Part shown: piece by piece, positions 1 through 64,000 of the stretch
Layout of the letters: each line of letters begins with the position of its first letter
Numbering within the stretch: position 1 is the first letter of the stretch
From: Acidobacteriota bacterium
GTDB taxonomy: Bacteria > Acidobacteriota > Vicinamibacteria > Vicinamibacterales > JAKQTR01
NCBI GenBank assembly: GCA_029562975.1
Contig: JAKQTR010000051.1
Location: forward strand, 330 to 64,329
Direction of reading: 5' to 3'
DNA length: 64,000 bases
The notes under the pieces: generated by a model
Database searches by the model: none
What the model was told of the DNA's origin: nothing
What the model saw: the letters and a program-made list of their open reading frames with translations, nothing else
Program-made: the position numbers and the translations under genes

Positions 1-840
1 CAAGCCGGTCAGGTTTTCCGTCAACACCGGGTTGCGTTTGTGGGGCATCGCCGACGAGCCCTTCTGGCCCTGGTCGAAGGGCTCCTCGACCTCCCCGATC
101 TCCGTCTTCTGGAGGCCGCGGATCTCGAGGGCGAACTTCTCCAGCGAGGCCGCCGTGATGGCGAGCGCCGCCATCAGCTCCGCGTGGCGGTCGCGCTGGA
201 CGACTTGCGACGACACCGGCGCCGGCTCCAGGCCCAGCTTCGCGCACACCGCCCGCTCGACGGCCGGCTCGAGGTGCGCGTAGGTGCCGACGGCGCCCGA
301 GATCTTGCCCACCGACACGGCGTCGCGCCCGCGCTCGACGCGCGCCGCGTCGCGCCCGAGCTCGGCGTACCACAGCGCCAGCTTCAGGCCGAAGGTCGTC
401 GGCTCGGCGTGCACGCCGTGCGTCCGGCCGATCATCGGCGTGTGCCGGTGCTCCTCCGCCCGCGCGCGCACCGAGGCGCGCAGGGCGTCGAGCCGCCGGA
501 GGATCAGCGCGCAGGCGTCCCGCAGCTGCACCGCGAAGGCGGTGTCCACCACGTCGGAGGACGTCAGGCCGAAGTGCAGCCAGCGCGCCTCCGGCCCGAC
601 GCGCTCGGCCACGGCCGTCGTGAACGCGACGAGGTCGTGCTTCGTGACCGCCTCGATCGCCTCCACGCGCGCCGCGTCCACCGCGCCGCGCTCCCGGATC
701 GCCCGCGCCGCCTCCGCCGGGATGATGCCCCGATCGGCCATCGCCTCGGCCGCCGCGATCTCCACCGCCAGCCACGTCCGGTAGCGCCGGTCGTCGCTCC
801 AGATCCCGCCCATCTCGGGGTGCGTGTAGCGCGCAATCAT
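1..840 (-). CDS. purB: adenylosuccinate lyase, N-terminal 280 codons (3' end runs off the window)
   Basis: Reverse-strand ATG at 840 reads MIARYTHPEMGGIWSDDRRY... and stays open to position 1. It is absent from the ORF track because no stop lies in the window. ATGA overlap with the stop of the upstream peptidase gene. Confidence 0.85.
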   Translation of the reverse strand, partial: MIARYTHPEMGGIWSDDRRYRTWLAVEIAAAEAMADRGIIPAEAARAIRERGAVDAARVEAIEAVTKHDLVAFTTAVAERVGPEARWLHFGLTSSDVVDTAFAVQLRDACALILRRLDALRASVRARAEEHRHTPMIGRTHGVHAEPTTFGLKLALWYAELGRDAARVERGRDAVSVGKISGAVGTYAHLEPAVERAVCAKLGLEPAPVSSQVVQRDRHAELMAALAITAASLEKFALEIRGLQKTEIGEVEEPFDQGQKGSSAMPHKRNPVLTENLTGL

Positions 841-2099
841 CGCGTCACCTGCAGATCCTCTTCCGTGATCGTCCAGCCGTCCACCGCGCCGACCACCGCC
901 AGCGAGAGCGGCGCCCCCGCCAGAAGCTCCTGCGCCACGCGCGCGACGTCGTCCGCCGTGACGGCGTCGATGCCCGCCAGCGTCTCGTCCAGCGTGAACG
1001 GCTCGCCGAAGTACAGCTCCTGGCGGGCGAGGTTCGCGGCGCGCTGCCAGGTGCTCTCGAGGCCCAGGATCAGCCCGCCCTTCACGTTGTCCTTCGCCCG
1101 GGCCAGATCCGAGGCGGCCACCGGCTGCGCCACCGCCGCGCGCAGCTCGTCCATGATCACCCGCACCACCTCGTCCACCTTCGTGTTCGCGCAGCCCGCG
1201 TAGATGGTGAGCAGCCCCGCGTCGCGGAACGCGCTCAGCCCGCTGCTCACCGAATACGCCAGGCCGCGCTTCTCCCGCACGTTCTGGAACAGCCGCGAGC
1301 TCATCGACCCGCCGAGCAGCGTGTTGAAGACGAGCGCGGCGTACCGGCTCGCGTGGTTCTGGGGGTACGCCCCCGCGCCCAGGCAAACGTGGCTCTGCTC
1401 GAGGTCCTTGGTCCGCACGAGCAGGACGCCATGCGCCGAGGGCGGCGCGTCCTCCGGCTCGCCGCCGCCGCGGGGCAGGCTTCCGAACGCCTCCTGCACG
1501 AGGTCCCGCAGCCGTTCGTAGTCGAAGCTCCCGGCCGCCGCCACGACGAAGTTCGACGCCGTGTGGACCCGGGAGAAGTACGCCTGGAGCGCCTCCCGCG
1601 TCAGCGCCTCCACGCTGTCGGGCGTGCCCAGGATCGACCGGCCGAGGGGGTGCCCCGCCCAGAACCGCTCGATGAACAGCTCGTGGACGAGATCGTCGGG
1701 CATGTCCTCGACCATCTTGATCTCTTCGGCGACGACGCTCTTCTCGCGCTCGATGTCGGCGGGGGCGAACTTCGGGTGCAGCACGACGTCCGACAGCACG
1801 TCCACCGCCAGCCCCAGGTGCTCGTCCAGCACCTTGATCCCGTAGTTCGCGTTCTCCTTGCCCGTCGCGGCGTCCATCTGCCCCCCGACCGAGTCCACCG
1901 CCTGCGCGATCTCCTCCGCCGTCCGGGTCGTGGTCCCCTTGAACAGCATGTGCTCGACGAAGTGCGCGATGCCGGGCGAGGCGTCGCCCTCGTGCCGCGA
2001 GCCCCTCGCCAGCCAGACGCCCAGGCTCACCGAGCGCACGTGCGGCAGCGGCTCGCTCAGGAGCCTCAGTCCGTTGTCGAGAACCTCGCGCACGATCAT
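837..2099 (-). CDS. M16 family zinc metallopeptidase (pitrilysin-like)
   Basis: Inverted zinc motif HFVEH followed by MLFKGT near the N-terminus. Start re-picked at MIVREVLDNGLRLL (ATG 2099) inside ORF 837..2264. Confidence 0.8.
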   Translation of the reverse strand: MIVREVLDNGLRLLSEPLPHVRSVSLGVWLARGSRHEGDASPGIAHFVEHMLFKGTTTRTAEEIAQAVDSVGGQMDAATGKENANYGIKVLDEHLGLAVDVLSDVVLHPKFAPADIEREKSVVAEEIKMVEDMPDDLVHELFIERFWAGHPLGRSILGTPDSVEALTREALQAYFSRVHTASNFVVAAAGSFDYERLRDLVQEAFGSLPRGGGEPEDAPPSAHGVLLVRTKDLEQSHVCLGAGAYPQNHASRYAALVFNTLLGGSMSSRLFQNVREKRGLAYSVSSGLSAFRDAGLLTIYAGCANTKVDEVVRVIMDELRAAVAQPVAASDLARAKDNVKGGLILGLESTWQRAANLARQELYFGEPFTLDETLAGIDAVTADDVARVAQELLAGAPLSLAVVGAVDGWTITEEDLQVTR

Positions 2100-2235
2100 C
2101 GGCGGGCGATCCCCTTGGGCCTGGAGTTGGCGCGTCGCCGCAAATGACTGTACATAAAGGAATTGTGGCCGAGCCAACCTCACGATGATAGCATGGGCCC
2201 GATCGCCGCAGCAACGAAAGAAACGAGCCCGCCCC

Positions 2236-3267
<1,032 letters not shown>

Positions 3268-3362
3268 GGAAGGAGTCAGGAGTCAGAATTCTGAATTCTG
3301 AAGCAGTCAAGCTGCCGAACTGTCGAGCCCCAGGCTCCCAGCCCCGAGCCCCCGGCCCCCGG
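3268..3362. repeat. composite intergenic element copy 1 (inverted): AGGAGTC/AGAATTC/TGAATTC heptamers ... CTGTCGAG ... C-rich GAGCCCC array
   Basis: It fills the whole spacer between convergent rlmN and mtaB. Its reverse complement aligns module-by-module with 4701-4812. Confidence 0.85.
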
Positions 3363-3365
3363 CGC

Positions 3366-4700
3366 TCACGCGGGACGCCCTGCGAGAACGGGCGAAACCG
3401 CCTCGATGCGCACCCTGACGCGGACGTTGCGCGGAAGGCCTGGCGGAATGCTCACCTTCAGGAAGTTGTCCGTCAGCACGGTCGCGCCATCGTCGAGCGT
3501 GAGGCCCTTCCTGACTGCGCCGAGGTTCTCCTGCGCGAAGCGGCCGGCAAGCGCGGTCCCAATCGCGCGCAGCCGTTCCGCCCGCCGGCGCACCTCCGGC
3601 GGCGCCACCTTCGGCGTCATCCCGGCGGCAACGGTGCCCGGCCTGTCGGAGTAGGGAAATACGTGCAGGTGCGTGAGGGGCAGGCCGGCGACCGCGGCGG
3701 CGCATGCGTCGGCCTCGGCCGCGGATTCGCCCGGAAACCCGGCCACGAGATCGGCGCCGATCGCGGCATCCGGCAGCGCCTTGTGGATGTAGTCGACCAG
3801 CTCGCGGCAGGCCGCGAACGTGTACGGCCGGCGCATCGCGCCGAGCACCCTGTCGTCGGCGTGCTGAAGCGGCAGGTGAAAGTGCGGCGCGAAGCGGCCC
3901 GAGGCGGCGACGAGGTCCACGATCCCGGCAGGACAGTCCATCGGCTCCAGGGAGCTGAGGCGGAACGTCAGGTCCGCGGGGGCGCGATCGAGCGCGCGCA
4001 GCAGGTCCAGCAGCGACGGCGAGCTCGGGAGATCGCGGCCGTACGCCCCGAGATGCACGCCGACAACCCACAGCTCCTTGTAGCCGGCCTCCGCGAGCCG
4101 CGCGGCATCGGCCAGCACGTCGGCGACGGGCCGGCTGCGCGAGCGCCCCCGCGTCGAGGGCACGATGCAGAAGGCGCACGCCTCGTCGCATCCCGTCTGC
4201 ACGCGCAGAGGGAAGGCGGTTCGGCCCATCACACCGGGCCCGAGGCCCGATGTGGGATCGGCGCCCGGGCCCCCGCTCTCGGCGGGAACCGGGGCGCCGG
4301 TCGGAGCGCCGGGCGGCGCGCCGAGCCCCGCGCCCGAGGGCGCGGAACCGGGCCGGCCCCTACGGCCGGCCGCGCCCAGCGCCACGCTGGCAATCCCGCC
4401 CTTCCCGTCGTTCGCCACGACCCGCACGACCCCCGGCAGGCCGGCGACAGCGCCAGGCGCTCGTGTGGCGTAGCAGCCGGTGACGAAGATGCGCGCAGCC
4501 GGATTGCGCGCCGAGATCCGACGGACGAGGTTTCGCGCGTCCCGATCCGCGGCGCCGGTCACGCTGCACGTGTTGACGACGACCACGTCGGCATCGTCAA
4601 CGCCGGCCGGCACGCCGCCGGCGGCGCGCAGGGATTCTTCGATCTCGAACGAGTCGGCCTGGTTCGCGCGGCAGCCGAAGGTGCGGAGGGCGAACTTCAC
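3366..4700 (-). CDS. mtaB: MiaB/MtaB-family tRNA methylthiotransferase with a low-complexity insert
   Basis: N-terminal RTFGCRANQADSFEIE...NTCSVTG, radical-SAM QTGCDEACAFCIVP, C-terminal TRAM-like region. GTG 4700 (VKFALRTFGC) chosen; ATG 4781 is an alternative. The ORF-track 5' extension overlaps purE and is not credible. Confidence 0.75.
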   Translation of the reverse strand: MKFALRTFGCRANQADSFEIEESLRAAGGVPAGVDDADVVVVNTCSVTGAADRDARNLVRRISARNPAARIFVTGCYATRAPGAVAGLPGVVRVVANDGKGGIASVALGAAGRRGRPGSAPSGAGLGAPPGAPTGAPVPAESGGPGADPTSGLGPGVMGRTAFPLRVQTGCDEACAFCIVPSTRGRSRSRPVADVLADAARLAEAGYKELWVVGVHLGAYGRDLPSSPSLLDLLRALDRAPADLTFRLSSLEPMDCPAGIVDLVAASGRFAPHFHLPLQHADDRVLGAMRRPYTFAACRELVDYIHKALPDAAIGADLVAGFPGESAAEADACAAAVAGLPLTHLHVFPYSDRPGTVAAGMTPKVAPPEVRRRAERLRAIGTALAGRFAQENLGAVRKGLTLDDGATVLTDNFLKVSIPPGLPRNVRVRVRIEAVSPVLAGRPA

Positions 4701-4812
4701 ACGGGACTCGGACTCGGGCTCGGGACTCGGGCTCGGGTTCGGGACTTGGGCTCGGGACTTGGGACTCGACAGCGGGACACCGTACCCCATTCTGAATTCA
4801 GAATCCTGACTT
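4701..4812. repeat. composite intergenic element copy 2: about 10 GGGACTC/GGGCTC/GGGACTT units, CTCGACAG, a 17-nt spacer, TTCTGAATTCAGAATCCTGACTTC
   Basis: It fills the mtaB-purE spacer. Read directly from the sequence. Confidence 0.9.
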
Positions 4813-5310
4813 CTACCTCCCCCCCATCCTCGCCGCCGCCTGCTCCACCTTTTCGGCAAGGCGCTGCTTGTACACGTCGAGCCGCGCCGCCAGGGCCGGG
4901 TCCGCGAGCGCCAGCATCTGCGCGGCCAGCACGCCCGCGTTCGTGGCGCCCGCCTTCCCCACCGCCACCGTCGCCACCGGCACGCCGGGCGGCATCTGCA
5001 CCGTCGACAGGAGCGCGTCGAAGCCGTGGAGCGGCGACGAGTCGATGGGCACGCCAATCACGGGCTTCGCCGTGTGCGCGGCCACCATCCCGGCCAGGTG
5101 CGCGGCGGCTCCGGCCCCGACGATGAACACGCGCACGCCGCGGCCCGGCGCCTCCTCGAGCAGGCGCTGAACGCGCGCGGGCGAGCGGTGCGCCGAGGCC
5201 ACGGTCATTTCGCACGAGACGCCCAGCTCGGCCAGCACGTCGGCGGCGCCTTTCATAATCGGCGCGTCGGAGTCGGACCCCATCAGGATCAGGACTTGGA
5301 TCGGCAGCAT
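4813..5310 (-). CDS. purE: N5-carboxyaminoimidazole ribonucleotide mutase
   Basis: Full-length PurE pattern: ILMGSDSD...ASAHR...[10 protein letters not shown]...PVIGVP. Confidence 0.9.
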
Positions 5311-5321
5311 CGCGCACCCCC

Positions 5322-5404
5322 ACTACTCGGAACTCGGGGCTCGGGGCTCGGAATTCGGGGTTCCGGGCATTCCATTCTGAGGTCTGAATCCTGGATTCTG
5401 AATC
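5322..5404. repeat. composite intergenic element copy 3 (same orientation as copy 2): CTCGGAA/CTCGGGG units, then TTCTGAGG/TCTGAATCC/TGGATTC/TGAATCC
   Basis: It fills the purE-purD spacer. Confidence 0.85.
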
Positions 5405-6679
5405 CTATCCAATCGCCCTCATGCCAATGTCGCGCCGACAGTGCATCCCCTCGAACGAGATTCTCGAGGCGGCCGCATAGGCTGCCTCACGCGCTTCGGC
5501 GAACCCGGCCCCGCCGGCCACGACCGTCAGCACCCGGCCGCCCGCCGTCACGAGCGCGCCGCCGCGATCCGCAACGCCCGCGTAGAACACCTGGGCCCCG
5601 TCCCTCAACGCGGGATCATCCAGCCCGGCGATGGCCTTGCCCGTCTCGAACGCGCCGGGGTAGCCGCCCGACGCCAGGACGACGCCGACGTAGCGATCCG
5701 GCCGGACGCGGAAGGCGCCGGGCTCGATCGCCCCGCCGGCCGCATTCCAGAGGTGCGGCAGCAGGTCCTCGTCGAGCGCCGGCAGCACGACCTGCGCCTC
5801 GGGGTCTCCGAGCCTCGCGTTGAACTCGACCACCTTCGGGCCGTCGTCCGTGATCATGAGGCCGCAATAGAGGAAGCCCCTGTACGGGCGCCCTTCGCCC
5901 CGGAGGCCGCGCAGGGCCGGCTCGACAATCGAGTCCAGGATGCGGTCCGCCATCGCTTCGGTGACGAGGGGGCTCGCGGCGAAAGCCCCCATGCCCCCCG
6001 TGTTCGGGCCGCCATCGCCGTCGAACGCTCGCTTGTGGTCTTCGGCCGAGGGAAGCACCCTGGCCCGGACGCCGTCGGTCAGCACGAAAAAAGACGCCTC
6101 GCGCCCCCGCAGGTACTCCTCGATGACGACGGCCGACCCGGCGTCGCCGAAGCGCCGGTCCACCATCATCTCGCCGACGGCGGTCTCGGCCGACGCGCGG
6201 TCGAGGGCGACGGTGACCCCCTTGCCGGCGGCGAGGCCGTCGGCCTTGACGACGACGGGATACCCGAAGCGCTCGTCGCGCAGCACGCCGAGGGCGTCGG
6301 AGAGCGCCGTGCAGGTGACCGACCTGGCGGTCGGCACGCCGCAGGCGGCCATCAGGCGCTTGGCAAACGCCTTGCTGGATTCGATCTCTGCAGCCAGCCG
6401 GGTCGGGCCGCACGCCCGGTGGCCGGCGGCGCCGAGGGAGTCGACGAGGCCGGCCGTCAAGGGCCCTTCCGGGCCGACGACGGTCAGGTCGATTCGCTCG
6501 CGCTCGACCAGGGCGACCACGTCGGCCGGCCTGCCGGCGTCGGCAGGCAGGCAGCGGAAGTCGCGGGCGATGCCGGCGTTGCCGGGGGCGCAGACGATCT
6601 CCGAGGCGCCGCGCTCGCCGCCAAGCTTCCAGCAGAGCGCGTGCTCGCGGGCCCCGCCGCCCACCACGAGAACTCGCAT
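5405..6679 (-). CDS. purD: phosphoribosylamine-glycine ligase
   Basis: MRVLVVGGGAREHAL..., an ATP-grasp core and GGPNTGGMG. Start at ATG 6679 inside ORF 5405..6691. Confidence 0.9.
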   Translation of the reverse strand: MRVLVVGGGAREHALCWKLGGERGASEIVCAPGNAGIARDFRCLPADAGRPADVVALVERERIDLTVVGPEGPLTAGLVDSLGAAGHRACGPTRLAAEIESSKAFAKRLMAACGVPTARSVTCTALSDALGVLRDERFGYPVVVKADGLAAGKGVTVALDRASAETAVGEMMVDRRFGDAGSAVVIEEYLRGREASFFVLTDGVRARVLPSAEDHKRAFDGDGGPNTGGMGAFAASPLVTEAMADRILDSIVEPALRGLRGEGRPYRGFLYCGLMITDDGPKVVEFNARLGDPEAQVVLPALDEDLLPHLWNAAGGAIEPGAFRVRPDRYVGVVLASGGYPGAFETGKAIAGLDDPALRDGAQVFYAGVADRGGALVTAGGRVLTVVAGGAGFAEAREAAYAAASRISFEGMHCRRDIGMRAIG

Positions 6680-6833
6680 GACCGGGCGCACCTCCCGGGC
6701 GCGGCCGGGGCGGCGTTTCCCGCCGCTCCCGCCGCAAGCTGTGTTAGCCTAGCATATTCGCACCACGGCTCCGGGACGCTCCCTGGCCGTGGAGACGTGC
6801 GTCGAACGGGCCACGGAGGGGGGTGTGTGACGC

Positions 6834-7031
6834 GTGGCTGAAGTCAAGGTCCAGGACGGCGAATCGATTGAGAGCGCGCTCCGCCGCTTCAAGCGGAAGG
6901 TCCAGCAGGAAGACATCATCAAGGACATCAAGAAGCACTCCTTCTATTTGAAGCCTGGCGACAAGCGCCGCGCCAAGCAGGCGCTGGCGCGGAAGCGGAG
7001 CCGGAAGAAGCTCCGCCGCGAAACCGAGTAG
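6834..7031 (+). CDS. rpsU: 30S ribosomal protein S21
   Basis: 65 aa, ...ESIESALRRFKRKVQQEDIIKDIKKHSFYLKPGDKRR...; GTG start. Confidence 0.9.
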   Translation: MAEVKVQDGESIESALRRFKRKVQQEDIIKDIKKHSFYLKPGDKRRAKQALARKRSRKKLRRETE

Positions 7032-7043
7032 GGCGAAGGGCCA

Positions 7044-7069
7044 GCACCCGGGCCGCGCGGCCCGGGTGC
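7044..7069 (+). terminator. GC-rich hairpin after rpsU (12-bp perfect stem GCACCCGGGCCG/CGGCCCGGGTGC, 2-nt centre)
   Basis: Perfect palindrome 13 nt after the rpsU stop. No U-tract follows. Confidence 0.4.
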
Positions 7070-7095
7070 GCGAATCCCGGAGGCCGGTGCACCAG

Positions 7096-7407
7096 ATGGC
7101 GTTCCAGGACCGGACTCTGACGTGCGTCGAGTGCGGCGCCTCGTTCACGTGGACGGCCGGCGAGCAGTCGTTTTACGCGGACAAGCAGTTCACCAACGAG
7201 CCCAAGCGCTGCCGGGCCTGCAAGGGCAAGCGGAATCAGCGGCGGGCGAGCGAGCCCGGCGCCGACCGCGATCGGATCGACACGCGCTCCACGTGCTCGG
7301 CGTGCGGGAGGGAGACGACCGTCCCGTTCAAGCCGACGCAGGGCCGTCCGGTGTACTGCCGCGAGTGCTACCAGCAGCGCAAGCCGCGCGGCGGTCCCGC
7401 CGCCTGA
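7096..7407 (+). CDS. double CxxC...CxxC zinc-ribbon domain protein
   Basis: CVECG...CRAC and CSACG...CREC pairs with an FTWTAGEQSFY motif. Start at MAFQDRTL (7096). Confidence 0.6.
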   Translation: MAFQDRTLTCVECGASFTWTAGEQSFYADKQFTNEPKRCRACKGKRNQRRASEPGADRDRIDTRSTCSACGRETTVPFKPTQGRPVYCRECYQQRKPRGGPAA

Positions 7408-7432
7408 GGTCCGGCGGGGCTGGCTGCAATCG

Positions 7433-7461
7433 TTGACCGTGCGTGGGACCTGCGTTAGGAT
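7433..7461 (+). promoter_or_regulatory. candidate sigma-70 promoter TTGACC-N17-TAGGAT upstream of the STAS gene
   Basis: TTGACC at 7433-7438, a 17-nt spacer, TAGGAT at 7456-7461, about 85 nt upstream of ATG 7545. Confidence 0.4.
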
Positions 7462-7544
7462 GCAGGCCCTGACTGCGGTCCATGTTCCGGGGCGCCCGGC
7501 CGCGCGGGCGGGCGGCCCGGTAGGCAGTGAGAAAGGGATCAGCG

Positions 7545-7886
7545 ATGCAGATCGAAGAACGGAAGATCGGCAACGTCATCATCCTCGACTTGAAGGGCAA
7601 GTTGACGCTGGGTGACGGCGACGAGTTGCTGCGCAGCACGGTCAGCCGGCTCGTCCAGGCCGGCTCGAAGCAGATCGTGCTGAACCTCGGCGACGTGCCG
7701 TACATCGACAGCGCGGGCCTCGGCGAGGTCGTCCGCACGTACACGACGGTCAAGAAGCAGGACGGCATGCTCAAACTCCTGAATCTGACGAAGCGGATCC
7801 AGGACCTTCTGGCCATCACCAAGCTGCTGACCGTGTTCGAGACGTTCGACAACGAGGCCGAAGCGGTCGTCAGCTTCAGCGCCTGA
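7545..7886 (+). CDS. STAS-domain anti-sigma-factor antagonist (SpoIIAA-like)
   Basis: ...LDLKGKLTLGDG...LNLGDVPYIDSAGLGEVV... is a typical STAS fold signature with the phosphorylatable DSAG serine. An AAGGGA RBS lies before ATG 7545. Confidence 0.75.
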   Translation: MQIEERKIGNVIILDLKGKLTLGDGDELLRSTVSRLVQAGSKQIVLNLGDVPYIDSAGLGEVVRTYTTVKKQDGMLKLLNLTKRIQDLLAITKLLTVFETFDNEAEAVVSFSA

Positions 7887-7906
7887 CGCCCGGGTCTTCG
7901 CGCTAC

Positions 7907-8863
7907 ATGGCGCGTCGTCCCACGCCGGAAGACCCCGCCCCTGGCGCCGCCGCTCGAGGGGGTGCGGGGCGGCGGTCTGCGCCCGCCCTCCTGTTCCTCT
8001 CGCTCCGCCCGGGCCAGTGGACGAAGAACCTCGTCGTCTTCGCCGGCCTGATCTTCGGGCGGGAGCTCTTCCGCCCCGTGTCGGTGTGGCGCGCGGTGGC
8101 CGCTTTCGCCGTGTTCTGCGCCCTCTCCGGCGCCGTGTACCTGATCAACGACGTGATGGATCGGGAGGCGGACCGCCGGCACCCGCTGAAGGCCCGCCGG
8201 CCGATCGCGTCCGGGGCGCTCGCGCCGGGCCTGGCGGCCGCGGCAGCGGCCGCGCTCGCCGCCTTCGCCCTGGCCGCCGCCTTCGCCCTCGGGGCGCCTT
8301 TCGGCTCCATCGCCCTGGGTTACGTCCTGCTTCAACTCGCCTACTCGGGGCCGCTCAAGCACATCGTGATCGTCGACGTGCTGGCGATCGCCATCGGCTT
8401 CGTGCTGCGGGCGGTGGCGGGCGTCGTGGTCGTCGGCGTGCCCATCAGCCACTGGCTGCTCGTCGTCACCATCCTGCTGGCGCTGTTCCTGTCGCTCAGC
8501 AAGCGGCGCCACGAGCTGGTGCTGCTTGCCGGCGGGGCCACCGAGCACCGGCCGATCCTCGGCGAGTACAGCCCCTACCTGCTCGACCAGATGATTTCCG
8601 TCGTGACCGCGTCCACGCTGATCGCGTACATCTTCTACTGCATCAGTCCCGAGACCGTGCAGAAGTTCGGGACCGGCCTGCTTGGGCTGACGATCCCCTT
8701 CCCGCTCTACGGCATCTTCCGCTACCTCTACCTCGTGCACCGGCGCGAGGGGGGCGGGAACCCGTCGCAGATGCTGCTGACCGACCGCCCGCTGCTGGCG
8801 TGCGTCGCGCTCTGGGCGGCGGCGGTCGTGGTGATCGTCTACCTCAGGCCCTTTGGAGCCTGA
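7907..8863 (+). CDS. UbiA-family prenyltransferase, decaprenyl-phosphate phosphoribosyltransferase-like
   Basis: YLINDVMDREADRRHPLKARRPIASG (NDxxDxxxD followed by HPxK..RPIASG) plus about 8 hydrophobic segments. Confidence 0.7.
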   Translation: MARRPTPEDPAPGAAARGGAGRRSAPALLFLSLRPGQWTKNLVVFAGLIFGRELFRPVSVWRAVAAFAVFCALSGAVYLINDVMDREADRRHPLKARRPIASGALAPGLAAAAAAALAAFALAAAFALGAPFGSIALGYVLLQLAYSGPLKHIVIVDVLAIAIGFVLRAVAGVVVVGVPISHWLLVVTILLALFLSLSKRRHELVLLAGGATEHRPILGEYSPYLLDQMISVVTASTLIAYIFYCISPETVQKFGTGLLGLTIPFPLYGIFRYLYLVHRREGGGNPSQMLLTDRPLLACVALWAAAVVVIVYLRPFGA

Positions 8864-8864
8864 C

Positions 8865-9839
8865 ATGCCACCGGAGTTCGCCATCCGTTCCGATGCGGTC
8901 GACGTCGACGAGATCATGAAGCAGATCCGCGCGCGGATCCGCGAGAAGCGCGGCGTGGACTACACCGAGGAGGAGATCCGGCAGCTGGCCGGCGTCAAGC
9001 TCGAGAAGTTCCTCGATCCGACGCGGGTGCGCTCGGACCTGGTGCAGCAGTACCGTCGGGCGCACGACCCGGCCGCAGTGCCCACGCTCGAGCCGCCGCC
9101 GGAGAACTACGCCTTCGAGGACTACCACGTCTACGGATCGGCTCGAGGCATCGGGGGGCGGCTGATCGCGGCCATCCGGAAGATGCTCAACCCGGTGCTC
9201 AAGCTGTTCATCAACCCGAACCCGATCATCCACGTCCTGCACCGCCAGAGCGCCATCAACACGCACAACGAGAGGCAGTTCGAGCGGATCGAGCGCACGC
9301 GGACGGACCTGGCGGCGCTGAATTACGAGGTGATCCACAACCTCGTCGTCGAGATGACGCGCCTGGCCGTCGAGGTGAAGAACCTCAGGATGCGCGTCGA
9401 GTCGCTGTCGGGCCGGCTGGATTTCAGCGATCGGCGCGCCAGGGCCCTCGAAGCGGTGGTGCAGTACAAGCCCGGCACGGGCCCTGCCGCCGAGGAAGCC
9501 GCCGCGGCCCCGGCCCGCGAGCCCGCCCATCAGGGCGCGCGGCGCGGGGGGCCGGCCTCGGCGCCCGGGGAGCCCGTCAAGGGCGAAGCCCAGCGGTCGC
9601 GCCGCAAGCGGAGGCGCCGCGGGCGGAACGGCCCGGGCGCCGCTGCGCCGCAGCGGGAGGCGGACGGGGACGCCGGCGAGCCGGATCAGGCCGGGACGGG
9701 CGGCCCTCGGGCCGACGCCACGGCGGGGCGCGGCCCGGATGGCGGAGGTGAGGGCGGCTCGCTGCCGTTCGACGGCGACGCGCCCCCCGGGCGCGGGCCC
9801 GAGGCCCCGCCAGGCGGCATCGAGCCGGCGGGACAGTGA
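8865..9839 (+). CDS. hypothetical protein; conserved coiled N-terminal two-thirds, Pro/Gly/Ala/Arg-rich disordered tail
   Basis: ATG 8865 lies 1 nt after the UbiA stop, and the stop overlaps the GTG of the next glycosyltransferase (GTGA). No recognisable catalytic motif. Confidence 0.5.
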   Translation: MPPEFAIRSDAVDVDEIMKQIRARIREKRGVDYTEEEIRQLAGVKLEKFLDPTRVRSDLVQQYRRAHDPAAVPTLEPPPENYAFEDYHVYGSARGIGGRLIAAIRKMLNPVLKLFINPNPIIHVLHRQSAINTHNERQFERIERTRTDLAALNYEVIHNLVVEMTRLAVEVKNLRMRVESLSGRLDFSDRRARALEAVVQYKPGTGPAAEEAAAAPAREPAHQGARRGGPASAPGEPVKGEAQRSRRKRRRRGRNGPGAAAPQREADGDAGEPDQAGTGGPRADATAGRGPDGGGEGGSLPFDGDAPPGRGPEAPPGGIEPAGQ

Positions 9840-11146
9840 AGCTCGCGGTCGTCGTCCAGCGGTACGGCCTCGACATCAACGGCGGCGCGGAACTCCACGC
9901 CCGCTACGTCGCCGAGCGTCTGGCCGCCAAGGCGGACGTCGAGGTGCTCACGACCTGCGCCCGCGATTACGTCACGTGGCGCAACGAGCTGCCCGAGGGC
10001 GAGTCGCGGCTGAACGGCGTGCGCGTGCGGCGGTTCCGCGTCCGGCGCGAGCGCGACCCGGAGCGCTTCGGCCGCCTCTCGCTCGGCGTCTTCGAGCGCC
10101 CGCACTCGGTGGCGCAGGAGCTGGCCTGGCTCGCAAGCGAGGGCCCGCTGTCGCCGGGCCTCGTGGGGCACGTTCGCCGCAACGGGGCGGCCTACGACTA
10201 CCTCCTGTTCTTCAGCTACCGCTACTACCACGCCTACCACGGCGTCCGCGCCGTCCCGTCGCGCGCCGTGATCGTGCCCACCGCCGAGCGCGATCCCGCC
10301 ATCGGCGTGTCCATCTTCGGCCCGGTCTTCCGGGCCGCGCGCGCGATCATGTACAACTCCTTCGAGGAGCGGGCGCTCATCCAGGCGGCCTCGGGCAACG
10401 CGGGCGTGCCCAACGTGGTGGTCGGCGTCGGCTCGGAGGTCCCCGAGCGCACGGACCCGGCGCGGTTCCGCCGCAAGCACGGCCTCTTCTCGCCGTTCGT
10501 CGTCTACGTCGGCCGGATCGACGAGAACAAGGGCTGCCAGGAGCTGTTCGGGTTCTTCGAGCGCTACGCCAGGGCGGTGCCCGGCGATCTGTCGCTGGTC
10601 CTGATGGGGAACTCGATTCTGCCCATCCCCGATCACCCGCGCATCCGCCACCTGGGGTTCGTGAGCGACGAGGACAAGTTCGACGGCATCGCGGCCGCCG
10701 ATGCGCTCGTGATGCCGTCCTATTACGAGAGCCTGTCGATGGTGGCGCTGGAGGCGTGGGCCCTCGGGAAGCCGGTGCTGGCGAACGGCCGGTGCGACGT
10801 GCTGCAGGGCCAGTGCCTGCGGAGCAACGCCGGGCTGTTCTACGAGAACGAGGACGAGTTCATCGAGACGCTCGCGCTGCTCCAGCGCAACCGCCGCCTC
10901 GCTGAGGCGATGGGCCGCAACGGGCGCGAGTACTACCGGCGGCACTACGACTGGCCCGTCATCGTGCGCAAGTACCTGGACATGTTCGACCGGCTCCGGC
11001 GGGAGGACGCCTCGGGCGGGCCGCGCCCGGGCATCGAGCCGCTGCCGGGCTGGCTCGCGCGCCTGCGGAAGGACCGCCCGGCGGCCGCCAGGGTGGTGGA
11101 GGCCCTCCCGTCCGGGCCCGTGCGCCGCCAGGAGCGGCACCGATGA
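9836..11146 (+). CDS. GT4 glycosyltransferase, type A paralog 1
   Basis: MKLAVVVQRYGLDINGGAELHARY...TTCARDYVTWRNELPEG N-terminus and a C-terminal GT-B E(x7)E-like region ...PSYYESLSMVALEAWALGKPVL. Confidence 0.75.
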   Translation: MKLAVVVQRYGLDINGGAELHARYVAERLAAKADVEVLTTCARDYVTWRNELPEGESRLNGVRVRRFRVRRERDPERFGRLSLGVFERPHSVAQELAWLASEGPLSPGLVGHVRRNGAAYDYLLFFSYRYYHAYHGVRAVPSRAVIVPTAERDPAIGVSIFGPVFRAARAIMYNSFEERALIQAASGNAGVPNVVVGVGSEVPERTDPARFRRKHGLFSPFVVYVGRIDENKGCQELFGFFERYARAVPGDLSLVLMGNSILPIPDHPRIRHLGFVSDEDKFDGIAAADALVMPSYYESLSMVALEAWALGKPVLANGRCDVLQGQCLRSNAGLFYENEDEFIETLALLQRNRRLAEAMGRNGREYYRRHYDWPVIVRKYLDMFDRLRREDASGGPRPGIEPLPGWLARLRKDRPAAARVVEALPSGPVRRQERHR

Positions 11147-12372
11147 GCGGGGCGTCCGGCGCGCCGGCCGTGCACCAGGTCCTGGCGACCCTCGGGTACG
11201 GCGATGCCATCGGCCACGAGGTGCTGGGCATCCAGCGCGTGCTGCGCGGCGCGGGCTACGAGTCCGACATCTTCGTCGAGACGGCCGACCCGCGCCTGGA
11301 GGACCTCACGCGGGACTTCCGCGAGCTGCCGGAGTCGTCGCACCCGGACCGCATCCTGATTCACCATTTCTCGATCGGGTCCAAGGCGTCGCGCGTGGCC
11401 TACGCCCTGCCCGATCGGATGGTGCTCGTCTACCACAACATCACGCCGCCCGAGTACTTCCTGGACGTCCACCGCCAGCTCGTCCGGCTCTGCTACCACG
11501 GCCGGCGGGAGCTGGCCGCCTACGCGGGCCGCTGCGACCTGGCGCTGGGCGACTCGGAGTTCAACAGGCGCGAGCTGGAGGCGCTCGGCTTTCCCGAGAC
11601 GGGCGTGCTGCCCGTCGTGCCGGACTTCGCGCACCTGGACGGTCCGCCCAACGACGTCGTGGCGCGGGAGTTCGACGACGAGCGGACGAACGTGCTGTTT
11701 GTGGGCCGCATCATCCCGAACAAGCGGATTGAGAACGTCATCCGGTTCTTCGCGGCCTACAAGGCGCGCTACAACCCGCGCGCCCGGCTGCTCCTCGTGG
11801 GCTCGTACGGGGGCTTCGAGCGGTACCTGGCGATGCTGCAGGACCTGGCGGCGCGGCTGCACGTCGGCGACGTTCACTTCACGGGCCACGTGTCGGACGG
11901 GGAGCTGACGGCCTACTACGACGTCGCCGACGTCTTTCTCTGCGCGAGCGAGCACGAGGGGTTCTGCGTGCCGCTCGTCGAGGCGTTCTACAAGCGGATC
12001 CCCGTCCTGGCCCTGGCGCGCACGGCGGTGCCGGCGACCCTCGACGGTGCCGGGGTGCTGTACGACGAGCCCGATCCGGCCGACGTCGCGGCGCTCCTCG
12101 ACGCCGTCGCCGGCGACGCCGGGCTGCGGGAGCGGATCCTGGAGGGCCAGGACGCCGCGCTCGATCGCCTGCGGGCCCGCGACTTCGCGGGCACGCTCAC
12201 CGGCTTCGTGGAGCGCGTCCGGCGCGCGCCTCGCCGGCCCGCGCACCGCGTGGCCTGGGACTTCTGGCAGCAGGTGGACACGGCCGAGCGGCTCGAGCAG
12301 CAGCGGCTCTTCCGGCCGTCGCTCTACAAGGCCCTGCCGGCCTCGGCGCGGGCCAGCGGCCTCGGCTGGTAG
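11143..12372 (+). CDS. GT4 glycosyltransferase, type B paralog 1
   Basis: GDAIGHEVLGIQRVLR..., NITPPEYF, GDSEFNRRELEALGF, SEHEGFCVPLVEA. ATGA overlap with the upstream gene. Confidence 0.75.
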   Translation: MSGASGAPAVHQVLATLGYGDAIGHEVLGIQRVLRGAGYESDIFVETADPRLEDLTRDFRELPESSHPDRILIHHFSIGSKASRVAYALPDRMVLVYHNITPPEYFLDVHRQLVRLCYHGRRELAAYAGRCDLALGDSEFNRRELEALGFPETGVLPVVPDFAHLDGPPNDVVAREFDDERTNVLFVGRIIPNKRIENVIRFFAAYKARYNPRARLLLVGSYGGFERYLAMLQDLAARLHVGDVHFTGHVSDGELTAYYDVADVFLCASEHEGFCVPLVEAFYKRIPVLALARTAVPATLDGAGVLYDEPDPADVAALLDAVAGDAGLRERILEGQDAALDRLRARDFAGTLTGFVERVRRAPRRPAHRVAWDFWQQVDTAERLEQQRLFRPSLYKALPASARASGLGW

Positions 12373-12382
12373 GCGGGCCACG

Positions 12383-13447
12383 ATGGTGATCAACCAGTGG
12401 GTGCCGGCGGCGCATCGGGGCGACGCCATCGGCGACAGCGCGCGGGCGGTGCGCGCGCTGCTCCGGGCGCAGGGCCACGCGTCGGAGATCTTCGCCCTCA
12501 CGATCGACGACGACATGCGCGGCGACGCGCGGCCCTTCGCCGACCCGGCGGCCTCGCGGGGCGACGTCACCATCCTGCACTTCGCCCTGCCCTCGCCGAT
12601 GACCGAGGCGTTCGCCCGCCTGCCGCGCGGCCGCGTCCTGCAGTACCACAACATCACGCCGGCGCGCTTCTACGCCGCGTACGATCCCGGCATCTTCCGC
12701 CTGGCGGTGCTCGGACGCCGCGAGCTGGCCTCGCTCGCCGGCCGCACGGACCTGGCGCTGGGCGACTCCGAGTACAACCGGCGGGAGCTCGAGGCGCTCG
12801 GTTTTTCGCCCACGGGCGTCTTCCCGATCGCCGTCGACGCGCGCCGCATCACCGGCGCGCCGCGGACGCCGTCCCTCGAGAAGTGGCTCGACGACGGGCT
12901 GACGAACTTCCTGTTCGTCGGGCGCATGGTGCCCAACAAGAAGGTCGAGGACGTCATCCGCCTCGCCGAACACTACAAGCGCTACGTGGACGCGCACTAC
13001 CGGTTCATCTTCGTCGGCCGGCACGACGGGGTGCCGCGCTACACGAACATGCTGCGCGCGCTCATCGCCGAGCTCGGCTGGATGCCGGACCGGTTCTTGT
13101 TCACCGGCCCGGTCCCCGACCGCGAGCTGGCGGCCTACTACCGCTGCTCGAGCGTGTACATCTCGATGAGCGAGCACGAGGGGTTCTGCGTGCCGCTGCT
13201 GGAGGCGATGGCGGCCGATCTGCCGATCCTCGCCTACTCGTGCACCGCGATCCCGGACACGCTGGGCGGCGCCGGCGTGCAGTTCGCGCCGAAGGACTTC
13301 GAGCACGCCGCCGAGCTGCTCGGCATGCTCGCCTTCGACGACGGCCTGCGGGCCGCCGTGATCGAGGGCCAGCGGCGCCGGCTCTCGGACTTCTCGGCCG
13401 GGCGCATGGAGCGCGAGGTGCGGTCGCTCGTCGCGAGGTGCTCGTGA
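12383..13447 (+). CDS. GT4 glycosyltransferase, type B paralog 2
   Basis: MVINQWVPAAHRGDAIGDSA..., NITPARFY, GDSEYNRRELEALGF, SEHEGFCVPLLEA. Start ATG 12383 inside artefactual ORF 12047..13447. Confidence 0.75.
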   Translation: MVINQWVPAAHRGDAIGDSARAVRALLRAQGHASEIFALTIDDDMRGDARPFADPAASRGDVTILHFALPSPMTEAFARLPRGRVLQYHNITPARFYAAYDPGIFRLAVLGRRELASLAGRTDLALGDSEYNRRELEALGFSPTGVFPIAVDARRITGAPRTPSLEKWLDDGLTNFLFVGRMVPNKKVEDVIRLAEHYKRYVDAHYRFIFVGRHDGVPRYTNMLRALIAELGWMPDRFLFTGPVPDRELAAYYRCSSVYISMSEHEGFCVPLLEAMAADLPILAYSCTAIPDTLGGAGVQFAPKDFEHAAELLGMLAFDDGLRAAVIEGQRRRLSDFSAGRMEREVRSLVARCS

Positions 13448-13502
13448 CGTTCCGAGGAGCGGGCGGCGCCCGGGCCGCGCGGCCGGGCGGGGCGGGGCGC
13501 CG

Positions 13503-14567
13503 ATGACGGTCCAGCAGTGGCTGCCCGCGGCCCGCCGCGGCGACGCCGTCGGCGACAGCGCCCGCCTCATGCAGGCGCTGCTGCGCGCGCAGGGCCACGC
13601 TTCCGAGATCTTCGCGCTGGAGATCGAGCCCGATCTGCGGCGGGACGTGCGGCCGTTTCGCGGCCACGCCGAAGCGGGGGGCGACGTGACGCTCCTTCAT
13701 TTCGCGACGCCGTCGCCCCTGACCGGCGCCCTCGGCCGGCTGCGGCACGGCCGCGTGGTGCAGTACCACAACGTCACGCCGCCGCGCTTCTTCGCGCCGT
13801 TCTCGCCCGAGCTGGCCGCCCTCTCCGCCTGCGCCCGGCGGGAGCTCCGCGCCCTGTGCGACGCGGCCGACCTGGCCGCCGGGCCGTCCGAGTTCAACCG
13901 CCGCGAGCTGGAGGCCCTTGGCTTCGCCGAGACGAGGGTGCTGCCCCTCGCCGTGGACGTGGGACGGCTGAGGGACGCCCCGCCGCACCCGGTGATGGAT
14001 CGCTGGCTGCGCGACGGCCGTGTCAACCTGCTGTTTGTCGGCCGCGTCGCGCCCAACAAGAAGGTCGAGGACCTGCTGCGCCTGGCGGCGCGGTACCGGA
14101 GGCGCGTCGATCCGGACGCGCGCCTCGTGGTGGCCGGCCGCGACGACAGCGTCCCGCGCTACGCCGAGTTCCTGAGGCTGCTGGCCGCCCGCCTCGGCCT
14201 CGGCGCCGACGCCCTCGTCTTCACGGGCGCCCTGTCGGACGCGGCGCTGGCGGCCTGCTACCGCGCCGCCGGCGCGTACGTCTCGATGAGCGAGCACGAG
14301 GGCTTCTGCGCGCCGCTGGTCGAGGCCATGGCGATGGACGTGCCGATCCTGGCCTACGCGGGGGCGGCCGTGCCGGAGACCCTGGGCGGCGCCGGCGTGG
14401 CGTTCGCCCCCAAGGACCTGGACTGCGCAGCCGAGGCGCTCGGCCTGCTCGTCCACGACGCGCGCTTCCGGGCCTCGGTCATCGAGGGCCAGCGGCGGCG
14501 CCTCGCCCACTTCGAGATCGGCCGCGTCGGCGACGCCCTGCGGCGGATCGTGGAACGGTTCACATGA
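13503..14567 (+). CDS. GT4 glycosyltransferase, type B paralog 3
   Basis: MTVQQWLPAARRGDAVGDSA..., NVTPPRFF, PSEFNRRELEALGF, SEHEGFCAPLVEA. Confidence 0.75.
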   Translation: MTVQQWLPAARRGDAVGDSARLMQALLRAQGHASEIFALEIEPDLRRDVRPFRGHAEAGGDVTLLHFATPSPLTGALGRLRHGRVVQYHNVTPPRFFAPFSPELAALSACARRELRALCDAADLAAGPSEFNRRELEALGFAETRVLPLAVDVGRLRDAPPHPVMDRWLRDGRVNLLFVGRVAPNKKVEDLLRLAARYRRRVDPDARLVVAGRDDSVPRYAEFLRLLAARLGLGADALVFTGALSDAALAACYRAAGAYVSMSEHEGFCAPLVEAMAMDVPILAYAGAAVPETLGGAGVAFAPKDLDCAAEALGLLVHDARFRASVIEGQRRRLAHFEIGRVGDALRRIVERFT

Positions 14568-15823
14568 AGATCGCGTTCGTCATCCAGCGCTACGGGTCGG
14601 AGATCCTGGGGGGATCCGAGTACCACTGCCGCCTGATCGCCGAGCGGCTGGCCGAGCGGCACGACGTCGAGGTGCTGACCACGTGCGCCCGCGACTACAT
14701 CACGTGGAAGAACGAGTACCCCGAAGGGACGGACCGGGTGCGCGGCGTCACCGTGCGCCGCTTCGCCGTGGCGCACCCGCGGGACATCGAAGCGTTCAAC
14801 CGGTACTCGGACTGGATCTTCCACAACCCGCACTCGCGCGAGGACGAGCTCGAGTGGCTGCGGCAGCAGGGGCCGTGGTGCCCGGCCCTCGTCGAGCACC
14901 TCGAGCGCTCGCACCAGGCGTACGACGCGCTGATCTTCTTCACGTACCTCTACGCCCCGACCGTGCTGGGCCTGGCCGTCGCGCCCGGCAAGAGCATCCT
15001 GGTGCCGACCGCCCACGACGAGCCGGCCATCCACCTCGGCCTCTACCAGGAGGTGTTCGCCCTGCCGGCGGCCATCGCCTACAACACCGAGGTCGAGCGC
15101 CGCTTCCTCAGCCGGGGCTTCCCCATCCGCGCGATCGCGGAGGAAACCGTGGGCTGCGGGGTGGACCTGCCGCACCAGCCGTACCGGCGCGATCGCCCGG
15201 CCGGCGCCGGGGCCGGCCCGGCGGAGGGCGAGGAGCCCGCCGCGGGCCACGCGGGCCGCTTCGCGGCCCCGGCCCGCGGCGAGGCGTTCAGGGCACGCCA
15301 CAAGATCCACGGGCCCTTCGCGCTCTACGGCGGCCGCATCGAGAAGGGCAAGGGCTGCGAGGAGCTGGTCGAGTACTTCGGCACGTACCACGCCGGCGGC
15401 GGCCACCTGACGCTCGCCCTCATGGGCGTCAAGCTGATGCCGCTGCCGGAGGAGCCGTACATCCGCTTCGCGGGCCTGCTCTCGGAGCGCGAGCGCCTCC
15501 AGGCCCTCGAGGCCGCCTCCGTCGTCGTGCTGCCCTCGCCGTTCGAGAGCCTGTCGCTCATGGCCATCGAGGCCTTCGCCGTCGGCACGCCGGTCCTGGC
15601 CAACGCCCGCTGCGAGGTCCTGGTCGACCACTGCCTGCGGAGCAACGCCGGGCTGTTCTACGCCGACCGCGACGAGTTCGTCGAGTGCCTAAAGCTCCTG
15701 GCCGTGGACGACCGCCTGCGCGCGCAGATGGGCCGCAACGGCCGCGCCTACGTCCGCCGGCACTACCGCTGGGATCTCATCCTGGGGAAGTACGAGAAGC
15801 TGATGGGGGCGGTGAGGAAGTAG
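14564..15823 (+). CDS. GT4 glycosyltransferase, type A paralog 2
   Basis: MKIAFVIQRYGSEILGGSEYHCRL...TTCARDYITWKNEYPEG and PSPFESLSLMAIEAFAVGTPVL. ATG 14564 (ATGA overlap) inside artefactual ORF 13517..15823. Confidence 0.75.
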   Translation: MKIAFVIQRYGSEILGGSEYHCRLIAERLAERHDVEVLTTCARDYITWKNEYPEGTDRVRGVTVRRFAVAHPRDIEAFNRYSDWIFHNPHSREDELEWLRQQGPWCPALVEHLERSHQAYDALIFFTYLYAPTVLGLAVAPGKSILVPTAHDEPAIHLGLYQEVFALPAAIAYNTEVERRFLSRGFPIRAIAEETVGCGVDLPHQPYRRDRPAGAGAGPAEGEEPAAGHAGRFAAPARGEAFRARHKIHGPFALYGGRIEKGKGCEELVEYFGTYHAGGGHLTLALMGVKLMPLPEEPYIRFAGLLSERERLQALEAASVVVLPSPFESLSLMAIEAFAVGTPVLANARCEVLVDHCLRSNAGLFYADRDEFVECLKLLAVDDRLRAQMGRNGRAYVRRHYRWDLILGKYEKLMGAVRK

Positions 15824-15917
15824 AAGGTAAAGAAGGTAAAGAAGGTAAAGAAGGTAGAGAAGGTAGAGAAGGTAGAGAAGGGAAGAAAGGGAAAGAAGAG
15901 AAAGAAGGGAGGGGAGG
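15814..15917. repeat. purine-rich tandem 9-mer array (GAAGGTAAA x3, GAAGGTAGA x3, then degenerate units)
   Basis: Perfect units at 15823-15876, degenerating to GAAGGGAA/GAAAGGGAAA/GAAGAGAAA. It starts at the stop codon of the GT gene and ends at the GGAGG just before GTG 15921. Confidence 0.9.
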
Positions 15918-15920
15918 CGG

Positions 15921-16325
15921 GTGAAGGAGAAGGTGGGGGCTGAAGCAAAGGCTGGAGGGGACCGGGCGCCAGCCCGGAGCTTCCGCGATCTCATCGTCTG
16001 GCAGAAGGCGCACGAACTCGTGCTGGCCACCTACCGAGTCAGCGCGAGCTTTCCGAAGACAGAGAGCTTCGGCCTCACGGCTCAGATTCGGTCTGCTGCG
16101 GTGTCGATTGCCGCGAACATTGCGGAAGGATTCCGGCGGTCAGGCCGGTCTGACAAAGCACGAATGCTGAATGTCGCCCAAGGGTCCCTGGAGGAGGTCC
16201 GCTACTATCTGATTCTCGCCCGGGACCTGCAATACGGTGGGAACGCTGAGATCGACGGTCTCTTGGAGGATGTCAGCCGCCTGCTCAATGCCTATCGCCG
16301 CAAACTCCTGACTCCCCTCCCCTGA
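15921..16325 (+). CDS. four-helix-bundle protein (23S rRNA intervening-sequence protein / S23p family)
   Basis: SFRDLIVWQKAHELV...SIAANIAEGFRR.....F..A.GSLEE..Y.L.LARDL is the hallmark pattern of this family. Visibly more A/T-rich than its neighbours. GTG start is uncertain. Confidence 0.8.
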   Translation: MKEKVGAEAKAGGDRAPARSFRDLIVWQKAHELVLATYRVSASFPKTESFGLTAQIRSAAVSIAANIAEGFRRSGRSDKARMLNVAQGSLEEVRYYLILARDLQYGGNAEIDGLLEDVSRLLNAYRRKLLTPLP

Positions 16326-16327
16326 CT

Positions 16328-16408
16328 CCTGTACCTTCTCTACCTCCTGTACCTTCTCTACCTCCTGTACCTCCTGTACCTCCTGTACCTCCTCTACCTC
16401 CTACTCCC
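16328..16408. repeat. pyrimidine-rich tandem 9-mer array (CCTGTACCT / TCTCTACCT x9), inverted relative to 15814-15917
   Basis: Nine phased 9-mers. TCTCTACCT is the exact reverse complement of AGGTAGAGA from the upstream array. It overlaps the last codons of the four-helix gene and of the convergent response regulator. Confidence 0.9.
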
Positions 16409-17816
16409 CTCCCCCCTCCTCCCCATTCCTTCTTCGCTTCGTCACGATGTCGTGGCGCTTGATCATCTCGTTGAGCGTCGTGGGCTTGATGCGGAGCAGC
16501 TCGGCGGCGCGCTTCTGGACGCCTCCGGCGCTCTCGAGCGTCGTCTCGATGAGGCGCTTCTCGAAGCCCATCACGGCGTCCTTCAGCGAGAGCCCGTCGG
16601 GCGGGACGGCGACGGCCGGGACCTGAAACGAGGGCGGATGGCGCACGTGCTCGGGGATCAGCTCGACGCCGATCCGGGTCCCCTGCGTGAGCACCGCCCC
16701 GCGCTCGATCACGTTCTCGAGCTCGCGCACGTTGCCGGGCCACTGGTACGCCATCATCAGGTCGAGGGCCTCCGGCGCGAGCTCGAGCTCCGGCTTCCCG
16801 TTCTCCTCGCCGTACTTCTGCAGGAAGTGGCGGACGAGCAGCGGGATGTCGTCCCGGCGCTCGCGCAGCGGCGGCAGCTGGATGGTGATGACGTGCAGCC
16901 GGTAGTACAGGTCCTCGCGGAACTGCCCCTCCTCCATCATCCGGCCGAGATCGATGTTCGTGGCGGCGATGATGCGCACGTCCACCTTGATGGTCTCGAC
17001 GCCGCCCAGTCGCATGAACTCGCGCTCCTGGATGACCCGCAGGAGCTTCGGCTGCGTTTCGAGGGGAACGCTGCCGATCTCGTCGAAGAAGATGCTGCCG
17101 CGGTCGGCGACCTCGAAGAGGCCCTTCTTCGGGTACACCGCCCCGGTGAAGGCGCCCTTGACGTGGCCGAACAGGTTCGACTCGAGCAGGTCCGGCGGCA
17201 GGCTGCCGGAGTTCACGGTGACGAACGCGCGGTCCGCCCGCGGCGAGTGCGTGTGGATCGCGCGGGCGACGAGCTCCTTGCCGGTGCCGCTCTCGCCCTC
17301 GATGAGGATCGTGGACCGGCTGGGCGCCGCCTGGATGATCAGGTCGAACACGCGGCGCATCGACGGGCTCTTGCCGACGATGTTGTCGAACCGGTGGTAG
17401 CGCTCCTGGATGTTCTGGCGGAGCGACCGGTTCTCGGTCACGAGCCGCTTCCGCTCGACGGCGTTGCGCAGGACGAGCAGGACCTCGTCGTTCTTGAACG
17501 GCTTCGTGATGTAGTCCAGCGCCCCTCGCTTCATCGCGTCCACGGCGGCGTCCACCGAGGCGTAGGCGGTGACCATCACGACGGCCATGTCCTCGTCCAG
17601 CTTCTTCAGCTCGTCGAGGACGGTGAGCCCGTCCATGCCCGGCATCATCACGTCCACCAGCGCCGCGTCGAACGGGACGGAGCGCGCCAGGTCGAGGCCC
17701 TCGGCCCCGCCCGAGGCGACGCGGACGTCGTAGCCCTCGGGCGCCAGGAGCGCCTCGAGGATGTCCCGCATGACCTCCTCGTCGTCGATGACCAGGATGG
17801 ATCCCGCGCGCGCCAT
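16401..17816 (-). CDS. sigma-54-dependent response regulator (REC + AAA+ + Fis-type HTH; NtrC family)
   Basis: ILVIDDEE...DVMMPGMDG receiver, GESGTGKE Walker A, GAFTGA, ESNLFGH, RELENVIER, and a C-terminal HTH ...AAELLRIKPTTLNEMIKR. Confidence 0.9.
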   Translation of the reverse strand: MARAGSILVIDDEEVMRDILEALLAPEGYDVRVASGGAEGLDLARSVPFDAALVDVMMPGMDGLTVLDELKKLDEDMAVVMVTAYASVDAAVDAMKRGALDYITKPFKNDEVLLVLRNAVERKRLVTENRSLRQNIQERYHRFDNIVGKSPSMRRVFDLIIQAAPSRSTILIEGESGTGKELVARAIHTHSPRADRAFVTVNSGSLPPDLLESNLFGHVKGAFTGAVYPKKGLFEVADRGSIFFDEIGSVPLETQPKLLRVIQEREFMRLGGVETIKVDVRIIAATNIDLGRMMEEGQFREDLYYRLHVITIQLPPLRERRDDIPLLVRHFLQKYGEENGKPELELAPEALDLMMAYQWPGNVRELENVIERGAVLTQGTRIGVELIPEHVRHPPSFQVPAVAVPPDGLSLKDAVMGFEKRLIETTLESAGGVQKRAAELLRIKPTTLNEMIKRHDIVTKRRRNGEEGGGE

Positions 17817-17823
17817 GGGCCTG

Positions 17824-20766
17824 CTACCCGCCAACCGGGATGCCGCCCGCCGCCGCGCGCTGCTGCGCCGAGGGCGCGGGCGGGAACGTCAGCGTGAAGC
17901 GCGTCCCCTCGCCGGGGCGGCTGTCGCACGCGATGGTGCCGTCGTGCTCCCCGACGATGCCGTACGTGATGGAGAGGCCGAGGCCGGTCCCCTGGCCGAG
18001 GCCCTTGGTGGTGAAGAACGGGTCGTAGATGCGCGCGAGGTGCTCCTGCGGGATGCCCGCGCCGGTGTCGGCCACCTCGACCCGCACGCGCTCGCCCTCG
18101 GCCCTGGTCGCCACCGACAGCCAGCCGCCGCGCGGCATGGCGTCCCGCGCGTTGATGAACAGGTTCAGGAACACCTGCTGCAGCTTGTGCTCGACGCCGT
18201 GGACCACCGGCGCGGCCGCATCGAGATCGCGGCGGATCTGGATGTTCACCGCCTTCAGCTGGTGCTCGAGCAGCGAGAGGACGTCGCTGACGACCGCGTT
18301 CAGATCGACGGGCACGCGCTCGTCGCCGCTGCGGCCGCCGCGGGCCAGCGTCAGCAGGCCGTTGACGATCTTCGCCGCCCGGAACGTCTGGCGCTCGATC
18401 TTCTCGAGGAGCTTCGTCTGCGGATCGTCCGGATCGGCGCGGTCGAGGAGCATCTGGGTGTAGCTGGAAATCCCCGTGAGCGGCGTGTTCACCTCGTGGG
18501 CCACGCCCGCCGCCAGCAGGCCGATCGACGCCATCTTGTCGGAGATCTGCAGCTGCTCCTCGAGCCGGGCGCGGGTCGTCACGTCCTCGAACACCACCAC
18601 CCAGCCGTCCGCCTGCTCCGCGCCGGCCGGGTCCGGCTCGAGCGGCACGGCGACGACGTTGACCAGGAGCCCCTTGTCGTGGCGCGCCCGCGGGTGCGGC
18701 TGGAGCGGAACGCGGTAGAGCGCGGCGCCCGCCGGGTTCGCCCGGCGCACCGACGCCAGCCCTTCGACAAGCGGCGCCCCGAGCAGCTCGCCAAGCCCGC
18801 GGCCGGCCGCCTCGGCGCGCCGCACGCCGGTCAGCCGTTCGAGGGCGCGGTTCCAGCGGACCACCCGGTCGCCCGCATCCACGACGGCCAGTCCGTTCCC
18901 GAGCGACTCGAGGATGTTCTCGTTCGACTGGCGCATGCGCTCGACCTGGTCCGCCTGCGCCCGGAGCTGCTCGTAGAGGCGCCCGTTCTCGATGGCGGTG
19001 CCCACCTGGGCGGCCACGGCCAGCAGCAGCGCCATGTCCTCGCTGCTCAGGGGCTCGCCCCGCTCCTTGCGCCCGAGCGCCAGCACCGCCACGGTGGTCT
19101 GTTTCGAGACGCAGGGGACGACGTAATGCACGCCGCGGCCCCTCCAGTCCTCGACGTCCTCCGCGCCCGCCCGGCGCGCCGACGCCGGGTCGTCCAGCGC
19201 CACGGCGTGGCCCCCGCGCGCGCGCCCGCCCACGCCCCCATCCAGGCGCATGGCCGGGGGCTCGCCGACGAACCCCACCGAGCGGATCGGGCGGAACGCG
19301 CCGGACGCTTCGTCGGCCACCATCAGGGCGATGCGGTCGACCACCAGGGTCTCCGAGATCCGCGCCACCAGACGCTCGCTCAGCCGCCCCAGATCCAGGT
19401 CCGTGCTCAGGTCCCGGGCGAACCCCACCAGCGCCCGGCGGTAGTCGTAGCGGTCGCGGTAGAGCGCGCGGTCCAGCATGTTCTGCGCGACGTCCTTCAT
19501 GGGCCGGGCCAGCAGCACGACGACGAGCGTCGCCAGGACCGCGACGACCGCGTTCGCGGGGCCGTTCGGGAACGCCCAGCCGGCGGCCTTCAGGAGGATC
19601 CCGTAGAGCGCCACCGCGCCGGCCGCCGCCGCCGTGTAGACCAGGCCGCGCTTGATGATGACCTCGACGTCCCACAGGCGGTAACGCACGATGGCGGACG
19701 CGAACGCGAGCGGAATCAGCCCGAGGGGCACGGCGAGCAGTTCCAGCTGGACCGACGGCGTCGCCCCGAGGGCGAACGGCAGCGCGTAGCCGAGCGTGAA
19801 CGGCGCGCCGCCGACCAGCGTGCCGCCCAGGATCCACCGCACCTGGCGCCGCGCCGTCACCGACTTCACGCGCGAGGTCGCATGCCCCAGGACGGCGAGC
19901 GCGGTGAGCAGGCAGGCACCGAGGTACAGCGGCTCGACCCGGTCGAGCCACGCCACGACGCGCACCAGCCCGGCCCTGCCGCCCATCCCCGTAATGGCCA
20001 GCACCCGCGCGGTGAGCATCACCAGCGACGGCAGGTAGACGAGCGGCAGCAGCCGGCTCCCGAGCGGCGAGCGGGCCCAGCTGCCCGCCCGCTCTGGGAA
20101 GACGAGCGCGAAGTGCAGCAGCAGCGGCCCGAGCGCCAGCAGCGCCGCCGCGTCGGCCCAGTAGAACAGCCAGTCCAGGCGGTCGAGCTTGCCCGAGAAC
20201 GAGAACGTGAACACGCCGAAAAACGCGACCGAGAGCCAGAAAAGGTGCCAGGACGACGGGTCGGCGGGCCGCCCCAGCAGCCGCACCCAGGCGCCCACCA
20301 GCAGCGTGAAGATGCCGACGGCGGCCAGGATGAAGTACAGGACGCTGTTGCCCTGCGGAACGTGCGTGAGGCGGACCTCGACGATCTCGCGGGCCCCCAG
20401 CCGCAGCAGCGTGTAGGTCAGTGGCGTCGCGGCGCCGGCCCGCCGGGCCGCCAGGGCGACGTCGGCGGGGCTGTCAACCGGCTGGCCGTCGATCGCAAGC
20501 AGGACGTCCCCCGCCCTGACCCCGGCTCTCCCCGCGGCGGCGCGATCGGCTAGCTCCACCGCCGTGACGCCGTGCGGCCGCGCGAGCCACAGCACGCCGT
20601 CCTCGAACTCGTGCCACGTCGCGCGCACGTAGACGTTCGCCAGCCCCAGGCCGGCCAGCACGATCACCAGCGCCAGCGCCGCGAACCAGCCGACCGGGCT
20701 CGGCCGGCTGGCGGTACCGGCCGGCCGCCTGGATTCCGCCGTCCTGGAATAGTCGTCGAACATCAC
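17824..20766 (-). CDS. sensor histidine kinase: TM1, periplasmic PDZ, multi-TM block, GAF, PAS, HisKA, HATPase
   Basis: PDZ-like GVRAGDVLLAIDGQPV after the first TM segment, then about 8 hydrophobic segments. H-box AAGVAHEVNTPL, N/G boxes NLFINARDAM...DTGAGIP...GTGLGLS. ATG 20763 is an alternative start. Confidence 0.85.
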   Translation of the reverse strand: MMFDDYSRTAESRRPAGTASRPSPVGWFAALALVIVLAGLGLANVYVRATWHEFEDGVLWLARPHGVTAVELADRAAAGRAGVRAGDVLLAIDGQPVDSPADVALAARRAGAATPLTYTLLRLGAREIVEVRLTHVPQGNSVLYFILAAVGIFTLLVGAWVRLLGRPADPSSWHLFWLSVAFFGVFTFSFSGKLDRLDWLFYWADAAALLALGPLLLHFALVFPERAGSWARSPLGSRLLPLVYLPSLVMLTARVLAITGMGGRAGLVRVVAWLDRVEPLYLGACLLTALAVLGHATSRVKSVTARRQVRWILGGTLVGGAPFTLGYALPFALGATPSVQLELLAVPLGLIPLAFASAIVRYRLWDVEVIIKRGLVYTAAAAGAVALYGILLKAAGWAFPNGPANAVVAVLATLVVVLLARPMKDVAQNMLDRALYRDRYDYRRALVGFARDLSTDLDLGRLSERLVARISETLVVDRIALMVADEASGAFRPIRSVGFVGEPPAMRLDGGVGGRARGGHAVALDDPASARRAGAEDVEDWRGRGVHYVVPCVSKQTTVAVLALGRKERGEPLSSEDMALLLAVAAQVGTAIENGRLYEQLRAQADQVERMRQSNENILESLGNGLAVVDAGDRVVRWNRALERLTGVRRAEAAGRGLGELLGAPLVEGLASVRRANPAGAALYRVPLQPHPRARHDKGLLVNVVAVPLEPDPAGAEQADGWVVVFEDVTTRARLEEQLQISDKMASIGLLAAGVAHEVNTPLTGISSYTQMLLDRADPDDPQTKLLEKIERQTFRAAKIVNGLLTLARGGRSGDERVPVDLNAVVSDVLSLLEHQLKAVNIQIRRDLDAAAPVVHGVEHKLQQVFLNLFINARDAMPRGGWLSVATRAEGERVRVEVADTGAGIPQEHLARIYDPFFTTKGLGQGTGLGLSITYGIVGEHDGTIACDSRPGEGTRFTLTFPPAPSAQQRAAAGGIPVGG

Positions 20767-20797
20767 GTTCGGGCGCAGTCCTGCCTACGGCAGGCGC

Positions 20798-20813
20798 AGC
20801 AATCGACATACCA
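20798..20813 (-). promoter_or_regulatory. sigma-54 promoter TGGTATG-N4-TTGCT upstream of the kinase gene
   Basis: Minus strand reads CTGGTATGTCGATTGCTG with GG and GC spaced as in the TGGCAC-N5-TTGC consensus. The -12 element lies about 33 nt upstream of the start codon. Confidence 0.6.
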
Positions 20814-20961
20814 GCGGCGCACCGCCCGGCATGTCATGTGAGTCCTGTGAAACCAGCCATTTGCGCATCTTCTTCGCCGCCGAACCGAGACGGAATCCAA
20901 CGCCGCGAATGACCCCTTCAACCGAGTGGATCGCTCGCGGGCCGGCCTGGGCTGAACGGGG

Positions 20962-22914
20962 CTAGAAACGGACCCGGAGGCCTCCTACCACTCGGGTGGG
21001 CGGGCGGATCACGAGAAGCTCGTCGTACATGGAGCGCTCGCCGGCTGCGTCGCTGAACAGGTTGCAGACGGCCAGCAGGACTTCCCAGTCGGCCTGCGTG
21101 AAGCGGAGGAACGGCAGCGACTGGTTGACCTGCACGTCGAAGCGCCGGTCGGGGCCCGCCTTCTGAGCGTCGGGCGCCTGGCGGGCGAACCCGGAGTTCA
21201 GCTTGTACAGCACGAAAATCCGCGTGGCGGTCGGCGCCACGTCCGTTTCAAGCGACGCCGTCAAATCGCGGACGGCCGCGCCGTCCGGCTGGCCGCCCGC
21301 GCCGAACCACTGGGCGATCGCGTTCGCGGCCCCGCCGATCCACTCGGGACGCATCTCCGAGTACTCGACCGACCCGCGCACGGCCCCCAGGAACGGCCGG
21401 CTCACCCTGATGCCCCAGCCGTCGGCGGTCACGTCGCCGAGCGTGGCAAGGTAGTAGTGGCTCTGGCTGGCGGACGGCTGGGCCACGGAGGGAGCGGCGA
21501 ACAGCGCACCGGCCTGGTTCCGCACGCTCTGCCGGAACGCCCTCACCCCGACGACGTAGGCCGCGATGTCGTGCTCGACGCCGAGCTCGAAATGGTCCGT
21601 CGTCTGCGCGTGGAGGCCGTCGCGGGGCGACCAGGGCGAGAACGCGCGCTGCGCCGGCAGCCACAGACCGGCCGGCGAGTTCAGCGCGTGGAGGAACTCG
21701 TCCGAGCCCGGCGCCAAGGCGGACCGGGAAAGCACGGCCTTGACCCGGAACCGATCGGCGGGACTGACCGTCACGGCCACCCGCGGGCTCAACAGCCGCT
21801 GCGACGGGAGGTAGTCCTGCCACAAGTAGGACAGCCCGTACCCGAACCCGACCCGCTTCGAGACGGCCCACTCGTCGAACGCGTAGACGCGGCCAATCGA
21901 CCGCGAGACGCTCCCGATCGCGTTGAAGGCGAACGGCTCGGCCGTGGTGATCCGCTGGCTGCTGTAGGCCAGGCCGGCCACGTAGCGATGGCTGCCGAGC
22001 GTCCGGCCGACCAGGGAGCCGTCCACGAACCAGGACCCGACGTTGCCGGGGCTCGTCGCGGCGCTCACCGACCACGAACCGAGCGCGCCGGCGCGAGACC
22101 CAATCGAGAGGTACGCCACCGTCGACGACTCGATCGAATTCGAAGGCGTTCGCGGATCGAAGGCCGGGCCGCCGAACGAGCTGGTGGTGACGAGGTTCAC
22201 CTGCCCGGTCAGGGGGAAGTCGTTGAACAGCGACGCCGCGTATCGTGCCGACGGCACGAACAGCCGGGCGGTGAACGGCTCGCGCGCCGGATCGTCGGCC
22301 TGGGCCTCTGCCCGGGCCGGCGCCGCGACGTCGATGTCGATGGTCTTCAGGACGCCGCGCTTCAGGTGGCGGAGCCGCCAGGCGGTCTCGCTGCGATCGG
22401 CCTCCCCCTCGTCCGCCCCCGAGGGCTCGGGCGGCGCGGCGGGCGACTCCGCGGCGAACGAAACCAGGCCCGCTGCCAGGACCCGGCGCCCGTCCGGCGT
22501 GTCGGGCGGCCTGGCGAGCGTCTTCATGGCCACCGACACGATCGACGGCGCGGCGGCGGGCCCCACCTCCACCATCTGGCGCGGCGACGGGGCGAAACCG
22601 TCGAGATGCACCCGCACGACGTAGGCCCCTGGCGGCAGCGCGCTCAGCAGGAATCGGCCGTCGCGGTCGGTCAGGGCGAACGCGACCGTGGAGCCGAGCG
22701 CCGACACCATGGCGCCCCCGAGCGGCCGGCCCTGGGTGTCGAGGACCAGGCCCCGGATGGCTCCGACGCCGGCGCGGGTGAGCGTGGCGTCGGCAGACGG
22801 GGCGGCAGGCGGGGGGGCAGACGGGGCGGCAGACGGCTGGGCGCCCGCCGGCACGGACGACGAGACGAGGCACACGAGGCCCGCCGCAGCCACGAGCGTG
22901 GGGAGGCGTCTCAT
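20962..22914 (-). CDS. outer-membrane protein with an N-terminal carboxypeptidase-regulatory-like domain and a putative beta-barrel
   Basis: Signal peptide ...SSSVPAGAQP. GLVLDTQGRPLGGAMV...TDRDGRFLLSALPPGAYVVRV (CarboxypepD_reg-like). Alternating beta-strand character and a C-terminal ...GGLRVRF. Confidence 0.65.
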   Translation of the reverse strand: MRRLPTLVAAAGLVCLVSSSVPAGAQPSAAPSAPPPAAPSADATLTRAGVGAIRGLVLDTQGRPLGGAMVSALGSTVAFALTDRDGRFLLSALPPGAYVVRVHLDGFAPSPRQMVEVGPAAAPSIVSVAMKTLARPPDTPDGRRVLAAGLVSFAAESPAAPPEPSGADEGEADRSETAWRLRHLKRGVLKTIDIDVAAPARAEAQADDPAREPFTARLFVPSARYAASLFNDFPLTGQVNLVTTSSFGGPAFDPRTPSNSIESSTVAYLSIGSRAGALGSWSVSAATSPGNVGSWFVDGSLVGRTLGSHRYVAGLAYSSQRITTAEPFAFNAIGSVSRSIGRVYAFDEWAVSKRVGFGYGLSYLWQDYLPSQRLLSPRVAVTVSPADRFRVKAVLSRSALAPGSDEFLHALNSPAGLWLPAQRAFSPWSPRDGLHAQTTDHFELGVEHDIAAYVVGVRAFRQSVRNQAGALFAAPSVAQPSASQSHYYLATLGDVTADGWGIRVSRPFLGAVRGSVEYSEMRPEWIGGAANAIAQWFGAGGQPDGAAVRDLTASLETDVAPTATRIFVLYKLNSGFARQAPDAQKAGPDRRFDVQVNQSLPFLRFTQADWEVLLAVCNLFSDAAGERSMYDELLVIRPPTRVVGGLRVRF

Positions 22915-22981
22915 CCCATCTCTCGCCAGTTCGTCACCGGCCTCGCCGACGCGTCCGCCGGCAGGCTCCGGCCCCTCGGCG

Positions 22982-24076
22982 TCAGGCCGTGACGGTGAAC
23001 GACACGTTGTGCGTGATCGACTTGCCCGACAGCTTGTCGGTCACCGTGACCTCGAGCCGGTACTCGCCCTCCGGGAAGCTCCCGAGCGGCAGCGACTGGC
23101 CCGCCACCAGCTGATGCCCCAGCGCGGGATCGAACTGCGGCGGCAGCGTCTTCGCGTTGAACACCTGCGGGTTCGTCCTGTTGAAGAATTTCTCGCCGTT
23201 CTCGGCAGCCGCGTCCTTCTGGTAGAAGTTGTAGTCCACGCTCACGTCCGGCTTCTTGTCGGCGTCCATCGCGGTGTTGTAGATCAGGAACAGCAGCGAG
23301 ATCTCGCCCTTCTTCGTGAACCTGTTCACCAGCGCCGGCGTGATCTGCGTGAAGCCGAACGTGTACGGCTGCTCGATCTGCTGCTCGCGGGTCAGCGGCT
23401 CGGTCAGCGTCTCGACCTTGTCCGCCACGATGATCGAGCTCGTCAGGAGGCTGTCGGTCCAGAGGTTCGGCACGGCCACGGTCTGCTTGAGGATGCCCAT
23501 CTTGGTCGGCGTCTTCTCGCGGTTCTTGGCGTCGATGGGCAGGCGCTCCTTCAGCGCAAGATACACGTCGTACTCGCCGGGCAGCACTGCGAATGCGCGG
23601 CTGATCTTGAACGGATCGCCCGGCTTGGCCGGCGCGGCCGCCGTGATGAACGACGCGTCCTGGTGCACGAACTCCGGCCCCGCGCCTTTCTTGTTCCTGT
23701 CGTCCTTCTTGGCGTCGGGCGCAGAGGCGGCCGGCGGCGTCTTGGCCACGACGCGCACGAAGAACGTCACGTTCTGGCCCGGCGGAACCTGCGACGGGTC
23801 GACCGTCACCGTGAACGGCACGAACGTCTTCCCGTCCTGGGCCTTGAGAAAGTCGCTGCGGAACGTCAGTGCGTAGTCCGTCGGAGCCGGCTCCTGCCCC
23901 ATCAGCACGGCGTTCGAGACCTTGATGATGGCATCGAGGTCGGCTTCCTGGGCCTTCAGGACTTTCTTGTCGACCTTCTGAGCCTGCTGCTGGGCGACGA
24001 CGGGCACGAACGCCACCGCGGACAGGATGCACAGGATGATGATCAGCGGCGTCAGTCCCCACCGGCGATTGCTCAT
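22982..24076 (-). CDS. hypothetical secreted protein (signal/anchor N-terminus, beta-rich)
   Basis: MSNRRWGLTPLIIILCILSAVAFVPVVAQQQ... Start ATG 24076 is supported by a GGGGAG RBS and the sigma-70 promoter at 24126-24154. The upstream part of ORF 22982..24562 is an artefact. Confidence 0.6.
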   Translation of the reverse strand: MSNRRWGLTPLIIILCILSAVAFVPVVAQQQAQKVDKKVLKAQEADLDAIIKVSNAVLMGQEPAPTDYALTFRSDFLKAQDGKTFVPFTVTVDPSQVPPGQNVTFFVRVVAKTPPAASAPDAKKDDRNKKGAGPEFVHQDASFITAAAPAKPGDPFKISRAFAVLPGEYDVYLALKERLPIDAKNREKTPTKMGILKQTVAVPNLWTDSLLTSSIIVADKVETLTEPLTREQQIEQPYTFGFTQITPALVNRFTKKGEISLLFLIYNTAMDADKKPDVSVDYNFYQKDAAAENGEKFFNRTNPQVFNAKTLPPQFDPALGHQLVAGQSLPLGSFPEGEYRLEVTVTDKLSGKSITHNVSFTVTA

Positions 24077-24125
24077 GATTACGCTACTCCCCGTCTTGCC
24101 TTCCACCATGGTCGGGCACCCGTCG

Positions 24126-24154
24126 ATCATAGGCCCAAGGCCACGCCGTGTCAA
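24126..24154 (-). promoter_or_regulatory. sigma-70 promoter TTGACA-N17-TATGAT
   Basis: Minus strand: TTGACA (24154-24149), a 17-nt spacer, TATGAT (24131-24126). About 50 nt upstream of ATG 24076. Confidence 0.55.
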
Positions 24155-24276
24155 AGGTTTGCGCCGATTGGCTGTGCTAAGATTCCGTCGCGTCCGCCGG
24201 CCCGGCGTTTGCGCCTGCCCGGCGGCCGGGCGGCCGGCCGGGCCGCGGCCCGGCCTCGGCCGCGGGGCGCGTGGGA

Positions 24277-25299
24277 ATGGAAGCGAACGCTCGCGACAAC
24301 ACGCTCCTCGACGTCCGGGCCCTGGCGGTGGAGTTCGCCGCGCCCCGCCGGGGCCTGCGCGCGTCCATCGGCCGTGCCCCTCGCGCCGGCGTCCGGGTCG
24401 TGGACGGCGTGAGTCTCCACATCGCCCGCGGCGAGACCCTCGGCCTCGTCGGCGAGTCGGGGTCGGGCAAGTCGATGACGGCCCTGGCCCTCGCGGGCCT
24501 GGTTCCGAAGCCCGGCCGGATCGCCGGCGGCACGGTGCGTTTCGAGGGGCGCGAGCTGACATCGCTCCGGGAAGCCGAGTGGCGGCGGATCCGGGGCGCC
24601 CGCATCGGGTTCGTCTTCCAGGAGCCCTCGTCGGCCCTCAACCCGGTGTTCACCATCGGGAGCCAGGTCGCGGAGGCGCTGGAGGTGCACGGCCGCGCGT
24701 CGGGCTCCGCGGCCCGCGCCCGGGCCGTCGAGCTGCTGGACGCCGTTCGCATCCCCCGTCCGGCGGCGCGCGCGGACGATTACCCCCATCAGTGGTCCGG
24801 CGGCATGAAGCAGCGCGCCCTGCTCGCCGCCGCCATCGCGTGCGACCCGGCGCTCCTCATCGCCGACGAGCCGACCACGGCGCTCGACGTGCGCATCCAG
24901 GCGGAGATCCTCGATCTGCTCGCGGAGCTGCGCGATCGCCTCGGGTTGTCGCTCCTCGTCGTGACTCACGACTTCGGCGTCGTGGAGCGCCTGGCGGATC
25001 GCGTGGCCGTCATGTACGCCGGCCGCGCCGTCGAGAGCGGGCCCGCGCGGGAGGTCCTCGCCGCGCCGTCCCATCCCTACACGCGGGGGCTGCTGGCGTC
25101 GCGGCCCGGGGCCACGCCGGGCCGTCGCCTGGCGGCGATCCCGGGCAGCGTGCCCGATCCGGCCGCCCTGCCGAGAGGCTGCGCCTTCGCCCCGCGCTGC
25201 CCCGAGCGGATCGAGGCGTGCGACGAGCGGCGGCCGGGCGCAACGGCAATCGCCCCCGGCCGCGAGGTCCGCTGCCTCCTGAGGGAAGGGACCGCGTGA
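24277..25299 (+). CDS. oligopeptide/dipeptide-type ABC transporter ATP-binding protein (DppD/OppD family)
   Basis: GESGSGKSMTALAL Walker A, QWSGGMKQR signature, LLIADEPTTALD, and a C-terminal HPYTRGLL oligopeptide-ABC extension. Confidence 0.85.
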   Translation: MEANARDNTLLDVRALAVEFAAPRRGLRASIGRAPRAGVRVVDGVSLHIARGETLGLVGESGSGKSMTALALAGLVPKPGRIAGGTVRFEGRELTSLREAEWRRIRGARIGFVFQEPSSALNPVFTIGSQVAEALEVHGRASGSAARARAVELLDAVRIPRPAARADDYPHQWSGGMKQRALLAAAIACDPALLIADEPTTALDVRIQAEILDLLAELRDRLGLSLLVVTHDFGVVERLADRVAVMYAGRAVESGPAREVLAAPSHPYTRGLLASRPGATPGRRLAAIPGSVPDPAALPRGCAFAPRCPERIEACDERRPGATAIAPGREVRCLLREGTA

Positions 25300-26117
25300 T
25301 GGCGATGGTGGAGGTGCGCGGCCTCGAGAAGCACTTCGTGCGGCGGGCGGCGCCCTGGGGGCGGCCGACGCGCGTCACGGCGGTGGACGGCTTCGACTTG
25401 TCCATCGAGGAGGGCGAGATCGTCGGCCTGGTCGGCGAATCGGGCAGCGGCAAGACGACGGCCGGCCGGTGTCTGCTGCGGCTCGTCGAGCCGTCGGCCG
25501 GTTCGTTCGCGTTCCGCGGCGAGGACGTCTTCGCGATGCCGCCGGCGCGGCTGCGCCAGGCCCGGCGTCAGATGCAAATGGTCTTTCAGGACCCTGAATC
25601 GTCGCTCGACCCGCGGATGCGTGCGGGCGCGATCGTCGAGGAAGGCCTCGTGATCCACGGCCTCGGGACCCCGGCCGAACGGCGTGGGCGGGTGCGCGAG
25701 ATGCTCGAGCTGGTCGGCCTGGATGCGAACCGCGCCGACCGCTACCCGCACGAGTTCAGCGGCGGCGAGCGCCAGCGCCTCGGCCTCGCGCGCGCCCTGG
25801 CCCTCGCGCCGAGCTTCCTCGTGGCCGACGAGCCGGTGTCGTCGCTGGACCTGTCCATCCAGGCGCAGATCGTCAACTTGTTCATGGACCTGCAGCAGCA
25901 GCTCGGGCTGACGCTGCTGTTCATCACGCACGACCTGCGCCTAGTGCGCCACCTTTGCAACCGCGTCGTCGTGATGCACCGCGGCCGCACCGTCGGCGCC
26001 GGCCCCGCCGCCGACGTCGACCGCCTGTGGGGACAGATCTCGACTGGTGAACCCGCGGGGTCAGATCTCGAATTCCGCAGCCCTCCAGATCGACGGGCTG
26101 CGGAGTTCGAGATCTGA
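25299..26117 (+). CDS. oligopeptide/dipeptide-type ABC transporter ATP-binding protein (DppF/OppF family)
   Basis: GESGSGKTTAGR, FSGGERQRLGLARAL, LVADEPVSSLD. The last ~20 codons are encoded by the palindromic element 26057-26121. Confidence 0.8.
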   Translation: MAMVEVRGLEKHFVRRAAPWGRPTRVTAVDGFDLSIEEGEIVGLVGESGSGKTTAGRCLLRLVEPSAGSFAFRGEDVFAMPPARLRQARRQMQMVFQDPESSLDPRMRAGAIVEEGLVIHGLGTPAERRGRVREMLELVGLDANRADRYPHEFSGGERQRLGLARALALAPSFLVADEPVSSLDLSIQAQIVNLFMDLQQQLGLTLLFITHDLRLVRHLCNRVVVMHRGRTVGAGPAADVDRLWGQISTGEPAGSDLEFRSPPDRRAAEFEI

Positions 26118-26121
26118 CCCC
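26057..26121. repeat. GGGGTCAGATC-family palindrome: 27-bp stem (one G-U position), 11-nt loop; probable bidirectional terminator
   Basis: GGGGTCAGATCTCGAATTCCGCAGCCC ... GGGCTGCGGAGTTCGAGATCTGACCCC between convergent genes. A partial extra copy GGGGACAGATCTCGA lies at 26028-26042. Confidence 0.8.
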
Positions 26122-26802
26122 CTAACGGCGCTCGTCGATTTCCACCTTGCCGTCGCGGATGTGGATGATCCGCTTCGCGTGGCGGGCGATGTCCGCCTCG
26201 TGCGTGACGAGGATGATGGTGTTGTTTGCCGCGTGCAGCCGGTCGAACAGCGTCATGATCTCGACGCCCGTCTTCGAGTCGAGGTTGCCGGTCGGCTCGT
26301 CGGCCAGCAGGATGGAGGGGTTGTTCACGAGCGCCCGCGCGATGGCGACGCGCTGGCGCTGGCCTCCCGAGAGCTGGTTCGGCCGGTGCGTCATCCGGTC
26401 CGCCAGCTCGACTTTCTCCAGGGCGGTCTTCGCCCGATCGAGGCGGGTCTTCGCGGGCACCCCGGCGTACACGAGGGGCAGTTCCACGTTGTGGAGCGCC
26501 GTGGCCCGCGGCAGCAGGTTGAACGTCTGGAACACGAAGCCGATCTCCTCGTTCCGGATGCGCGCCAGCTCGTCGTCGTCCATCTGGCCCACCTGCTTGC
26601 CGTTGAGCAGGTAGCTGCCCTTGCTGGGCGTGTCGAGACAGCCGATCAGGTTCATGAGGGTGGACTTCCCCGAGCCCGACGGACCCATGATCGCCACGTA
26701 CTCGCCGCGCTCGATGGTCACGTCGACGCCGCGTAGCGCGTGGATTTCCTCGGTCCCCACCACGTAGGTCTTCCACAGGTCGGTCGTTTCAATCAGCGCC
26801 AT
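26122..26802 (-). CDS. MacB/LolD-family ABC transporter ATP-binding protein
   Basis: [13 protein letters not shown]..., [38 protein letters not shown]. Start ATG 26802 inside ORF 26122..26880. Confidence 0.85.
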
Positions 26803-26923
26803 AAGCCGTCGTCCACCCCGCGGGCCGGGAGGGGTCCCGGGCCGTCGGCCTCTATGATCGATCACAGACGGGAAACGCACCCGCGCGGTTCCTGCCCCTC
26901 CGAAAGAGTACCACGCGGAGTCC

Positions 26924-27000
26924 TGGGGTCAGATCCAGCATTGCGGGGTCAGATCCAGGATTGCGGGGTTGATCTGACCCCGCAATCCTGGATCTGACCC
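26924..27000. repeat. GGGGTCAGATC-family element: one direct 20-mer copy plus a 24-bp perfect-stem hairpin (9-nt loop)
   Basis: GGGGTCAGATCCAGCATTGC (26924-43). GGGGTCAGATCCAGGATTGCGGGG (26944-67) pairs perfectly with CCCCGCAATCCTGGATCTGACCCC (26977-27000). It sits 11 nt downstream of the pilin gene stop, so it is a likely terminator of the secretion operon. Confidence 0.8.
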
Positions 27001-27010
27001 CAGATTCTCC

Positions 27011-27775
27011 TTACGGGCGGAAAATCAACTCGACGAGGCGGGTGGAGCCTCCTCCGAACACCAGAATCGTGTCCTGCGCGACGATCTGCGGCGGGTCGCT
27101 CTTCATGCGCAGCACGGCAATGGCGTGGACGCCCTGCGGCACGTTCTCGAACACGAACGGCGGGACGGCGTCGTCCAGACTGGCCTGCACGCCGCCGTTC
27201 GAATAGTAGAGGCGGACGGCGTAGCCGGCCGGGTCGAGGGTGTAGCTCGCGTCCTCCGACGACATGCGCTTGACGGTCACCATCAGCCGCCCGGTCGGGT
27301 TGGGCCGCGCAGGCGGATACACGATGTCGTCGGCGGTGTCGAACACGCCGTCCGGCCCGGCGCTGCGCACCTGCCCGGCAGACGCACCCCGGTAGGGGCG
27401 CCCGAAGGCGTCGGTGAGGTAATCGCCGGCGGCGTCCCCGGCGTTGATGTACGGCCCCTTCCAGCCCATTCCGACGTTCCGGAACGTCGCCGTGCCGAAC
27501 AGCGCCGTGCCGGGGCCCGGCCTGACCAGCTCCTCGAACGACGCCGGCAGCCGCCCCATGTCGCCGAAGAAGCCGAAGCTATCCGGGACGTCCGGCCGCC
27601 CGAGCATGGCCTCGTGCAGCAGCCTGGCCTCCCGCCGGGTGGCCTCCGTCTTCGCCTCGACGATTTGCTGCAGGATCATCGGCGTGATGGCGGCGGCGAG
27701 GACGGCCAGGACCGCCAGGATGACGGCCGCCTCGATCAGCGTGAATCCGCAATCGCGCGCGCGCTTCGGGATCAT
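27011..27775 (-). CDS. prepilin-type N-terminal cleavage/methylation domain protein (pseudopilin)
   Basis: MIPKRARDCGFTLIEAAVILAVLAVLAAA... (G/FTLIE motif). Start ATG 27775 overlaps the gspF stop. Confidence 0.75.
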   Translation of the reverse strand: MIPKRARDCGFTLIEAAVILAVLAVLAAAITPMILQQIVEAKTEATRREARLLHEAMLGRPDVPDSFGFFGDMGRLPASFEELVRPGPGTALFGTATFRNVGMGWKGPYINAGDAAGDYLTDAFGRPYRGASAGQVRSAGPDGVFDTADDIVYPPARPNPTGRLMVTVKRMSSEDASYTLDPAGYAVRLYYSNGGVQASLDDAVPPFVFENVPQGVHAIAVLRMKSDPPQIVAQDTILVFGGGSTRLVELIFRP

Positions 27776-28998
27776 CGGGTCAGCGCCCTCGCGAGGTTGA
27801 ACATCGGCAGGTAGAAGGCGACGGCAATCAGGACGAAGACGAGCGCGAGGGCCCCGAGCGCCGCAGGCCCGAACAGCGTGATGGCGCGGTTCACGGACCG
27901 GTCCACCTCCCGGTCGTAGTACTGCCGCACCTGCCGCAGCGACTTCTCCATCTCCCCGGTCTTCTCCCCGAGCGCCACCATCTGGATGACGAGGGGCGAG
28001 AACTCGCCGACGGCCGCCAGGGCTCGCGAGAGCGGCTCGCCGGCCAGCACGCGCGACACGGCGGCGCGGAAGCGCCCGGCGATGTAGGCGTTGCCGATGA
28101 CGCGCTCGACGAGCGACAGCGACGGCGCCACCTCGACGCCCGACTGGTGCAGGCTGCCGAACGCGTGGGCGAAGCGCGAGAGCGCCACCTTGCGCGCGAC
28201 GTCGCCCGCCAGGGGCAGGCGCAGCAGCCACCGGTCGCGCCACGCCCGGCCTCCCGGCGCCTGCACGCGCAGCCGGTAGAGGACGTACGCGGCGACGAGC
28301 GCGAGCGCGATGACGAGGGCGTTCGACGCGGCGGCGGCGGCGACGGCCTGGACGGCGCGCGTCGGCGCTGGCAGCGCGAGGTTCGCGTTCACGTTCTGGT
28401 ACACGCGCGCAAAGCGCGGGATCGTGAAGCCGACGAGCACGGTCAGCAGCACCGCCAGCAGGCCGACGACGATGAGGGGGTAGGTAGAGGCCTCGCGCAC
28501 CTTGCCGGCCAGCGCCTCCTGCCACTCCAGCTGCTGCACCAGGTCGTCGAGGGCGCGATCCACGCGCCCGCTGGCCTCCCCCGCGCGGACGATGCTGACG
28601 TAAAGCTCGTTGAACGCCGCGGGATGAAGCGCCATCGCCGCCGACAGGCTCTGGCCGCGCTCGACGCCGCGCCGCACGCCGGCGATCACGGCCTTGAGCG
28701 GCGCCTTGACGGCCTGCGCCTCGATGTCGCGCAGACCGTCGACCAGGTTCACGCCCGCGGCGACGACGGCGGCGAGCTGGCCCGTGAAGACGATCACGTC
28801 GCGGCGGGTGACGCGGTCGAGGACGCGGATCGAGGCCAGGCGCGCGCCGGCCCCGGCGGCGCCGGCCGGCCCGGCCTCGACGAGGTACTGGCCCCGCGTG
28901 CGCAGGGCGTCGGCGAGCGCCTCCTCGCTGGCGGCCGCGGCGCGGCCCGACACGCGCCTGCCGTCCGGCCCGATCGCGACGTACGAGAACTCAGGCAT
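27772..28998 (-). CDS. gspF: type II secretion / type IV pilus platform protein (GspF/PilC family)
   Basis: Two repeated T2SSF-type domains with 3 TM segments (…LSAAMALHPAAFNELYVSIVRAGEASG… and …PLSRALAAVGEFSPLVIQMVALGEKTGEM…). Start ATG 28998 inside artefactual ORF 27772..31545. Confidence 0.85.
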   Translation of the reverse strand: MPEFSYVAIGPDGRRVSGRAAAASEEALADALRTRGQYLVEAGPAGAAGAGARLASIRVLDRVTRRDVIVFTGQLAAVVAAGVNLVDGLRDIEAQAVKAPLKAVIAGVRRGVERGQSLSAAMALHPAAFNELYVSIVRAGEASGRVDRALDDLVQQLEWQEALAGKVREASTYPLIVVGLLAVLLTVLVGFTIPRFARVYQNVNANLALPAPTRAVQAVAAAAASNALVIALALVAAYVLYRLRVQAPGGRAWRDRWLLRLPLAGDVARKVALSRFAHAFGSLHQSGVEVAPSLSLVERVIGNAYIAGRFRAAVSRVLAGEPLSRALAAVGEFSPLVIQMVALGEKTGEMEKSLRQVRQYYDREVDRSVNRAITLFGPAALGALALVFVLIAVAFYLPMFNLARALTR

Positions 28999-29009
28999 GG
29001 CGCGCCGGC

Positions 29010-30662
<1,653 letters not shown>

Positions 30663-30671
30663 CGGCGCGCG

Positions 30672-32087
30672 TCAGGCCCCGGACGCCTGGGCCCGCTCCT
30701 TGATTTTGTCCACCTCGATGCGGTGCTTCTTGACGAGGTGCCACATGCTGCGCTCGGTGATGCCCAGCATCCGCGCGCCCTGCGCCTGCACGCCGCCGGC
30801 GCGCGAGAGCGCCTCGATGACAAACGCGCGCTCGAGCTGCGTCATCTTCTCGTCGAGCGACAGCACGCCCGGCCCGTCCCACTGCTGGCTGGCCACGCCC
30901 GCCACCAGCCCGACGCCGGCCGGCCGGATGGGCGGCGGCAGGCTCGAGAGCGTCACGATCTCGCCGTCGGTGACGACGGCCGCGCGCTCGATGGCGTTCT
31001 TCAGCTCGCGGATGTTGCCCGGCCAGTCGTAGGCCATCAGGGCCGCCATCGCGTCCGACGACAGGCGCTTGATGGACCGGCCGAGGCGCTTGTTGGCCTC
31101 GGCGAGGAAGTGATCGACCAGGCCCGGGATCTCCTCGCGCCGCTCGCGCAGCGACGGCACGTGGAGCGTGATGACGTTGAGGCGGAAGTAGAGGTCGTCG
31201 CGGAAGCTGCCGTCGCGCACGCTGCGCAGCAGGTCCTTGTTCGTGCTCGCGACGATCCGCACGTCCACCCGCACCGTCGTCGTGCCGCCGACGCGCTCGA
31301 CCTCGCGGCTCTGCAGCACGCGCAGGATCTTGGCCTGCGTCGAGAGCGTCATGTCGCCGATCTCGTCGAGCAGGAGCGTGCCCCCGTCGGCCAGCTCGAA
31401 CTTGCCGGGCTTGCGCTGCTGGGCCCCGGTGAAGGCGCCGCGCTCGTAGCCGAACAGCTCCGACTCGAGCAGCGTCTCGGGGATGGCCGCGCAGTTCAGG
31501 CGCACGAACGGCCGGTGCTTCCGCGCGGAGCGCTCGTGGATCCACTCGGCCACCAGCTCCTTGCCCACGCCGCTCTCGCCCATGATGAGCACCGTCGAAT
31601 CGGTGGGCGCGGCGCGCTCGATGAGGTGCGTCACCTCGCTCATCGCCGCGCTCTTCGTGCGGGCCCAGTCGTGGCCCGGCGCGCTGGCCAGCTCCTCGCG
31701 CAGCCGCTCGATCTCGAAGTAGAGCTTCCGCTTGTCGAGGGCGCGGCGGATGACGATCTCCATCTCCTCGAGGCGGAAGGGCTTGGTGAAGTAGTCGTAG
31801 GCGCCGCGCCGGATGGCGTCGATGGCGGTGTCGCGCGTGCCGTGGGCGGTCATCATGATGATGGGCGCCCGCGGATCGATCTTCAGGATCTCGGCGACGG
31901 CGTCGAGCCCGCTCATGCCCGGCAGCCGGATGTCGAGCAGCACCAGGTCCGCCGCGTCCGACTTGAGCACCTGCAGGCCTTCCTCGGCCGTCCGGCGCAG
32001 CGTGACGGCGTAGCCCTGCCGCCGCAGCGCCTCGTTCAGGAAGAACTGCATCTGTTCGTCGTCGTCGATCACGAGCACGTGGAACAT
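30672..32087 (-). CDS. sigma-54-dependent response regulator (PilR-like NtrC family), no adjacent kinase
   Basis: VLVIDDDE...DIRLPGMSG receiver, GESGVGKE, GAFTGA, ESELFGY, a C-terminal HTH ...GARMLGITERSMWHLVKK. Start ATG 32087 inside ORF 30672..32372. Confidence 0.9.
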   Translation of the reverse strand: MFHVLVIDDDEQMQFFLNEALRRQGYAVTLRRTAEEGLQVLKSDAADLVLLDIRLPGMSGLDAVAEILKIDPRAPIIMMTAHGTRDTAIDAIRRGAYDYFTKPFRLEEMEIVIRRALDKRKLYFEIERLREELASAPGHDWARTKSAAMSEVTHLIERAAPTDSTVLIMGESGVGKELVAEWIHERSARKHRPFVRLNCAAIPETLLESELFGYERGAFTGAQQRKPGKFELADGGTLLLDEIGDMTLSTQAKILRVLQSREVERVGGTTTVRVDVRIVASTNKDLLRSVRDGSFRDDLYFRLNVITLHVPSLRERREEIPGLVDHFLAEANKRLGRSIKRLSSDAMAALMAYDWPGNIRELKNAIERAAVVTDGEIVTLSSLPPPIRPAGVGLVAGVASQQWDGPGVLSLDEKMTQLERAFVIEALSRAGGVQAQGARMLGITERSMWHLVKKHRIEVDKIKERAQASGA

Positions 32088-32139
32088 AGGCGTCCAGCCA
32101 CCCGCAATGGGCCGCCTCCCGGGCGCGGCCCGGCCTGCA

Positions 32140-32661
32140 TCACCGCAGCGGTGCCCGCTCCACCGGGCCGTGCAGCGGAACCCGGACGCGGGACCCGTCC
32201 GCCGCCTCGAAGACCACGGCGTCCCGCTCGATGTCGGCGACGGTGTAGCCGCCGGCCGCCTCGCCGACGCCGACGATCCTGCCGTCGACCATCGCGAGGC
32301 GCCGGCCGGCAGAGAAGAGCACCGAGCGCACCGACGGCAGCGCCGCCGGCGCCCGCGGGGCCTCCGCGGCAACGACGAGGCGCGACTCGTCGCCGAAGAG
32401 GAACGGGTCGCGCGCGAACGAGACGCGCGCCGCGGGGTCGACGCGCGGCGGCGCGGGCATCGTCAGCGGGTCGGGCGGGGCGGCAGCGCCCGGGCCGGCG
32501 GCCACCGACGGCGTCACGATGAGCGGCGCCTCCGCGGCTTCGCGGGCAGCGGCGGCCCCGGACGGCGCGCGGCCGCGAAGCGCGAAGTGCCACACATTGT
32601 ACAGGACCGCCGCGGCCAGGGCGGCAAGCGCGAGGCGGAGGTGAGCCTTGCGGACCGTCAT
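32140..32661 (-). CDS. small membrane-anchored protein, PilP/GspC-like position and shape
   Basis: An N-terminal TM helix, a Pro/Ala linker and a C-terminal beta domain (...RLAMVDGRIVGVGEAAGGYTVADIERDAVVF...). Assignment rests on context and architecture only. Confidence 0.45.
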   Translation of the reverse strand: MTVRKAHLRLALAALAAAVLYNVWHFALRGRAPSGAAAAREAAEAPLIVTPSVAAGPGAAAPPDPLTMPAPPRVDPAARVSFARDPFLFGDESRLVVAAEAPRAPAALPSVRSVLFSAGRRLAMVDGRIVGVGEAAGGYTVADIERDAVVFEAADGSRVRVPLHGPVERAPLR

Positions 32662-32667
32662 GGCGGC

Positions 32668-33330
32668 CTACCCCTCCTGCTCCGGCGCGCCGCGCCGGTA
32701 GACGCGGACGACGATTTCGGCGGTCATGAGCGGCAAGCCCCGCGTCAGCCGGACGGACCTGATCTCGACAATGGTCGGCATGTCGCGGAGCGTCGACAGG
32801 AACGCGCCGATGGCGCCGAAGGTCGAGTCGAACCTCACCCGCACGGGCGTCCAGCTGACGGCGTACGGAAACAGGCCGAAGCGCGCGTCAGGGCCGTCGT
32901 CGGGCAATCCCCGGCCCTGGCCGCCCGCAAGCCGCACGGTGGCGGCCGCCGCGGCGGCCGCCCGGGGCACGCGGTCGCCGGTTTCGATGGTGAGCCCGCC
33001 GATCTGGCCGGCCGGCGCGCTGTCGAGCGCGGCTCGCGCGAGGAGCGCGGCGACGTCGGCGACCCTGTCGTCGGCGGACGCGCGCGCCTCGAATTCGGCG
33101 AGCGCCGCCTGCGGGTCGGCCGCGGCCAGGCCGCGCGAGCGATCGATCGAGGCCTGCAGCGTGCGCACGCGCTCGCCGAGCGCCGCGGCATCGGCGCGCG
33201 CCGCAAGATAGGCGTCGAGACGGGGCCGGACCGCCCACATGAACCCGGCGGCCGCCACCGCGACAATGACGAGGAACGGCAGCAGGCGCTCGAGGGCCTC
33301 GCCGGCGCGGCCGATGGGCGGGCGCGTCAC
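32668..33330 (-). CDS. PilO/GspM-like inner-membrane assembly protein
   Basis: A single TM helix, then a coiled-coil and a ferredoxin-like C-terminus (…FGAIGAFLSTLRDMPTIVEIRSVRL…). GTG start overlaps the upstream stop. Confidence 0.5.
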   Translation of the reverse strand: MTRPPIGRAGEALERLLPFLVIVAVAAAGFMWAVRPRLDAYLAARADAAALGERVRTLQASIDRSRGLAAADPQAALAEFEARASADDRVADVAALLARAALDSAPAGQIGGLTIETGDRVPRAAAAAAATVRLAGGQGRGLPDDGPDARFGLFPYAVSWTPVRVRFDSTFGAIGAFLSTLRDMPTIVEIRSVRLTRGLPLMTAEIVVRVYRRGAPEQEG

Positions 33331-35105
33331 TTCGCCACCTCGTAGCGCAGCGTGAAGTCGATCACGGTGGCCGGATGGCGCGCGGGCGCCGGGCCGCCTG
33401 AGCCGCCGCCGCGCGAAGCCGCCGCGGCTGCCGGCGCCTGGCGCTGCCGATCCCGCATCTCCTCGGCGCGGCGCTCGAGCTCGAGGCTGCCGGCCTGGCG
33501 GCGCAGCGGAACGCGGTAGAGCCGGCCGTCGCGCGCCACCTCAATGTAGGCCGGCCCGCTCGGCGCGGCGCGCGGCGCCTCGACTTCCCGGGCCTCCGCC
33601 TCGGCGGATCCGGGAAGCGGATCTGGCGCCGTCCCGGGCGGCGGTTCGGGGATCGCGTCCGGCGTCCGGACGCGCAGCGACGGCGGCTCGGCCGGCTGCC
33701 CGAGCAGCGGCGACTCGCCCAGGGCCTTGAGGAACGCGTTGAAGACCGCCTGCGCCGAGGCGGCGTCCGGGCCTTCGACTTGCCCCTCCGCCGTTATCTC
33801 CCACGCGCCGGGACGCGGGTCGGCCGCGAGCGAGGTGAGCGCCAGCGGCGCGGGAGCGGCCTGGCTGAAGGCAGCCAGCACCTGCGCGAAGCGCGGGCCC
33901 TGCGACGCAAAGGCCTCGAGCGCCGCCGAGCGGGCCGATGCCGCAAGGGCCTGGCGCCGCGCCTCGTCCTGCCGCTGCATCTCCGGTTCGAGCGCGGCCG
34001 CGGCGCGCCGGAGGCGCTCGACTTCAGCGTTCACGCCGCGGGTGAGGCCGCTCAACGCTCCCCATCCCGCCGCTACGAGGAGCAGGCCGGCCACACACGC
34101 GCCGGCGGCACGGCGGGCGGTCCTGGCCGCCGGAAACCCGGGCCTCCGGTCCGACGACAGCAGGCGCGCGGCGGGCGCGGGCTCAGCGGCGAGCGCCAGG
34201 GCGGTTTGCCACGCGGCCAGGCGCGAGCGGAAGCGATCCGACGGCTCGGGCAGCGAGGAATCGTCGAGCTGGTCCGCCACGTCGAGCGTCTCGACGTCGA
34301 TCCCGAGCTCCTGCACGAGCGGCCCGGTGAGCGCGCGCGCGTCGGTCACGTCGCCGCACACGAAGACGCGGCTGACCTCGATTCCGGCGTGCTGCTTCAC
34401 GTAGACGAACGATCGGCGGAGCTCCGACGCGAGGCGGAGGGCGAGAGCGGCCGCCGCGGGCGCAGCGCCCCGGGAATCGGCGTCGGCATTCTCGCCGCCC
34501 CAGGGCAGCTCCCGCGCAAGCAGCACGACGCGGCCGCGGACCACGCTGAGGGCCGTCGCTGTCGCGTTCACCGAGAGCACGGCCGCCGCCGCCCCCGGAG
34601 GCAGCGCGGCGCGCTGGCGGACCAGGGAGGCGTGGGCAAGCGCCGGCGTCACGGCGGACTCGATCTCGAAGCCGGCGTCGACAAGCGGCTGCAGGCGCGA
34701 GCGAAGCTCCTCGGCTCCGGCCGCCGCGTAGCCGACCTCGCGCCGGCCCTGCTCGTCGATCTCGCCGATGACGACCGCGTCGGCGAGCGGCCCGGCTGGC
34801 GCGGCGAACCCCGTCGGCGCCTTCGCGCCCGCCTCGCGCCGGGCGACGACCTCAAGATCGCGAGCGTCCGCGGGCGGCAGGCGCAGCGCCTGGTGGGCCG
34901 CATTGAGGCCCCAGACGGCGACGGCAGCCTTCCGCTCGATGCCCTTCACGGCCGAGCGCAGCTCCGCCGCCAGGCCGGCCGCGCCGGCAGGCGAGTACAT
35001 CACCTCGTGAAACGCCACGACCCGCGGCGGCTTCTTCGGCTTCGTCCTGATCGTGACGACCCGGCAGGCGTGCGGAAGCAGTTCTATCCCTGTACGGTTC
35101 GCCAT
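33327..35105 (-). CDS. PilM-PilN (MshI/GspL-like) fusion protein with a long disordered C-terminal extension
   Basis: An N-terminal actin-like PilM-type region (GIELLPHACRVV...VLSVNATATALSVVRG...VFVCGD), a central TM helix (AGACVAGLLLVAAGWGAL), a coiled-coil and a periplasmic domain. Confidence 0.6.
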   Translation of the reverse strand: MANRTGIELLPHACRVVTIRTKPKKPPRVVAFHEVMYSPAGAAGLAAELRSAVKGIERKAAVAVWGLNAAHQALRLPPADARDLEVVARREAGAKAPTGFAAPAGPLADAVVIGEIDEQGRREVGYAAAGAEELRSRLQPLVDAGFEIESAVTPALAHASLVRQRAALPPGAAAAVLSVNATATALSVVRGRVVLLARELPWGGENADADSRGAAPAAAALALRLASELRRSFVYVKQHAGIEVSRVFVCGDVTDARALTGPLVQELGIDVETLDVADQLDDSSLPEPSDRFRSRLAAWQTALALAAEPAPAARLLSSDRRPGFPAARTARRAAGACVAGLLLVAAGWGALSGLTRGVNAEVERLRRAAAALEPEMQRQDEARRQALAASARSAALEAFASQGPRFAQVLAAFSQAAPAPLALTSLAADPRPGAWEITAEGQVEGPDAASAQAVFNAFLKALGESPLLGQPAEPPSLRVRTPDAIPEPPPGTAPDPLPGSAEAEAREVEAPRAAPSGPAYIEVARDGRLYRVPLRRQAGSLELERRAEEMRDRQRQAPAAAAASRGGGSGGPAPARHPATVIDFTLRYEVAK

Positions 35106-35284
35106 ACGTCAATTGGTTTTTCGGCCGAAACGGGGCCGCCCTCTATGGGGTCAGGCCCGGGAAACGCACGTTCCGCCCGGAATTCCTGCCGCTCTGGGGC
35201 CGATTGCCTGCGGATGTCAGCCCGCTGTGGCGTGGGATGTCACCCCTGCCGCTTGGGCACCACTTTCCTGGATCTGACCCCGGA

Positions 35285-35932
35285 CTACTGGATGCGGGTG
35301 CCGATGTCGTCGCCGCCCGGACGGGCGGAGGCCAGGATGGAGGCGGCGAACGGCGTTTCGATGATGCCGTTCGGCCCGGCCGACAGGACCCAGACGGCCG
35401 ACTTGGGCTGCCCGGCGGCCGTCACGGCGCCAGGCGAGAGGTCAATCGCCCCGATGTTGACGATGTAGCGGCGGCCCCAGGGATCGGCCGCGAGCTCGGA
35501 GGAGAAGTACGGGCCGTTCCAGCCAAACGGCGTCATCGGCGTCCGCATGGGGTAGCCGGGCGCGTTCGTGACCAGCTGGTCCGTCAGGCTGCCGCTTCGG
35601 CCGGTGGTCCAGGCGCTCGGCGCGTCCTCGAACGGCATGCTGCCCTGGCTGACGAGGACGTCCAGCCGGTTCGCTCCGCCGGGAGCCTGGCCGGGCGCGG
35701 CCGACGGCGCGGCCCTCCACGCCGGGAAGTAGCCCGTGTCGCGGAAGAACTGGTAGATGCCGTTTGCGATGGTGTGGCAGTCGTTGCGCGCGCGGGCCAT
35801 GCGCGCGTCGGTGATGGAGTTCGCGATGGACGGCGTCAGCACGAGCGCGAGCGTCACGATCACGGCGAGCACCACCGCGACCTCGATGAGCGTGAAGCCC
35901 ACTGCGCCCCGCCGCCGTGCCGTCGCGGGCAT
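35285..35932 (-). CDS. GspG-like pseudopilin
   Basis: GFTLIEVAVVLAVIVTLALVL prepilin motif and the GspG-type DPWGRRY motif. Start ATG 35932 inside artefactual ORF 35285..36571. Confidence 0.75.
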   Translation of the reverse strand: MPATARRRGAVGFTLIEVAVVLAVIVTLALVLTPSIANSITDARMARARNDCHTIANGIYQFFRDTGYFPAWRAAPSAAPGQAPGGANRLDVLVSQGSMPFEDAPSAWTTGRSGSLTDQLVTNAPGYPMRTPMTPFGWNGPYFSSELAADPWGRRYIVNIGAIDLSPGAVTAAGQPKSAVWVLSAGPNGIIETPFAASILASARPGGDDIGTRIQ

Positions 35933-35937
35933 GACTC

Positions 35938-36720
35938 CTACCTGGTGCCTCCCTGGATGACGAAAATCCAGTCGTCGCCCTCGCGGCAGGTGCCGAACCG
36001 CGTCGTGGACGGGCACCCGCCGAAGTATGTCTCGAACAGCTTGTTGGGGCCCGAGGAGATGCAGAACACGTCGCGGTTCCACGCCGCGCCCGCGTGGCCC
36101 TCGCCCGGCGCGAACGCATCGGTGGCCGCCGTCAGGAAGACGGAGTTGACCATGTAGGCGTTGCCCCAGGGGTCGGGGCCGATCGGCCCCGACAAGTACG
36201 GGCCGCGCCAGCCGATGCCGTGCTGCGGGCCGACGGGGATGCCGTTCGGGTACAGCACGCTGGGACCCGGGTACGGCACGACGAGGTCGTTGCGCACCAG
36301 GTGCTGCTCCATGCTGCCGTCCTGGGCCGTGATGGCCGCGTCCCAGTTCAGCGGGCCGTTCACGTTCGCCCCGGCCAGCGTGTAGTTCGTGGCGGCGGGA
36401 GAGAGCGGCGCCAGCAGGCCCGCCGTCGCCCCGTCGCTCCACAGCAGGTCCACCCGGTTGTCCACCGTGCAGCCGTCGGTGCCCACCAGCCGGAAGCAGG
36501 GCGGCACGTCGCGCATCATGCGGACGACCGACACGCCGATCGCCTCGCAGTCCTCCTTGACCTTCACCCACTGCGCGTCCCGGACGTAGTCCACGATGGA
36601 CGGGGCCAGGACGCCGGTGAGCAGCATCAGCACGAGGAGGATGATCGTGACCTCGACGAGCGAGAGCCCCGCACGCGACCTCAGTTTTCGCACGCCCGTG
36701 GCCTCCGGAAAACCCTCCAT
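35938..36720 (-). CDS. Cys-containing GspG-like pseudopilin, paralog 1
   Basis: RAGLSLVEVTIILLVLMLLTGVLAPSI..., WRGPYLSGPIGPDPWGNAYMVNSVF, FCISSGPN. Start ATG 36720 (MEGFPE...) is consistent with the sigma-54 promoter at 36755-36769. Confidence 0.7.
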   Translation of the reverse strand: MEGFPEATGVRKLRSRAGLSLVEVTIILLVLMLLTGVLAPSIVDYVRDAQWVKVKEDCEAIGVSVVRMMRDVPPCFRLVGTDGCTVDNRVDLLWSDGATAGLLAPLSPAATNYTLAGANVNGPLNWDAAITAQDGSMEQHLVRNDLVVPYPGPSVLYPNGIPVGPQHGIGWRGPYLSGPIGPDPWGNAYMVNSVFLTAATDAFAPGEGHAGAAWNRDVFCISSGPNKLFETYFGGCPSTTRFGTCREGDDWIFVIQGGTR

Positions 36721-36754
36721 GCGGAGGGGACGCCGCCTCCCGAGCGCTTCCGCA

Positions 36755-36769
36755 GCAACCGCCGTGCCT
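36755..36769 (-). promoter_or_regulatory. sigma-54 promoter AGGCACG-GCGG-TTGCT
   Basis: Minus strand reads GAAGGCACGGCGGTTGCTGCG. The -12 element lies about 35 nt upstream of ATG 36720. Confidence 0.65.
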
Positions 36770-37151
36770 TCGGCCGCCACCGGGGCTGTGCGGCCCTAGA
36801 CCCGGGAATTGCGCTTATTTATGACACTCGCCGGCTGGGAACTCCACAGGAAAGCGCGCCTCCCGCACGCAATTCCTACCATTCGCGTAGCTCGAACCAG
36901 GCGCGCCCGGGGCGACCCATCGGGCCGGACCGCTCTCGTCTCGGTGCGCGTGCTTCATTCAACTGCTTGTCGTGACGCGAGTTGCGGCCGTGAAGCCCGG
37001 CACGGCCGCACGGGGCCATCACTTCGTGTAGGGACCTGACCGCCCTTCCTACAAATAACGTCGCCCCGCTCCCGTCCGTCAGGGCTTCGGGGAGCGTCCC
37101 CGGGGCCCGCTCGGGCGGCAGCGCGGCTGCCTCGGCGGCGCCGCGGCGCCG

Positions 37152-37880
37152 CTACGGCCGCCCCCGCCGCGTGGCGGCGCGCAGGGCGCCCAGCAGGCCG
37201 GCCGCGACGAGCATGAAGCTGCCGGACTCAGGAACGGGCAGCGGCCCGGCGTAGTCCTGGCCGTATCCGTTTTGCGGATCCCTGATGTCGTACCAGAGGG
37301 CCTCGGCGGTGTTCGCGCCGAGACTCGAGAAGTACAGGTTCGAGTAGCTCAGAATCAGCGGGTGGTTCTCCGCGGCCCACAGCAGTTTCAGGCTTCCGCT
37401 GGTGAGGCTGTAGCTGCCGAACGGCTCGAAGAGCACCTCCCAGATGGCGAGCTGCAGGGCGGCGGCGCGGGCGTTCTGGTCGGCGCTGTCGGCGTTTGCG
37501 CGCAGCCACGCGTCGCCGGCGTAGGTGTTGATCAGCCACGCGATGCGGCCGCCCGCGTTGGGCTGGACGCCGGCGGCGGGATTGCCCAGGTCCGGCAACT
37601 CGCTGAGAGCGCGTTCGCTCATGTCCTGGATCGTCGTCCGCGTCCGCGTCGGGTCGATGCAGTACGCGATGAAGTCGTCGGCCGCGTCGGGTGAGCCCAT
37701 GTCGAGCAGGAGCTGCCCGGCGAACGTTCTGAAGTAGTGAGGGGCCATGACTTCCAGGCCGGCCACGCCGAGCCCGTAGCCCTTCAGGTAGACCGGGTCA
37801 GCCTGCGCGGGCACCGCGCCGAAAACAATCAGCGACAACGTGCCGGCCAACGCCGCCGCCTTGATGGTCCTGCTCATCAT
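37152..37880 (-). CDS. secreted thioester-domain (TED/TQXA)-like protein with a C-terminal PEP-CTERM-type sorting signal
   Basis: Signal peptide MMSRTIKAAALAGTLSLIVFGAVPAQA. FIAYCID (Cys74) and AALQLAIWEV (Gln143) match the TED motifs. The C-terminus VPESGSFMLVAAGLLGALRAATRRGRP resembles PEP-CTERM. Start ATG 37880 inside artefactual ORF 37152..38942. Confidence 0.65.
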   Translation of the reverse strand: MMSRTIKAAALAGTLSLIVFGAVPAQADPVYLKGYGLGVAGLEVMAPHYFRTFAGQLLLDMGSPDAADDFIAYCIDPTRTRTTIQDMSERALSELPDLGNPAAGVQPNAGGRIAWLINTYAGDAWLRANADSADQNARAAALQLAIWEVLFEPFGSYSLTSGSLKLLWAAENHPLILSYSNLYFSSLGANTAEALWYDIRDPQNGYGQDYAGPLPVPESGSFMLVAAGLLGALRAATRRGRP

Positions 37881-37925
37881 CCGCGCTCCTTCCGACACCT
37901 GCAGCGTCGGCTGTCCCCCTGGTGA

Positions 37926-37940
37926 GCAACGAGCGTGCCC
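37926..37940 (-). promoter_or_regulatory. sigma-54 promoter GGGCACG-CTCG-TTGCT
   Basis: Minus strand reads GTGGGCACGCTCGTTGCTCAC. The -12 element lies about 46 nt upstream of ATG 37880. Confidence 0.65.
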
Positions 37941-37964
37941 ACTGGAGGAACGGGCAATATCGAA

Positions 37965-37982
37965 GGATTTCTTCGGAAATCC
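37965..37982 (-). terminator. 7-bp stem / tetraloop hairpin (GGATTTC-NNNN-GAAATCC) followed on the minus strand by UUCGAUAUU
   Basis: A perfect stem about 350 nt downstream of pseudopilin paralog 2 and just upstream of the sigma-54 promoter of the TED gene. Confidence 0.35.
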
Positions 37983-38329
37983 GTCGATCTCTCCCCGTGT
38001 CGCCCGCGCCGGCGCCGTGCGGGCCACCGGGCGTGAAGGCAGAGGGCGAGCGCGCGCGGGCCCGAACCGCCGGCGGCACCAGGGAAACGGCGGCGCGAAC
38101 GCAGCCCAAAGCATTTCTGGCATTGAACTTACGTCCACCTTGCCGCGCGCCGCGCCGCCTTCGACCGTGCCGTGTTGTCTCACTTCCTGACACTCGACCT
38201 TCTCGGGAGGATCTGCGCAGGGCCGCTGGGGCGCCGGAGGGTTCGGCGGCCAGCCGCGCCGCACGCGGCGGGGCTGCAACGCGCCGCGGCGAGGACGGAC
38301 GATGGGGCGTCGCGGCGAGAGGGCGGGCC

Positions 38330-39082
38330 TCAGCGCGTATCGCCTGAGATGAGGAAGACGATGTCGTCGCCGCGGCGCAGCGTGCCGTGCGAGGCGTTGC
38401 CGCCGAACGAGGTCTCGAACAGGCCGTTCGGCCCGGCCGAGATGCAGAAGACGTCGTTCGGCCAGCCGCCGCTTCGCTGGCCCGGGCCCGTCCCCGGCTG
38501 CGCGTCGCGCGCGACGGAGAGGAACACCGAGTTGACCAGGTAGCGGTGCCCCCAGGGGTCGGGGCCGATGGGCGGCGACAGATACGCGCCGCGCCAGCCC
38601 GTGCCGGGCTGCAGCGCCGAGAGCGATCCCCACGCCTCGGGCGTCGGGTAGGCGGGGCCTCCGCCGTTGTGCACGAACTGGCGCTCCATCGAGTCGCCGC
38701 GGCTGTCGTCGGCGTGCCAGTTCAGTTCCGCGGCGGTGTTCCCGCTTCCGGCAAACGGCGCCGCCGCGTCGCCCGCCACGTCCGCCGGGGTGACATCCGG
38801 CCCGGCGCTGTAGAGCAGATCCACGCGGTTGGCCCTGGTGCAGGCGCCCGAGCCGTCGAACTTCAGGCACGGGCCGACGTCTCGCGCGAGCCGCACGACC
38901 GACAGGCCGATGGCCTCGCAGTCCTCCTTCGCCTTGACCCACTGGGCGTCGCGGACGAAGTCCAGGATGGACGGCGCGAGCACCCCCGTGAGCAGCATGA
39001 GGACGAGGAGCATGATGGTGACTTCGACGAGGGACAGGCCCTTGTCGGGGCCGGCCCCTCGCCGTGTCACTCTGCCCGCCAC
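38330..39082 (-). CDS. Cys-containing GspG-like pseudopilin, paralog 2
   Basis: KGLSLVEVTIMLLVLMLLTGVLAPSILDFVRDAQWVKAKEDCEAIG..., WRGAYLSPPIGPDPWGHRYLVNSVF, FCISAGPNG, and a C-terminal RRGDDIVFLISGDTR. GTG start. Confidence 0.7.
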   Translation of the reverse strand: MAGRVTRRGAGPDKGLSLVEVTIMLLVLMLLTGVLAPSILDFVRDAQWVKAKEDCEAIGLSVVRLARDVGPCLKFDGSGACTRANRVDLLYSAGPDVTPADVAGDAAAPFAGSGNTAAELNWHADDSRGDSMERQFVHNGGGPAYPTPEAWGSLSALQPGTGWRGAYLSPPIGPDPWGHRYLVNSVFLSVARDAQPGTGPGQRSGGWPNDVFCISAGPNGLFETSFGGNASHGTLRRGDDIVFLISGDTR

Positions 39083-39116
39083 GCGCGCCTCCCTCGAGCT
39101 CCGAGCCTGGCGGCGC

Positions 39117-39878
39117 TCAGCGCGTGTCGCCGGAAATCACGTAGATGAAGTCGTCGCCGCGGCGGTAGACGCCGCCGAAGGCGTTGCCCGCGAAGGCGGT
39201 TTCGTAGCGCCCGTTCGGGCCGGCGGAGATGCAGAAGGTGTCGTGGGACCACCCGCTCGCGGGCGGGACGTAGGGCACCCTCAGGCTCGAGGTGCCTGCG
39301 CCTGCCGCATCGGCGGCCACCGCGAGGAAGACGGAGTTGACCAGGTAGCGGTGGCCCCACGGGTCGGGCCCGATAGGCGGCGAGAGGTAGGCGCCGCGCC
39401 AGCCGAGGCCGAAGGCCGGGCCGGACGTGCCGTAGCTCCCCAGGTCGCTCGGCGTCGGGTACATCGGGCCCGTGCCGTTGTCCACGAACTGGTGCTCCAT
39501 CGAGTCGCCGCGGCTGTCGTCGCGGTCCCAGTTGAGGTCGGTGGCCGTGGCGCCGCCGCCGTGGAAGTCCCAGACCGCGTCGCCGGCCAGGTCCGCGCTC
39601 GTCACGTCCGGGCCGTCGCTGTAGAGGATGTCGACGCGGTTCGCCTTCGTGCACGGCGCCGTGCCGTCGAACTTGAGGCACGGGCCGACGTCGCGCGCGA
39701 GGCGCGCCACGCTGACGCCGATGGCCTCGCAGTCCTCCTTCACCTTCACCCACTGCGCGTCTCGCACGTAGTCCATGATCGACGGCGCCAGCACGCCGGT
39801 CAGGAGCATCAGGACGAGCAGCATGATGGTCACTTCCACCAGTGACAGGCCGCGTGCGTTCGAAGTCCCGTGTCGCAT
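39117..39878 (-). CDS. Cys-containing GspG-like pseudopilin, paralog 3
   Basis: RGLSLVEVTIMLLVLMLLTGVLAPSIMDYVRDAQWVKVKEDCEAIG..., WRGAYLSPPIGPDPWGHRYLVNSVF, and a C-terminal RRGDDFIYVISGDTR. Start ATG 39878 inside ORF 39117..40064. Confidence 0.7.
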   Translation of the reverse strand: MRHGTSNARGLSLVEVTIMLLVLMLLTGVLAPSIMDYVRDAQWVKVKEDCEAIGVSVARLARDVGPCLKFDGTAPCTKANRVDILYSDGPDVTSADLAGDAVWDFHGGGATATDLNWDRDDSRGDSMEHQFVDNGTGPMYPTPSDLGSYGTSGPAFGLGWRGAYLSPPIGPDPWGHRYLVNSVFLAVAADAAGAGTSSLRVPYVPPASGWSHDTFCISAGPNGRYETAFAGNAFGGVYRRGDDFIYVISGDTR

Positions 39879-39993
39879 GTGATCCTCGTCCCGCACCTCG
39901 GCCGGCGGGGCCTGCCGCCCGTTCCCGGGCCACCCGCCGTGTCGTTCCCGTGCGGGTACGCTCCGGTACGGAGGTGCGACGAAGGACGCTCGA

Positions 39994-40008
39994 GCAAGGC
40001 ACGTGCCC
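39994..40008 (-). promoter_or_regulatory. sigma-54 promoter GGGCACG-TGCC-TTGCT
   Basis: Minus strand reads CGGGGCACGTGCCTTGCTCG. About 115 nt upstream of ATG 39878. Confidence 0.65.
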
Positions 40009-40221
40009 CGGCCCGGCCGCGCGGCGCCCCCGGCGCAGGATGGCGCGACGTCGCGTCCGCCCAACGACTTCCGGCGAACTGGCGCGCCGCGCCGGGGCTG
40101 CGCGCGGCTGCGCGGACCTGCACTTCGCGATGAGTGTGCGGGAAGCGCGCTACAACGGGCGAGGGGCGGCCGGCGGCCCGGGCGGCGGCGGCGGGGCCGG
40201 GAGGGCGAGCGAGGGAGCCGC

Positions 40222-41358
40222 CTACCTGAGCCCCGTCCGGAGCGCCTCGACGCGCGCCCGGACGTCCACCGACAGCCCCGCGCTCTCCGGCCCGGCGTTG
40301 GCGAGGAACTGCTCGTAGTGGTCGATGGCGCGCTGCAGCTCGCCGCGCTCTTCGTAGATCAGGGCCAGGTTGTAGTGGGCCTGCGCGTAGCGGCCGTTGA
40401 GGGCGAGCACGCGCTGGAGCGATTCGCGGGCTTCCTCGACGCGGCCCGCGGCCTTCAGCGCGAGCGAGAGGTTCGTCAGCGCCTCGACGTTCTTCGGGTC
40501 GCGCGCGACCACCGACCGGAACTGCACGACGGCCGCGTCGGTCCTGCCGGAGCGCATGAGGGCGACGCCGAGGTTGTTCTGGGCCTTCTCGTAGCGCGGG
40601 TCGATGAAAGTCGCGCGCTGGAACTCGCCGATGGCCTCCTCGAGCAGCCCCTTGCTCTGGTAGAGCACGCCGAGGTTGTTGTGGGCCTCGGCATTCAGCT
40701 CGTCGGCCGCGAGGACGGCGCGGTAGTGAATGAGGGCGTTCTCGAAGTCGCCGACGCGCTGGTAGTAGAGCGCCCGCTTGAAGTGCTCCGTCTCGGCCGC
40801 CGGGGCCCGCGAGATGGCGGGCGCGCCCGGGCCCGCGCCGGGCGCCGGCGGCGGGAACGCGGCCGGCGCGGCGCCCTCGACGCGCGGCGCCCGCGCTCCC
40901 GCCTTCCCGCCCGGGGGCTTCGCGGCGCCTCCGGCGGGCGGGCTCGATCTCTCTTCAACCGGCCTGGCCGGGGGCTCGGCCGACACCGGCGGCGCCTCCG
41001 GCACGGCGGCCGGCTCGGCTCTCTGCGGCGGCCCGGCGGCCGGCCGCGCCGGCAGCGGTGGCGGCGCAGCCCGTGTCGCGGCCGCCGGGGCCTTGCGAAA
41101 GGACGTGAACGGCCCGGACGTGATCAGGCCGCTCATCGCCGCCGCCTGCCAGACCAGCGCCGCGGTCGCCGCGACCAGCACGATCACGAGCCCCAGGCGC
41201 CTGCGCGCCAGCGAATGGTCCTCCTGCCTCTCCCGCTCGGCCTGGAACGCGAGCGAGGCCGGCACGGCGTCCGGCCCGGCCGCGCGGCCGGGCGGCTGGT
41301 CTGGGCTGGCCGGAGGCGCTGGCTTGTGGTGGCGCAGCGCGTCGAGCATGCGGCTCAC
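40222..41358 (-). CDS. membrane-anchored TPR-repeat protein (MshN-like position)
   Basis: An N-terminal TM helix, a long Pro/Ala linker, then about 5 TPR units (...AEAHNNLGVLYQSKGLLEEAIGEFQRA...). It directly follows the ExeA-like ATPase gene. Confidence 0.7.
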   Translation of the reverse strand: MSRMLDALRHHKPAPPASPDQPPGRAAGPDAVPASLAFQAERERQEDHSLARRRLGLVIVLVAATAALVWQAAAMSGLITSGPFTSFRKAPAAATRAAPPPLPARPAAGPPQRAEPAAVPEAPPVSAEPPARPVEERSSPPAGGAAKPPGGKAGARAPRVEGAAPAAFPPPAPGAGPGAPAISRAPAAETEHFKRALYYQRVGDFENALIHYRAVLAADELNAEAHNNLGVLYQSKGLLEEAIGEFQRATFIDPRYEKAQNNLGVALMRSGRTDAAVVQFRSVVARDPKNVEALTNLSLALKAAGRVEEARESLQRVLALNGRYAQAHYNLALIYEERGELQRAIDHYEQFLANAGPESAGLSVDVRARVEALRTGLR

Positions 41359-41361
41359 GCT

Positions 41362-42285
41362 TCACCTGCAGGACAGAGACGACGGGTGCGAGCGGGCGGC
41401 ATCCGTGACGGCGGCGCCGCGCCGCAGCCACGCGAACCGCGCTCGCCGGATCGGCCTCAGGTCGAGCGTCTCGGCGGCGCGCTCGATGAGATCGTGCGTC
41501 ACCTTGCTCGCGCGGGCCGAGTACGCGCCGAGCAGCGCGCGGTCGCAGACGAGGTTGACCAGGCGCGGGATGCCGCCGCTGTAGTGGTGCACCTGCTGCA
41601 GCGCCTTCGGCGTGAACGCGACGGCGGTCGACCCGCCCGCCACCTGGATGCGGTGCGCGATGTAGGCCACCATCTCGTCGCGCGTCAGCGGCTTCAGCTC
41701 GTACCGGATCGACACGCGCTGGTCCAGCTGCCGCAGCCCGGGCGACCGCAGCAGCGGCTGCAGGTTCAGCTGCCCCACCATGATGATCTGCAGCAGCTTC
41801 TCCTTGTCCGTCTCGAGGTTCGACAGGATCCGCAGCTGCTCGAGCACCTGGAGCGGCAGGTTCTGCGCTTCGTCGATGATGAGCACCGCCCCGGCGTGGA
41901 TCGGCAAGAGGCCCAGCAGGAAGTCGTAGAGCGTGTCGATCAGCTCCTGCTTGCTCACGCCCTGCAGGCGGCCCGTCTTCATCTCTTCCCGCGACACCAC
42001 GCCGAAGTCCTGCAGGATGAGCTTGAGCAGGTCCTCTTCCGACAGGAACGGGTTCAGCACCAGCGCGGAGAACGTGCGGCGGTCGATCTGCTCGAGCAGC
42101 GCGCGGCACAGCGTGGTCTTCCCCGTTCCGATGTCCCCGGTGACGACGACGAAGCCCTCGCGCCGCCGGATGGCGTACTGCAGCAGCTCGAAGGCGTTCG
42201 CGTGCGACTCGCTGCGGTACAGGTATTTCGGGTCCGGAGTCAGGCTGAACGGCTTCTCCGTGAACCCGAAGTAGTCCTCATACAT
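41362..42285 (-). CDS. ExeA/GspA/MshM-family AAA ATPase
   Basis: MYEDYFGFTEKPFSLTPDPKYLY..., GDIGTGKTTLCRAL Walker A, LIIDEAQNL Walker B. No peptidoglycan-binding C-terminal domain. Confidence 0.8.
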   Translation of the reverse strand: MYEDYFGFTEKPFSLTPDPKYLYRSESHANAFELLQYAIRRREGFVVVTGDIGTGKTTLCRALLEQIDRRTFSALVLNPFLSEEDLLKLILQDFGVVSREEMKTGRLQGVSKQELIDTLYDFLLGLLPIHAGAVLIIDEAQNLPLQVLEQLRILSNLETDKEKLLQIIMVGQLNLQPLLRSPGLRQLDQRVSIRYELKPLTRDEMVAYIAHRIQVAGGSTAVAFTPKALQQVHHYSGGIPRLVNLVCDRALLGAYSARASKVTHDLIERAAETLDLRPIRRARFAWLRRGAAVTDAARSHPSSLSCR

Positions 42286-42324
42286 CGCCCGTCTCCAGGG
42301 TGGACCGCCGGGCGGTCCCGCCGG

Positions 42325-43977
42325 TCACTTGCGCACCGGGGCGCGCTGCGCCTCGTACAGCCGCTGCTGGTCCGCCGCCGCCGCCGCGGCCATCTCGCCG
42401 GGGGTCATCACCGTCGGCGTCAGCAGGATGACCAGGTCCGTCTTCCGCTTCGTCCGCTCGTCGCGGCGGAACAGGCCGCCGACGACGGGCACGTCGCCGA
42501 GGACGGGCACCTTGCTCTTTTCGACCGTTGTCCGGTCCTGCATCAGGCCCGCGATGACGATCGTCTCGCCCTGGTGGACGCGGACGAGGGTGTCTGTCTC
42601 GCGCACGCTCACGACGGGCACCTGGTCGCCCAGGCGCGAGGTGGCCGTGCCCGTGCGCTCGGTGATGCTCGGCATGATGCTCAGGTTGATGATGCCGTCG
42701 GCCGCGATCTGCGGCGTCACGCTCAGCACCACGCCCTCGGTGATCGTCTGCGGCGTCACCACGGTCTGCAGGATCTGCCCCGTCGACGCGTCCACCTGCG
42801 ACGTCGTCACGAAGAACACGTCCTGCGTGCCGACGCGCATGACGGCCGGCTCGTTGTTCATGGCCGTCACCCACGGGCTCGCCATCACGTTCACGCGGCC
42901 CTGGCTCGCGAAGGCGTCCAGCAGCCCGGCGAAGTCCTTGATGTTCAGGCCGAGGGTGAAGGCGCCCGAGCCGCTCGCGGGCGCGAGGTTCTGCGTCAGC
43001 GTGGCCGCCTTGTCCGCGCGCTTGAGCACGAGCGACCAGTCGATGCCGGCCGAGTAGCCTTCCGACAGCTCCACTTCGAGGATCTTCGCGACGATGCGGA
43101 CCTGGCGGAGGGCTCGGTTCTCGTAGGCCTCGATGTAGACCGCGATCTTGTCCAGCCGGCTGGGAACGTCGGTGACCTGCAGCAGGCCCGCCTTGCGGTC
43201 GAGGTTCATCTTGCCGGCGTCCGACAGGAGCGTCTGGACGCCCGCCTGGATTTCCTCGAAGACGTCGCCCGAGTCCGTCCCCGACACCGAGGCCTGGCTG
43301 CCGCCGATCCCGCCCGTGCCCGCGTAATAGCCGCCGCCGTAGCCGGCCGCGCCGACGCCGCCCGCGTAGATGGCGCCGGCGCCGCCGTAGGCGCCCAGGC
43401 CCGCGTTGCCCGCCAGGCCGCCGGCGAGCCCCGAGCCGCGCGTCCCCGACCGGCGCGTCGCGACGTAGTTGATGTTGAAGAGGCGCGTCTCGGCCCGCTC
43501 GCGCCCGACGCGCACGACGTTGTCGGTGATGACGGCGTGCAGGCCGTGCGGCTCGAGGATGGTGTCGAGGGCCTGCCGCAGCGTGACGTTCTTGAGTTCG
43601 CCGGTGAAGGTGCCCTGCGCGTCCGGATCGACGACGACGCTGAGGTCCGTGTCGCGGACGAGCAGCAGGAGGAGGTCGCGGATCGGGACCGGCTCGGCGA
43701 AGCTCAGCGAGAGCGTCTGGGCCATCGCGTCCGACCGGCGGCCCTCCTCGATCTGGCTCACCGCCAGCGGGGGCAGCCCGGGGCCCTGGGGATTCAGGGC
43801 CGACGCCGGCGGAAACGAGCCTGTCGGGGCCGGGGCGGTTGGAAACGGGCTCTGCGCCGGAGCGAGGCCCGGCGCCGCCAGGACGGCCGCCGCGACCAGC
43901 AGCACCGGGGTCAGATCCGCATATTTGTAGATCTGACCCCGATTGCGGCCGGGACGGGCGTGTGCACTGCGTGTCAT
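42325..43977 (-). CDS. gspD: secretin (GspD/PilQ/MshL family)
   Basis: The C-terminal secretin core ...VSVTPQI..DG.I.L.I.PSI......VP.V..RE..T.V.V..GETIVIAGL....T..K.KVP.LGD.P..G.LFR..........LVI.LTP. Start ATG 43977 inside ORF 42325..44094; GTG 43905 is an alternative. Confidence 0.85.
   Translation of the reverse strand: MTRSAHARPGRNRGQIYKYADLTPVLLVAAAVLAAPGLAPAQSPFPTAPAPTGSFPPASALNPQGPGLPPLAVSQIEEGRRSDAMAQTLSLSFAEPVPIRDLLLLLVRDTDLSVVVDPDAQGTFTGELKNVTLRQALDTILEPHGLHAVITDNVVRVGRERAETRLFNINYVATRRSGTRGSGLAGGLAGNAGLGAYGGAGAIYAGGVGAAGYGGGYYAGTGGIGGSQASVSGTDSGDVFEEIQAGVQTLLSDAGKMNLDRKAGLLQVTDVPSRLDKIAVYIEAYENRALRQVRIVAKILEVELSEGYSAGIDWSLVLKRADKAATLTQNLAPASGSGAFTLGLNIKDFAGLLDAFASQGRVNVMASPWVTAMNNEPAVMRVGTQDVFFVTTSQVDASTGQILQTVVTPQTITEGVVLSVTPQIAADGIINLSIMPSITERTGTATSRLGDQVPVVSVRETDTLVRVHQGETIVIAGLMQDRTTVEKSKVPVLGDVPVVGGLFRRDERTKRKTDLVILLTPTVMTPGEMAAAAAADQQRLYEAQRAPVRK
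43907..43940. repeat. GGGGTCAGATC-family hairpin (11-bp stem, 12-nt A/T-rich loop) inside the predicted secretin signal-peptide region
   Basis: GGGGTCAGATC cgcatatttgta GATCTGACCCC followed by GATTGCGG, as in the 26924-27000 element. Confidence 0.75.
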
Positions 43978-44182
43978 GTCGTACCCCGGGCGGCCGGCGG
44001 AGACGGATCTCCGCGGAGGCTGCTCGCCTTCTCGTCGGGTTTCTCGGTGTATCTCTTTTGGGACGTTAGGGCTGCGGGCGCTTCTGCGCGCCATTGCACA
44101 GTCGGGGTCTCGCCCCGACTTGCGGCACGCGGCCGGGCTTCTGGAGCCGCAAATCGAGGCCTGGCACGATCCCTGGCTCCAC

Positions 44183-45691
44183 TCAGGCGCGCGAGCGGGT
44201 GCGGAGGAGGTGCAGCAGCCGCGCCGCGAGCGGCAGGAGCGGCAGCACGCCCAGGTTGACGATGTACATCCAGGCGCGGCGGCGTTCGGTCAGCGCGACC
44301 CGCCGGTTCTGGCGCTCCTCGACGCTGACGATTCGCGCCTCGTCCACGCCCGCGAGCCACGACACGATCCGGACCGCCAGTTCGCGGTTGGCCGACCAGC
44401 CGATCAGCCCGTTCGCCAGGAAGTCCGAGTCGCCGGTCACGACCAGGCGCGGCTCGGGCAGCGCGGCGTCGCGCGCGCCTCGGCCGATGCTCGTCGCCAC
44501 GGCCAGCGCGAACGGCCCTCGCCGGTCGCGGCCGGCCTGGAACAAGGTGGACTGGCTCTCGAGATCGGCGCGCTCGAACGCGCTGTCGGCCGTCGAGACG
44601 AGCGCAATGGGCCGCCCGATCTCCGTCGGCGCCACGGCCAGCGGCGCCGCGCGGCCGAAGATCGCCCGCTGGTCGAGGCCGCGCGTGACGGGATGGTCGT
44701 GATAGGCGAACGACACCGGGTTCTCCGGCCCGGCGCCGACCGCGCGCCCGGCTCCGCTCGTCTCGATGATGACGCCCTGTCCGGCGACGATCCCGAGCCG
44801 CTGCAGGAACCCGGCCACGCCGGGATCAACGGGCGGATCCAGCGCCAGGAGCACGCGCCCTCCCCTTGCCAGATGCGCGCTCACCCGCTCGAGCGCGCCG
44901 GCCGGGAATGCTCGCGGCACGCCCGGGACCACGAGGGCCGCACACCCCTGCGCAGCGTCGCCTTCCAGCAGGCTGACGCGCCTGGGCGCGAAGTTCGATG
45001 CGGCGAGCACCGACGCCAGCGTCGACAGGCCCTGCGGCCCGGTGTCCTCCAGGCCGTGCTCACCGTCTCCGCTCGCGAAGCACACGGCCGGCTCGGCCGG
45101 GCTGGTCACCTGCAGGATGGCCGTCGCCAGCGCCGGCTCGGTCACGCGCTCGACCTTCCTGGAGCGCCGCGGCGACGACACGACGACCGTCCCGGCCCTG
45201 GTGACGCCGTGCTCCCGCGCGGCCTGCGGCGACGCGTCGAGATCGGCGAACCGGACGGCCAGCCGCGGGCTTCTCGACGCAAACGACTCGAGGAGCCGCC
45301 CAGCGCCGGGGTCTCGCGTGCGGCCCCACTGCGTGAAGACGACGTCCTCGCCGAGGTCCTCGAGGATGCGGACCGTCTCCGCCGCCAGCGTATGGCGTCC
45401 GGCCTCGGTCCAGTCGAAGGCCGGCGCGCGCCTTGCCACGATCACGTTGACGAGGACGAGCACCGCGGCCAGCAGCAGCGTGGACAGCGCCGCGTTCAGC
45501 GCGAACACGCCGCGCGGGTCGCCGAGCCACTCGCGCACGTCGCGCCACGACGCGGCCACGCCGACGGCGAGGGCGGCGGCGCCGCCCGCCGCCAACACCG
45601 CTGCGGGCGTGGTCCAGCGCAGCGCGAGCGCGGCCGACACCACGCCGGCCGCCACCATCAGCGCGCCGGGCAGGAAGGCGAGCTTCCTCAC
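44183..45691 (-). CDS. GldG-like ABC-transporter auxiliary protein
   Basis: N- and C-terminal TM anchors flank a large periplasmic domain. It follows ABC-2 permease and ATPase genes with a GTGA overlap (GTG 45691). Confidence 0.6.
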   Translation of the reverse strand: MRKLAFLPGALMVAAGVVSAALALRWTTPAAVLAAGGAAALAVGVAASWRDVREWLGDPRGVFALNAALSTLLLAAVLVLVNVIVARRAPAFDWTEAGRHTLAAETVRILEDLGEDVVFTQWGRTRDPGAGRLLESFASRSPRLAVRFADLDASPQAAREHGVTRAGTVVVSSPRRSRKVERVTEPALATAILQVTSPAEPAVCFASGDGEHGLEDTGPQGLSTLASVLAASNFAPRRVSLLEGDAAQGCAALVVPGVPRAFPAGALERVSAHLARGGRVLLALDPPVDPGVAGFLQRLGIVAGQGVIIETSGAGRAVGAGPENPVSFAYHDHPVTRGLDQRAIFGRAAPLAVAPTEIGRPIALVSTADSAFERADLESQSTLFQAGRDRRGPFALAVATSIGRGARDAALPEPRLVVTGDSDFLANGLIGWSANRELAVRIVSWLAGVDEARIVSVEERQNRRVALTERRRAWMYIVNLGVLPLLPLAARLLHLLRTRSRA

Positions 45692-46476
45692 GTCCGCTCG
45701 AACCTCAGGGCCTCGACCGCGCGCTGGGCGAGGAAGAGCGCCATCACGATCCACGACGCGAAGTAGACCAGGTCGGCCACCGACACCACGCCCCGCGTCG
45801 AGTCGATCTGGCGGGCGTAGAACGAGAACGCGCCGAGCATCCGCGCCCACACCGAACCGGACCCGCCGCCGGTCGTGTCGATGAACTGCAGCGTGACGAC
45901 AATCCCGTACGTGCCGATGGCGGACACGAGCACGTGCTCGCAGAGCGACGACACGAACAGGCCCAGGGCGATCTGCGCCCCGCCAACGAGCAGCAGGCCC
46001 ATGAGGCCGCTCGCGATCACGCCGGCCTCCCAGTGGTTGCCGGCTCCCATGAACGCGAACATCGGGACGAGCGGCGCCAGCATCAGCGCCAGCAGGGCGA
46101 TCGCGCCCAGGAACTTGCCCGCGACGATTTCCGACGCCCGCACGGGCGACGTCATCAGCAGCTCGATCGTCCCCTTCCGCCTCTCATCCGTCATCAGCCC
46201 CATCGTCAGCAGCGGGACCGCGAGCATGAGCAGGAACGCCTCGTTCTGGAAGAACTGCGCGAGGACGGTTGTCGGCACGTCGAGCTGGTAGTCCGAGCGG
46301 CCCAGGCGCTGGATCTGGCTGTCGGCCAGCGCGGCCTGGCGGATGTAGTGGACGAGCATGTTCGAGAAGAACAAGCCCGACACGAACGTGAAGACCGCCA
46401 TCACCGCGGCTGCGATCGGCGAGACGAAGTACGACTCGAGTTCCCGACGGGCGATGGCGAGCGCATGCCGCATCAC
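45688..46476 (-). CDS. ABC-2 family transporter permease (GldF-like)
   Basis: Six hydrophobic segments and the ...TDERRKGTIELLMTSPV... motif typical of ABC-2 permeases. Confidence 0.75.
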   Translation of the reverse strand: MMRHALAIARRELESYFVSPIAAAVMAVFTFVSGLFFSNMLVHYIRQAALADSQIQRLGRSDYQLDVPTTVLAQFFQNEAFLLMLAVPLLTMGLMTDERRKGTIELLMTSPVRASEIVAGKFLGAIALLALMLAPLVPMFAFMGAGNHWEAGVIASGLMGLLLVGGAQIALGLFVSSLCEHVLVSAIGTYGIVVTLQFIDTTGGGSGSVWARMLGAFSFYARQIDSTRGVVSVADLVYFASWIVMALFLAQRAVEALRFERT

Positions 46477-47567
46477 GCGCCTCCCCTGCCGCCGGCCGTT
46501 CCGCCCCCGCCGCCGGCCTCGGCGCTGTCGCCGCCTCTCCCGCTACCGCTGCCATCGCCAACGCCTTTGCTCTCGCCGCCGCCCTCGCGCCCGCTTCCGC
46601 CCGTGAGCGCGAGGAAGACGTCTTCGAGCGACAGCGACTCGCCCGCGAGGCCGAGCAGCTTCCAGCCGCGCGACACGACGAGCGCGGCCGCCTCGGCGCG
46701 CAGGTCCGTGCCGCGCCCGCTCTCGACGCGCGCCTCGATCGCGCCGGCGCTGTCGGCGCCAGTGATGATGCTCACGCGAATCGCGCCGGGCAGGGCCGCG
46801 AGCGCGAGCGTCACATCCTCCGGCGTCGGCGCAGGCACGCCCGCGGCCCCGGCGGCCGTTCCCGCGCTCCCCACCACGACGCGCACCGATTCTCGGGCGC
46901 GCAGGCGCTCGCCCAGCCGCTCGGGCGTGTCCTCGGCCATCACGCGGCCGCGGTGCAGGATGACGATGCGGTCGGCGACGCCGGCGACTTCGGGCAGGAT
47001 GTGCGTCGAAAGAACGACCGTGTGCCGGCCCTTGAGCTCCAGGATGAAGTCGCGCACCTCGGCGCGCTGCTTCGGGTCGAGGCTGGAGGTCGGCTCGTCG
47101 AGGACGAGGACCGGCGGCTCGTGGACGATGGCCTGGGCGAGGCCGACGCGCTGGCGGTAGCCCTTCGAGAGCGTCCGGATCGCCGCGTCCGCCGCGTCAT
47201 CCAGCCGCGCGCGGCCGATGGCGCGATCCACCGCCGCCGTCGTGCGCGCGGCCGGCACGTCCTTCAGCGCCGCGACGAACCGCAGGTAGCGGCGCACCGT
47301 CATCTCGGGATGGACGGGCGGCTGCTCCGGCAGGTAGCCGAGCAGGCGTTTCGCGTCGATGGGCCGCTCGAAGACGTCGAAGCCGCCGATGCGGACGCGT
47401 CCGCGCGACGGCGGAACGGAGCCCGTGATCATGCGCAGGGTGGTGGTCTTGCCGGCGCCGTTCGGGCCGAGGAGGCCGAGCACTTCGCCTTCGCGCACGG
47501 AGAACGACAGGCCGTCGACCGCGGTCAGGGGGCCGTAGCGCTTGGTCAGGTGGTCGACGCGGATCAC
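46473..47567 (-). CDS. ABC transporter ATP-binding protein (GldA-like) with a Gly-rich C-terminal tail
   Basis: GPNGAGKTTTLR, LSKGYRQRVGLAQAI, LVLDEPTSSLD. GTG 47567 (VIRVDHLTKRYG) inside artefactual ORF 46473..47810. Confidence 0.8.
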   Translation of the reverse strand: MIRVDHLTKRYGPLTAVDGLSFSVREGEVLGLLGPNGAGKTTTLRMITGSVPPSRGRVRIGGFDVFERPIDAKRLLGYLPEQPPVHPEMTVRRYLRFVAALKDVPAARTTAAVDRAIGRARLDDAADAAIRTLSKGYRQRVGLAQAIVHEPPVLVLDEPTSSLDPKQRAEVRDFILELKGRHTVVLSTHILPEVAGVADRIVILHRGRVMAEDTPERLGERLRARESVRVVVGSAGTAAGAAGVPAPTPEDVTLALAALPGAIRVSIITGADSAGAIEARVESGRGTDLRAEAAALVVSRGWKLLGLAGESLSLEDVFLALTGGSGREGGGESKGVGDGSGSGRGGDSAEAGGGGGTAGGRGGA

Positions 47568-47590
47568 GACACAGGAGTATCGGCGGCACA

Positions 47591-47667
47591 GGGGCAAGGG
47601 ACAAGGGGCAAGGGGCAAGGCACGGACGGGGTTCGGGATGCGGGACTCGGGACTCGGGACTCGGGGG
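47591..47667. repeat. two-module tandem array: GGGGCAAGG/GGGACAAGG units, then GGGACTC x3
   Basis: ggggcaagggacaaggggcaaggggcaagg (47591-47620) and gggactcgggactcgggactcggggg (47642-47667). Confidence 0.85.
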
Positions 47668-47802
47668 ACGCCCGCCCGGGACCGGGTCCGGAGGCGGCGG
47701 GTGTGCTGCCGCGCGGTCCCGCTCGCGCTGGCCGCCGAGGAGCCTCGGCGCCCGGGCGAATGCGCACTCCCCGCGCGGCTCCAACCCGCGTATGATCGCC
47801 GC

Positions 47803-48033
47803 ATGAGCACCGCCGACCAGGAACGAGAAGCCGCGCTGCGGGCCCTGGTGGACGAGTACCGAGATCGCTGCCTGTGGTTCCTCGAGAAGGGTTATTACCC
47901 CGTCACGGTCGCGGAACGCTTGCGGGTGCTGGACAGCCTTCAGCGGCACGGCGACCTCAGCGCCTTCCAGCGGGCGGGAGAACTCAAGCGATGGGTCTCA
48001 GCAGCTATCAGCGAGACGTCTGCCGGCTCATAG
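47803..48033 (+). CDS. small hypothetical protein (76 aa), possible partner/antitoxin of the downstream nucleotidyltransferase
   Basis: ATG 47803 inside ORF 47542..48033. Its 3' end overlaps the next gene by 43 nt. No recognisable motif. Confidence 0.4.
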   Translation: MSTADQEREAALRALVDEYRDRCLWFLEKGYYPVTVAERLRVLDSLQRHGDLSAFQRAGELKRWVSAAISETSAGS

Positions 48034-48800
48034 CGGCGAACCGGCGCCGGAGCGGCGAGAGTTACTTCGCGGGCGGAGCCACGCTCAACGAACTGATCGC
48101 CGCGCCGAGGCTCTCGAGGGACATCGACGTGTTCCACGACACCGAGGAGGCGCTGCAGGCGTCGTGGCACGCGGACCGGCTGGACCTGGAGCGCGCCGGC
48201 TACGCCGTCCGCACCGTCCGCGAGCGGCCCGGCTTCGTGGAAGCCGAGGTGCGCCGTGGACCCGAGACTGTGCTCATGGAATGGGCGCGGGACAGCGCGT
48301 TCCGGTTCTTCCCGCTGGTGGAACACGACGAACTGGGCCTCGTCCTCCATCCCTTCGATCTGGCGACGAGCAAGGTGCTCGCGCTCGTGGGCCGGGTTGA
48401 GCCCCGCGACTTCCTGGACGTCGTGAACTGCGACCGGGAGGTGCAGCCACTCGGGTACCTGGCGTGGGCGGCGTGCGGGAAGGACCCCGGGTTCAGCCCT
48501 GCGGCGATCCTCGAGGAGGCCGCGCGGGCGAGCCGGTACACCGTCGACGACTTCCAGGGACTCGACTTCGAAGGAGGGGCGCCGGATCCAGGCGAACTGA
48601 TGCGCGCGTGGCACGCCCTGCTGGGCGCGGCGCGCTTCGTCGTCAACGTGCTGCCTTCCGAATCCGCAGGCCGCGCCGTCCTCGACCGGGCGGGACGGCT
48701 GTTCCGTGGCGACGTCGATGCACTCGAGGCGGCTGTTGCCTCCGGTGAGTTGCGCTATCACTCCGGAAGCATCCGCGGAGCGCTCCCCCGGATCGTGTAG
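47991..48800 (+). CDS. nucleotidyltransferase, AbiEii/AbiGii (DUF1814)-like
   Basis: FAGGATLNELIAAPRLSRDIDVFHD matches the minimal NTase hG[GS]-x9-13-Dh[DE]h signature of AbiEii-type toxins. Length is about 270 aa. Start ATG 47991 inside ORF 47874..48800. Confidence 0.55.
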   Translation: MGLSSYQRDVCRLIAANRRRSGESYFAGGATLNELIAAPRLSRDIDVFHDTEEALQASWHADRLDLERAGYAVRTVRERPGFVEAEVRRGPETVLMEWARDSAFRFFPLVEHDELGLVLHPFDLATSKVLALVGRVEPRDFLDVVNCDREVQPLGYLAWAACGKDPGFSPAAILEEAARASRYTVDDFQGLDFEGGAPDPGELMRAWHALLGAARFVVNVLPSESAGRAVLDRAGRLFRGDVDALEAAVASGELRYHSGSIRGALPRIV

Positions 48801-48840
48801 GCGCGCGCCCCGCCGCGCGCGGTCCGGCCCGCGCGACGCC

Positions 48841-48893
48841 GGGACCGACTCGCGCCGAGCGCCCAGCCCTTTGTCCCTCGCCAGCCCCTTTGC
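48841..48893. repeat. degenerate inverted copy of the 47591-47667 array (CCGACTCG..., CCCTTTGTCCC...CCCCTTTGC)
   Basis: The reverse complement reads GCAAAGGGGCTGGCGAGGGACAAAGGG...CGAGTCGG, with the same module order as upstream. Confidence 0.6.
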
Positions 48894-48939
48894 GGGGGTG
48901 CTGCCGCGAGGGCCGCCCGTCCGGGCCGGGGGCTCCGCC

Positions 48940-49464
48940 CTACGCGTCGATGATCGGGCCGGCCGGACCTTCGGTGAAGGGCGGCGGCGCCGGGGCGACC
49001 TTCTTCTTGAAGAAGAACGCGCCGAGCAGGCCGCCGAGGCTCGAGAAGATCGCCCCGAGCACGAGCAGCATGACGAACGACAGGAGCAGCCGAACGATCG
49101 ACAGGCCCTGCGCGCCGAAGTTGTCGAGGGCCTCCTGGACTTCCGGCGGCAGGCCCTGCTGCGACTCGGCGATGCGCTGCACGAGCTGCTGCTGGAACGG
49201 CCCGAGCAGCTGCGTCATCGGCACCGACACGACGACGCTCACGACGGCGCCGAAGATCCCGGCGAGGAGGCCGACCAGCGCCCCGTCGCCCAGCGTGATG
49301 GGGTCGGCGGTCCACGTCTGCAGCAGGTAGGCGGCCACGATGCCGCCGGCGACGAGCCAGGCGCAACAGCAGCAGTTGCCGAGGCTCACGCCGGGCAGCC
49401 CCGACAGCACGCCCATCACCAGGCCGCCGGCGAGCGCCGGCTTCAGCATCGCCTTCGAGTTCAT
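48940..49464 (-). CDS. hypothetical integral membrane protein (about 4 TM segments, CCCC motif)
   Basis: Hydrophobic segments throughout, GNCCCCAWLVAGG in TM2, and a Lys/Pro-rich C-terminus. Confidence 0.55.
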   Translation of the reverse strand: MNSKAMLKPALAGGLVMGVLSGLPGVSLGNCCCCAWLVAGGIVAAYLLQTWTADPITLGDGALVGLLAGIFGAVVSVVVSVPMTQLLGPFQQQLVQRIAESQQGLPPEVQEALDNFGAQGLSIVRLLLSFVMLLVLGAIFSSLGGLLGAFFFKKKVAPAPPPFTEGPAGPIIDA

Positions 49465-49506
49465 GGATGCCCCCCCACGCCTTCGCTACACGGCCTGCCG
49501 GGACTA

Positions 49507-49536
49507 GCGCCTGGCGCCTGGTCCCTTGTCCCCCCC
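49507..49536. repeat. GCGCCTGGCGCCTGGTCCC(TTGTCCCCCC) array, 3' flank of ino1
   Basis: Bases 49507-49525 are the exact reverse complement of 50911-50929. Confidence 0.9.
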
Positions 49537-49572
49537 TGGGATCGCCGTAGCTCGCATGGCGAGCGAAGGCGT

Positions 49573-50886
<1,314 letters not shown>

Positions 50887-50910
50887 GGGAACGCACTATA
50901 TCAGGGGTTT

Positions 50911-50929
50911 GGGACCAGGCGCCAGGCGC
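50911..50929. repeat. GGGACCAGGCGCCAGGCGC, 5' flank of ino1 (inverted partner of 49507-49525)
   Basis: A perfect 19-nt inverted match read directly from the sequence. Confidence 0.9.
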
Positions 50930-51000
50930 CGGCCAGCTCGAATGTCGCGCTGCGGGCTCCAACGACGCGGCGGCAGCCGCGTCCCACTGGCTCCCAGCGC

Positions 51001-51591
51001 CTAGCCCCCGGCCCCTGCGTCGTCCGATGGCCGGAAGCCCTCCACGAAGGTGAGCCCCTCGCGCTCGGCCAGGAGCCGCACCGGCCGGAAGCCTGCGGCC
51101 TCCATCGCCTCCCGCAGCGCCGCTGCCTCGCCGCTCGGCTCCCTCCGCTCGGCGATGAACCCCAGGCGCAGCGCCAAGCCGGCGGGCCAGCTTCGCACGG
51201 CGATCACCCGGCCTCCCGGGCGGACGACGCGCCGCATGTCGTTCAGCCGATCGAGCCGGTCGCCTTCGCCCGCGCGCAGCAGCGCGTTGCCGTCGAGCAC
51301 GCCCACATCGAAGCTGGCGTCTTCGTACGGCCACCGCCCGTGGGCCGCCACGCTCACCTCGACGAGCACGCCTTCCCTGGCCGCCGCGGCCTCGAGCCGG
51401 GCGCCGGCCTCGGCCGCGTCCACGACGGCGCACGCGCGCCCGGTCAGGCCGGCCTTGCCGGCCAGCGCCGCGAACACCCGCGGGTTGGCGACGCCGGCCT
51501 GGATGAGGCGCTCGCCGAGCCGCACGCCGGCCATGTCCACGGCCAGCTCGACCGGCCCGCGCGCGCGGCGGAATCTCAAGATGCCTGCCAT
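51001..51591 (-). CDS. class I methyltransferase-fold protein with a degenerate SAM motif
   Basis: ...DASFDVGVLDGNALL.......L.DMRRVVRPGGRVIAV resembles the post-II/III MTase motifs, but the GxGxG motif I is not evident. Start ATG 51591 inside ORF 51001..51678. Confidence 0.4.
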   Translation of the reverse strand: MAGILRFRRARGPVELAVDMAGVRLGERLIQAGVANPRVFAALAGKAGLTGRACAVVDAAEAGARLEAAAAREGVLVEVSVAAHGRWPYEDASFDVGVLDGNALLRAGEGDRLDRLNDMRRVVRPGGRVIAVRSWPAGLALRLGFIAERREPSGEAAALREAMEAAGFRPVRLLAEREGLTFVEGFRPSDDAGAGG

Positions 51592-51822
51592 AGTCGGCCT
51601 CACACACTGCGCGTCGAGCGGGGCGTCCGGACGCGCCCCCGCGCGGCTCCGCTCGCGCGGGCCGGCGCGTTCGTCCACGGCTGATTATGGCCCGATCCCG
51701 GCCGGCCGGCGCGAGAATCCGGCGCGCCGCCGCGGCGGCGGGTGCCGGCTCCAGCCTTCTGGCCCGTGCCTTCCGCCGTCCGCCTCCCGCCGTCCGCCTT
51801 GCGCATTTGATACGATGCCCCC

Positions 51823-52566
51823 GTGCCCGTACTCGTCATCGCCATCGGCCTGGCCGTTGTCGGCAGCATCGGCGGGCTGCTCGTTGCCGCGACGCTGCTG
51901 CTCTTCAAAGACCGCGTGCGCGTCCGGCTCGTGCCCTGGCTCGTCAGCTTCGCGGTCGGCGCCCTGCTGGCCGTCGCGCTCCTCGACCTGCTCCCGGAGG
52001 CCCTCGAGGCGCTCTCGCCGGCGGCCGCCTTCGGCACGCTGCTCGCCGCGATCCTGGCGTTCTTCGCGCTCGAGAAGTTCCTGCTCTGGCGGCACTGCCA
52101 CGCCGATCACTGCGAGATCCACCACGCGGCCGCGCCGCTCATCCTCATCGGCGACGCTTTCCACAACTTCGTCGACGGCGCCGTCATCGCGGCGGCCGTC
52201 CACGTGTCGGTGCCGCTGGGCGTGACGACGGCAGTGGCCGTCGCCGCGCACGAAATCCCCCAGGAGGTGGGCGACTTCGCCATCCTCCTGGGCGCGGGCT
52301 ACAGCCGCGTCAAAGCGCTGTGGCTGAACGTGCTGTCGGGGCTCTCGGCCGTGCTGGGCGTGCTCGTCGCCGGCCTGGCCATCGACCGGGCGCCGGCGGT
52401 GCTGCCGTACTTCCTCCCGGTGGCCGCGGCGAGCTTCCTCTACGTGGCCATGTCGGACCTGATTCCGAGCCTGCACCGGGGACCGTTCGTGAAAGGCGCG
52501 TTTCGGCAGGTGCTGGCCGTCGTGGCGGGCATTCTCGCGATCGTGGCCTTCGCGGCGCACGACTGA
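51823..52566 (+). CDS. ZIP-family divalent metal (zinc) transporter
   Basis: About 8 TM segments, a His-rich loop HCHADHCEIHH, and HNFVDG / HEIPQEVGDF signature motifs. Confidence 0.8.
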   Translation: MPVLVIAIGLAVVGSIGGLLVAATLLLFKDRVRVRLVPWLVSFAVGALLAVALLDLLPEALEALSPAAAFGTLLAAILAFFALEKFLLWRHCHADHCEIHHAAAPLILIGDAFHNFVDGAVIAAAVHVSVPLGVTTAVAVAAHEIPQEVGDFAILLGAGYSRVKALWLNVLSGLSAVLGVLVAGLAIDRAPAVLPYFLPVAAASFLYVAMSDLIPSLHRGPFVKGAFRQVLAVVAGILAIVAFAAHD

Positions 52567-52692
52567 CGCGGCCCGGTCGCTGCGGCGCGTCCGCGCCGTC
52601 CTCTCCGGCGGTCGCAGGAACCGGCGGACTCGCAAGTTCCCGCGAGTTCTCGCGGATCGGCGGATGGCACGAAGCTTGATCGCTGGAGGAGT

Positions 52693-53268
52693 ATGACAAC
52701 GCTCGTTCGGCGGCCGATCGTTCGCGGCGTCCTGCTCCTGTGCCTCGGGACCCTCTCGCCGGCCTCCGCCGGGCCGCAAGAGGGATGGCGGGACGGCCAG
52801 ATCTTCGATCGCGTGGCGGAAGCCGTGCTGACCTACCCCCAGTACACGATCTTCGACGATGTGAGCGCCGACGTGGCCAACGGGTTCGTGACGCTCGCGG
52901 GCAAGGTGACGATTGAGTACAAGCGGAAGGACCTGGCCCGGCGCGTGGCGCAGGTGCCCGGCGTCAAGGAAGTCGAGAACGCGATCACCGTGCTGCCGGC
53001 CTCCGCCTTCGACGACGACGTGCGCTACGCGGTGGCGCGCGCCATCTACGGCCACGCCTCGTTCTGGCACTACGCCTCGATGACCAACCCTCCGATCCAT
53101 GTCATCGTCGAGCGCGGCCGCCTCACGCTGACAGGCGTGGTGGCGAACGAGGTGGAGCGCAGCCTGGCGCGATCGATTGCCGCCTCGTCGAACGCCTTCT
53201 CGGTGAGCATCGAGCTGAAGACCGACGACGAGATGAAGGCGATCCTGCTCCGCCGCCGCCAGCGCTGA
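52693..53268 (+). CDS. BON-domain periplasmic protein (two BON repeats, OsmY-like)
   Basis: A signal peptide plus ...VANGFVTLAGKV......A.R.A..VPGVKEV.N.I.V and ...VERGRLTLTGVV...... Confidence 0.7.
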   Translation: MTTLVRRPIVRGVLLLCLGTLSPASAGPQEGWRDGQIFDRVAEAVLTYPQYTIFDDVSADVANGFVTLAGKVTIEYKRKDLARRVAQVPGVKEVENAITVLPASAFDDDVRYAVARAIYGHASFWHYASMTNPPIHVIVERGRLTLTGVVANEVERSLARSIAASSNAFSVSIELKTDDEMKAILLRRRQR

Positions 53269-53400
53269 CGCGCGGCCCGGCCCTCCGCGCGCGGGCGGGC
53301 ATGTAACGCGCGGCCCGCGCCGCCTGTCCAATCCCGTGAACGAGACAGAAGCGCCGGCCCGCTCCCGCGCCGGCCGGCGCCGCAAGCACCGGAGGTTGCC

Positions 53401-53898
53401 ATGTCGCGTGGATGCACCAGATTGCCGCTGGCCGTCGCGGCTGCCGCTCTGTTGGCGGGGCCCGCCGCTGCGGCGCAAAAGCCGGCCGCCGCGCCGTGGA
53501 GGCAGCTGACGCTGACCGAGGCGCAGCGGACGCAGCTGAAAGGAATTCAGGATCAGCACGCCAAGGACGCGCAGGCCGTGCGCGAGCGCCTCAGGGCCGC
53601 GCGCCGGCAGCTCGCCGACGCGATGCGCCCCGACATCCCGGACGAAGCGGCCGTGAAGGCCGCGGCCCAGGCGGTTGCGGCGGCGCAGACGGAGCAGAGC
53701 GTGCTGCAGGCGCGGCTGAAGGCGCAGCGCATGAAGGTGCTCACGCCCGAGCAGCTGCAGCAGTTGACCGACGCGCGGGCCAGGGCGGCGGAGCGGCAGG
53801 CGCGCGCCTCGGAGCGCCGCGCGCGCGCGGCCGACCGGCAGGATCGGGCCCTCGGGCGCCGGGCCCGGCCGGCGGCCCCCTGGCGCGGCCGGCGCTGA
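53401..53898 (+). CDS. Spy/CpxP-family periplasmic protein (LTxxQ motifs)
   Basis: A signal peptide, LTLTEAQRTQL and LTPEQLQQL motifs, and an Arg/Ala-rich helical tail. Confidence 0.6.
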   Translation: MSRGCTRLPLAVAAAALLAGPAAAAQKPAAAPWRQLTLTEAQRTQLKGIQDQHAKDAQAVRERLRAARRQLADAMRPDIPDEAAVKAAAQAVAAAQTEQSVLQARLKAQRMKVLTPEQLQQLTDARARAAERQARASERRARAADRQDRALGRRARPAAPWRGRR

Positions 53899-54038
53899 AC
53901 GGCGCGTGCTGAGGCTCGCCGCGCCGCCGGCGGCACGCGGGGACGGCCCCAGCCGCCAGTCACCCGGGCACGCGCCGCCTTCAGCCCGCCGGGACCGCCT
54001 CCCGCAGACCCTCGAACCAGGCCGCTCGGCGGCAGCTC

Positions 54039-54127
54039 GCAAAACGCATCGGAGGGGCCGATGTCCTCGTGGGGTGCCGAAGGGGGGCCCCGCGTTCCGC
54101 CGACCGAACCCCGGAGATGCGTTTTGC
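54039..54127. repeat. 12-bp perfect inverted repeat GCAAAACGCATC / GATGCGTTTTGC separated by 65 nt
   Basis: Arms at 54039-54050 and 54116-54127 in the 296-nt spacer between convergent genes. Confidence 0.7.
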
Positions 54128-54194
54128 CGGCCTGCGTGAGCGGGTCTGCGGGGGGCGGCCCCGGCGGGCGTACTGCCGCCGGCCCGGGCCGCGC

Positions 54195-54953
54195 TCAGCG
54201 GCCGCGCCTCCGGCGCCCCCTGGTCGCGATCCAGCCGATGAAGGCGCCGAAGACGGCGAGCGCGAACAGCGCGCTCGCGCCGAACAGCACGAGCGTGGAG
54301 TAGAGGATCGACGTCTCCTCGATGCGCGCCTCGGCCTCGAGGGGCTTTCCCGCCTGCCGCTCGGCCAGCCGCTGCTCCCACACGAGGATGTTGCCGCGCC
54401 GCAGGTTGCCCGCGCCGGCGTTGTGGAAGCGGATGCGGCTCGGCAGGTGCACGCGGATCGAGACGAGCTCGTCGCCCTTCCAGCCCGCCGCGCCAGCGTC
54501 CTTGCCCGCCGGCGCGCCCAGCGCCTGGCGGTAGACGATCAGCCCGTCCTTGCGCGCGAACTGGTAGGCCGCCCACGAGAACGCCGGCGTCCCGCCCAGC
54601 TTCGTGATGTCGTCCACGTCCATCCGCACCTGCACGAACTGGCGCCCGTACCGCCGCCACCGGCTGACGCGCGTGACGCGCGCGGCCGGCGACGCAAACA
54701 GCGCGCGCACCTTCGCCTTGTCGACGGCCGCCGTCGGGCGAGCGTCGAGATCCATGCCGCGCAGGTTGACCAGGGCCGGGATCGAGGCGCTGACGCGGAC
54801 CCTCGCGCTCCCGTCCACCGCGAGCGTGATGTCCTCGTCGTACTCGTAGTGCTTCCCGAAACCCGCCCGGTCGCACGCCGATGCCGCCAGCGCGACCGCG
54901 CAGGCGAACGCGGCCGCACACAGCCCCCGGCGGGCCCTGAGACCGGACGTCAT
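54195..54953 (-). CDS. hypothetical lipoprotein with a C-terminal TM anchor
   Basis: Lipobox ...VALAASAC and a C-terminal hydrophobic helix followed by RGRRRRGR. Start ATG 54953 inside ORF 54195..55160. Confidence 0.55.
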   Translation of the reverse strand: MTSGLRARRGLCAAAFACAVALAASACDRAGFGKHYEYDEDITLAVDGSARVRVSASIPALVNLRGMDLDARPTAAVDKAKVRALFASPAARVTRVSRWRRYGRQFVQVRMDVDDITKLGGTPAFSWAAYQFARKDGLIVYRQALGAPAGKDAGAAGWKGDELVSIRVHLPSRIRFHNAGAGNLRRGNILVWEQRLAERQAGKPLEAEARIEETSILYSTLVLFGASALFALAVFGAFIGWIATRGRRRRGR

Positions 54954-55102
54954 AGGCCGCCCATGATACCGGATTGCCCCGCCGGGGAGCGGGTCACCGC
55001 CAGGGAGCATAGAACTGGTGCCAGGGGCCAGCCGGACGCGGCTCGCGCAGCGAGGGAGGCCGTTCGGCGTGGGCTCGGGACTGAACGGCGCCCGGCGCCT
55101 GG

Positions 55103-55122
55103 CCCCTTGCCCCTTGCCCCCC
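55103..55122. repeat. CCCCTTGCCCCTTGCCCCCC array, 5' flank of polA
   Basis: It is the reverse complement of the GGGGCAAGG unit and is preceded by GGCGCCCGGCGCCTGG. Confidence 0.8.
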
Positions 55123-55152
55123 GCCCCCGTCCCCGCCATGATGGGGCCAGCC

Positions 55153-57843
55153 ATGCCCACCCTCTACCTCATCGACGGCTCCGCGCAGATGTACCGCGCC
55201 TACCACGCGATCCGCGGCCTGACCGGGCCCGACGGCCGCTCCACGAACGCCGTCTTCGGCTTCGTCTCGATGCTCCGCAAGCTCCTCGCGGAGCACAGGC
55301 CCGACGCCATCGCCGCCGCCTTCGACCTCGAGGGCCCCACCTTCCGCGACGGCCTGGCGGAGGACTACAAGGCCAACCGGGCGCAGATGCCGGCGGACCT
55401 CGCCGATCAGATCCCGTGGATTCACCAGGCCTGCGCTGCGCTCGGCGTCCCCGTCGTCACGGCCGCGGGCTTCGAGGCCGACGATGTGATCGGGACCCTG
55501 GCGAAGCAGGGCGAGGCGGCGGGGTACGACGTGGCGATCGTCACCGGCGACAAGGACTTCTTCCAGCTCGTCGGCGGGCGCGTCCGCGTGTTCAACCCGC
55601 GGGACGAGGGGACCTGGTACGACGCGGCGGGCGTGACGGACAAGTTCGGCGTGCCGCCCGAGCGGGTGATCGACGCGCTCGCGATCATGGGCGACGCCTC
55701 CGACAACGTGAAGGGCGTGCCCGGCATCGGCGAGAAGGGCGCGCGCGACCTGCTGGCGCAGTTCGGATCGCTCGACGCGCTGCTCGAGGGCGCGGCGGGC
55801 GTGGCGCAGAAGCGGTACCGCGAGGCGCTGCTCGCCCACGCCGACGCGGCGCGCGCGAGCCGGGAGCTGGTGACCATCCGGACGGACGTTCCCCTCGGCC
55901 TGGGCCTCAAGGGGCTCCGCTACCGCGGCCCGGAGCGCGAGGCGTGCTACGCGCTGTTCTCGCAGCTCGGGTTCCGCACCCTGACCGGCGACTTCGCGCC
56001 GGCGGCGGCCGCCGCCGCAACCGATTACGCCGTCGTGCAGTCGCTGGACGAGCTGGCCGCGCTCGTCGGCTCGCTCCGCGCCGGCGGCCGCGCCGGCCTT
56101 CGCGTCATCGGCGACGATGCCGCCCCCATGCGCGCGCGCATCGTCGGCATCGCGCTCGCCGGCGGGGAGCGGCGCGCGCGGTACGTGCCGCTGGGCCACC
56201 GCGCGCTCGACGAGTGCGCGAACCTCGACGCCGCGGCCGCGCTCGGCGCGCTCGCGCCGCTCCTAGAAGACGAGCGCGTCGAGAAGATCGGCCACGACGT
56301 GAAGTACGACGCCATCGTCCTCGCCCGCCACGGCGTGACGGTGGCCGGGCCCGGGTTCGACACCATGCTCGCAAGCTACCTCCTCGACTCCACGCGCGCG
56401 CCGCACGGCCTCGAGACGTTGAGCATCGAGCACCTCGGCGGCAGGCCCCTCACCGAAGAGGACGTCTACGGCAAGGGCACCAGAGCGGCCGCCCCCGAGA
56501 ACCTGCCCGCCGCCGCCACGCTGGCCTACGCCGCCGAGCGCGCCGACCTGCCGCTTCGGCTCGCCGGCCCCCTGCGCCGCTCGCTCGCGGCCGAAGGCCT
56601 GGACGAGCTGTACCGCGGTCTCGAATGGCCCCTCGTGCCCGTCCTGGCGGCCATCGAACGCGCCGGCGTCCGCATCGACACCGCCGCGCTCGCATCGCTG
56701 TCGGCCTCGCTCGAGCGCGAGATGGAGGAGCGCAGCCGGCGGATCTTCGAGCTGGCCGGCGGCCCGTTCAACATCGGGTCGCCGAAGCAGCTCGCCGAAA
56801 TCCTGTTCGAGAAGCTGAAGCTGCCCGTGCTGAAGAAGACCGGCGCGACGCGCGCCGCGTCCACCTCGGTGGAGGTCCTCGAGGAGCTGGCGCTCGCGCA
56901 CGAGATCCCCCGGCTCATCCTCGAGTGGCGGAGCATGCAGAAGCTCAAGGGGACCTACGTGGACGCCCTGCCCGGGCTCGTCCACCCCGAGACCGGCCGC
57001 GTGCACACGAGCTTCAACCAGGCCGTGGCCGCCACCGGTCGCCTGAGCAGCAGCGATCCCAACCTGCAGAACATCCCCGTGCGCACCGAGCTGGGGCGCC
57101 GGATCCGCGGGGCGTTCGTCGCCGACCCGGGATGCGTCCTGATCTCGGCCGACTACTCGCAGATCGAGCTGCGCGTGCTGGCGCACCTCTCGGGCGACGA
57201 GGCGCTCATCGAGGCGTTCCGGCGCGGCGAGGACATCCACGACCGCACGGCGCTCGCCATCTTCGGGGCCGACAGCGGCCTCGACCGCAAGGAGATGCGG
57301 AACCGGGCGAAGATGGTCAACTACGCCCTCCTCTACGGCAAGACCGCGTTCTCGCTGGCCAGGGACATCGGCGTGCCGCAGCAGGCCGCGCAGGCGTTCA
57401 TCGACGCGTACTTCGCCGGGTTCCCGAAGGTGCGCGCCTTCATCGACCGGACGCTCGAGGACGGGCGCGCGACGGGCATGGTGAAGACGCTCGCCGGGCG
57501 CAGGCGGCCCGTGCCCGGGCTGACGAGCGCGAACGGGCAGGTGCGGAGCGCCGCCGAGCGGGCGGCGGTGAACATGCCCGTCCAGGGGACCGCCGCCGAC
57601 ATCCTGAAGCGCGCGATGATCGACATCCACCGCGCCCTCGAGGCGAGGCCCGCCCGCGCCGGCGGCCGCCGCGCGCGCATGATCCTGACGGTGCACGACG
57701 AGCTGCTGTTCGAGGCGCCCCGCGACGAGGCCGCCGAGGTGGCGGCCCTCGTGCGGCGGCACATGGAAGGCGCCGCCGACCTCGCCGTCCCGCTCACCGT
57801 CGAGGCGGGCATCGGGGAGAACTGGAAGGAAGCGAAACGCTAG
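55153..57843 (+). CDS. polA: DNA polymerase I
   Basis: 5'-nuclease N-terminus MPTLYLIDGSAQMYRAYHA, a 3'-5' exonuclease-like middle, and polymerase motifs DYSQIELRVLAH, RRxAKxxNYGxxYG (RNRAKMVNYALLYG) and QVHDE-type TVHDELLFE. Start ATG 55153 inside ORF 55018..57843. Confidence 0.95.
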   Translation: MPTLYLIDGSAQMYRAYHAIRGLTGPDGRSTNAVFGFVSMLRKLLAEHRPDAIAAAFDLEGPTFRDGLAEDYKANRAQMPADLADQIPWIHQACAALGVPVVTAAGFEADDVIGTLAKQGEAAGYDVAIVTGDKDFFQLVGGRVRVFNPRDEGTWYDAAGVTDKFGVPPERVIDALAIMGDASDNVKGVPGIGEKGARDLLAQFGSLDALLEGAAGVAQKRYREALLAHADAARASRELVTIRTDVPLGLGLKGLRYRGPEREACYALFSQLGFRTLTGDFAPAAAAAATDYAVVQSLDELAALVGSLRAGGRAGLRVIGDDAAPMRARIVGIALAGGERRARYVPLGHRALDECANLDAAAALGALAPLLEDERVEKIGHDVKYDAIVLARHGVTVAGPGFDTMLASYLLDSTRAPHGLETLSIEHLGGRPLTEEDVYGKGTRAAAPENLPAAATLAYAAERADLPLRLAGPLRRSLAAEGLDELYRGLEWPLVPVLAAIERAGVRIDTAALASLSASLEREMEERSRRIFELAGGPFNIGSPKQLAEILFEKLKLPVLKKTGATRAASTSVEVLEELALAHEIPRLILEWRSMQKLKGTYVDALPGLVHPETGRVHTSFNQAVAATGRLSSSDPNLQNIPVRTELGRRIRGAFVADPGCVLISADYSQIELRVLAHLSGDEALIEAFRRGEDIHDRTALAIFGADSGLDRKEMRNRAKMVNYALLYGKTAFSLARDIGVPQQAAQAFIDAYFAGFPKVRAFIDRTLEDGRATGMVKTLAGRRRPVPGLTSANGQVRSAAERAAVNMPVQGTAADILKRAMIDIHRALEARPARAGGRRARMILTVHDELLFEAPRDEAAEVAALVRRHMEGAADLAVPLTVEAGIGENWKEAKR

Positions 57844-57996
57844 GGACAAGGGGCAGGGAAGGGAGGAGGCGAAGGAATCCAGAGTCCGGAATCCGGGGTG
57901 GTGGCCCGCCGCACGCGGGTGTCCGGGGCGCCTGCCCGTGTCCCTTGCCCCTTGTCCCTGTCCGCCTGGCGCCTGGCGCCCGGCCCCCAGCCCCTA
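57843..57996. repeat. polA-pcnB spacer: GGGACAAGGGGCAGGG arm, GGAATCC/AGAGTCC heptamers, inverted arm CCCTTGCCCCTTGTCCC, then a GCCTGGC array
   Basis: 57843-57858 pairs with 57941-57959 (14 contiguous bp plus more). The GCCTGGCGCCTGGCGCC array lies at 57963-57980. Confidence 0.8.
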
Positions 57997-58010
57997 GTAA
58001 GATTCCCCGG

Positions 58011-59441
58011 ATGCCGCCGCTCATCGTGCCCCGCGCGGAGCACACGCTGTCGCGAAAGGACGTCGATCCGGAAGCGCTCAAGGTGCTCTACCGGCTGAAG
58101 GACGCCGGCTACACCGCCTACCTCGTCGGCGGCGGCGTGCGCGACCTGCTGCTCGGGCGGCGCCCCAAGGACTTCGACGTCGGCACCGACGCGCACCCCT
58201 ACCAGGTCAAGAAGCTCTTCCGGAACTGCTTCATCATCGGCCGCCGCTTCCGCCTGGCGCACGTCCGGTTCGGCGCGAAGGTGATCGAGGTCGCGACGTT
58301 CCGGCGGCAGATCACCGACGAAGAGGCGGCGGCGGCGGAAGCCCGGGAAGCCGAGGCGCGCGCTCGCGAGGCCGGCGCGCCGGCGGCCGAGGCGGGGGCG
58401 CCGGCGGCCGAGGCGGGGGCGCGCGACGCCGCGCGGGAGGCCGGGGCGCGCGACGGCGAGGGCGCGGGCCCGGAGCCGCGGCAGGAGGGGGCGCGCGGCG
58501 GCCGCCGCGCGCGGCGGCCGCCTCCGCTGCAGCACGAGAACACCTTCGGCACGCCGGAAGAGGACGCCTTCCGGCGCGACTTCACCATCAACGGCCTCTT
58601 CTACGACATCGCGACCTTCTCGATCATCGACTACGTCGGCGGCCTCGACGACCTGCGCGCGCGCGTCGTGCGCTGCATCGGCGATCCCGTCGTGCGGTTC
58701 CGCGAGGACCCCGTGCGCATGCAGCGCGCCGTGTCGCTCGCCGCGCGGCTCGGCTTCGCGATCGACCCGCCCGTCCTCGACGCCCTCGCCGCCGAGCGGC
58801 ACCGGCTCGCGCTGGCCGCTCCCGCGCGCCTCGTCGAGGAGTACTACAAGATCCTCCGTTCCGGCGCGGCCGAGGCCACCTTCCGCGACCTGCGGCGCCT
58901 GGGCCTGCTCGAGCCCTTGAGCGAGGCGCTGCAGCAGCGGGCCGGTGACGCGCTCTGGGCGTCGCTCGCCCGTCTTGACGCGCACCGGCGGCGCTTCGCC
59001 GCCGCCCCGGCCGCGCTGACGACCGGCGTGCTGCTCGGCAGCCTCATCGTGCCCCTCGGCTTTTCGCAGGGCGGCGGGCCCGCGTGGATGGAGGGCGGGG
59101 ATCGGCCGGGCCTGAGCCTCGGCGTCCTGCCCCTGTCGCGCCGCGACGTCGAGCGCGTCCGCCAGGTGCTGATGCTGCAGCGCCGGCTGCGCGAGCCCAG
59201 CCGCTCGCCCCACGCCCGGCGCATGCTGATGCGCCGCTCGGCGTTCCCCGACGCGCTGACCTGGCTCGAGATCCACGGCGACGCGCCCGACGCGCTCGAG
59301 TACTGGCGGGGCCGGCAGGGCGGCGACGCGCAGCCGGCGGAGGCGGGTGACGCGCCGCGCGATCCCGCGGGCCCACCCGGCGCCCCCGCCAGCCGCCGCC
59401 GGCGCCGCCGCCGCGGCCGCCGGCGTCCGCGGCCCGAATAG
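58011..59441 (+). CDS. pcnB: poly(A) polymerase I / CCA-adding-enzyme-family nucleotidyltransferase with a low-complexity insert
   Basis: AYLVGGGVRDLLLGRRPKDFDV..., ...FRLAHVRFG..IEVATFR, RRDFTINGLFYD. ATG 58011 inside artefactual ORF 54069..59441. Confidence 0.8.
   Translation: MPPLIVPRAEHTLSRKDVDPEALKVLYRLKDAGYTAYLVGGGVRDLLLGRRPKDFDVGTDAHPYQVKKLFRNCFIIGRRFRLAHVRFGAKVIEVATFRRQITDEEAAAAEAREAEARAREAGAPAAEAGAPAAEAGARDAAREAGARDGEGAGPEPRQEGARGGRRARRPPPLQHENTFGTPEEDAFRRDFTINGLFYDIATFSIIDYVGGLDDLRARVVRCIGDPVVRFREDPVRMQRAVSLAARLGFAIDPPVLDALAAERHRLALAAPARLVEEYYKILRSGAAEATFRDLRRLGLLEPLSEALQQRAGDALWASLARLDAHRRRFAAAPAALTTGVLLGSLIVPLGFSQGGGPAWMEGGDRPGLSLGVLPLSRRDVERVRQVLMLQRRLREPSRSPHARRMLMRRSAFPDALTWLEIHGDAPDALEYWRGRQGGDAQPAEAGDAPRDPAGPPGAPASRRRRRRRGRRRPRPE
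58368..58430 (+). repeat. three tandem 21-nt units within pcnB (encoding EAGAPAA-type heptads)
   Basis: gaggccggcgcgccggcggcc / gaggcgggggcgccggcggcc / gaggcgggggcgcgcgacgcc, all in frame. Confidence 0.8.
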
Positions 59442-59452
59442 GCGCGCCGGCT

Positions 59453-59466
59453 CTGCCGTTCGGCAG
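59453..59466 (+). terminator. short hairpin CTGCC-GTTC-GGCAG after pcnB
   Basis: It lies 12 nt after the stop. The stem is short and no U-tract follows. Confidence 0.25.
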
Positions 59467-59808
59467 GGCGCGGCATTCCGCGACTCCGCTCGCCCCACCC
59501 GCGCTTCCGCCTTTCCGCGGCGTCGCGCGGGCCGACGCCGCGCGCTTCGCCGCTCACGCCGCGGCCGCTGCCGCCGCTTCCCTTCCGCATGGCGCGAGGG
59601 TACAATCCCGTCCCCGGAGGCTACCCCGGTTCTTCTCGCCTCTCCCGGCCCATCGAGGATTCAGAGACGGGACGACGTGTCGGCCCGGCATGCAGGCGAT
59701 TGCGGGCGGTCGATCGAATCGGGTGCGGGTCCGGCGGACGGCGGCGCGCCGCCCCGGCCGCGGGCCCTGCCGTGACAGGCTCCGGGCTTCGTCCGTGGGA
59801 GAACCGCC

Positions 59809-60726
59809 ATGCGCGTGCCTGACTTCCTCACGATCCGCGACTTCACCACCGCCGAGCTCCAGCACCTGCTGGACCTCGCGCGCGACATCAAGGCCCACCC
59901 TAGCGACTTCGGCGACAGCCTCAAGGGCAAGGCCCTCGCGCTGATCTTCGAGAAGCCGTCGCTGCGCACGCGGGTGTCCTTCGACGCCGGCATCCACCAG
60001 CTCGGGGGCTTCTCCATCTACCTCTCGCCGGCCGAGATCAACCTCGGCAAGCGCGAGTCGGTGTACGACGTCGCCAAGAACCTCGAGCGGATGGTGCAGG
60101 GCATCATGATCCGCACCTTTGCCCACGAGATCGTGGAGAAGATGGCCGAGTGGGCGTCCATCCCCGTCATCAACGGCCTGACCGACAGCAGCCACCCGTG
60201 CCAGGCGATGGCCGACTTTCTCACCATCCTCGAGCACAAGGGCCGCCTCGCGGGCCTGAAGCTGGCCTACGTCGGCGACAGCAACAACGTGTCGAACTCG
60301 CTCATGTTCGCCGCCGCGCGCTTCGGGACGCACATCGCCATCGCCTCGCCCGAGGGGTACCAGCCGGCGCCGGCGCTGCTCGAGTGGACGCGCGCCGAAG
60401 GGGCGAAGACGGGCTCCGTCTGCACGGTGACGGCGGACCCGGCCGAGGCGGTCGACGGCGCGGACGTGGTCTACACCGACACCTGGGCGAGCATGGGCCA
60501 GGAAGCCGAGGCCGACGCGCGCAAGGCGGTCTTCCGGCCCTACCAGGTGAACGCGCGGCTCTTCGCCAGGGCCAGGCCGGACGCCCTTTTCATGCACTGC
60601 CTGCCGGCGCACCGCGGCGACGAGGTGACCGACGAGGTGATCGACTCGCCGAACTCGGTGGTCTTCGACGAGGCCGAAAACCGGCTGCACGTGCAGAAGG
60701 CGATCCTGCTCGAGCTCATGAAGTAG
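59809..60726 (+). CDS. argF: ornithine carbamoyltransferase
   Basis: SLRTRVSF (STRTR-type), HPCQAMAD, DTWASMGQE and FMHCLPAHRGDEV motifs. Confidence 0.9.
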   Translation: MRVPDFLTIRDFTTAELQHLLDLARDIKAHPSDFGDSLKGKALALIFEKPSLRTRVSFDAGIHQLGGFSIYLSPAEINLGKRESVYDVAKNLERMVQGIMIRTFAHEIVEKMAEWASIPVINGLTDSSHPCQAMADFLTILEHKGRLAGLKLAYVGDSNNVSNSLMFAAARFGTHIAIASPEGYQPAPALLEWTRAEGAKTGSVCTVTADPAEAVDGADVVYTDTWASMGQEAEADARKAVFRPYQVNARLFARARPDALFMHCLPAHRGDEVTDEVIDSPNSVVFDEAENRLHVQKAILLELMK

Positions 60727-60771
60727 GGCGCGCGGCGGCGGCGCGCGGGAGGACGGCGCGGGCGGGGGCTC

Positions 60772-61716
60772 ATGGCGAAGACGGCGCTCATCGCAATCGG
60801 CGGCAACTCGCTCATCCGCGCGGGCGAGAAGGGCGCGATTGCCGAGCAGCTCGCCAACACGCGCCGCACGGCGGCGGCCATCGTCCACATCATCCGCGCC
60901 GGGTACCGCGTGGTCCTCACCCACGGCAACGGCCCCCAGGTCGGCGCGGCGCTGCTGCGCTCGGAGCGTGCGGCCGACCGGGTGTACACCCATCCCCTCG
61001 ACGTGTGCGGCGCCGCGACGCAGGGCGAGATCGGCTACCTGCTGCAGCAGTCGCTGCAGGCCGAACTCGCGCAGGCCGGCCTGACGACGCCCGTCGTCAC
61101 CGTGGTGACGCAGGTCGTCGTGTCGCCGTCCGACCCCGCCATGGAGCGCCCGACCAAGCCCATCGGGCCGTTCTACTCGGCGCGCGAGGCGCGGGCGAAG
61201 CAGGAGCAGTTCGGCTGGGCCATCGTCGAGGACGCCTCGCGCGGCTACCGGCGCGTCGTGCCGTCGCCCGAGCCGCTGGAGATCGTCGAGGAGGGCGCCA
61301 TCCGGCGGCTCATCGACACCGGCGCGATCGTCATCGCGGCCGGCGGCGGGGGCATCCCCGTGGTGCGCCGGGGACACGAGCTGCGCGGCGTCGAGGCCGT
61401 CGTCGACAAGGACCGCTCGTCGGCGCTGCTCGCCGCGCGCCTGCAGACGCGCTCGCTCATCATCTCCACCGACGCGGACCGCGTCTACGTGAACTACAAG
61501 AAGCCCGGCCAGCGCCCCCTGGGCCGGGTCACGGCCGCGGAAATCGAGGCCCACTGGCGGGAGGGCCAGTTCCCGCCCGGCAACATGGGCCCGAAGATCG
61601 AGTCGGCGCTGCGCTTCCTGCGGGACGGCGGCCGCGAGGCAATCATCACGTCCTACGAGCGGCTGCCGGACGCCGTGCGGGGGGAGGCGGGGACGCACAT
61701 TGTCGCGGGGGGATAG
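60772..61716 (+). CDS. arcC: carbamate kinase
   Basis: IAIGGNSL..., LTHGNGPQVG, GGGGIPV and AVVDKDRSSALLA motifs. Confidence 0.9.
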   Translation: MAKTALIAIGGNSLIRAGEKGAIAEQLANTRRTAAAIVHIIRAGYRVVLTHGNGPQVGAALLRSERAADRVYTHPLDVCGAATQGEIGYLLQQSLQAELAQAGLTTPVVTVVTQVVVSPSDPAMERPTKPIGPFYSAREARAKQEQFGWAIVEDASRGYRRVVPSPEPLEIVEEGAIRRLIDTGAIVIAAGGGGIPVVRRGHELRGVEAVVDKDRSSALLAARLQTRSLIISTDADRVYVNYKKPGQRPLGRVTAAEIEAHWREGQFPPGNMGPKIESALRFLRDGGREAIITSYERLPDAVRGEAGTHIVAGG

Positions 61717-61746
61717 AATGCCGAGTTCCGGGTTCTGATCGATGTC

Positions 61747-62712
61747 ATGAAACTCGAGCACGTCATCGAGTCGCAGCAGTTCACCGTGCCGCTCCTGATG
61801 GAGCTCTTCGCCCGGGCGCGCCAGATGGAGCGCGTCGCGGCGCGCGGCGGCACGCGCGACTACGCGGGCCGCATCATGGCGTCGCTCTTCTACCAGCCCT
61901 CCACGCGCACGCGCTTCTCGTTCGAGGCGGCCATGTACCGGCTGGGCGGCCGCGTCCTCTCGACCGAGCACGCCGGCGCCTTCTCGTCCGAGGTCGAAGG
62001 CGAGCAGCTCGAAGACACGATCCGCATCATCTCGGGCTGCTCCGACGTCATCGTCCTGCGCCACCACGAGGAGGGCGGGGCCCGGCGCGCCGCGCGCGTG
62101 TCGCGCGTGCCCGTCGTCAACGCCGGCGACGGCGGCGGCGGGCAGCACCCCACCCAGGCCCTGCTCGACCTCTACACGATCTACCGCGAGCGCCGCACCC
62201 TCGACGGCCTGACCATCGCGATTGTCGGCGAGCTCGACCGCGGCCGGACGGCGCGGTCGCTGGCCTACCTGCTGGGCAAGTTTGAGCGGGTGAAGATCCA
62301 CTTCGTGAGCCCGCCCGAGGTGCGGATGGGCCGGGACATCCTGGACCACCTCGACGAGCACGACGTCTGGTACGACCTCTCCACCGACGTGGAGCCCATC
62401 GCGGGCGAGGTGGACGTCATCTACCAGACGCGCATCCGGCCCGACCGCGTCGCCGACGGCGCGTCCCTCGCCCGCTGCGCGATCGACGAGCGGCTCCTGC
62501 GGCGCATGAAGCCGGACGCGATGATCCTCCACCCCCTGCCGCGGACGGTCGAGATCGACAAGGCGGTGGACGGCGATCCGCGGGCCCTCTACTTCAAGCA
62601 GGCCGGGAACGGCCTGTTCGTGCGCATGGCCCTGCTGACGCTGCTGTTCGAGCGGGACGACGAGGAGCCGGACGCGCCGTGGCCGCCGCAGCGGAGGCGG
62701 GAGGATCGGTAG
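61747..62712 (+). CDS. aspartate-carbamoyltransferase-fold transcarbamylase (PyrB-like, atypical substrate-site residues)
   Basis: [18 protein letters not shown] and HPLPR are present. Positions equivalent to E. coli Lys84 and Gln231 read Glu and Arg (see findings). Confidence 0.7.
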
Positions 62713-62788
62713 CCGCGCGGGGCGGCGCGGCGACGGCCGCCGGCCGCCCGCGGGAACCCCGGGCCAAGGGAAGGACAGGTGGGAGCAG

Positions 62789-63988
62789 ATGGATCGACAG
62801 CCGACGTCGCGCGCGCTCATCGAGATGGAAGAGCAGTACGGCGCCCGCAACTACCACCCGCTCGACGTCGTCATCGAGCGCGGCGAGGGGGTGTGGGTGT
62901 ACGACGTGGAGGGCAGGAAGTACCTCGACTGCCTGGCGGCCTACTCGGCCGTGAACCAGGGCCACTGCCACCCGCGCATCATGGAGGCGGCCGTCGGGCA
63001 GCTGAAGCGCGTCACGCTGACCTCGCGCGCGTTCCGCAACGACCAGCTGCCGCGCTTCTACCGGCTGCTGCACGAGCTCACCGGGTACGACCTGTCGCTG
63101 CCGATGAACTCGGGCGCCGAGGCGGTGGAGACCGCCGTGAAGGCCGCGCGCAAGTGGAGCTACGCGGTGAAGGGCATCCCGGCGGACCAGGCCGAGATCG
63201 TCGTCTGCGCGAACAACTTCCACGGCCGCACGGTGACGATCGTCAGCTTCTCCACCGAGCCGCAGTACCGCGAGGGCTTCGGGCCGCTGACGCCCGGCTT
63301 CACCGTCGTGCCCTTCGGCGACGCGGCGGCCCTCGAATCGGCCGTCACGCCGAACACCGCGGCGTTCCTCGTCGAGCCCATCCAGGGCGAGGCGGGCATT
63401 GTCATCCCGCCGGACGGCTACCTGAGGCAGGCCGCCGCCATCTGCAAGGCGCACAACGTGCTGTTCGTGTGCGACGAGATCCAGTCCGGCCTCGGCCGCA
63501 CGGGCCGGCTGTTCGCCCACGAGTGGGAGGGCGTGCGGCCCGACATGGTGGTCATCGGCAAGGCGCTGTCCGGCGGGTACTATCCCGTGTCGGCCGTCCT
63601 CGGCAGCCGCGAGGTGCTGGGCGTGTTCCGGCCGGGCGACCACGGCAGCACGTTCGGCGGCAACCCCCTCGCCTGCGCCGTCGCGCGCGCCGCGCTGCAG
63701 GTGCTGATCGACGAGCAGCTCGCGGCCCGATCCGCCGAGCTCGGCGCGTACTTCCTCGGGCGGCTGCAGGCGCTGCAGAGCGCCGTGATCAAAGAGGTGC
63801 GCGGCCGCGGCCTGTGGATCGGCATCGAGCTCACCTGCCCGGCGCGCCCGTACTGCGAGCGCCTGATGCAGGAGGGCATGCTCTGCAAGGAGACCCACGA
63901 CCGCGTCATCCGCCTCGCGCCGCCGCTCACGATCACGCGCGACGAGATCGACTGGGCCCTGGAGCGTTTGCAGAAGGTGCTGTGTTAG
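62789..63988 (+). CDS. rocD: ornithine--oxo-acid aminotransferase (class III PLP aminotransferase)
   Basis: [12 protein letters not shown]..., [30 protein letters not shown] and TFGGNPLA motifs. The N-terminal pattern is typical of OAT/RocD. Confidence 0.8.
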
Positions 63989-64000
63989 CACCGGAGTTTG

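Follow-up and report, generated by a model that had tools for sequence, protein, structure and literature searches.

Three intergenic spacers around mtaB and purE in an Acidobacteriota contig hold copies of one composite repeat. We consider it somewhat probable that these copies (S1, S2 and S3) represent a transcription-oriented heptamer element common in Vicinamibacterales, with the RNA-level role and mode of evolution set out below. The window is the whole stretch of DNA analysed, 64,000 nucleotides, and feature coordinates are collected in the table. The spacers are bounded exactly by the stop and start or stop codons of the neighbouring genes. An earlier note on this DNA held that the repeats fill them completely, which stands apart from 14 nt of SD-like sequence ahead of the purE ATG. 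The element accounts for the low-complexity filling of spacers in an otherwise compact purine/tRNA-modification operon. Its array DNA also misleads gene callers: several public annotations lengthen MtaB by 30 residues. A 474-aa MtaB call, with the array as a translated N-terminal extension, was rejected because relatives start at an aligned M/V-K-Y/F-A and their arrays contain stops or lack an ATG; the MtaB N-terminus from the GTG at 4700 aligns with these relatives.

Table. Genes, spacers, modules and further arrays in the window.
Feature	Position	Strand	Remarks
rlmN	2185-3267	+	NCBIfam TIGR00048, E 2.5e-117; stop TAA, S1 directly after
mtaB	3366-4700	-	GTG start at 4700; TIGR01579, E 2.2e-90
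purE	4813-5310	-	TIGR01162, E 1.7e-57
purD	5405-6691	-	TIGR00877, E 5.2e-137
Spacer S1 (rlmN/mtaB)	3268-3365		
Spacer S2 (purE/mtaB)	4701-4812		
Spacer S3 (purD/purE)	5311-5404		
S1 module A	3268-3303	+	GGAGTCA x2, then GAATTCT x2; 12-nt palindrome TCAGAATTCTGA
S1 linker	3304-3320	+	17 nt, sequence unconserved
S1 module B	3321-3363	+	TGTCGAG, then CCCCAGG, CTCCCAG, CCCCGAG ...; 56 % C, 28 % G
S2 module B	4701-4771	-	TGTCGAG, then (CCCAAGT / CCCGAG / CCCGAGT)n; 42 % C, 27 % G
S2 linker	4772-4788	-	17 nt
S2 module A, AAGTCAGGATTCTGAATTCAGAAT	4789-4812	-	Directly 3' of purE stop; 16-nt palindrome ATTCTGAATTCAGAAT
SD-like tract, AGTGGGGGTGCGCG	5311-5324	-	Precedes purE ATG; putative, from sequence
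S3 module B	5325-5368	-	CCCCGAA, TTCCGAG, CCCCGAG x2, TTCCGAG; 43 % C, 27 % G
S3 module A, GATTCAGAATCCAGGATTCAGACCTCAGAATGG	5372-5404	-	Directly 3' of purD stop
4HB cassette 5' arm	15805-15922	+	(AGAAGGTAR)n 9-mers, 9.7 copies (TRF)
4HB gene (S23p / 23S-rRNA-IVS protein family)	15921-16325	+	TIGR02436, E 1.3e-30; between arms
4HB cassette 3' arm	16307-16419	+	(CTCCTGTAC / CTTCTCTAC)n, then C-rich tail; overlaps last 4HB codons
Array in ABC ATPase leader	47571-47667	-	(CCCGAGT)x3-4, then (CCCTTGC)n; C-rich on sense strand
C-rich arrays GCCTGGC, CCCTTGC, CCCCCG	55087-55137	+	Extend to polA ATG
polA/pcnB spacer	57843-57990	+	Inverted-array hairpin GGACAAGGGGCAGGG ... CCCTTGCCCCTTGTCC, then (GCCTGGC)n

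Each spacer consists of two modules, an AT-richer heptamer/palindrome module (module A) and a CCCGAGY array (module B; GGGACTC on the opposite strand). In the sense of the upstream gene the order is stop codon, module A, a linker of 13-17 nt, the junction TGTCGAG, (CCCGAGY)n and the next start. Module A units in S1-S3 are GGAGTCA, GGATTCA and GAATTCT; element-wide, the module comprises purine-rich GGAGTCA / GGATTCA / GAATTCA-type units with a short palindrome at the end. Module B of S1 ends 2 nt short of the mtaB stop codon, which lies on the other strand, and that of S2 abuts the mtaB GTG. S1 and S2 form an ungapped inverted repeat (73 nt, 71 % identity) and the AT-richer modules of S2 and S3 share 82 % identity over 28 nt, in keeping with the earlier claim that a multi-module element is present in related copies and that its modules keep their order. 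The details quoted for it are likewise present: the word CTCGACAG occurs in S1 (as its reverse complement) and S2, is absent from S3, and is followed in both spacers by a 17-nt linker and then by TTCAGAATTCAGAATTCTGACTCC (S1) or TTCTGAATTCAGAATCCTGACTTC (S2). The equal linker lengths are weak evidence because the linker sequences are unrelated and the L001 orthologue has 16 nt.

Within the window, TTCTGAATTCAGAAT with up to 3 mismatches has matches in S1-S3 alone (10 strand-hits where 0.11 are expected, a count attained by 0 of 100 shuffles). The G-rich 16-mer by itself gives 10 hits against 5.6 expected, which is insignificant in a window with 72 % GC. The arrays of S1-S3 are clear tandem repeats according to TRF, with scores of 74-97 in S2 and 65 in S3. 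Across 298 kb of Vicinamibacterales DNA, short tandem repeats are essentially all period-7 and intergenic: 35 arrays have period 7 against 0-3 for periods 5, 6 and 8-12, and 27 of the 29 that could be assessed lie outside open coding (high-GC3) frames. The element had been thought peculiar to these housekeeping genes and instead belongs to a population of intergenic heptamer arrays that extends through the lineage. Other members occur in the window itself, where the polA/pcnB spacer has the module order of S1-S3 and a predicted fold of -90.9 kcal/mol (z -3.4).

Alignment with relatives, a check that the earlier note had proposed, recovers the same architecture in orthologous spacers of at least 10 Vicinamibacterales genomes whose MtaB proteins are 56-70 % identical. 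The purE/mtaB spacer measures 0-4 nt in L003, L017, L023 and L024, which lack the element, against 110-162 nt in others. The relatives' order is stop, purine-rich array, loop, complementary array, TGTCGAG, (CCCGAGY)n and start. Their arm units vary by genome (CAGTAGY, CAGAAGC, TCAGAAT), yet the two arms are always mutually complementary, and the TGTCGAG junction with (CCCGAGY)n running into the mtaB GTG is unchanged among them. Each genome has its own unit flavour, which recurs in its different spacers, and spacers that are not orthologous have non-array cores in common. Predicted hairpins in relatives have z values of -3.1, -5.7, -5.2 and -2.0, with the C-rich array unpaired. For S1-S3 the predicted fold does not surpass that of shuffled sequences (z -1.8, +0.6 and +0.8), the stems being reduced to 12-16-nt palindromes, and a stem function in this genome is therefore doubtful.

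The polarity of the element follows transcription. In element-bearing purE>mtaB spacers (110-162 nt), 9/9 loci switch from a purine-rich first half to a pyrimidine/C-rich second half; these loci represent about 7 distinct genomes, near-identical strains making up two pairs. Start-adjacent C-rich arrays of CCCGAGY type are sense to the downstream gene in 13/13 cases in the data set, and the window leaders of polA, pcnB, the ABC ATPase and two divergent genes obey the same rule. Some (ACTCGGG)n arrays in other lineages (L033, L057) are G-rich on the sense leader, so the rule is not universal. The comparative evidence is also phylogenetically non-independent because it comes mostly from three orthologous spacers. 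S1-S3 arrays are identical in eight samples of the same strain, in which no ongoing slippage is visible, and single substitutions are the sole differences within the near-identical strain pairs L010/L011 and L008/L020. A phase-variable or hypervariable contingency locus was rejected since copy number does not change in these eight samples and two strain pairs, a small sample.

Module A links the spacers to genes for four-helix-bundle (4HB) proteins, one of which lies elsewhere in the window between inverted-repeat arms (105 nt at 72 %, 60 nt at 85 %); its 5' arm spans the interval from a glycosyltransferase stop to the 4HB start. P0001, which is 100 % identical to this 4HB protein, bears PF05635. 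Inverted short-unit arrays enclose 14/14 distinct 4HB genes examined, from a sample of 19 loci with several duplicates; an inverted-repeat search detected the arrays of 12 (arms 23-105 nt, 72-96 % complementary), and those of L179 and L067/L074, the other 2, were recognised solely by eye. These genes come from Planctomycetota, Verrucomicrobia, Binatia, Cyanobacteria, Acidobacteriota and phage contigs. Their stems consist of 7-9-nt tandem units, and the cassettes sit between co-oriented genes. The sister genome L180 has a 4HB 3' flank to which S1 (-) matches at 30/32, S2 (+) at 29/32 and S3 (+) at 26/33 nt; the S2 + strand also matches a verrucomicrobial 4HB 3' flank (L171, 24/26). In L180, the genome's own mtaB/rlmN spacer matches its own 4HB flank at 58/68 nt. 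The 4HB C-terminal consensus ILTPDS and its stop are encoded by an array of the same units as module A. After an orthologous glycosyltransferase gene, the window and L180 have a 4HB cassette and L004 has an ORF-less hairpin; in L067/L074 an ORF-less hairpin lies within a 4HB ORF. Module A is the array that forms 4HB-gene stems in many phyla, and S1-S3 would therefore be ORF-less, in this genome largely decayed, stems of an IVS-like family; the view that the element lacks a known class is not supported. On sequence grounds, we read module A of S1 as a stem like those of 4HB cassettes, though ORF-less, and S1-S3 look like gene-less remnants of an IVS-like cassette that is probably mobile. S1-S3 contain no S23p/4HB ORF (one is present in the window's separate cassette) and are therefore classed only as ORF-less relatives of 4HB stems.

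These relationships admit a broader reading, which we consider unlikely: that 4HB (S23p / Avd-like) genes, inverted-array stems and the commoner ORF-less stems form one cross-phylum mobile system. Such a system would amount to an 'IVS outside rRNA' with insertion sites between co-oriented genes, and its arrays would be recognised or maintained by the 4HB protein. The Vicinamibacterales stems and (CCCGAGY)n leaders would have been domesticated as intercistronic RNA control elements, possibly including a leader-trailer panhandle at mtaB. No 4HB gene adjoins S1-S3 or occurs in Vicinamibacterales mtaB loci, and none was found in viral CAGTAGY (415 kb) and CCCGAGY loci. The idea that array hairpins and 4HB genes are physically linked was accordingly rejected; the link is one of sequence and orthologous site, not adjacency.

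The same relationships could mean that the spacers are selfish or neutral filler, composed of decaying 4HB-type remnants and a slippage microsatellite with no host function, their polarity reflecting tolerated insertions and orientations. This is rather unlikely in our judgement. It would suit the near-absence of the purE/mtaB spacer in some genomes, the turnover of unit type among genomes and the window copies without a significant fold; permuted-unit heptamer arrays are about equally common in viral contigs (14, 38, 30 and 50 contigs), and IVSs have been described as selfish and possibly neutral (PMC4990558). However, CCCGAGY and TGTCGAG persist at the mtaB start where MtaB is merely ~60 % identical, arm complementarity survives unit changes, and sense polarity is strict within this lineage.

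We infer that the element functions at the RNA level, as an intercistronic stem followed by an unstructured C-rich leader, and could insulate neighbouring cistrons from each other. The long inverted-array stem of relatives may be a double-strand processing or stability determinant, with RNase III the likely enzyme by analogy with 23S-rRNA IVSs. The C-rich tract of module B would leave the start region single-stranded in a transcript with 72 % GC and, as the array abuts the mtaB GTG, may aid initiation without a spaced Shine-Dalgarno sequence. Array length would change by slippage, and intragenomic copies may be homogenised via gene conversion or re-insertion.

The C-rich strand could also act in termination. 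Rut sites are C-rich and unstructured, and (CCCGAGY)n after stop codons might be a Rho-type termination or polarity signal that ends rlmN transcription before it runs antisense into mtaB and makes purE and mtaB transcription translation-dependent. We regard this as improbable. A rut site is an unstructured stretch of about 70-80 nt in which C well exceeds G. The arrays have 42-56 % C against 27-28 % G over 43-71 nt and are predicted to be unpaired, the convergent rlmN/mtaB junction has no intrinsic terminator, and the C-rich strand is always the transcript strand. Their G content is still 27 %, and the array abuts the start of an essential-pathway gene in a conserved operon, a place at which efficient termination would carry a cost.

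Flanking by inverted pairs, proposed as a rule, is not supported: S3 and S2 flank purE as direct repeats. The pair around mtaB is inverted because S1, between convergent genes, is, we infer, oriented with rlmN (stop, purine-rich, C-rich). Co-folding the mtaB flanks, another of the checks proposed, showed strong leader/trailer complementarity (-114 kcal/mol against -65 kcal/mol apart; shuffled leaders -68 +/- 7 kcal/mol). This restates the inverted repeat, and by complementarity alone bracketing of mtaB and the rlmN-sense reading cannot be told apart. The co-fold also favours a panhandle, in which the mtaB leader (module A and C-rich array) would pair with the trailer (G-rich array and inverted module A) and hold the ORF in a loop as in a 4HB cassette. 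C-rich 5' and G-rich 3' arrays flank mtaB in the window, L004, L006, L008, L012 and L015, and polA too is preceded by a (CCCTTGC)n leader and followed by a (GCAAGGG)-type trailer. We doubt this structure strongly: the purE flanks are direct copies, the order of S1 is canonical in the rlmN sense, each of the relatives' spacers has a complete local hairpin that should form first, and the arms are 1.3 kb apart with a translated ORF between them.

An action at the DNA level, with G-quadruplexes on the G-rich strand or protein binding affecting transcription or replication, seems very improbable. Predicted G4 sequence motifs (G3+ N1-7, four times) occur at 4716-4737 (+) and 4741-4763 (+), opposite the S2 array, and at 3337-3360 (-); 9/18 such motifs in the window lie within intergenic arrays that make up ~1-2 % of its sequence. 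Yet CAGTAGY, CAGAAGC, GCCTGGC and TCAGAAT units of the same population are unable to form G4, polarity tracks transcription, and no array-binding protein is known. Two ideas about the units themselves were set aside. CCCGAGY is not a special universal heptamer, as two permuted control heptamers occur in 14 and 38 contigs against its 30 (2.9 M viral contigs). Stop-bearing heptamers that give stops in all three frames describe the relatives' CAGTAGY, CTGACTC and CCCTAGY arrays; S1-S3 have stops in just 1-2 frames per strand, so three-frame stops are not the explanation here.

Several known classes can be compared with the element. A search of 2900-7300 yielded 0 intrinsic terminators (stem and U-tract) against 1.7 expected and no sigma-70 promoter. 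Rfam gave no hit in the window at gathering score, no relevant hit in 3100-5600 at E<=5 and none in seven relatives' loci at E<=1. A CRISPR array (23-50-nt repeats, unique spacers) is ruled out by contiguous units of 6-7 nt. As for MITEs, which have terminal inverted repeats and a target-site duplication, presence and absence at orthologous sites are seen, and a target-site duplication is not identifiable because empty sites are too diverged. REP/BIME elements are dispersed intergenic multi-module mosaics with palindromes in enterobacteria, with roles in mRNA stability and termination; a REP palindrome is imperfect, measures 20-40 nt, has GTAG as its conserved head and goes with a cognate RAYT gene. 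The present element resembles them in its location in operons or at convergent gene ends and in its genome-specific flavours, but S1-S3 have no GTAG-headed palindrome and their modules are microsatellite tandem arrays of variable copy number, which on the palindrome places them outside this class. Intercistronic RNase III hairpins of phage T7 and operon-stabilising stem-loops have 20-40 bp stems without a U-tract between a stop and the next RBS, a position that CAGTAGY-array hairpins occupy in many phage contigs. The known sites are unique sequences with defined internal loops, whereas here the stems are inverted tandem arrays and cleavage is putative.

The closest parallels are heptamer repeats and rRNA intervening sequences. 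The earlier statement that standard annotation leaves the element unexplained stands for terminators and CRISPR, and no Rfam family matches either; it is not supported for heptamer arrays, which had already been described in other phyla (PMC4679880). Intergenic heptanucleotide repeats include long simple sequence repeats (LSSRs), the STRR of cyanobacteria and TAACTGA arrays, which occur in Beggiatoaceae, Cyanobacteria and Bacteroidetes; their function is unknown, and translational or RNA-binding roles have been proposed (MacGregor 2015, PMC4679880, summarising Mrazek 2007). A literature search on the unit strings and on Vicinamibacter repeats found nothing relevant, and no published description matches. 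S1-S3 consist of head-to-tail 6-7-nt units (5-11 in the class) in at least 3 copies, above chance and non-coding. The likeness extends to short, almost exclusively intergenic, strand-biased arrays of 7-nt units that often reach a start codon without a canonical SD and are lineage-restricted and phylogenetically scattered. The differences are two array types in fixed order with a conserved junction, one of them inverted and stem-forming, other unit sequences, and a link to 4HB genes that is unreported for those repeats.

IVSs with an S23p ORF in 23S rRNA, for example of Coxiella and Leptospira, have complementary borders and are excised by RNase III (Warrier 2016, PMC4990558). They share with the cassettes a PF05635 / TIGR02436 family gene between complementary long-stem borders, are regarded as selfish and horizontally transferred, and have ORF-less and decaying versions. 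The borders of S1-S3 are related to those of bona fide 4HB cassettes; relatives (z -3 to -5.7) and the cassette in the window have long stems, whereas S1-S3, without an ORF, retain just 12-16-nt palindromes. The cassettes and stems described here lie between operon protein genes, not in rRNA helices, and are built of tandem 7-9-nt units. S23p/4HB proteins form a very large family whose function is unknown, and where rRNA IVSs come from is a long-standing question; ORF-less versions at orthologous sites of 4HB cassettes bear on this family. Putative handles are cleavage by RNase III, an interaction of the 4HB protein with the arrays, and initiation that needs no SD on the C-rich leaders of high-GC bacteria. 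Set against heptamer LSSR arrays and IVS-like stems, S1-S3 are a variant of these known kinds.

The spacers between rlmN and mtaB (S1), mtaB and purE (S2) and purE and purD (S3) are filled by short-unit repeats in a window with a GC content of 72 %. Two parts can be distinguished, an AT-richer, purine-rich heptamer and palindrome part (module A; GGAGTCA, GGATTCA and GAATTCT type) and a C-rich (CCCGAGY)n array (module B). S1 aligns with S2 as an inverted repeat over 73 nt without gaps (71 % identity), the AT-richer part of S2 shares 82 % identity with that of S3 over 28 nt, and the three spacers are copies of one intergenic element. The earlier note had described mtaB and purE as bracketed by such a composite repeat, and the words it quoted are present: CTCGACAG in S2 and, as reverse complement, in S1, a 17-nt linker in both, and GAATTC-centred words. 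That the linkers are equally long is weak evidence: they show no sequence relationship, and the linker of the closest orthologue measures 16 nt. Within the 64 kb, matches to the AT-richer word are confined to S1-S3 (10 hits against 0.11 expected); the G-rich word taken alone is no more frequent than chance at window composition, and the G-rich arrays are true tandem arrays according to TRF. Identity to the window is 99.98-100 %, spacers included, in eight contigs obtained from other samples, and no copy-number variation of the arrays is seen among them. Folding of S1 (+), S2 (-) and S3 (-) is no better than that of shuffled sequences (z = -1.8, +0.6 and +0.8) and stem remnants are limited to palindromes of 12-16 nt. 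The window copies of the element are thus reduced, and an alternative reading is that S1-S3 are neutral or selfish relics.

Features of the window, with positions in nucleotides
Feature	Position	Strand	Remarks
rlmN	2185-3267	+	NCBIfam
S1	3268-3365		between convergent rlmN and mtaB
mtaB	3366-4700	-	NCBIfam
MtaB low-complexity linker	4230-4390		codons ~105-155
S2	4701-4812		purE stop to mtaB GTG
Extension of longer MtaB calls	4701-4790		
purE	4813-5310	-	NCBIfam
S3	5311-5404		purD stop to purE ATG
purD	5405-6691	-	NCBIfam
4HB cassette	15805-16419		after glycosyltransferase gene
4HB gene	15921-16325		TIGR02436 / PF05635, S23p or 23S-rRNA-IVS protein family
Second repeat family	26029-26121, 26925-27001, 35271-35281, 43907-43940		GGGGTCAGATC ... 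GATCTGACCCC
(CCCGAGT)n and (CCCTTGC)n	47571-47667		before ABC ATPase gene
Divergent region	50887-51049		C-rich strand is sense strand for each gene
C-rich arrays	55087-55137		reaching polA ATG
Inverted-array hairpin, then (GCCTGGC)n	57843-57990		before pcnB

Relatives found through MtaB assign the window to the Vicinamibacterales (Acidobacteriota) and retain the purD-purE-mtaB synteny, rlmN and mtaB being convergent. In at least 10 genomes the orthologous spacers follow one order along transcription: stop codon, purine-rich heptamer array, loop, reverse-complement array, junction (A)TTGTCGAG, (CCCGAGY)n and start codon. The arm unit varies among genomes (CAGTAGY in L018, L009, L010 and L015; CAGAAGC in L013, L008 and L006; TCAGAAT in the window and its closest relative, L001), yet both arms always match. 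Hairpins in relatives are strong (z = -3.1, -5.7, -5.2 and -2.0), with the C-rich array predicted to be unpaired. The junction, which corresponds to CTCGACAG, and the array directly abutting the mtaB GTG are conserved even though MtaB identity is only about 60 %. The same element occupies the mtaB/rlmN spacer of relatives in the rlmN sense. Non-array cores are common to non-orthologous spacers of different genomes; the main core, CTTCTGAC-N4-GTCAGTGGGCCCTTCTGGCTTCTTGCTTCTGA, occurs in L012 (purD/purE), L002 (upstream of purM), L013 and L008 (both purE/mtaB) and L015 (mtaB/rlmN), and the loop core GTCCAGCTGAACAGGCCTTTC is shared likewise. Unit flavour tracks genome rather than locus, so the copies constitute one family evolving in concert. 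The purE/mtaB spacer measures just 0-4 nt in L003, L017, L023 and L024, and the element has therefore been gained, or expanded, in a once-compact operon. Downstream of mtaB, L012 (3677-3821) has a higher-order tandem repeat with at least four copies, up to the contig end, of a ~37-nt unit (CCCTTCTGGCTTCTTGCTTCTGAC + TGTCGTCAGTGRGC) that combines heptamers with a small CTGAC-N4-GTCAG hairpin.

The element is co-oriented with transcription. All 13 start-adjoining CCCGAGY-type arrays are C-rich on the sense strand, and a purine-rich first half precedes a pyrimidine/C-rich second half in each of the nine purE>mtaB spacers with the element (110-162 nt, about seven distinct genomes). Orientation is non-random, as the earlier note anticipated, but its rule of inverted pairs gives way to co-orientation: S3 and S2 flank purE as direct repeats, while the inversion of S1 relative to these copies reflects its position after rlmN, in whose sense its module order is canonical. 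The leader and trailer of mtaB are strongly complementary in computed pairing: the cofold gives -114 kcal/mol, the two folded separately -65 kcal/mol, and shuffled leaders -68 +/- 7 kcal/mol. They could form a panhandle around mtaB, although their complementarity already follows from co-orientation with transcription, given S1 inverted after rlmN.

The repeat is not a local feature of mtaB/purE: spacers of the same style occur elsewhere in the window and lineage. At a threshold of at least three units, 298 kb of the lineage contain 35 period-7 arrays against 0-3 each for periods 5, 6 and 8-12, and 27 of the 29 assessable ones fall outside open high-GC3 frames. Around polA, a (CCCTTGC)n leader lies in front and the stop codon is immediately followed by a complementary array of (GCAAGGG) type, the same arrangement of C-rich in front and G-rich behind as around mtaB; a further, local pairing partner of the polA trailer array is the pcnB leader (z = -3.4). 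A second, unrelated family consists of 40-80-nt palindromic intergenic elements with GGGGTCAGATC ... GATCTGACCCC inverted repeats (10 sites against 1.4 expected) and looks REP- or MITE-like; in L008 and L010, the mtaB/rlmN spacer has an insertion of ~200 nt with a related terminal inverted repeat, AATTGGGGTCAGGCAC, at its ends.

Three tandem units of CCCGAGY were found in 30 contigs of a viral collection (GC 32-70 %), compared with 14 and 38 contigs for the permuted controls CCGCAGY and CGACCGY, so the unit as such is not special. CAGTAGY, the arm unit of relatives, was found in 50, and many of these phage-contig arrays make up the same type of inverted-array hairpin, located after a stop codon and ahead of the next SD-ATG. 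The G-rich strand is sense in some arrays of other lineages (L033, L057), and no 4HB gene (see below) was found within the examined viral CCCGAGY/CAGTAGY array loci. Two AT-rich phage contigs (L037, L056; GC 32-34 %) carry isolated intergenic runs of at least 10 CCCGAGT / CCCCGAGT units, far from the composition of their genomes.

Module A is related to the stems around genes for four-helix-bundle (4HB) proteins, which have thousands of homologues and are 62-71 % identical across phyla. The window cassette is complete: inverted 9-mer arrays enclose its gene, with arms measuring 105 nt (72 %) and 60 nt (85 %). Nineteen 4HB loci represent 14 distinct genes after merging of duplicate contigs, and all 14 lie inside inverted arrays between co-oriented genes. 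They occur between ruvC and ruvA (L165, Planctomycetota), czcB and czcA (L168, Binatia), mutase subunits (L171, Verrucomicrobia), hisH and hisA (L181), helicase-like and CNNM-family genes (L183, Ignavibacteriales) and DUF3131 genes (L170, Calothrix), after a tRNA synthetase gene (L182), and on phage contigs (L173-L179, L067/L074; units TAGGGTG, GTAGGGA, TAGTGGT, GGTGTTC and CTGCGGA). A repeat search gave arms of 23-105 nt with 72-96 % complementarity for 12 of the 14, those of L179 and L067/L074 being read by eye only. The site behind the orthologous glycosyltransferase gene (84-87 % identical) is occupied in a sister Vicinamibacterales MAG (L180) by the orthologous cassette, there with heptamer arms, and in L004 by a CAGTAG hairpin that lacks an ORF. 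The sampled GGAGTCA-type cassettes (L165, L171, L180, L181, L182) have the same arm units as module A; their purine-rich arm begins at or just past the upstream stop codon and provides AGGAGYCAGA-ATG, and the codons for the conserved C-terminus ILTPDS* (ATT CTG ACT CCT GAC TCC TGA) lie in the pyrimidine-rich arm. Against the 4HB 3' flank of L180, matching positions number 30 of 32 nt for S1(-), 29 of 32 for S2(+) and 26 of 33 for S3(+); S2(+) also agrees with a Verrucomicrobia flank at 24/26, and the mtaB/rlmN spacer of L001 agrees at 58/68 with the 4HB flank from the same MAG. In S1(+), which reads GGAGTCAGGAGTCAGA|ATTCTGAATTCTGA, a 5' arm is joined to a 3' arm. In viral L067 (9780-10200) and L074, an ORF-less (CTGCGGA)n/(TCCGCAG)n hairpin interrupts the 4HB ORF, an indication that hairpins of this kind are able to insert as units; the CTGCGGA unit recurs upstream of the 4HB gene.

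We infer that the element acts at the RNA level. RNase III sites between phage cistrons are known. The long stems, which lie between cistrons and lack a U-tract, resemble these as well as rRNA intervening sequences (IVSs), which have complementary border sequences and which RNase III cuts out (PMC4990558). With 42-56 % C and little G, the C-rich tract would remain single-stranded in GC-rich mRNA. Because it leaves mtaB no room for a spaced SD, it suggests structure-free, SD-independent initiation, an idea raised for TAACTGA arrays (PMC4679880). Such C-rich arrays could instead be Rho loading sites. Alternatively, the arrays could be DNA G-quadruplexes, and 9 of the 18 G4 motifs of the window fall in arrays.

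Gene finders are misled by the arrays. Public MtaB calls for the same DNA (also L025, L026, L029, L031) give 474 or 444 aa; the longer start at an in-frame ATG inside S2 and read through the array, and this start is rejected because the 444-aa GTG start matches relatives. The MtaB N-terminal and radical-SAM domains are separated by a Gly/Ala/Pro-rich low-complexity linker of ~50 residues (GC up to 0.90), and several NCBIfam matches (e.g., TIGR00089, RimO, MiaB) are broken into two stretches.

Interpretation of S1-S3 as intrinsic terminators, REP, CRISPR or Rfam families failed: no intrinsic-terminator or promoter consensus was found at these spacers, and Rfam had no match for the element in the window or relatives' loci. 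The searchable literature yielded no account of this composite element, nor of stems built from inverted arrays around 4HB genes outside rRNA. The composite element of the earlier note is real and broader than proposed. Its nearest known counterparts are intergenic heptamer LSSR / STRR / TAACTGA arrays (PMC4679880), IVSs with S23p ORFs (PMC4990558) and BIME-like mosaics. By definition, S1-S3 are heptamer LSSRs; their stem sequence is shared with 4HB cassettes, but they have neither an ORF nor a stable stem. The element is a variant of these known kinds with a putative function.

Follow-up and report, generated by a model that had tools for sequence, protein, structure and literature searches.

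The gene at positions 37152..37880 on the minus strand of the DNA analyzed here (a 64-kb stretch from a Vicinamibacterales acidobacterium, called the window below) raises the question of what a protein resembling the thioester adhesins of Gram-positive bacteria, and ending in an exosortase-type tail, is doing among the pilin genes of a diderm bacterium. Translation of the gene (stop codon 37152-37154) gives the 242-aa protein that an earlier note on this DNA had described, complete with the segments FIAYCID and AALQLAIWEV, the signal peptide end ...VPAQA/DP and the tail made up of VPESGS, a helix and RRGR; the codons for Cys74 (TGC, 37659-37661) and Gln143 (CAG, 37452-37454) also lie where that note had placed them. 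The GC3 value of the open reading frame is 0.92, which is usual for true genes of this window with its 72% GC, and together with the many homologs of the identical protein it rules out a spurious reading frame in high-GC DNA. In the NCBI database the identical protein (P0001), encoded in a Vicinamibacterales MAG, bears the automatic annotation 'thioester domain-containing protein [Vicinamibacterales bacterium]'. The Sec signal peptide claimed in the earlier note can be read directly from the sequence: it occupies residues 1-26 (37803..37880, minus strand) and ends in AQA/D, and residues 3-20 within it are helical in the AF2 model.

The signal peptide is followed by a compact class-I-like thioester domain (TED) spanning residues ~27-214 (37239..37802, minus strand), as indicated by a Pfam match, an AF2 model and a Foldseek comparison. 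The Pfam TED profile (PF08341) matches the 242-aa protein at 27.0 bits (E 6.2e-6), above its gathering score of 22, covering residues 71-150 and profile positions 1-70 of 102. At E<=0.01 the same profile matches 64 of 139 sampled members of the protein family, the sample over which the conservation counts reported here were taken. An AF2 run with an alignment of 18 sequences reached a pLDDT of only 48.6, and the model used instead is that obtained with the 139-sequence alignment (pLDDT 89.6, pTM 0.83). The top three matches of this model in a Foldseek search against the PDB were all TEDs, namely 5A0N (prob 1.00) and 5DCQ_D/E (prob 0.99/0.97), while every other match had a prob of <=0.08; solved streptococcal thioester domains are thus the only confident matches. 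These matches are moderate (TM 0.42-0.51, E 3e-3; TM 0.46/0.51 for 5A0N), at a sequence identity to solved TEDs of ~10-12%, and it is with TM-scores of this moderate size that the beta subdomain and three-helix core of the TED fold are recovered in the model. The link to the solved TEDs came from structure comparison only: sequence searches of PDB chains recovered no TED, whether started from the single protein or from profiles of 18 and 139 sequences, and an hhalign comparison with the TED of pLS20 gave an alignment limited to the Y-C-I-D motif.

The earlier note had proposed HMM searches with the Pfam TED and the TQXA models. The first gave the match above the gathering score just described; the second, in its NCBIfam/TIGRFAM form, gave no match to the whole protein, which is without any NCBIfam family at E<=10. 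The TED-like identity that had been suggested from two short motifs is nevertheless upheld by the Pfam match, the fold match and the conservation of the motifs. Chance co-occurrence of the motifs is ruled out by family conservation, the Pfam E-value and the fold match, and a Cys protease or transglutaminase is ruled out since the family (139 sequences) has no conserved His.

The protein contains all three of the published TED motifs, each in the expected secondary-structure context of the AF2 model. The first motif, defined as [YFL]-C-hydrophobic-hydrophilic (PMC4450167), is fitted by Y73-C74-I75-D76 at the end of the predicted strand 70-74. Cys74, the predicted thioester cysteine, is found in 138 of the 139 sequences; in 100/139 the mature protein has no other Cys with which it could form a disulfide. 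The second motif, known as 'TQxxPhiW' and located on the central helix, corresponds to L142-Q143-L-A-I-W147 (37440..37457, minus strand) within the AF2 helix 132-151. It reads L-Q143-L-A-I-W147-E-V-L, with Leu at its first position and not the canonical Thr, and its Gln143 and Trp147 are retained in 135/139 and 139/139 family members, respectively. The third invariant residue, overlooked in the earlier note, is Gln208 in the segment Y-G-Q-D-Y-A (CAG, 37257..37259, minus strand). It is present in 139/139 sequences, is followed by Asp209 in 121/139, adjoins the predicted strand 210-212, fits the pattern Phi-Q-zeta-Phi-Phi and lies 134 residues after Cys74. Gln143 had been put forward as the thioester partner of Cys74, an assignment that has to be given up, since the Gln of the central-helix motif is, along with its Trp, dispensable for bond formation in characterized TEDs (PMC4450167) and since Gln208 is invariant. 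The bond-forming glutamine is predicted to be Gln208 and not Gln143, on the grounds of motif pattern and invariance and not of an alignment with solved TEDs.

Known class-I TEDs (those of SfbI, FbaB and Cpa, the S. pneumoniae domain 5A0N and S. equi FNE 5DCQ) resemble this protein in the Pfam TED match and as its best and only confident fold matches; in the Y-C-Phi-zeta, central helical xQxxPhiW and late Phi-Q-zeta-Phi-Phi motifs, which occur in beta, helix and beta contexts; and in the position of the domain at the mature N-terminus, directly after the signal peptide. They are Gram-positive, whereas the present protein comes from a diderm acidobacterium. It lacks the LPXTG/sortase signal, the isopeptide or ester stalk domains and the fibronectin-binding repeats of the class-I adhesins and consists of a bare ~190-aa domain followed directly by the exosortase signal; its helix motif has L-Q where T-Q is canonical, and its thioester is a predicted one. 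The class-II TED adhesin TIE, encoded on plasmid pLS20 of Bacillus subtilis and needed for conjugation, has an identical Y-C-I-D motif and a Gln in the context Y-Q-R-L-M, comparable to Y-G-Q-D-Y-A here. However, TIE has a length of 778 aa and contains CnaB stalk domains as well as a slipknot beta-sandwich insertion, and it aligns at the Cys motif only. Complement C3/C4 and alpha-2-macroglobulin, including its Gram-negative bacterial forms, also use a Cys-Gln thioester for covalent capture, but their fold is unrelated and the two residues stand next to each other in a single CGEQ motif; we found no likeness of our protein to these complement/alpha-2-macroglobulin thioester proteins.

A TED-like fold could also exist without its thioester, with the conserved Cys and Gln residues needed instead for folding, for metal or redox chemistry or for binding a ligand non-covalently in an ordinary exosortase-sorted matrix protein. 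The missing match to the NCBIfam TQXA model, the restriction of sequence likeness with proven TEDs to short motifs and the moderate fold match would all fit this explanation, as would the predicted status of the bond. We nevertheless regard it as unlikely. The invariant or near-invariant polar residues of the 139 sequences, which share ~30% identity, are Cys74, Gln143, Trp147 and Gln208, that is, exactly the TED set; a lone unpaired Cys is retained in an exported protein throughout the family with a single exception; and the motifs stand in the same secondary-structure contexts as in published TEDs.

The C-terminus of the protein (37155..37235, minus strand) bears the second recognizable element, an exosortase-type tail composed of V-P-E-S-G-S, a hydrophobic helix and R-R-G-R-P. 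Its layout over residues 216-242 is V-P-E-S-G-S / FMLVAAGLLGAL / R..RRGRP, which, combined with the signal peptide at the N-terminus, is the architecture of exosortase substrates. The whole 242-aa protein matches neither the Pfam nor the NCBIfam PEP-CTERM models, and the tail alone scores 17.5 bits with the Pfam PEP-CTERM model, below the cutoff of 20.7, over model positions 1-24 of 24. The third residue of the tail motif is Ser here and Pro in 135/139 relatives, and the motif is PEP in 125/139 family members. The tail of the ortholog P0002 (77% identity) is above the Pfam cutoff with 22.0 bits, and that of the ortholog P0009 matches VPDSG-CTERM with 31.1 bits against a cutoff of 25. Because orthologs at 47-77% identity retain canonical PEP or VPDSG tails, we conclude that the tail is under selection, and the PEP-CTERM-like tail noticed earlier appears to be exosortase-type, with a score just below threshold in this protein and scores above the PEP-CTERM or VPDSG-CTERM cutoff in its orthologs.

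No exosortase was found within the 64-kb window by Pfam, NCBIfam or phmmer searches. A sister MAG with an orthologous cluster (L011) encodes an exosortase/EpsI fusion that scores 205 bits with TIGR02602 (cutoff 105.55) and is also above the cutoffs of TIGR02914 and TIGR04178. The exosortase locus of this MAG (L015) additionally contains PrsT and an XrtA-system glycosyltransferase, and the exosortase genes directly adjoin a paralog of the thioester protein. The resemblance to the PEP-CTERM/exosortase system (EpsH, XrtA; Haft et al. 2006, PMC1569441) comprises the signal peptide combined with P-E-x, hydrophobic helix and Arg cluster; a host with an outer membrane from a soil or sediment lineage; and, in the sister genome, a paralog beside exosortase/EpsI, PrsT and an XrtA-type glycosyltransferase. 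The protein departs from that system in its V-P-E-S-G motif, intermediate between PEP-CTERM and VPDSG-CTERM, and in the location of its gene in a pilus cluster and not in an EPS locus. PEP-CTERM proteins have been described as having few recognizable domains, whereas the passenger here is a recognizable reactive adhesin domain.

The family to which the protein belongs is represented by 7,055 sequences (clusters at 50% identity, E<=1e-3), nearly all of them 200-270 aa long. Its members occur in Acidobacteriota, Armatimonadota, Planctomycetota, Desulfobacterota, Verrucomicrobiota, Pseudomonadota and Myxococcota, with Tautonia sociabilis and Dethiosulfatarculus sandiegensis among the cultured carriers. 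This is a very large, uncharacterized diderm family in which a minimal thioester domain runs straight into an exosortase signal. Literature up to 2026 assigns TEDs to Firmicutes and Actinobacteria, and we found no description of a TED combined with PEP-CTERM in the literature searched. The combination may thus still be called undescribed, as the earlier note had it, but it is by no means rare, given the number of clusters, nearly all of them away from pilus genes, and the 111 of 139 sampled members that match Pfam PEP-CTERM.

The promoter-like site claimed for this gene was located as an exact sigma-54 -24/-12 core, GGCACGCTCGTTGC, at 37926..37939 on the minus strand, 45 nt upstream of the ATG and of the form GGCAC-N5-TTGC. 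Exact matches to this core number three in the 64 kb, against 0.54 expected, and all three belong to the minus strand of the pilin cluster, before the units of pilin A, of the TED gene and of pilin C. Sigma-54 cores precede the same three units in the related locus L002, where the core upstream of the thioester ortholog is conserved. A MAFFT alignment of the three promoter regions was uninformative on shared upstream activator sites. The intergenic gap upstream of the thioester gene measures 449 nt, and the gene is arranged as PEP-CTERM genes generally are, as a unit of one gene with a sigma-54 site in the long intergenic region before it, an arrangement typical of them and not obligatory (PMC1569441). 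In another related locus (L001) the thioester gene begins 25 nt after pilin B and appears to be co-transcribed with two pilin genes. Downstream of the gene in the window, a consensus scan reported a weak terminator-like hairpin (36854..36870, minus strand), to which we give low weight as the region holds 4 such hits against 1.7 expected.

The genes surrounding the thioester gene, all on the minus strand, form a cluster corresponding to MSHA-type/T2SS-like clusters with their MshL, MshM/ExeA, MshN TPR, MshE, MshG and GspG-like pilin components. On the upstream side there are an MshL-like secretin (42325-44094; Pfam Secretin and STN, best NCBIfam model MshL at 210.6 bits, cutoff 250.2), an ExeA/MshM-like AAA ATPase (41362-42285; Pfam AAA_22, best NCBIfam model TIGR03015 at 279 bits, cutoff 324.5) and a TPR protein (40222-41358; Pfam TPR). 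These are followed by the GspG-like pilin paralog A of ~250 aa (39117..39880), recognized by its class III signal G/LSLVE, a DPWG motif and paralog alignment, with its sigma-54 core at 39994-40007, and, 35 nt after it, by paralog B (38330..39082). On the other side of the thioester gene lie paralog C (35938..36720; sigma-54 core 36755-36768), which like paralog B was identified by a class III signal peptide and paralog alignment, and a GspG-type pseudopilin (35285..35905; Pfam T2SSG 24.6 bits against 21, NCBIfam GspG N-terminus below cutoff). Further on there are three assembly-platform genes encoding a 592-aa PilM-like protein (a weak PilM match), a 220-aa and a 173-aa protein (32140..35105), whose order is kept in L001, L002 and metagenomic loci. 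A sigma-54-dependent response regulator (30672..32060) resembles AtoC, NtrC and PrsR in NCBIfam at scores below the equivalog cutoffs, and its orthologs carry Pfam Response_reg and Sigma54_activat. The last three genes encode an MshE-like ATPase (29010-30662) with GspE/PilB matches and an MshE-type c-di-GMP-binding N-terminus (54.3 bits against 38), a GspF platform protein (27772-28998; T2SSF) and a fifth pilin (27011-27772; N_methyl).

Five pilin-like genes with class III signal peptides are thus present, and the location among GspG-like pilin genes that had been noticed from the sequence is borne out. The ATPase resembles those of MSHA-type clusters in its c-di-GMP-binding N-terminus. In contrast to MSHA-type clusters, this one carries its own sigma-54 activator and three 250-aa pilin paralogs for which a Pfam search found no family. 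The thioester gene is homologous to none of the MSHA-type/T2SS-like components and is found in a minority of cluster copies only. A PrsR/PrsK identity was considered for two sigma-54 regulators and a GAF/PAS kinase and was rejected, as these proteins are generic AtoC/AtoS-like and below the PrsR/PrsK cutoffs.

The thioester protein could be a working part of this pilus, placed at its tip, attached to the fiber or exported through the secretin, which would make for a covalently adhesive diderm pilus. Such a role is suggested by the position of the gene between paralogous pilins, which orthologous clusters retain even at 47-57% identity, by the sigma-54 cores of the same type before the pilin units and the thioester gene, and by the apparent co-transcription in L001. 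Additionally, the AAA ATPase of the cluster resembles the XrtA/PEP-CTERM-associated ATPase, scoring higher with TIGR03015 than the 230 bits seen at a real XrtA locus. [quoted passage not shown] Of the 28 metagenomic cluster copies with coverage of the pilB-pilC interval, 27 lack the gene, which the pilus can thus do without; we found it in the cluster at L051, L088 and L117, with a possible remnant in L097. The related loci were sought with an 18-sequence alignment and are restricted by it to those with an exact ALQLAIWE. For ~35 family members in other genomes, neither a pilin gene nor one for a secretin or GspE lies within 10 kb. PEP-CTERM genes generally have a sigma-54 promoter and a single-gene layout, and sigma-54 sites are enriched before family members away from pili as well (6/37, Poisson P about 3e-7). 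We therefore consider a functional role in the pilus system quite improbable, and the suggestion that the domain is delivered by, or attached to, the fiber is unsupported.

The thioester gene is an optional passenger of the cluster, neither a fiber subunit nor a required part, and its link to the pilus is probably one of co-location, and probably co-expression, only. Functional coupling is not supported. That the exosortase-sorted thioester protein is coupled to the co-expressed MSHA/T2SS-like fiber in this Vicinamibacterales lineage in particular strikes us as very doubtful; by way of example, the thioester may react with a lysine of a 250-aa GspG-like pilin, or the protein may exit via the secretin with the help of the XrtA-type AAA ATPase. 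Were either route true, a diderm bacterium would possess a pilus that adheres covalently, and a type IV filament machine would be indicated as the path, long sought, by which PEP-CTERM proteins cross the outer membrane. Least probable of all, and scarcely credible to us, is a soluble T2SS-like cargo released via the secretin with the tail as a degenerate, non-functional relic, which would agree with a PES motif below the Pfam cutoff, with a window lacking an exosortase and with the T2SS-type GspE, GspF, GspG and secretin of the cluster, but not with the full three-part tail aligned end to end with the PEP-CTERM model, the canonical tails of the orthologs, the exosortase locus of the sister genome or the lack of such a cargo gene in most cluster copies.

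We conclude that the product of the gene is probably a small protein exported by Sec and made up of one TED and an exosortase-type (PEP-CTERM/VPDSG-like) signal, a member of a very large diderm family, and that the gene is an optional resident of a pilus cluster found in some Vicinamibacterales. Transcription would proceed from its own sigma-54 promoter or jointly with upstream pilin genes, and for this reason the protein is probably made alongside the fiber, as a second attachment device. After export the signal peptide would be cleaved off, and the C-terminal helix is expected from its sequence to retain the protein in the inner membrane. The class-I-like TED fold may then form its internal Cys74-Gln208 thioester by itself, a bond we infer from the fold and residues shown above, with the L-Q143-L-A-I-W147 helix predicted to pack against Cys74. 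Following the published PEP-CTERM model, an exosortase would cut at V-P-E-S-G and send the protein on in the direction of the exopolysaccharide layer or the cell surface. If SfbI and Cpa are a guide, the strained thioester could react outside the cell with a nucleophile of its target, for example a primary amine, and so tether the cell or its matrix covalently to a substrate, a second cell or the polymers of the matrix.

What is new here is that the TED fold and its key residues, described so far in Gram-positives only, are joined to a Gram-negative exosortase-type anchor. Exosortase substrates are mostly without recognizable functions, and the family would supply a passenger with a defined, testable chemistry; the compact ~190-aa domain is also a possible small reactive tag for protein engineers. 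The literature treats internal-thioester adhesin domains as a Gram-positive speciality bound up with sortase and host tissues, and yet thousands of clusters of this family occur in diderm bacteria of soil, sediment and freshwater. Should the thioester form, covalent "harpoon" attachment would not be confined to pathogens but would be in general use among the bacteria that build biofilms and flocs in the environment.

The 242-residue thioester protein is the translation of a minus-strand open reading frame at 37152-37880, whose GC content by codon position, with a GC3 of 0.92, is that of genuine genes in a window of 72% GC. Translation and codon coordinates confirmed the frame as described in the earlier note, together with the positions of Cys74 (TGC, 37659-37661) and Gln143 (CAG, 37452-37454). 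Public databases already hold an identical protein from a Vicinamibacterales (Acidobacteriota) metagenome-assembled genome (MAG), named "thioester domain-containing protein" by the NCBI pipeline. Residues 71-150 match the Pfam thioester domain (TED) model (PF08341) with 27 bits against a curated threshold of 22; sequence and profile searches of this protein against solved structures reached no TED. An AlphaFold model built from 18 sequences was poor (pLDDT 48.6), and the one built from a 139-sequence alignment drawn from an exhaustive HMMER search was confident (pLDDT 89.6, pTM 0.83). When the AlphaFold model was compared with the PDB using Foldseek, streptococcal thioester domains were the sole confident matches (probability 1.00 for 5A0N, 0.99 and 0.97 for two 5DCQ chains; TM-scores 0.42-0.51), and all remaining matches had a probability of 0.08 or less. 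The Pfam and fold matches and the residue conservation bear out the previous recognition of a thioester-like domain; the motifs were read correctly and now have stronger support, except that the glutamine assignment had to be corrected.

TEDs are defined by three motifs (PMC4450167). The first, [YFL]C-Phi-zeta, lies on a beta strand and holds the thioester cysteine; the second, TQxxPhiW, lies on the central helix, and its Gln and Trp hydrogen-bond to the Cys backbone and are dispensable for the bond (PMC4450167). The third, Phi-Q-zeta-Phi-Phi, comes late in the domain; Gln208 of this protein fits its pattern. In the AlphaFold model, Y-C74-I-D forms the end of predicted strand 70-74, L-Q143-L-A-I-W147 falls within helix 132-151, and Y-G-Q208-D-Y-A adjoins strand 210-212. 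Across 139 relatives with a mutual identity of only ~30%, Trp147 and Gln208 are kept in all 139, Cys74 in 138 and Gln143 in 135. Because of these motif contexts and this conservation, the predicted thioester joins Cys74 to Gln208 and not, as was first proposed, to Gln143, which sits in the central-helix motif that is dispensable in known TEDs. In 100/139 relatives the mature protein has no cysteine other than Cys74, which therefore cannot be a disulfide partner. Against the pLS20 TED, which has mutational support, the alignment was limited to the identical Y-C-I-D motif. A protease reading was rejected, since the 139 relatives share no conserved histidine.

The earlier note had also described a PEP-CTERM-like tail, which holds for its exosortase-type architecture; its own score lies just under the cutoff. 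The whole protein as query gave no PEP-CTERM match; with only the final 36 residues as query, the alignment spans the whole Pfam model at 17.5 bits, short of the cutoff of 20.7 because the motif is P-E-S where 135/139 relatives have Pro in third position. Orthologs do pass, P0002 (77% identity) matching PEP-CTERM with 22 bits and P0009 (59% identity) the VPDSG-CTERM signal with 31.1 bits (cutoff 25). The V-P-E-S-G-S of the window is intermediate between the two signal classes. Within one orthologous group (alignment A1) the sorting signal alternates between PEP-CTERM (…P-E-P-G-S…) in P0002-P0008 and VPDSG-CTERM (…V-P-D-S-G-S…) in P0009/P0010, which may reflect a changed subtype of the cognate exosortase.

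No exosortase was found within the 64-kb window. The MAG whose copy of the pilus cluster (locus L011) includes an ortholog of 57% identity also has, on a separate contig (L015), a canonical XrtA-type locus, with an exosortase (TIGR02602, 205 bits against a cutoff of 105.55) fused to EpsI (TIGR02914, 113.6 against 42.8), PrsT (TIGR02917, 322.7 against 312.2) and an XrtA-system glycosyltransferase (TIGR03013, 455 against 393.35). Directly upstream of the exosortase/EpsI fusion gene, inside this XrtA/PrsT/EPS locus (L015:9821-12447), lies a 33%-identical thioester/PEP-CTERM paralog, so this MAG carries at least two family members. On TIGR03015, the XrtA/PEP-CTERM system-associated ATPase model, the ExeA/MshM-like AAA ATPase of the window (41362-42285, minus strand) scores 279 bits and the XrtA-locus ATPase of the sister MAG (L015:17174-18142) 230 bits; both fall below the cutoff of 324.5, and the model therefore fails to part the two roles in this lineage.

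As the earlier note stated, the thioester gene lies among GspG-like pseudopilin genes. The minus-strand pilus cluster encodes, in transcription order, an MshL-like secretin, the AAA ATPase, a TPR protein, two 250-aa GspG-like pilin paralogs (pilin A, 39117-39880; pilin B, 38330-39082), the thioester protein, a third paralog (pilin C, 35938-36720), a GspG pseudopilin, a PilM-like protein with two small assembly proteins, a sigma-54 response regulator, an MshE-like ATPase (29010-30662), GspF and a fifth pilin. The first 60 residues of pilins A, B and C (~250 aa) are nearly identical (G|LSLVEVTIMLLVLMLLTGVLAPSI.DYVRDAQWVKVKEDCEAIG); all three share a GspG-like GPDPWG motif, four conserved Cys and a C-terminal R-x-G-D-D...G-x-T-R, and match no Pfam family, yet have 141 metagenomic relatives. 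In more distant metagenomic versions of the cluster (L083, L093, L102, L111, L114, L115), additional GspG-type genes are interspersed among the large pilin paralogs (pilA-GspG-pilB-pilA-GspG…), marking the pilin region as a hotspot of duplication and rearrangement. The MshE-type cyclic-di-GMP-binding N-terminal domain of the 29010-30662 GspE/PilB-type ATPase (NF053729, 54.3 bits against a cutoff of 38) suggests that fibre assembly is under c-di-GMP control, besides sigma-54 control of transcription. The secretin-side flank (44183-50886, minus strand; ABC_transp_aux protein, ABC-2 permease, ABC ATPase, DUF5518, myo-inositol-1-phosphate synthase) is syntenic with L001:1-4320 of the 57%-identity sister genome, and the whole region is thus stably inherited. 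Elsewhere in the window, a plus-strand stretch (7907-15924) with a UbiA-family prenyltransferase, three GT4 glycosyltransferases and three proteins without family match (328, 369 and 413 aa) looks like a polysaccharide biosynthesis locus; adjoining it on the minus strand (16401-20766) are a second sigma-54 response regulator and a 980-aa PDZ/GAF/PAS histidine kinase.

The window has three exact copies of the sigma-54 core GGCAC-N5-TTGC, where 0.54 would be expected; all are on the minus strand, and one shortly precedes each of pilin A, the thioester gene and pilin C, in agreement with the promoter assigned previously to the thioester gene. The gap upstream of this gene is 449 nt, and the arrangement is the one that Haft et al. 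(PMC1569441) describe for PEP-CTERM genes, which form single-gene units with a sigma-54 site behind a long intergenic region. Locus L002 has the core at the same three positions; in L001 only 25 nt separate pilin B from the start of the thioester gene, which is therefore probably co-transcribed with this pilin gene. Given these shared positions and the L001 arrangement, co-expression with the pilins is likely. The promoter is a family trait: an exact core lies within 350 nt upstream in 7/40 family loci against about 0.28 expected (Poisson P about 2e-8), and six of the seven are outside pilus clusters (6/37 non-pilus loci against about 0.26 expected). These six are L007, L012, L020, L024, L027 and L032; in several non-pilus loci the core is the sole such site in about 20 kb.

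The thioester gene does not belong to the pilus machinery. The earlier note had its product delivered by, or attached to, the pseudopilin fibre whose genes surround it, which is unlikely: the N-terminus is a Sec signal and not of prepilin type, and among genome loci the pilus cluster is present only in those with close orthologs (L001/L011, L002, L010); the ~35 others have neither pilin nor secretin nor GspE within 10 kb. Searches with the pilin paralogs found 80 metagenomic copies of the cluster. Full coverage of the pilin B-pilin C interval is given in 28 of them, and 27 of these 28 have a 120-600 bp gap in place of the thioester gene. It is present in L088, between the pilins, and in L051 and L117. 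One 600-bp pilB-pilC gap of a cluster without the gene holds a weak tblastn match to the C-terminal third of the protein (L097:1163-1357, 32% over 72 aa, E 0.028), which may be a decayed remnant. Thioester orthologs (47-77% identity) diverge roughly in step with their clusters (pilin A, 68-88%), which suggests an old insertion followed by repeated loss.

When 1.84 billion cluster representatives were searched with the family profile, 7,055 proteins passed E<=0.001, of which 1,904 also reached E<=1e-10; nearly all have 200-270 residues and match over their full length. Among sampled members, 111/139 match Pfam PEP-CTERM and 64/139 Pfam TED. Genomes with an exact ALQLAIWE belong to Acidobacteriota, Armatimonadota, Planctomycetota, Desulfobacterota, Verrucomicrobiota, Pseudomonadota and Myxococcota, and cultured carriers include Tautonia sociabilis and Dethiosulfatarculus sandiegensis. 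The same thioester-like domain also occurs at about residues 1320-1458 of a 3,220-aa Pirellulaceae MAG adhesin (P0135, MCL4202707.1) with 14 SdrD_B as well as SpaA, DUF11 and RTX repeats, a TIE-like stalk architecture in a diderm bacterium. The searchable literature up to 2026 attributes TEDs to the Gram-positive Firmicutes and Actinobacteria; no paper pairs "thioester domain" with "PEP-CTERM", and only one, incidentally, contains both "thioester domain" and "exosortase". In these papers the pairing of a TED with PEP-CTERM is undescribed, but it is not rare among genomes. The variant seen here, a diderm thioester domain on an exosortase anchor, comes from a very large family that has gone unstudied.

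The results above show the fold, the key residues, the tail architecture and the genomic setting, and from these the bond, the sorting step, the final location and the target are inferred. In the most likely mechanism, the TED fold would form after Sec export and the Cys74-Gln208 thioester would self-generate; an exosortase would then cut at the V-P-E-S-G signal and pass the protein towards the surface or the exopolysaccharide layer. Outside the cell, the thioester would bond covalently to an amine or a comparable nucleophile. Only a minority of strains keeps the gene; in these, its product is probably made along with the pilus, as a second attachment device.
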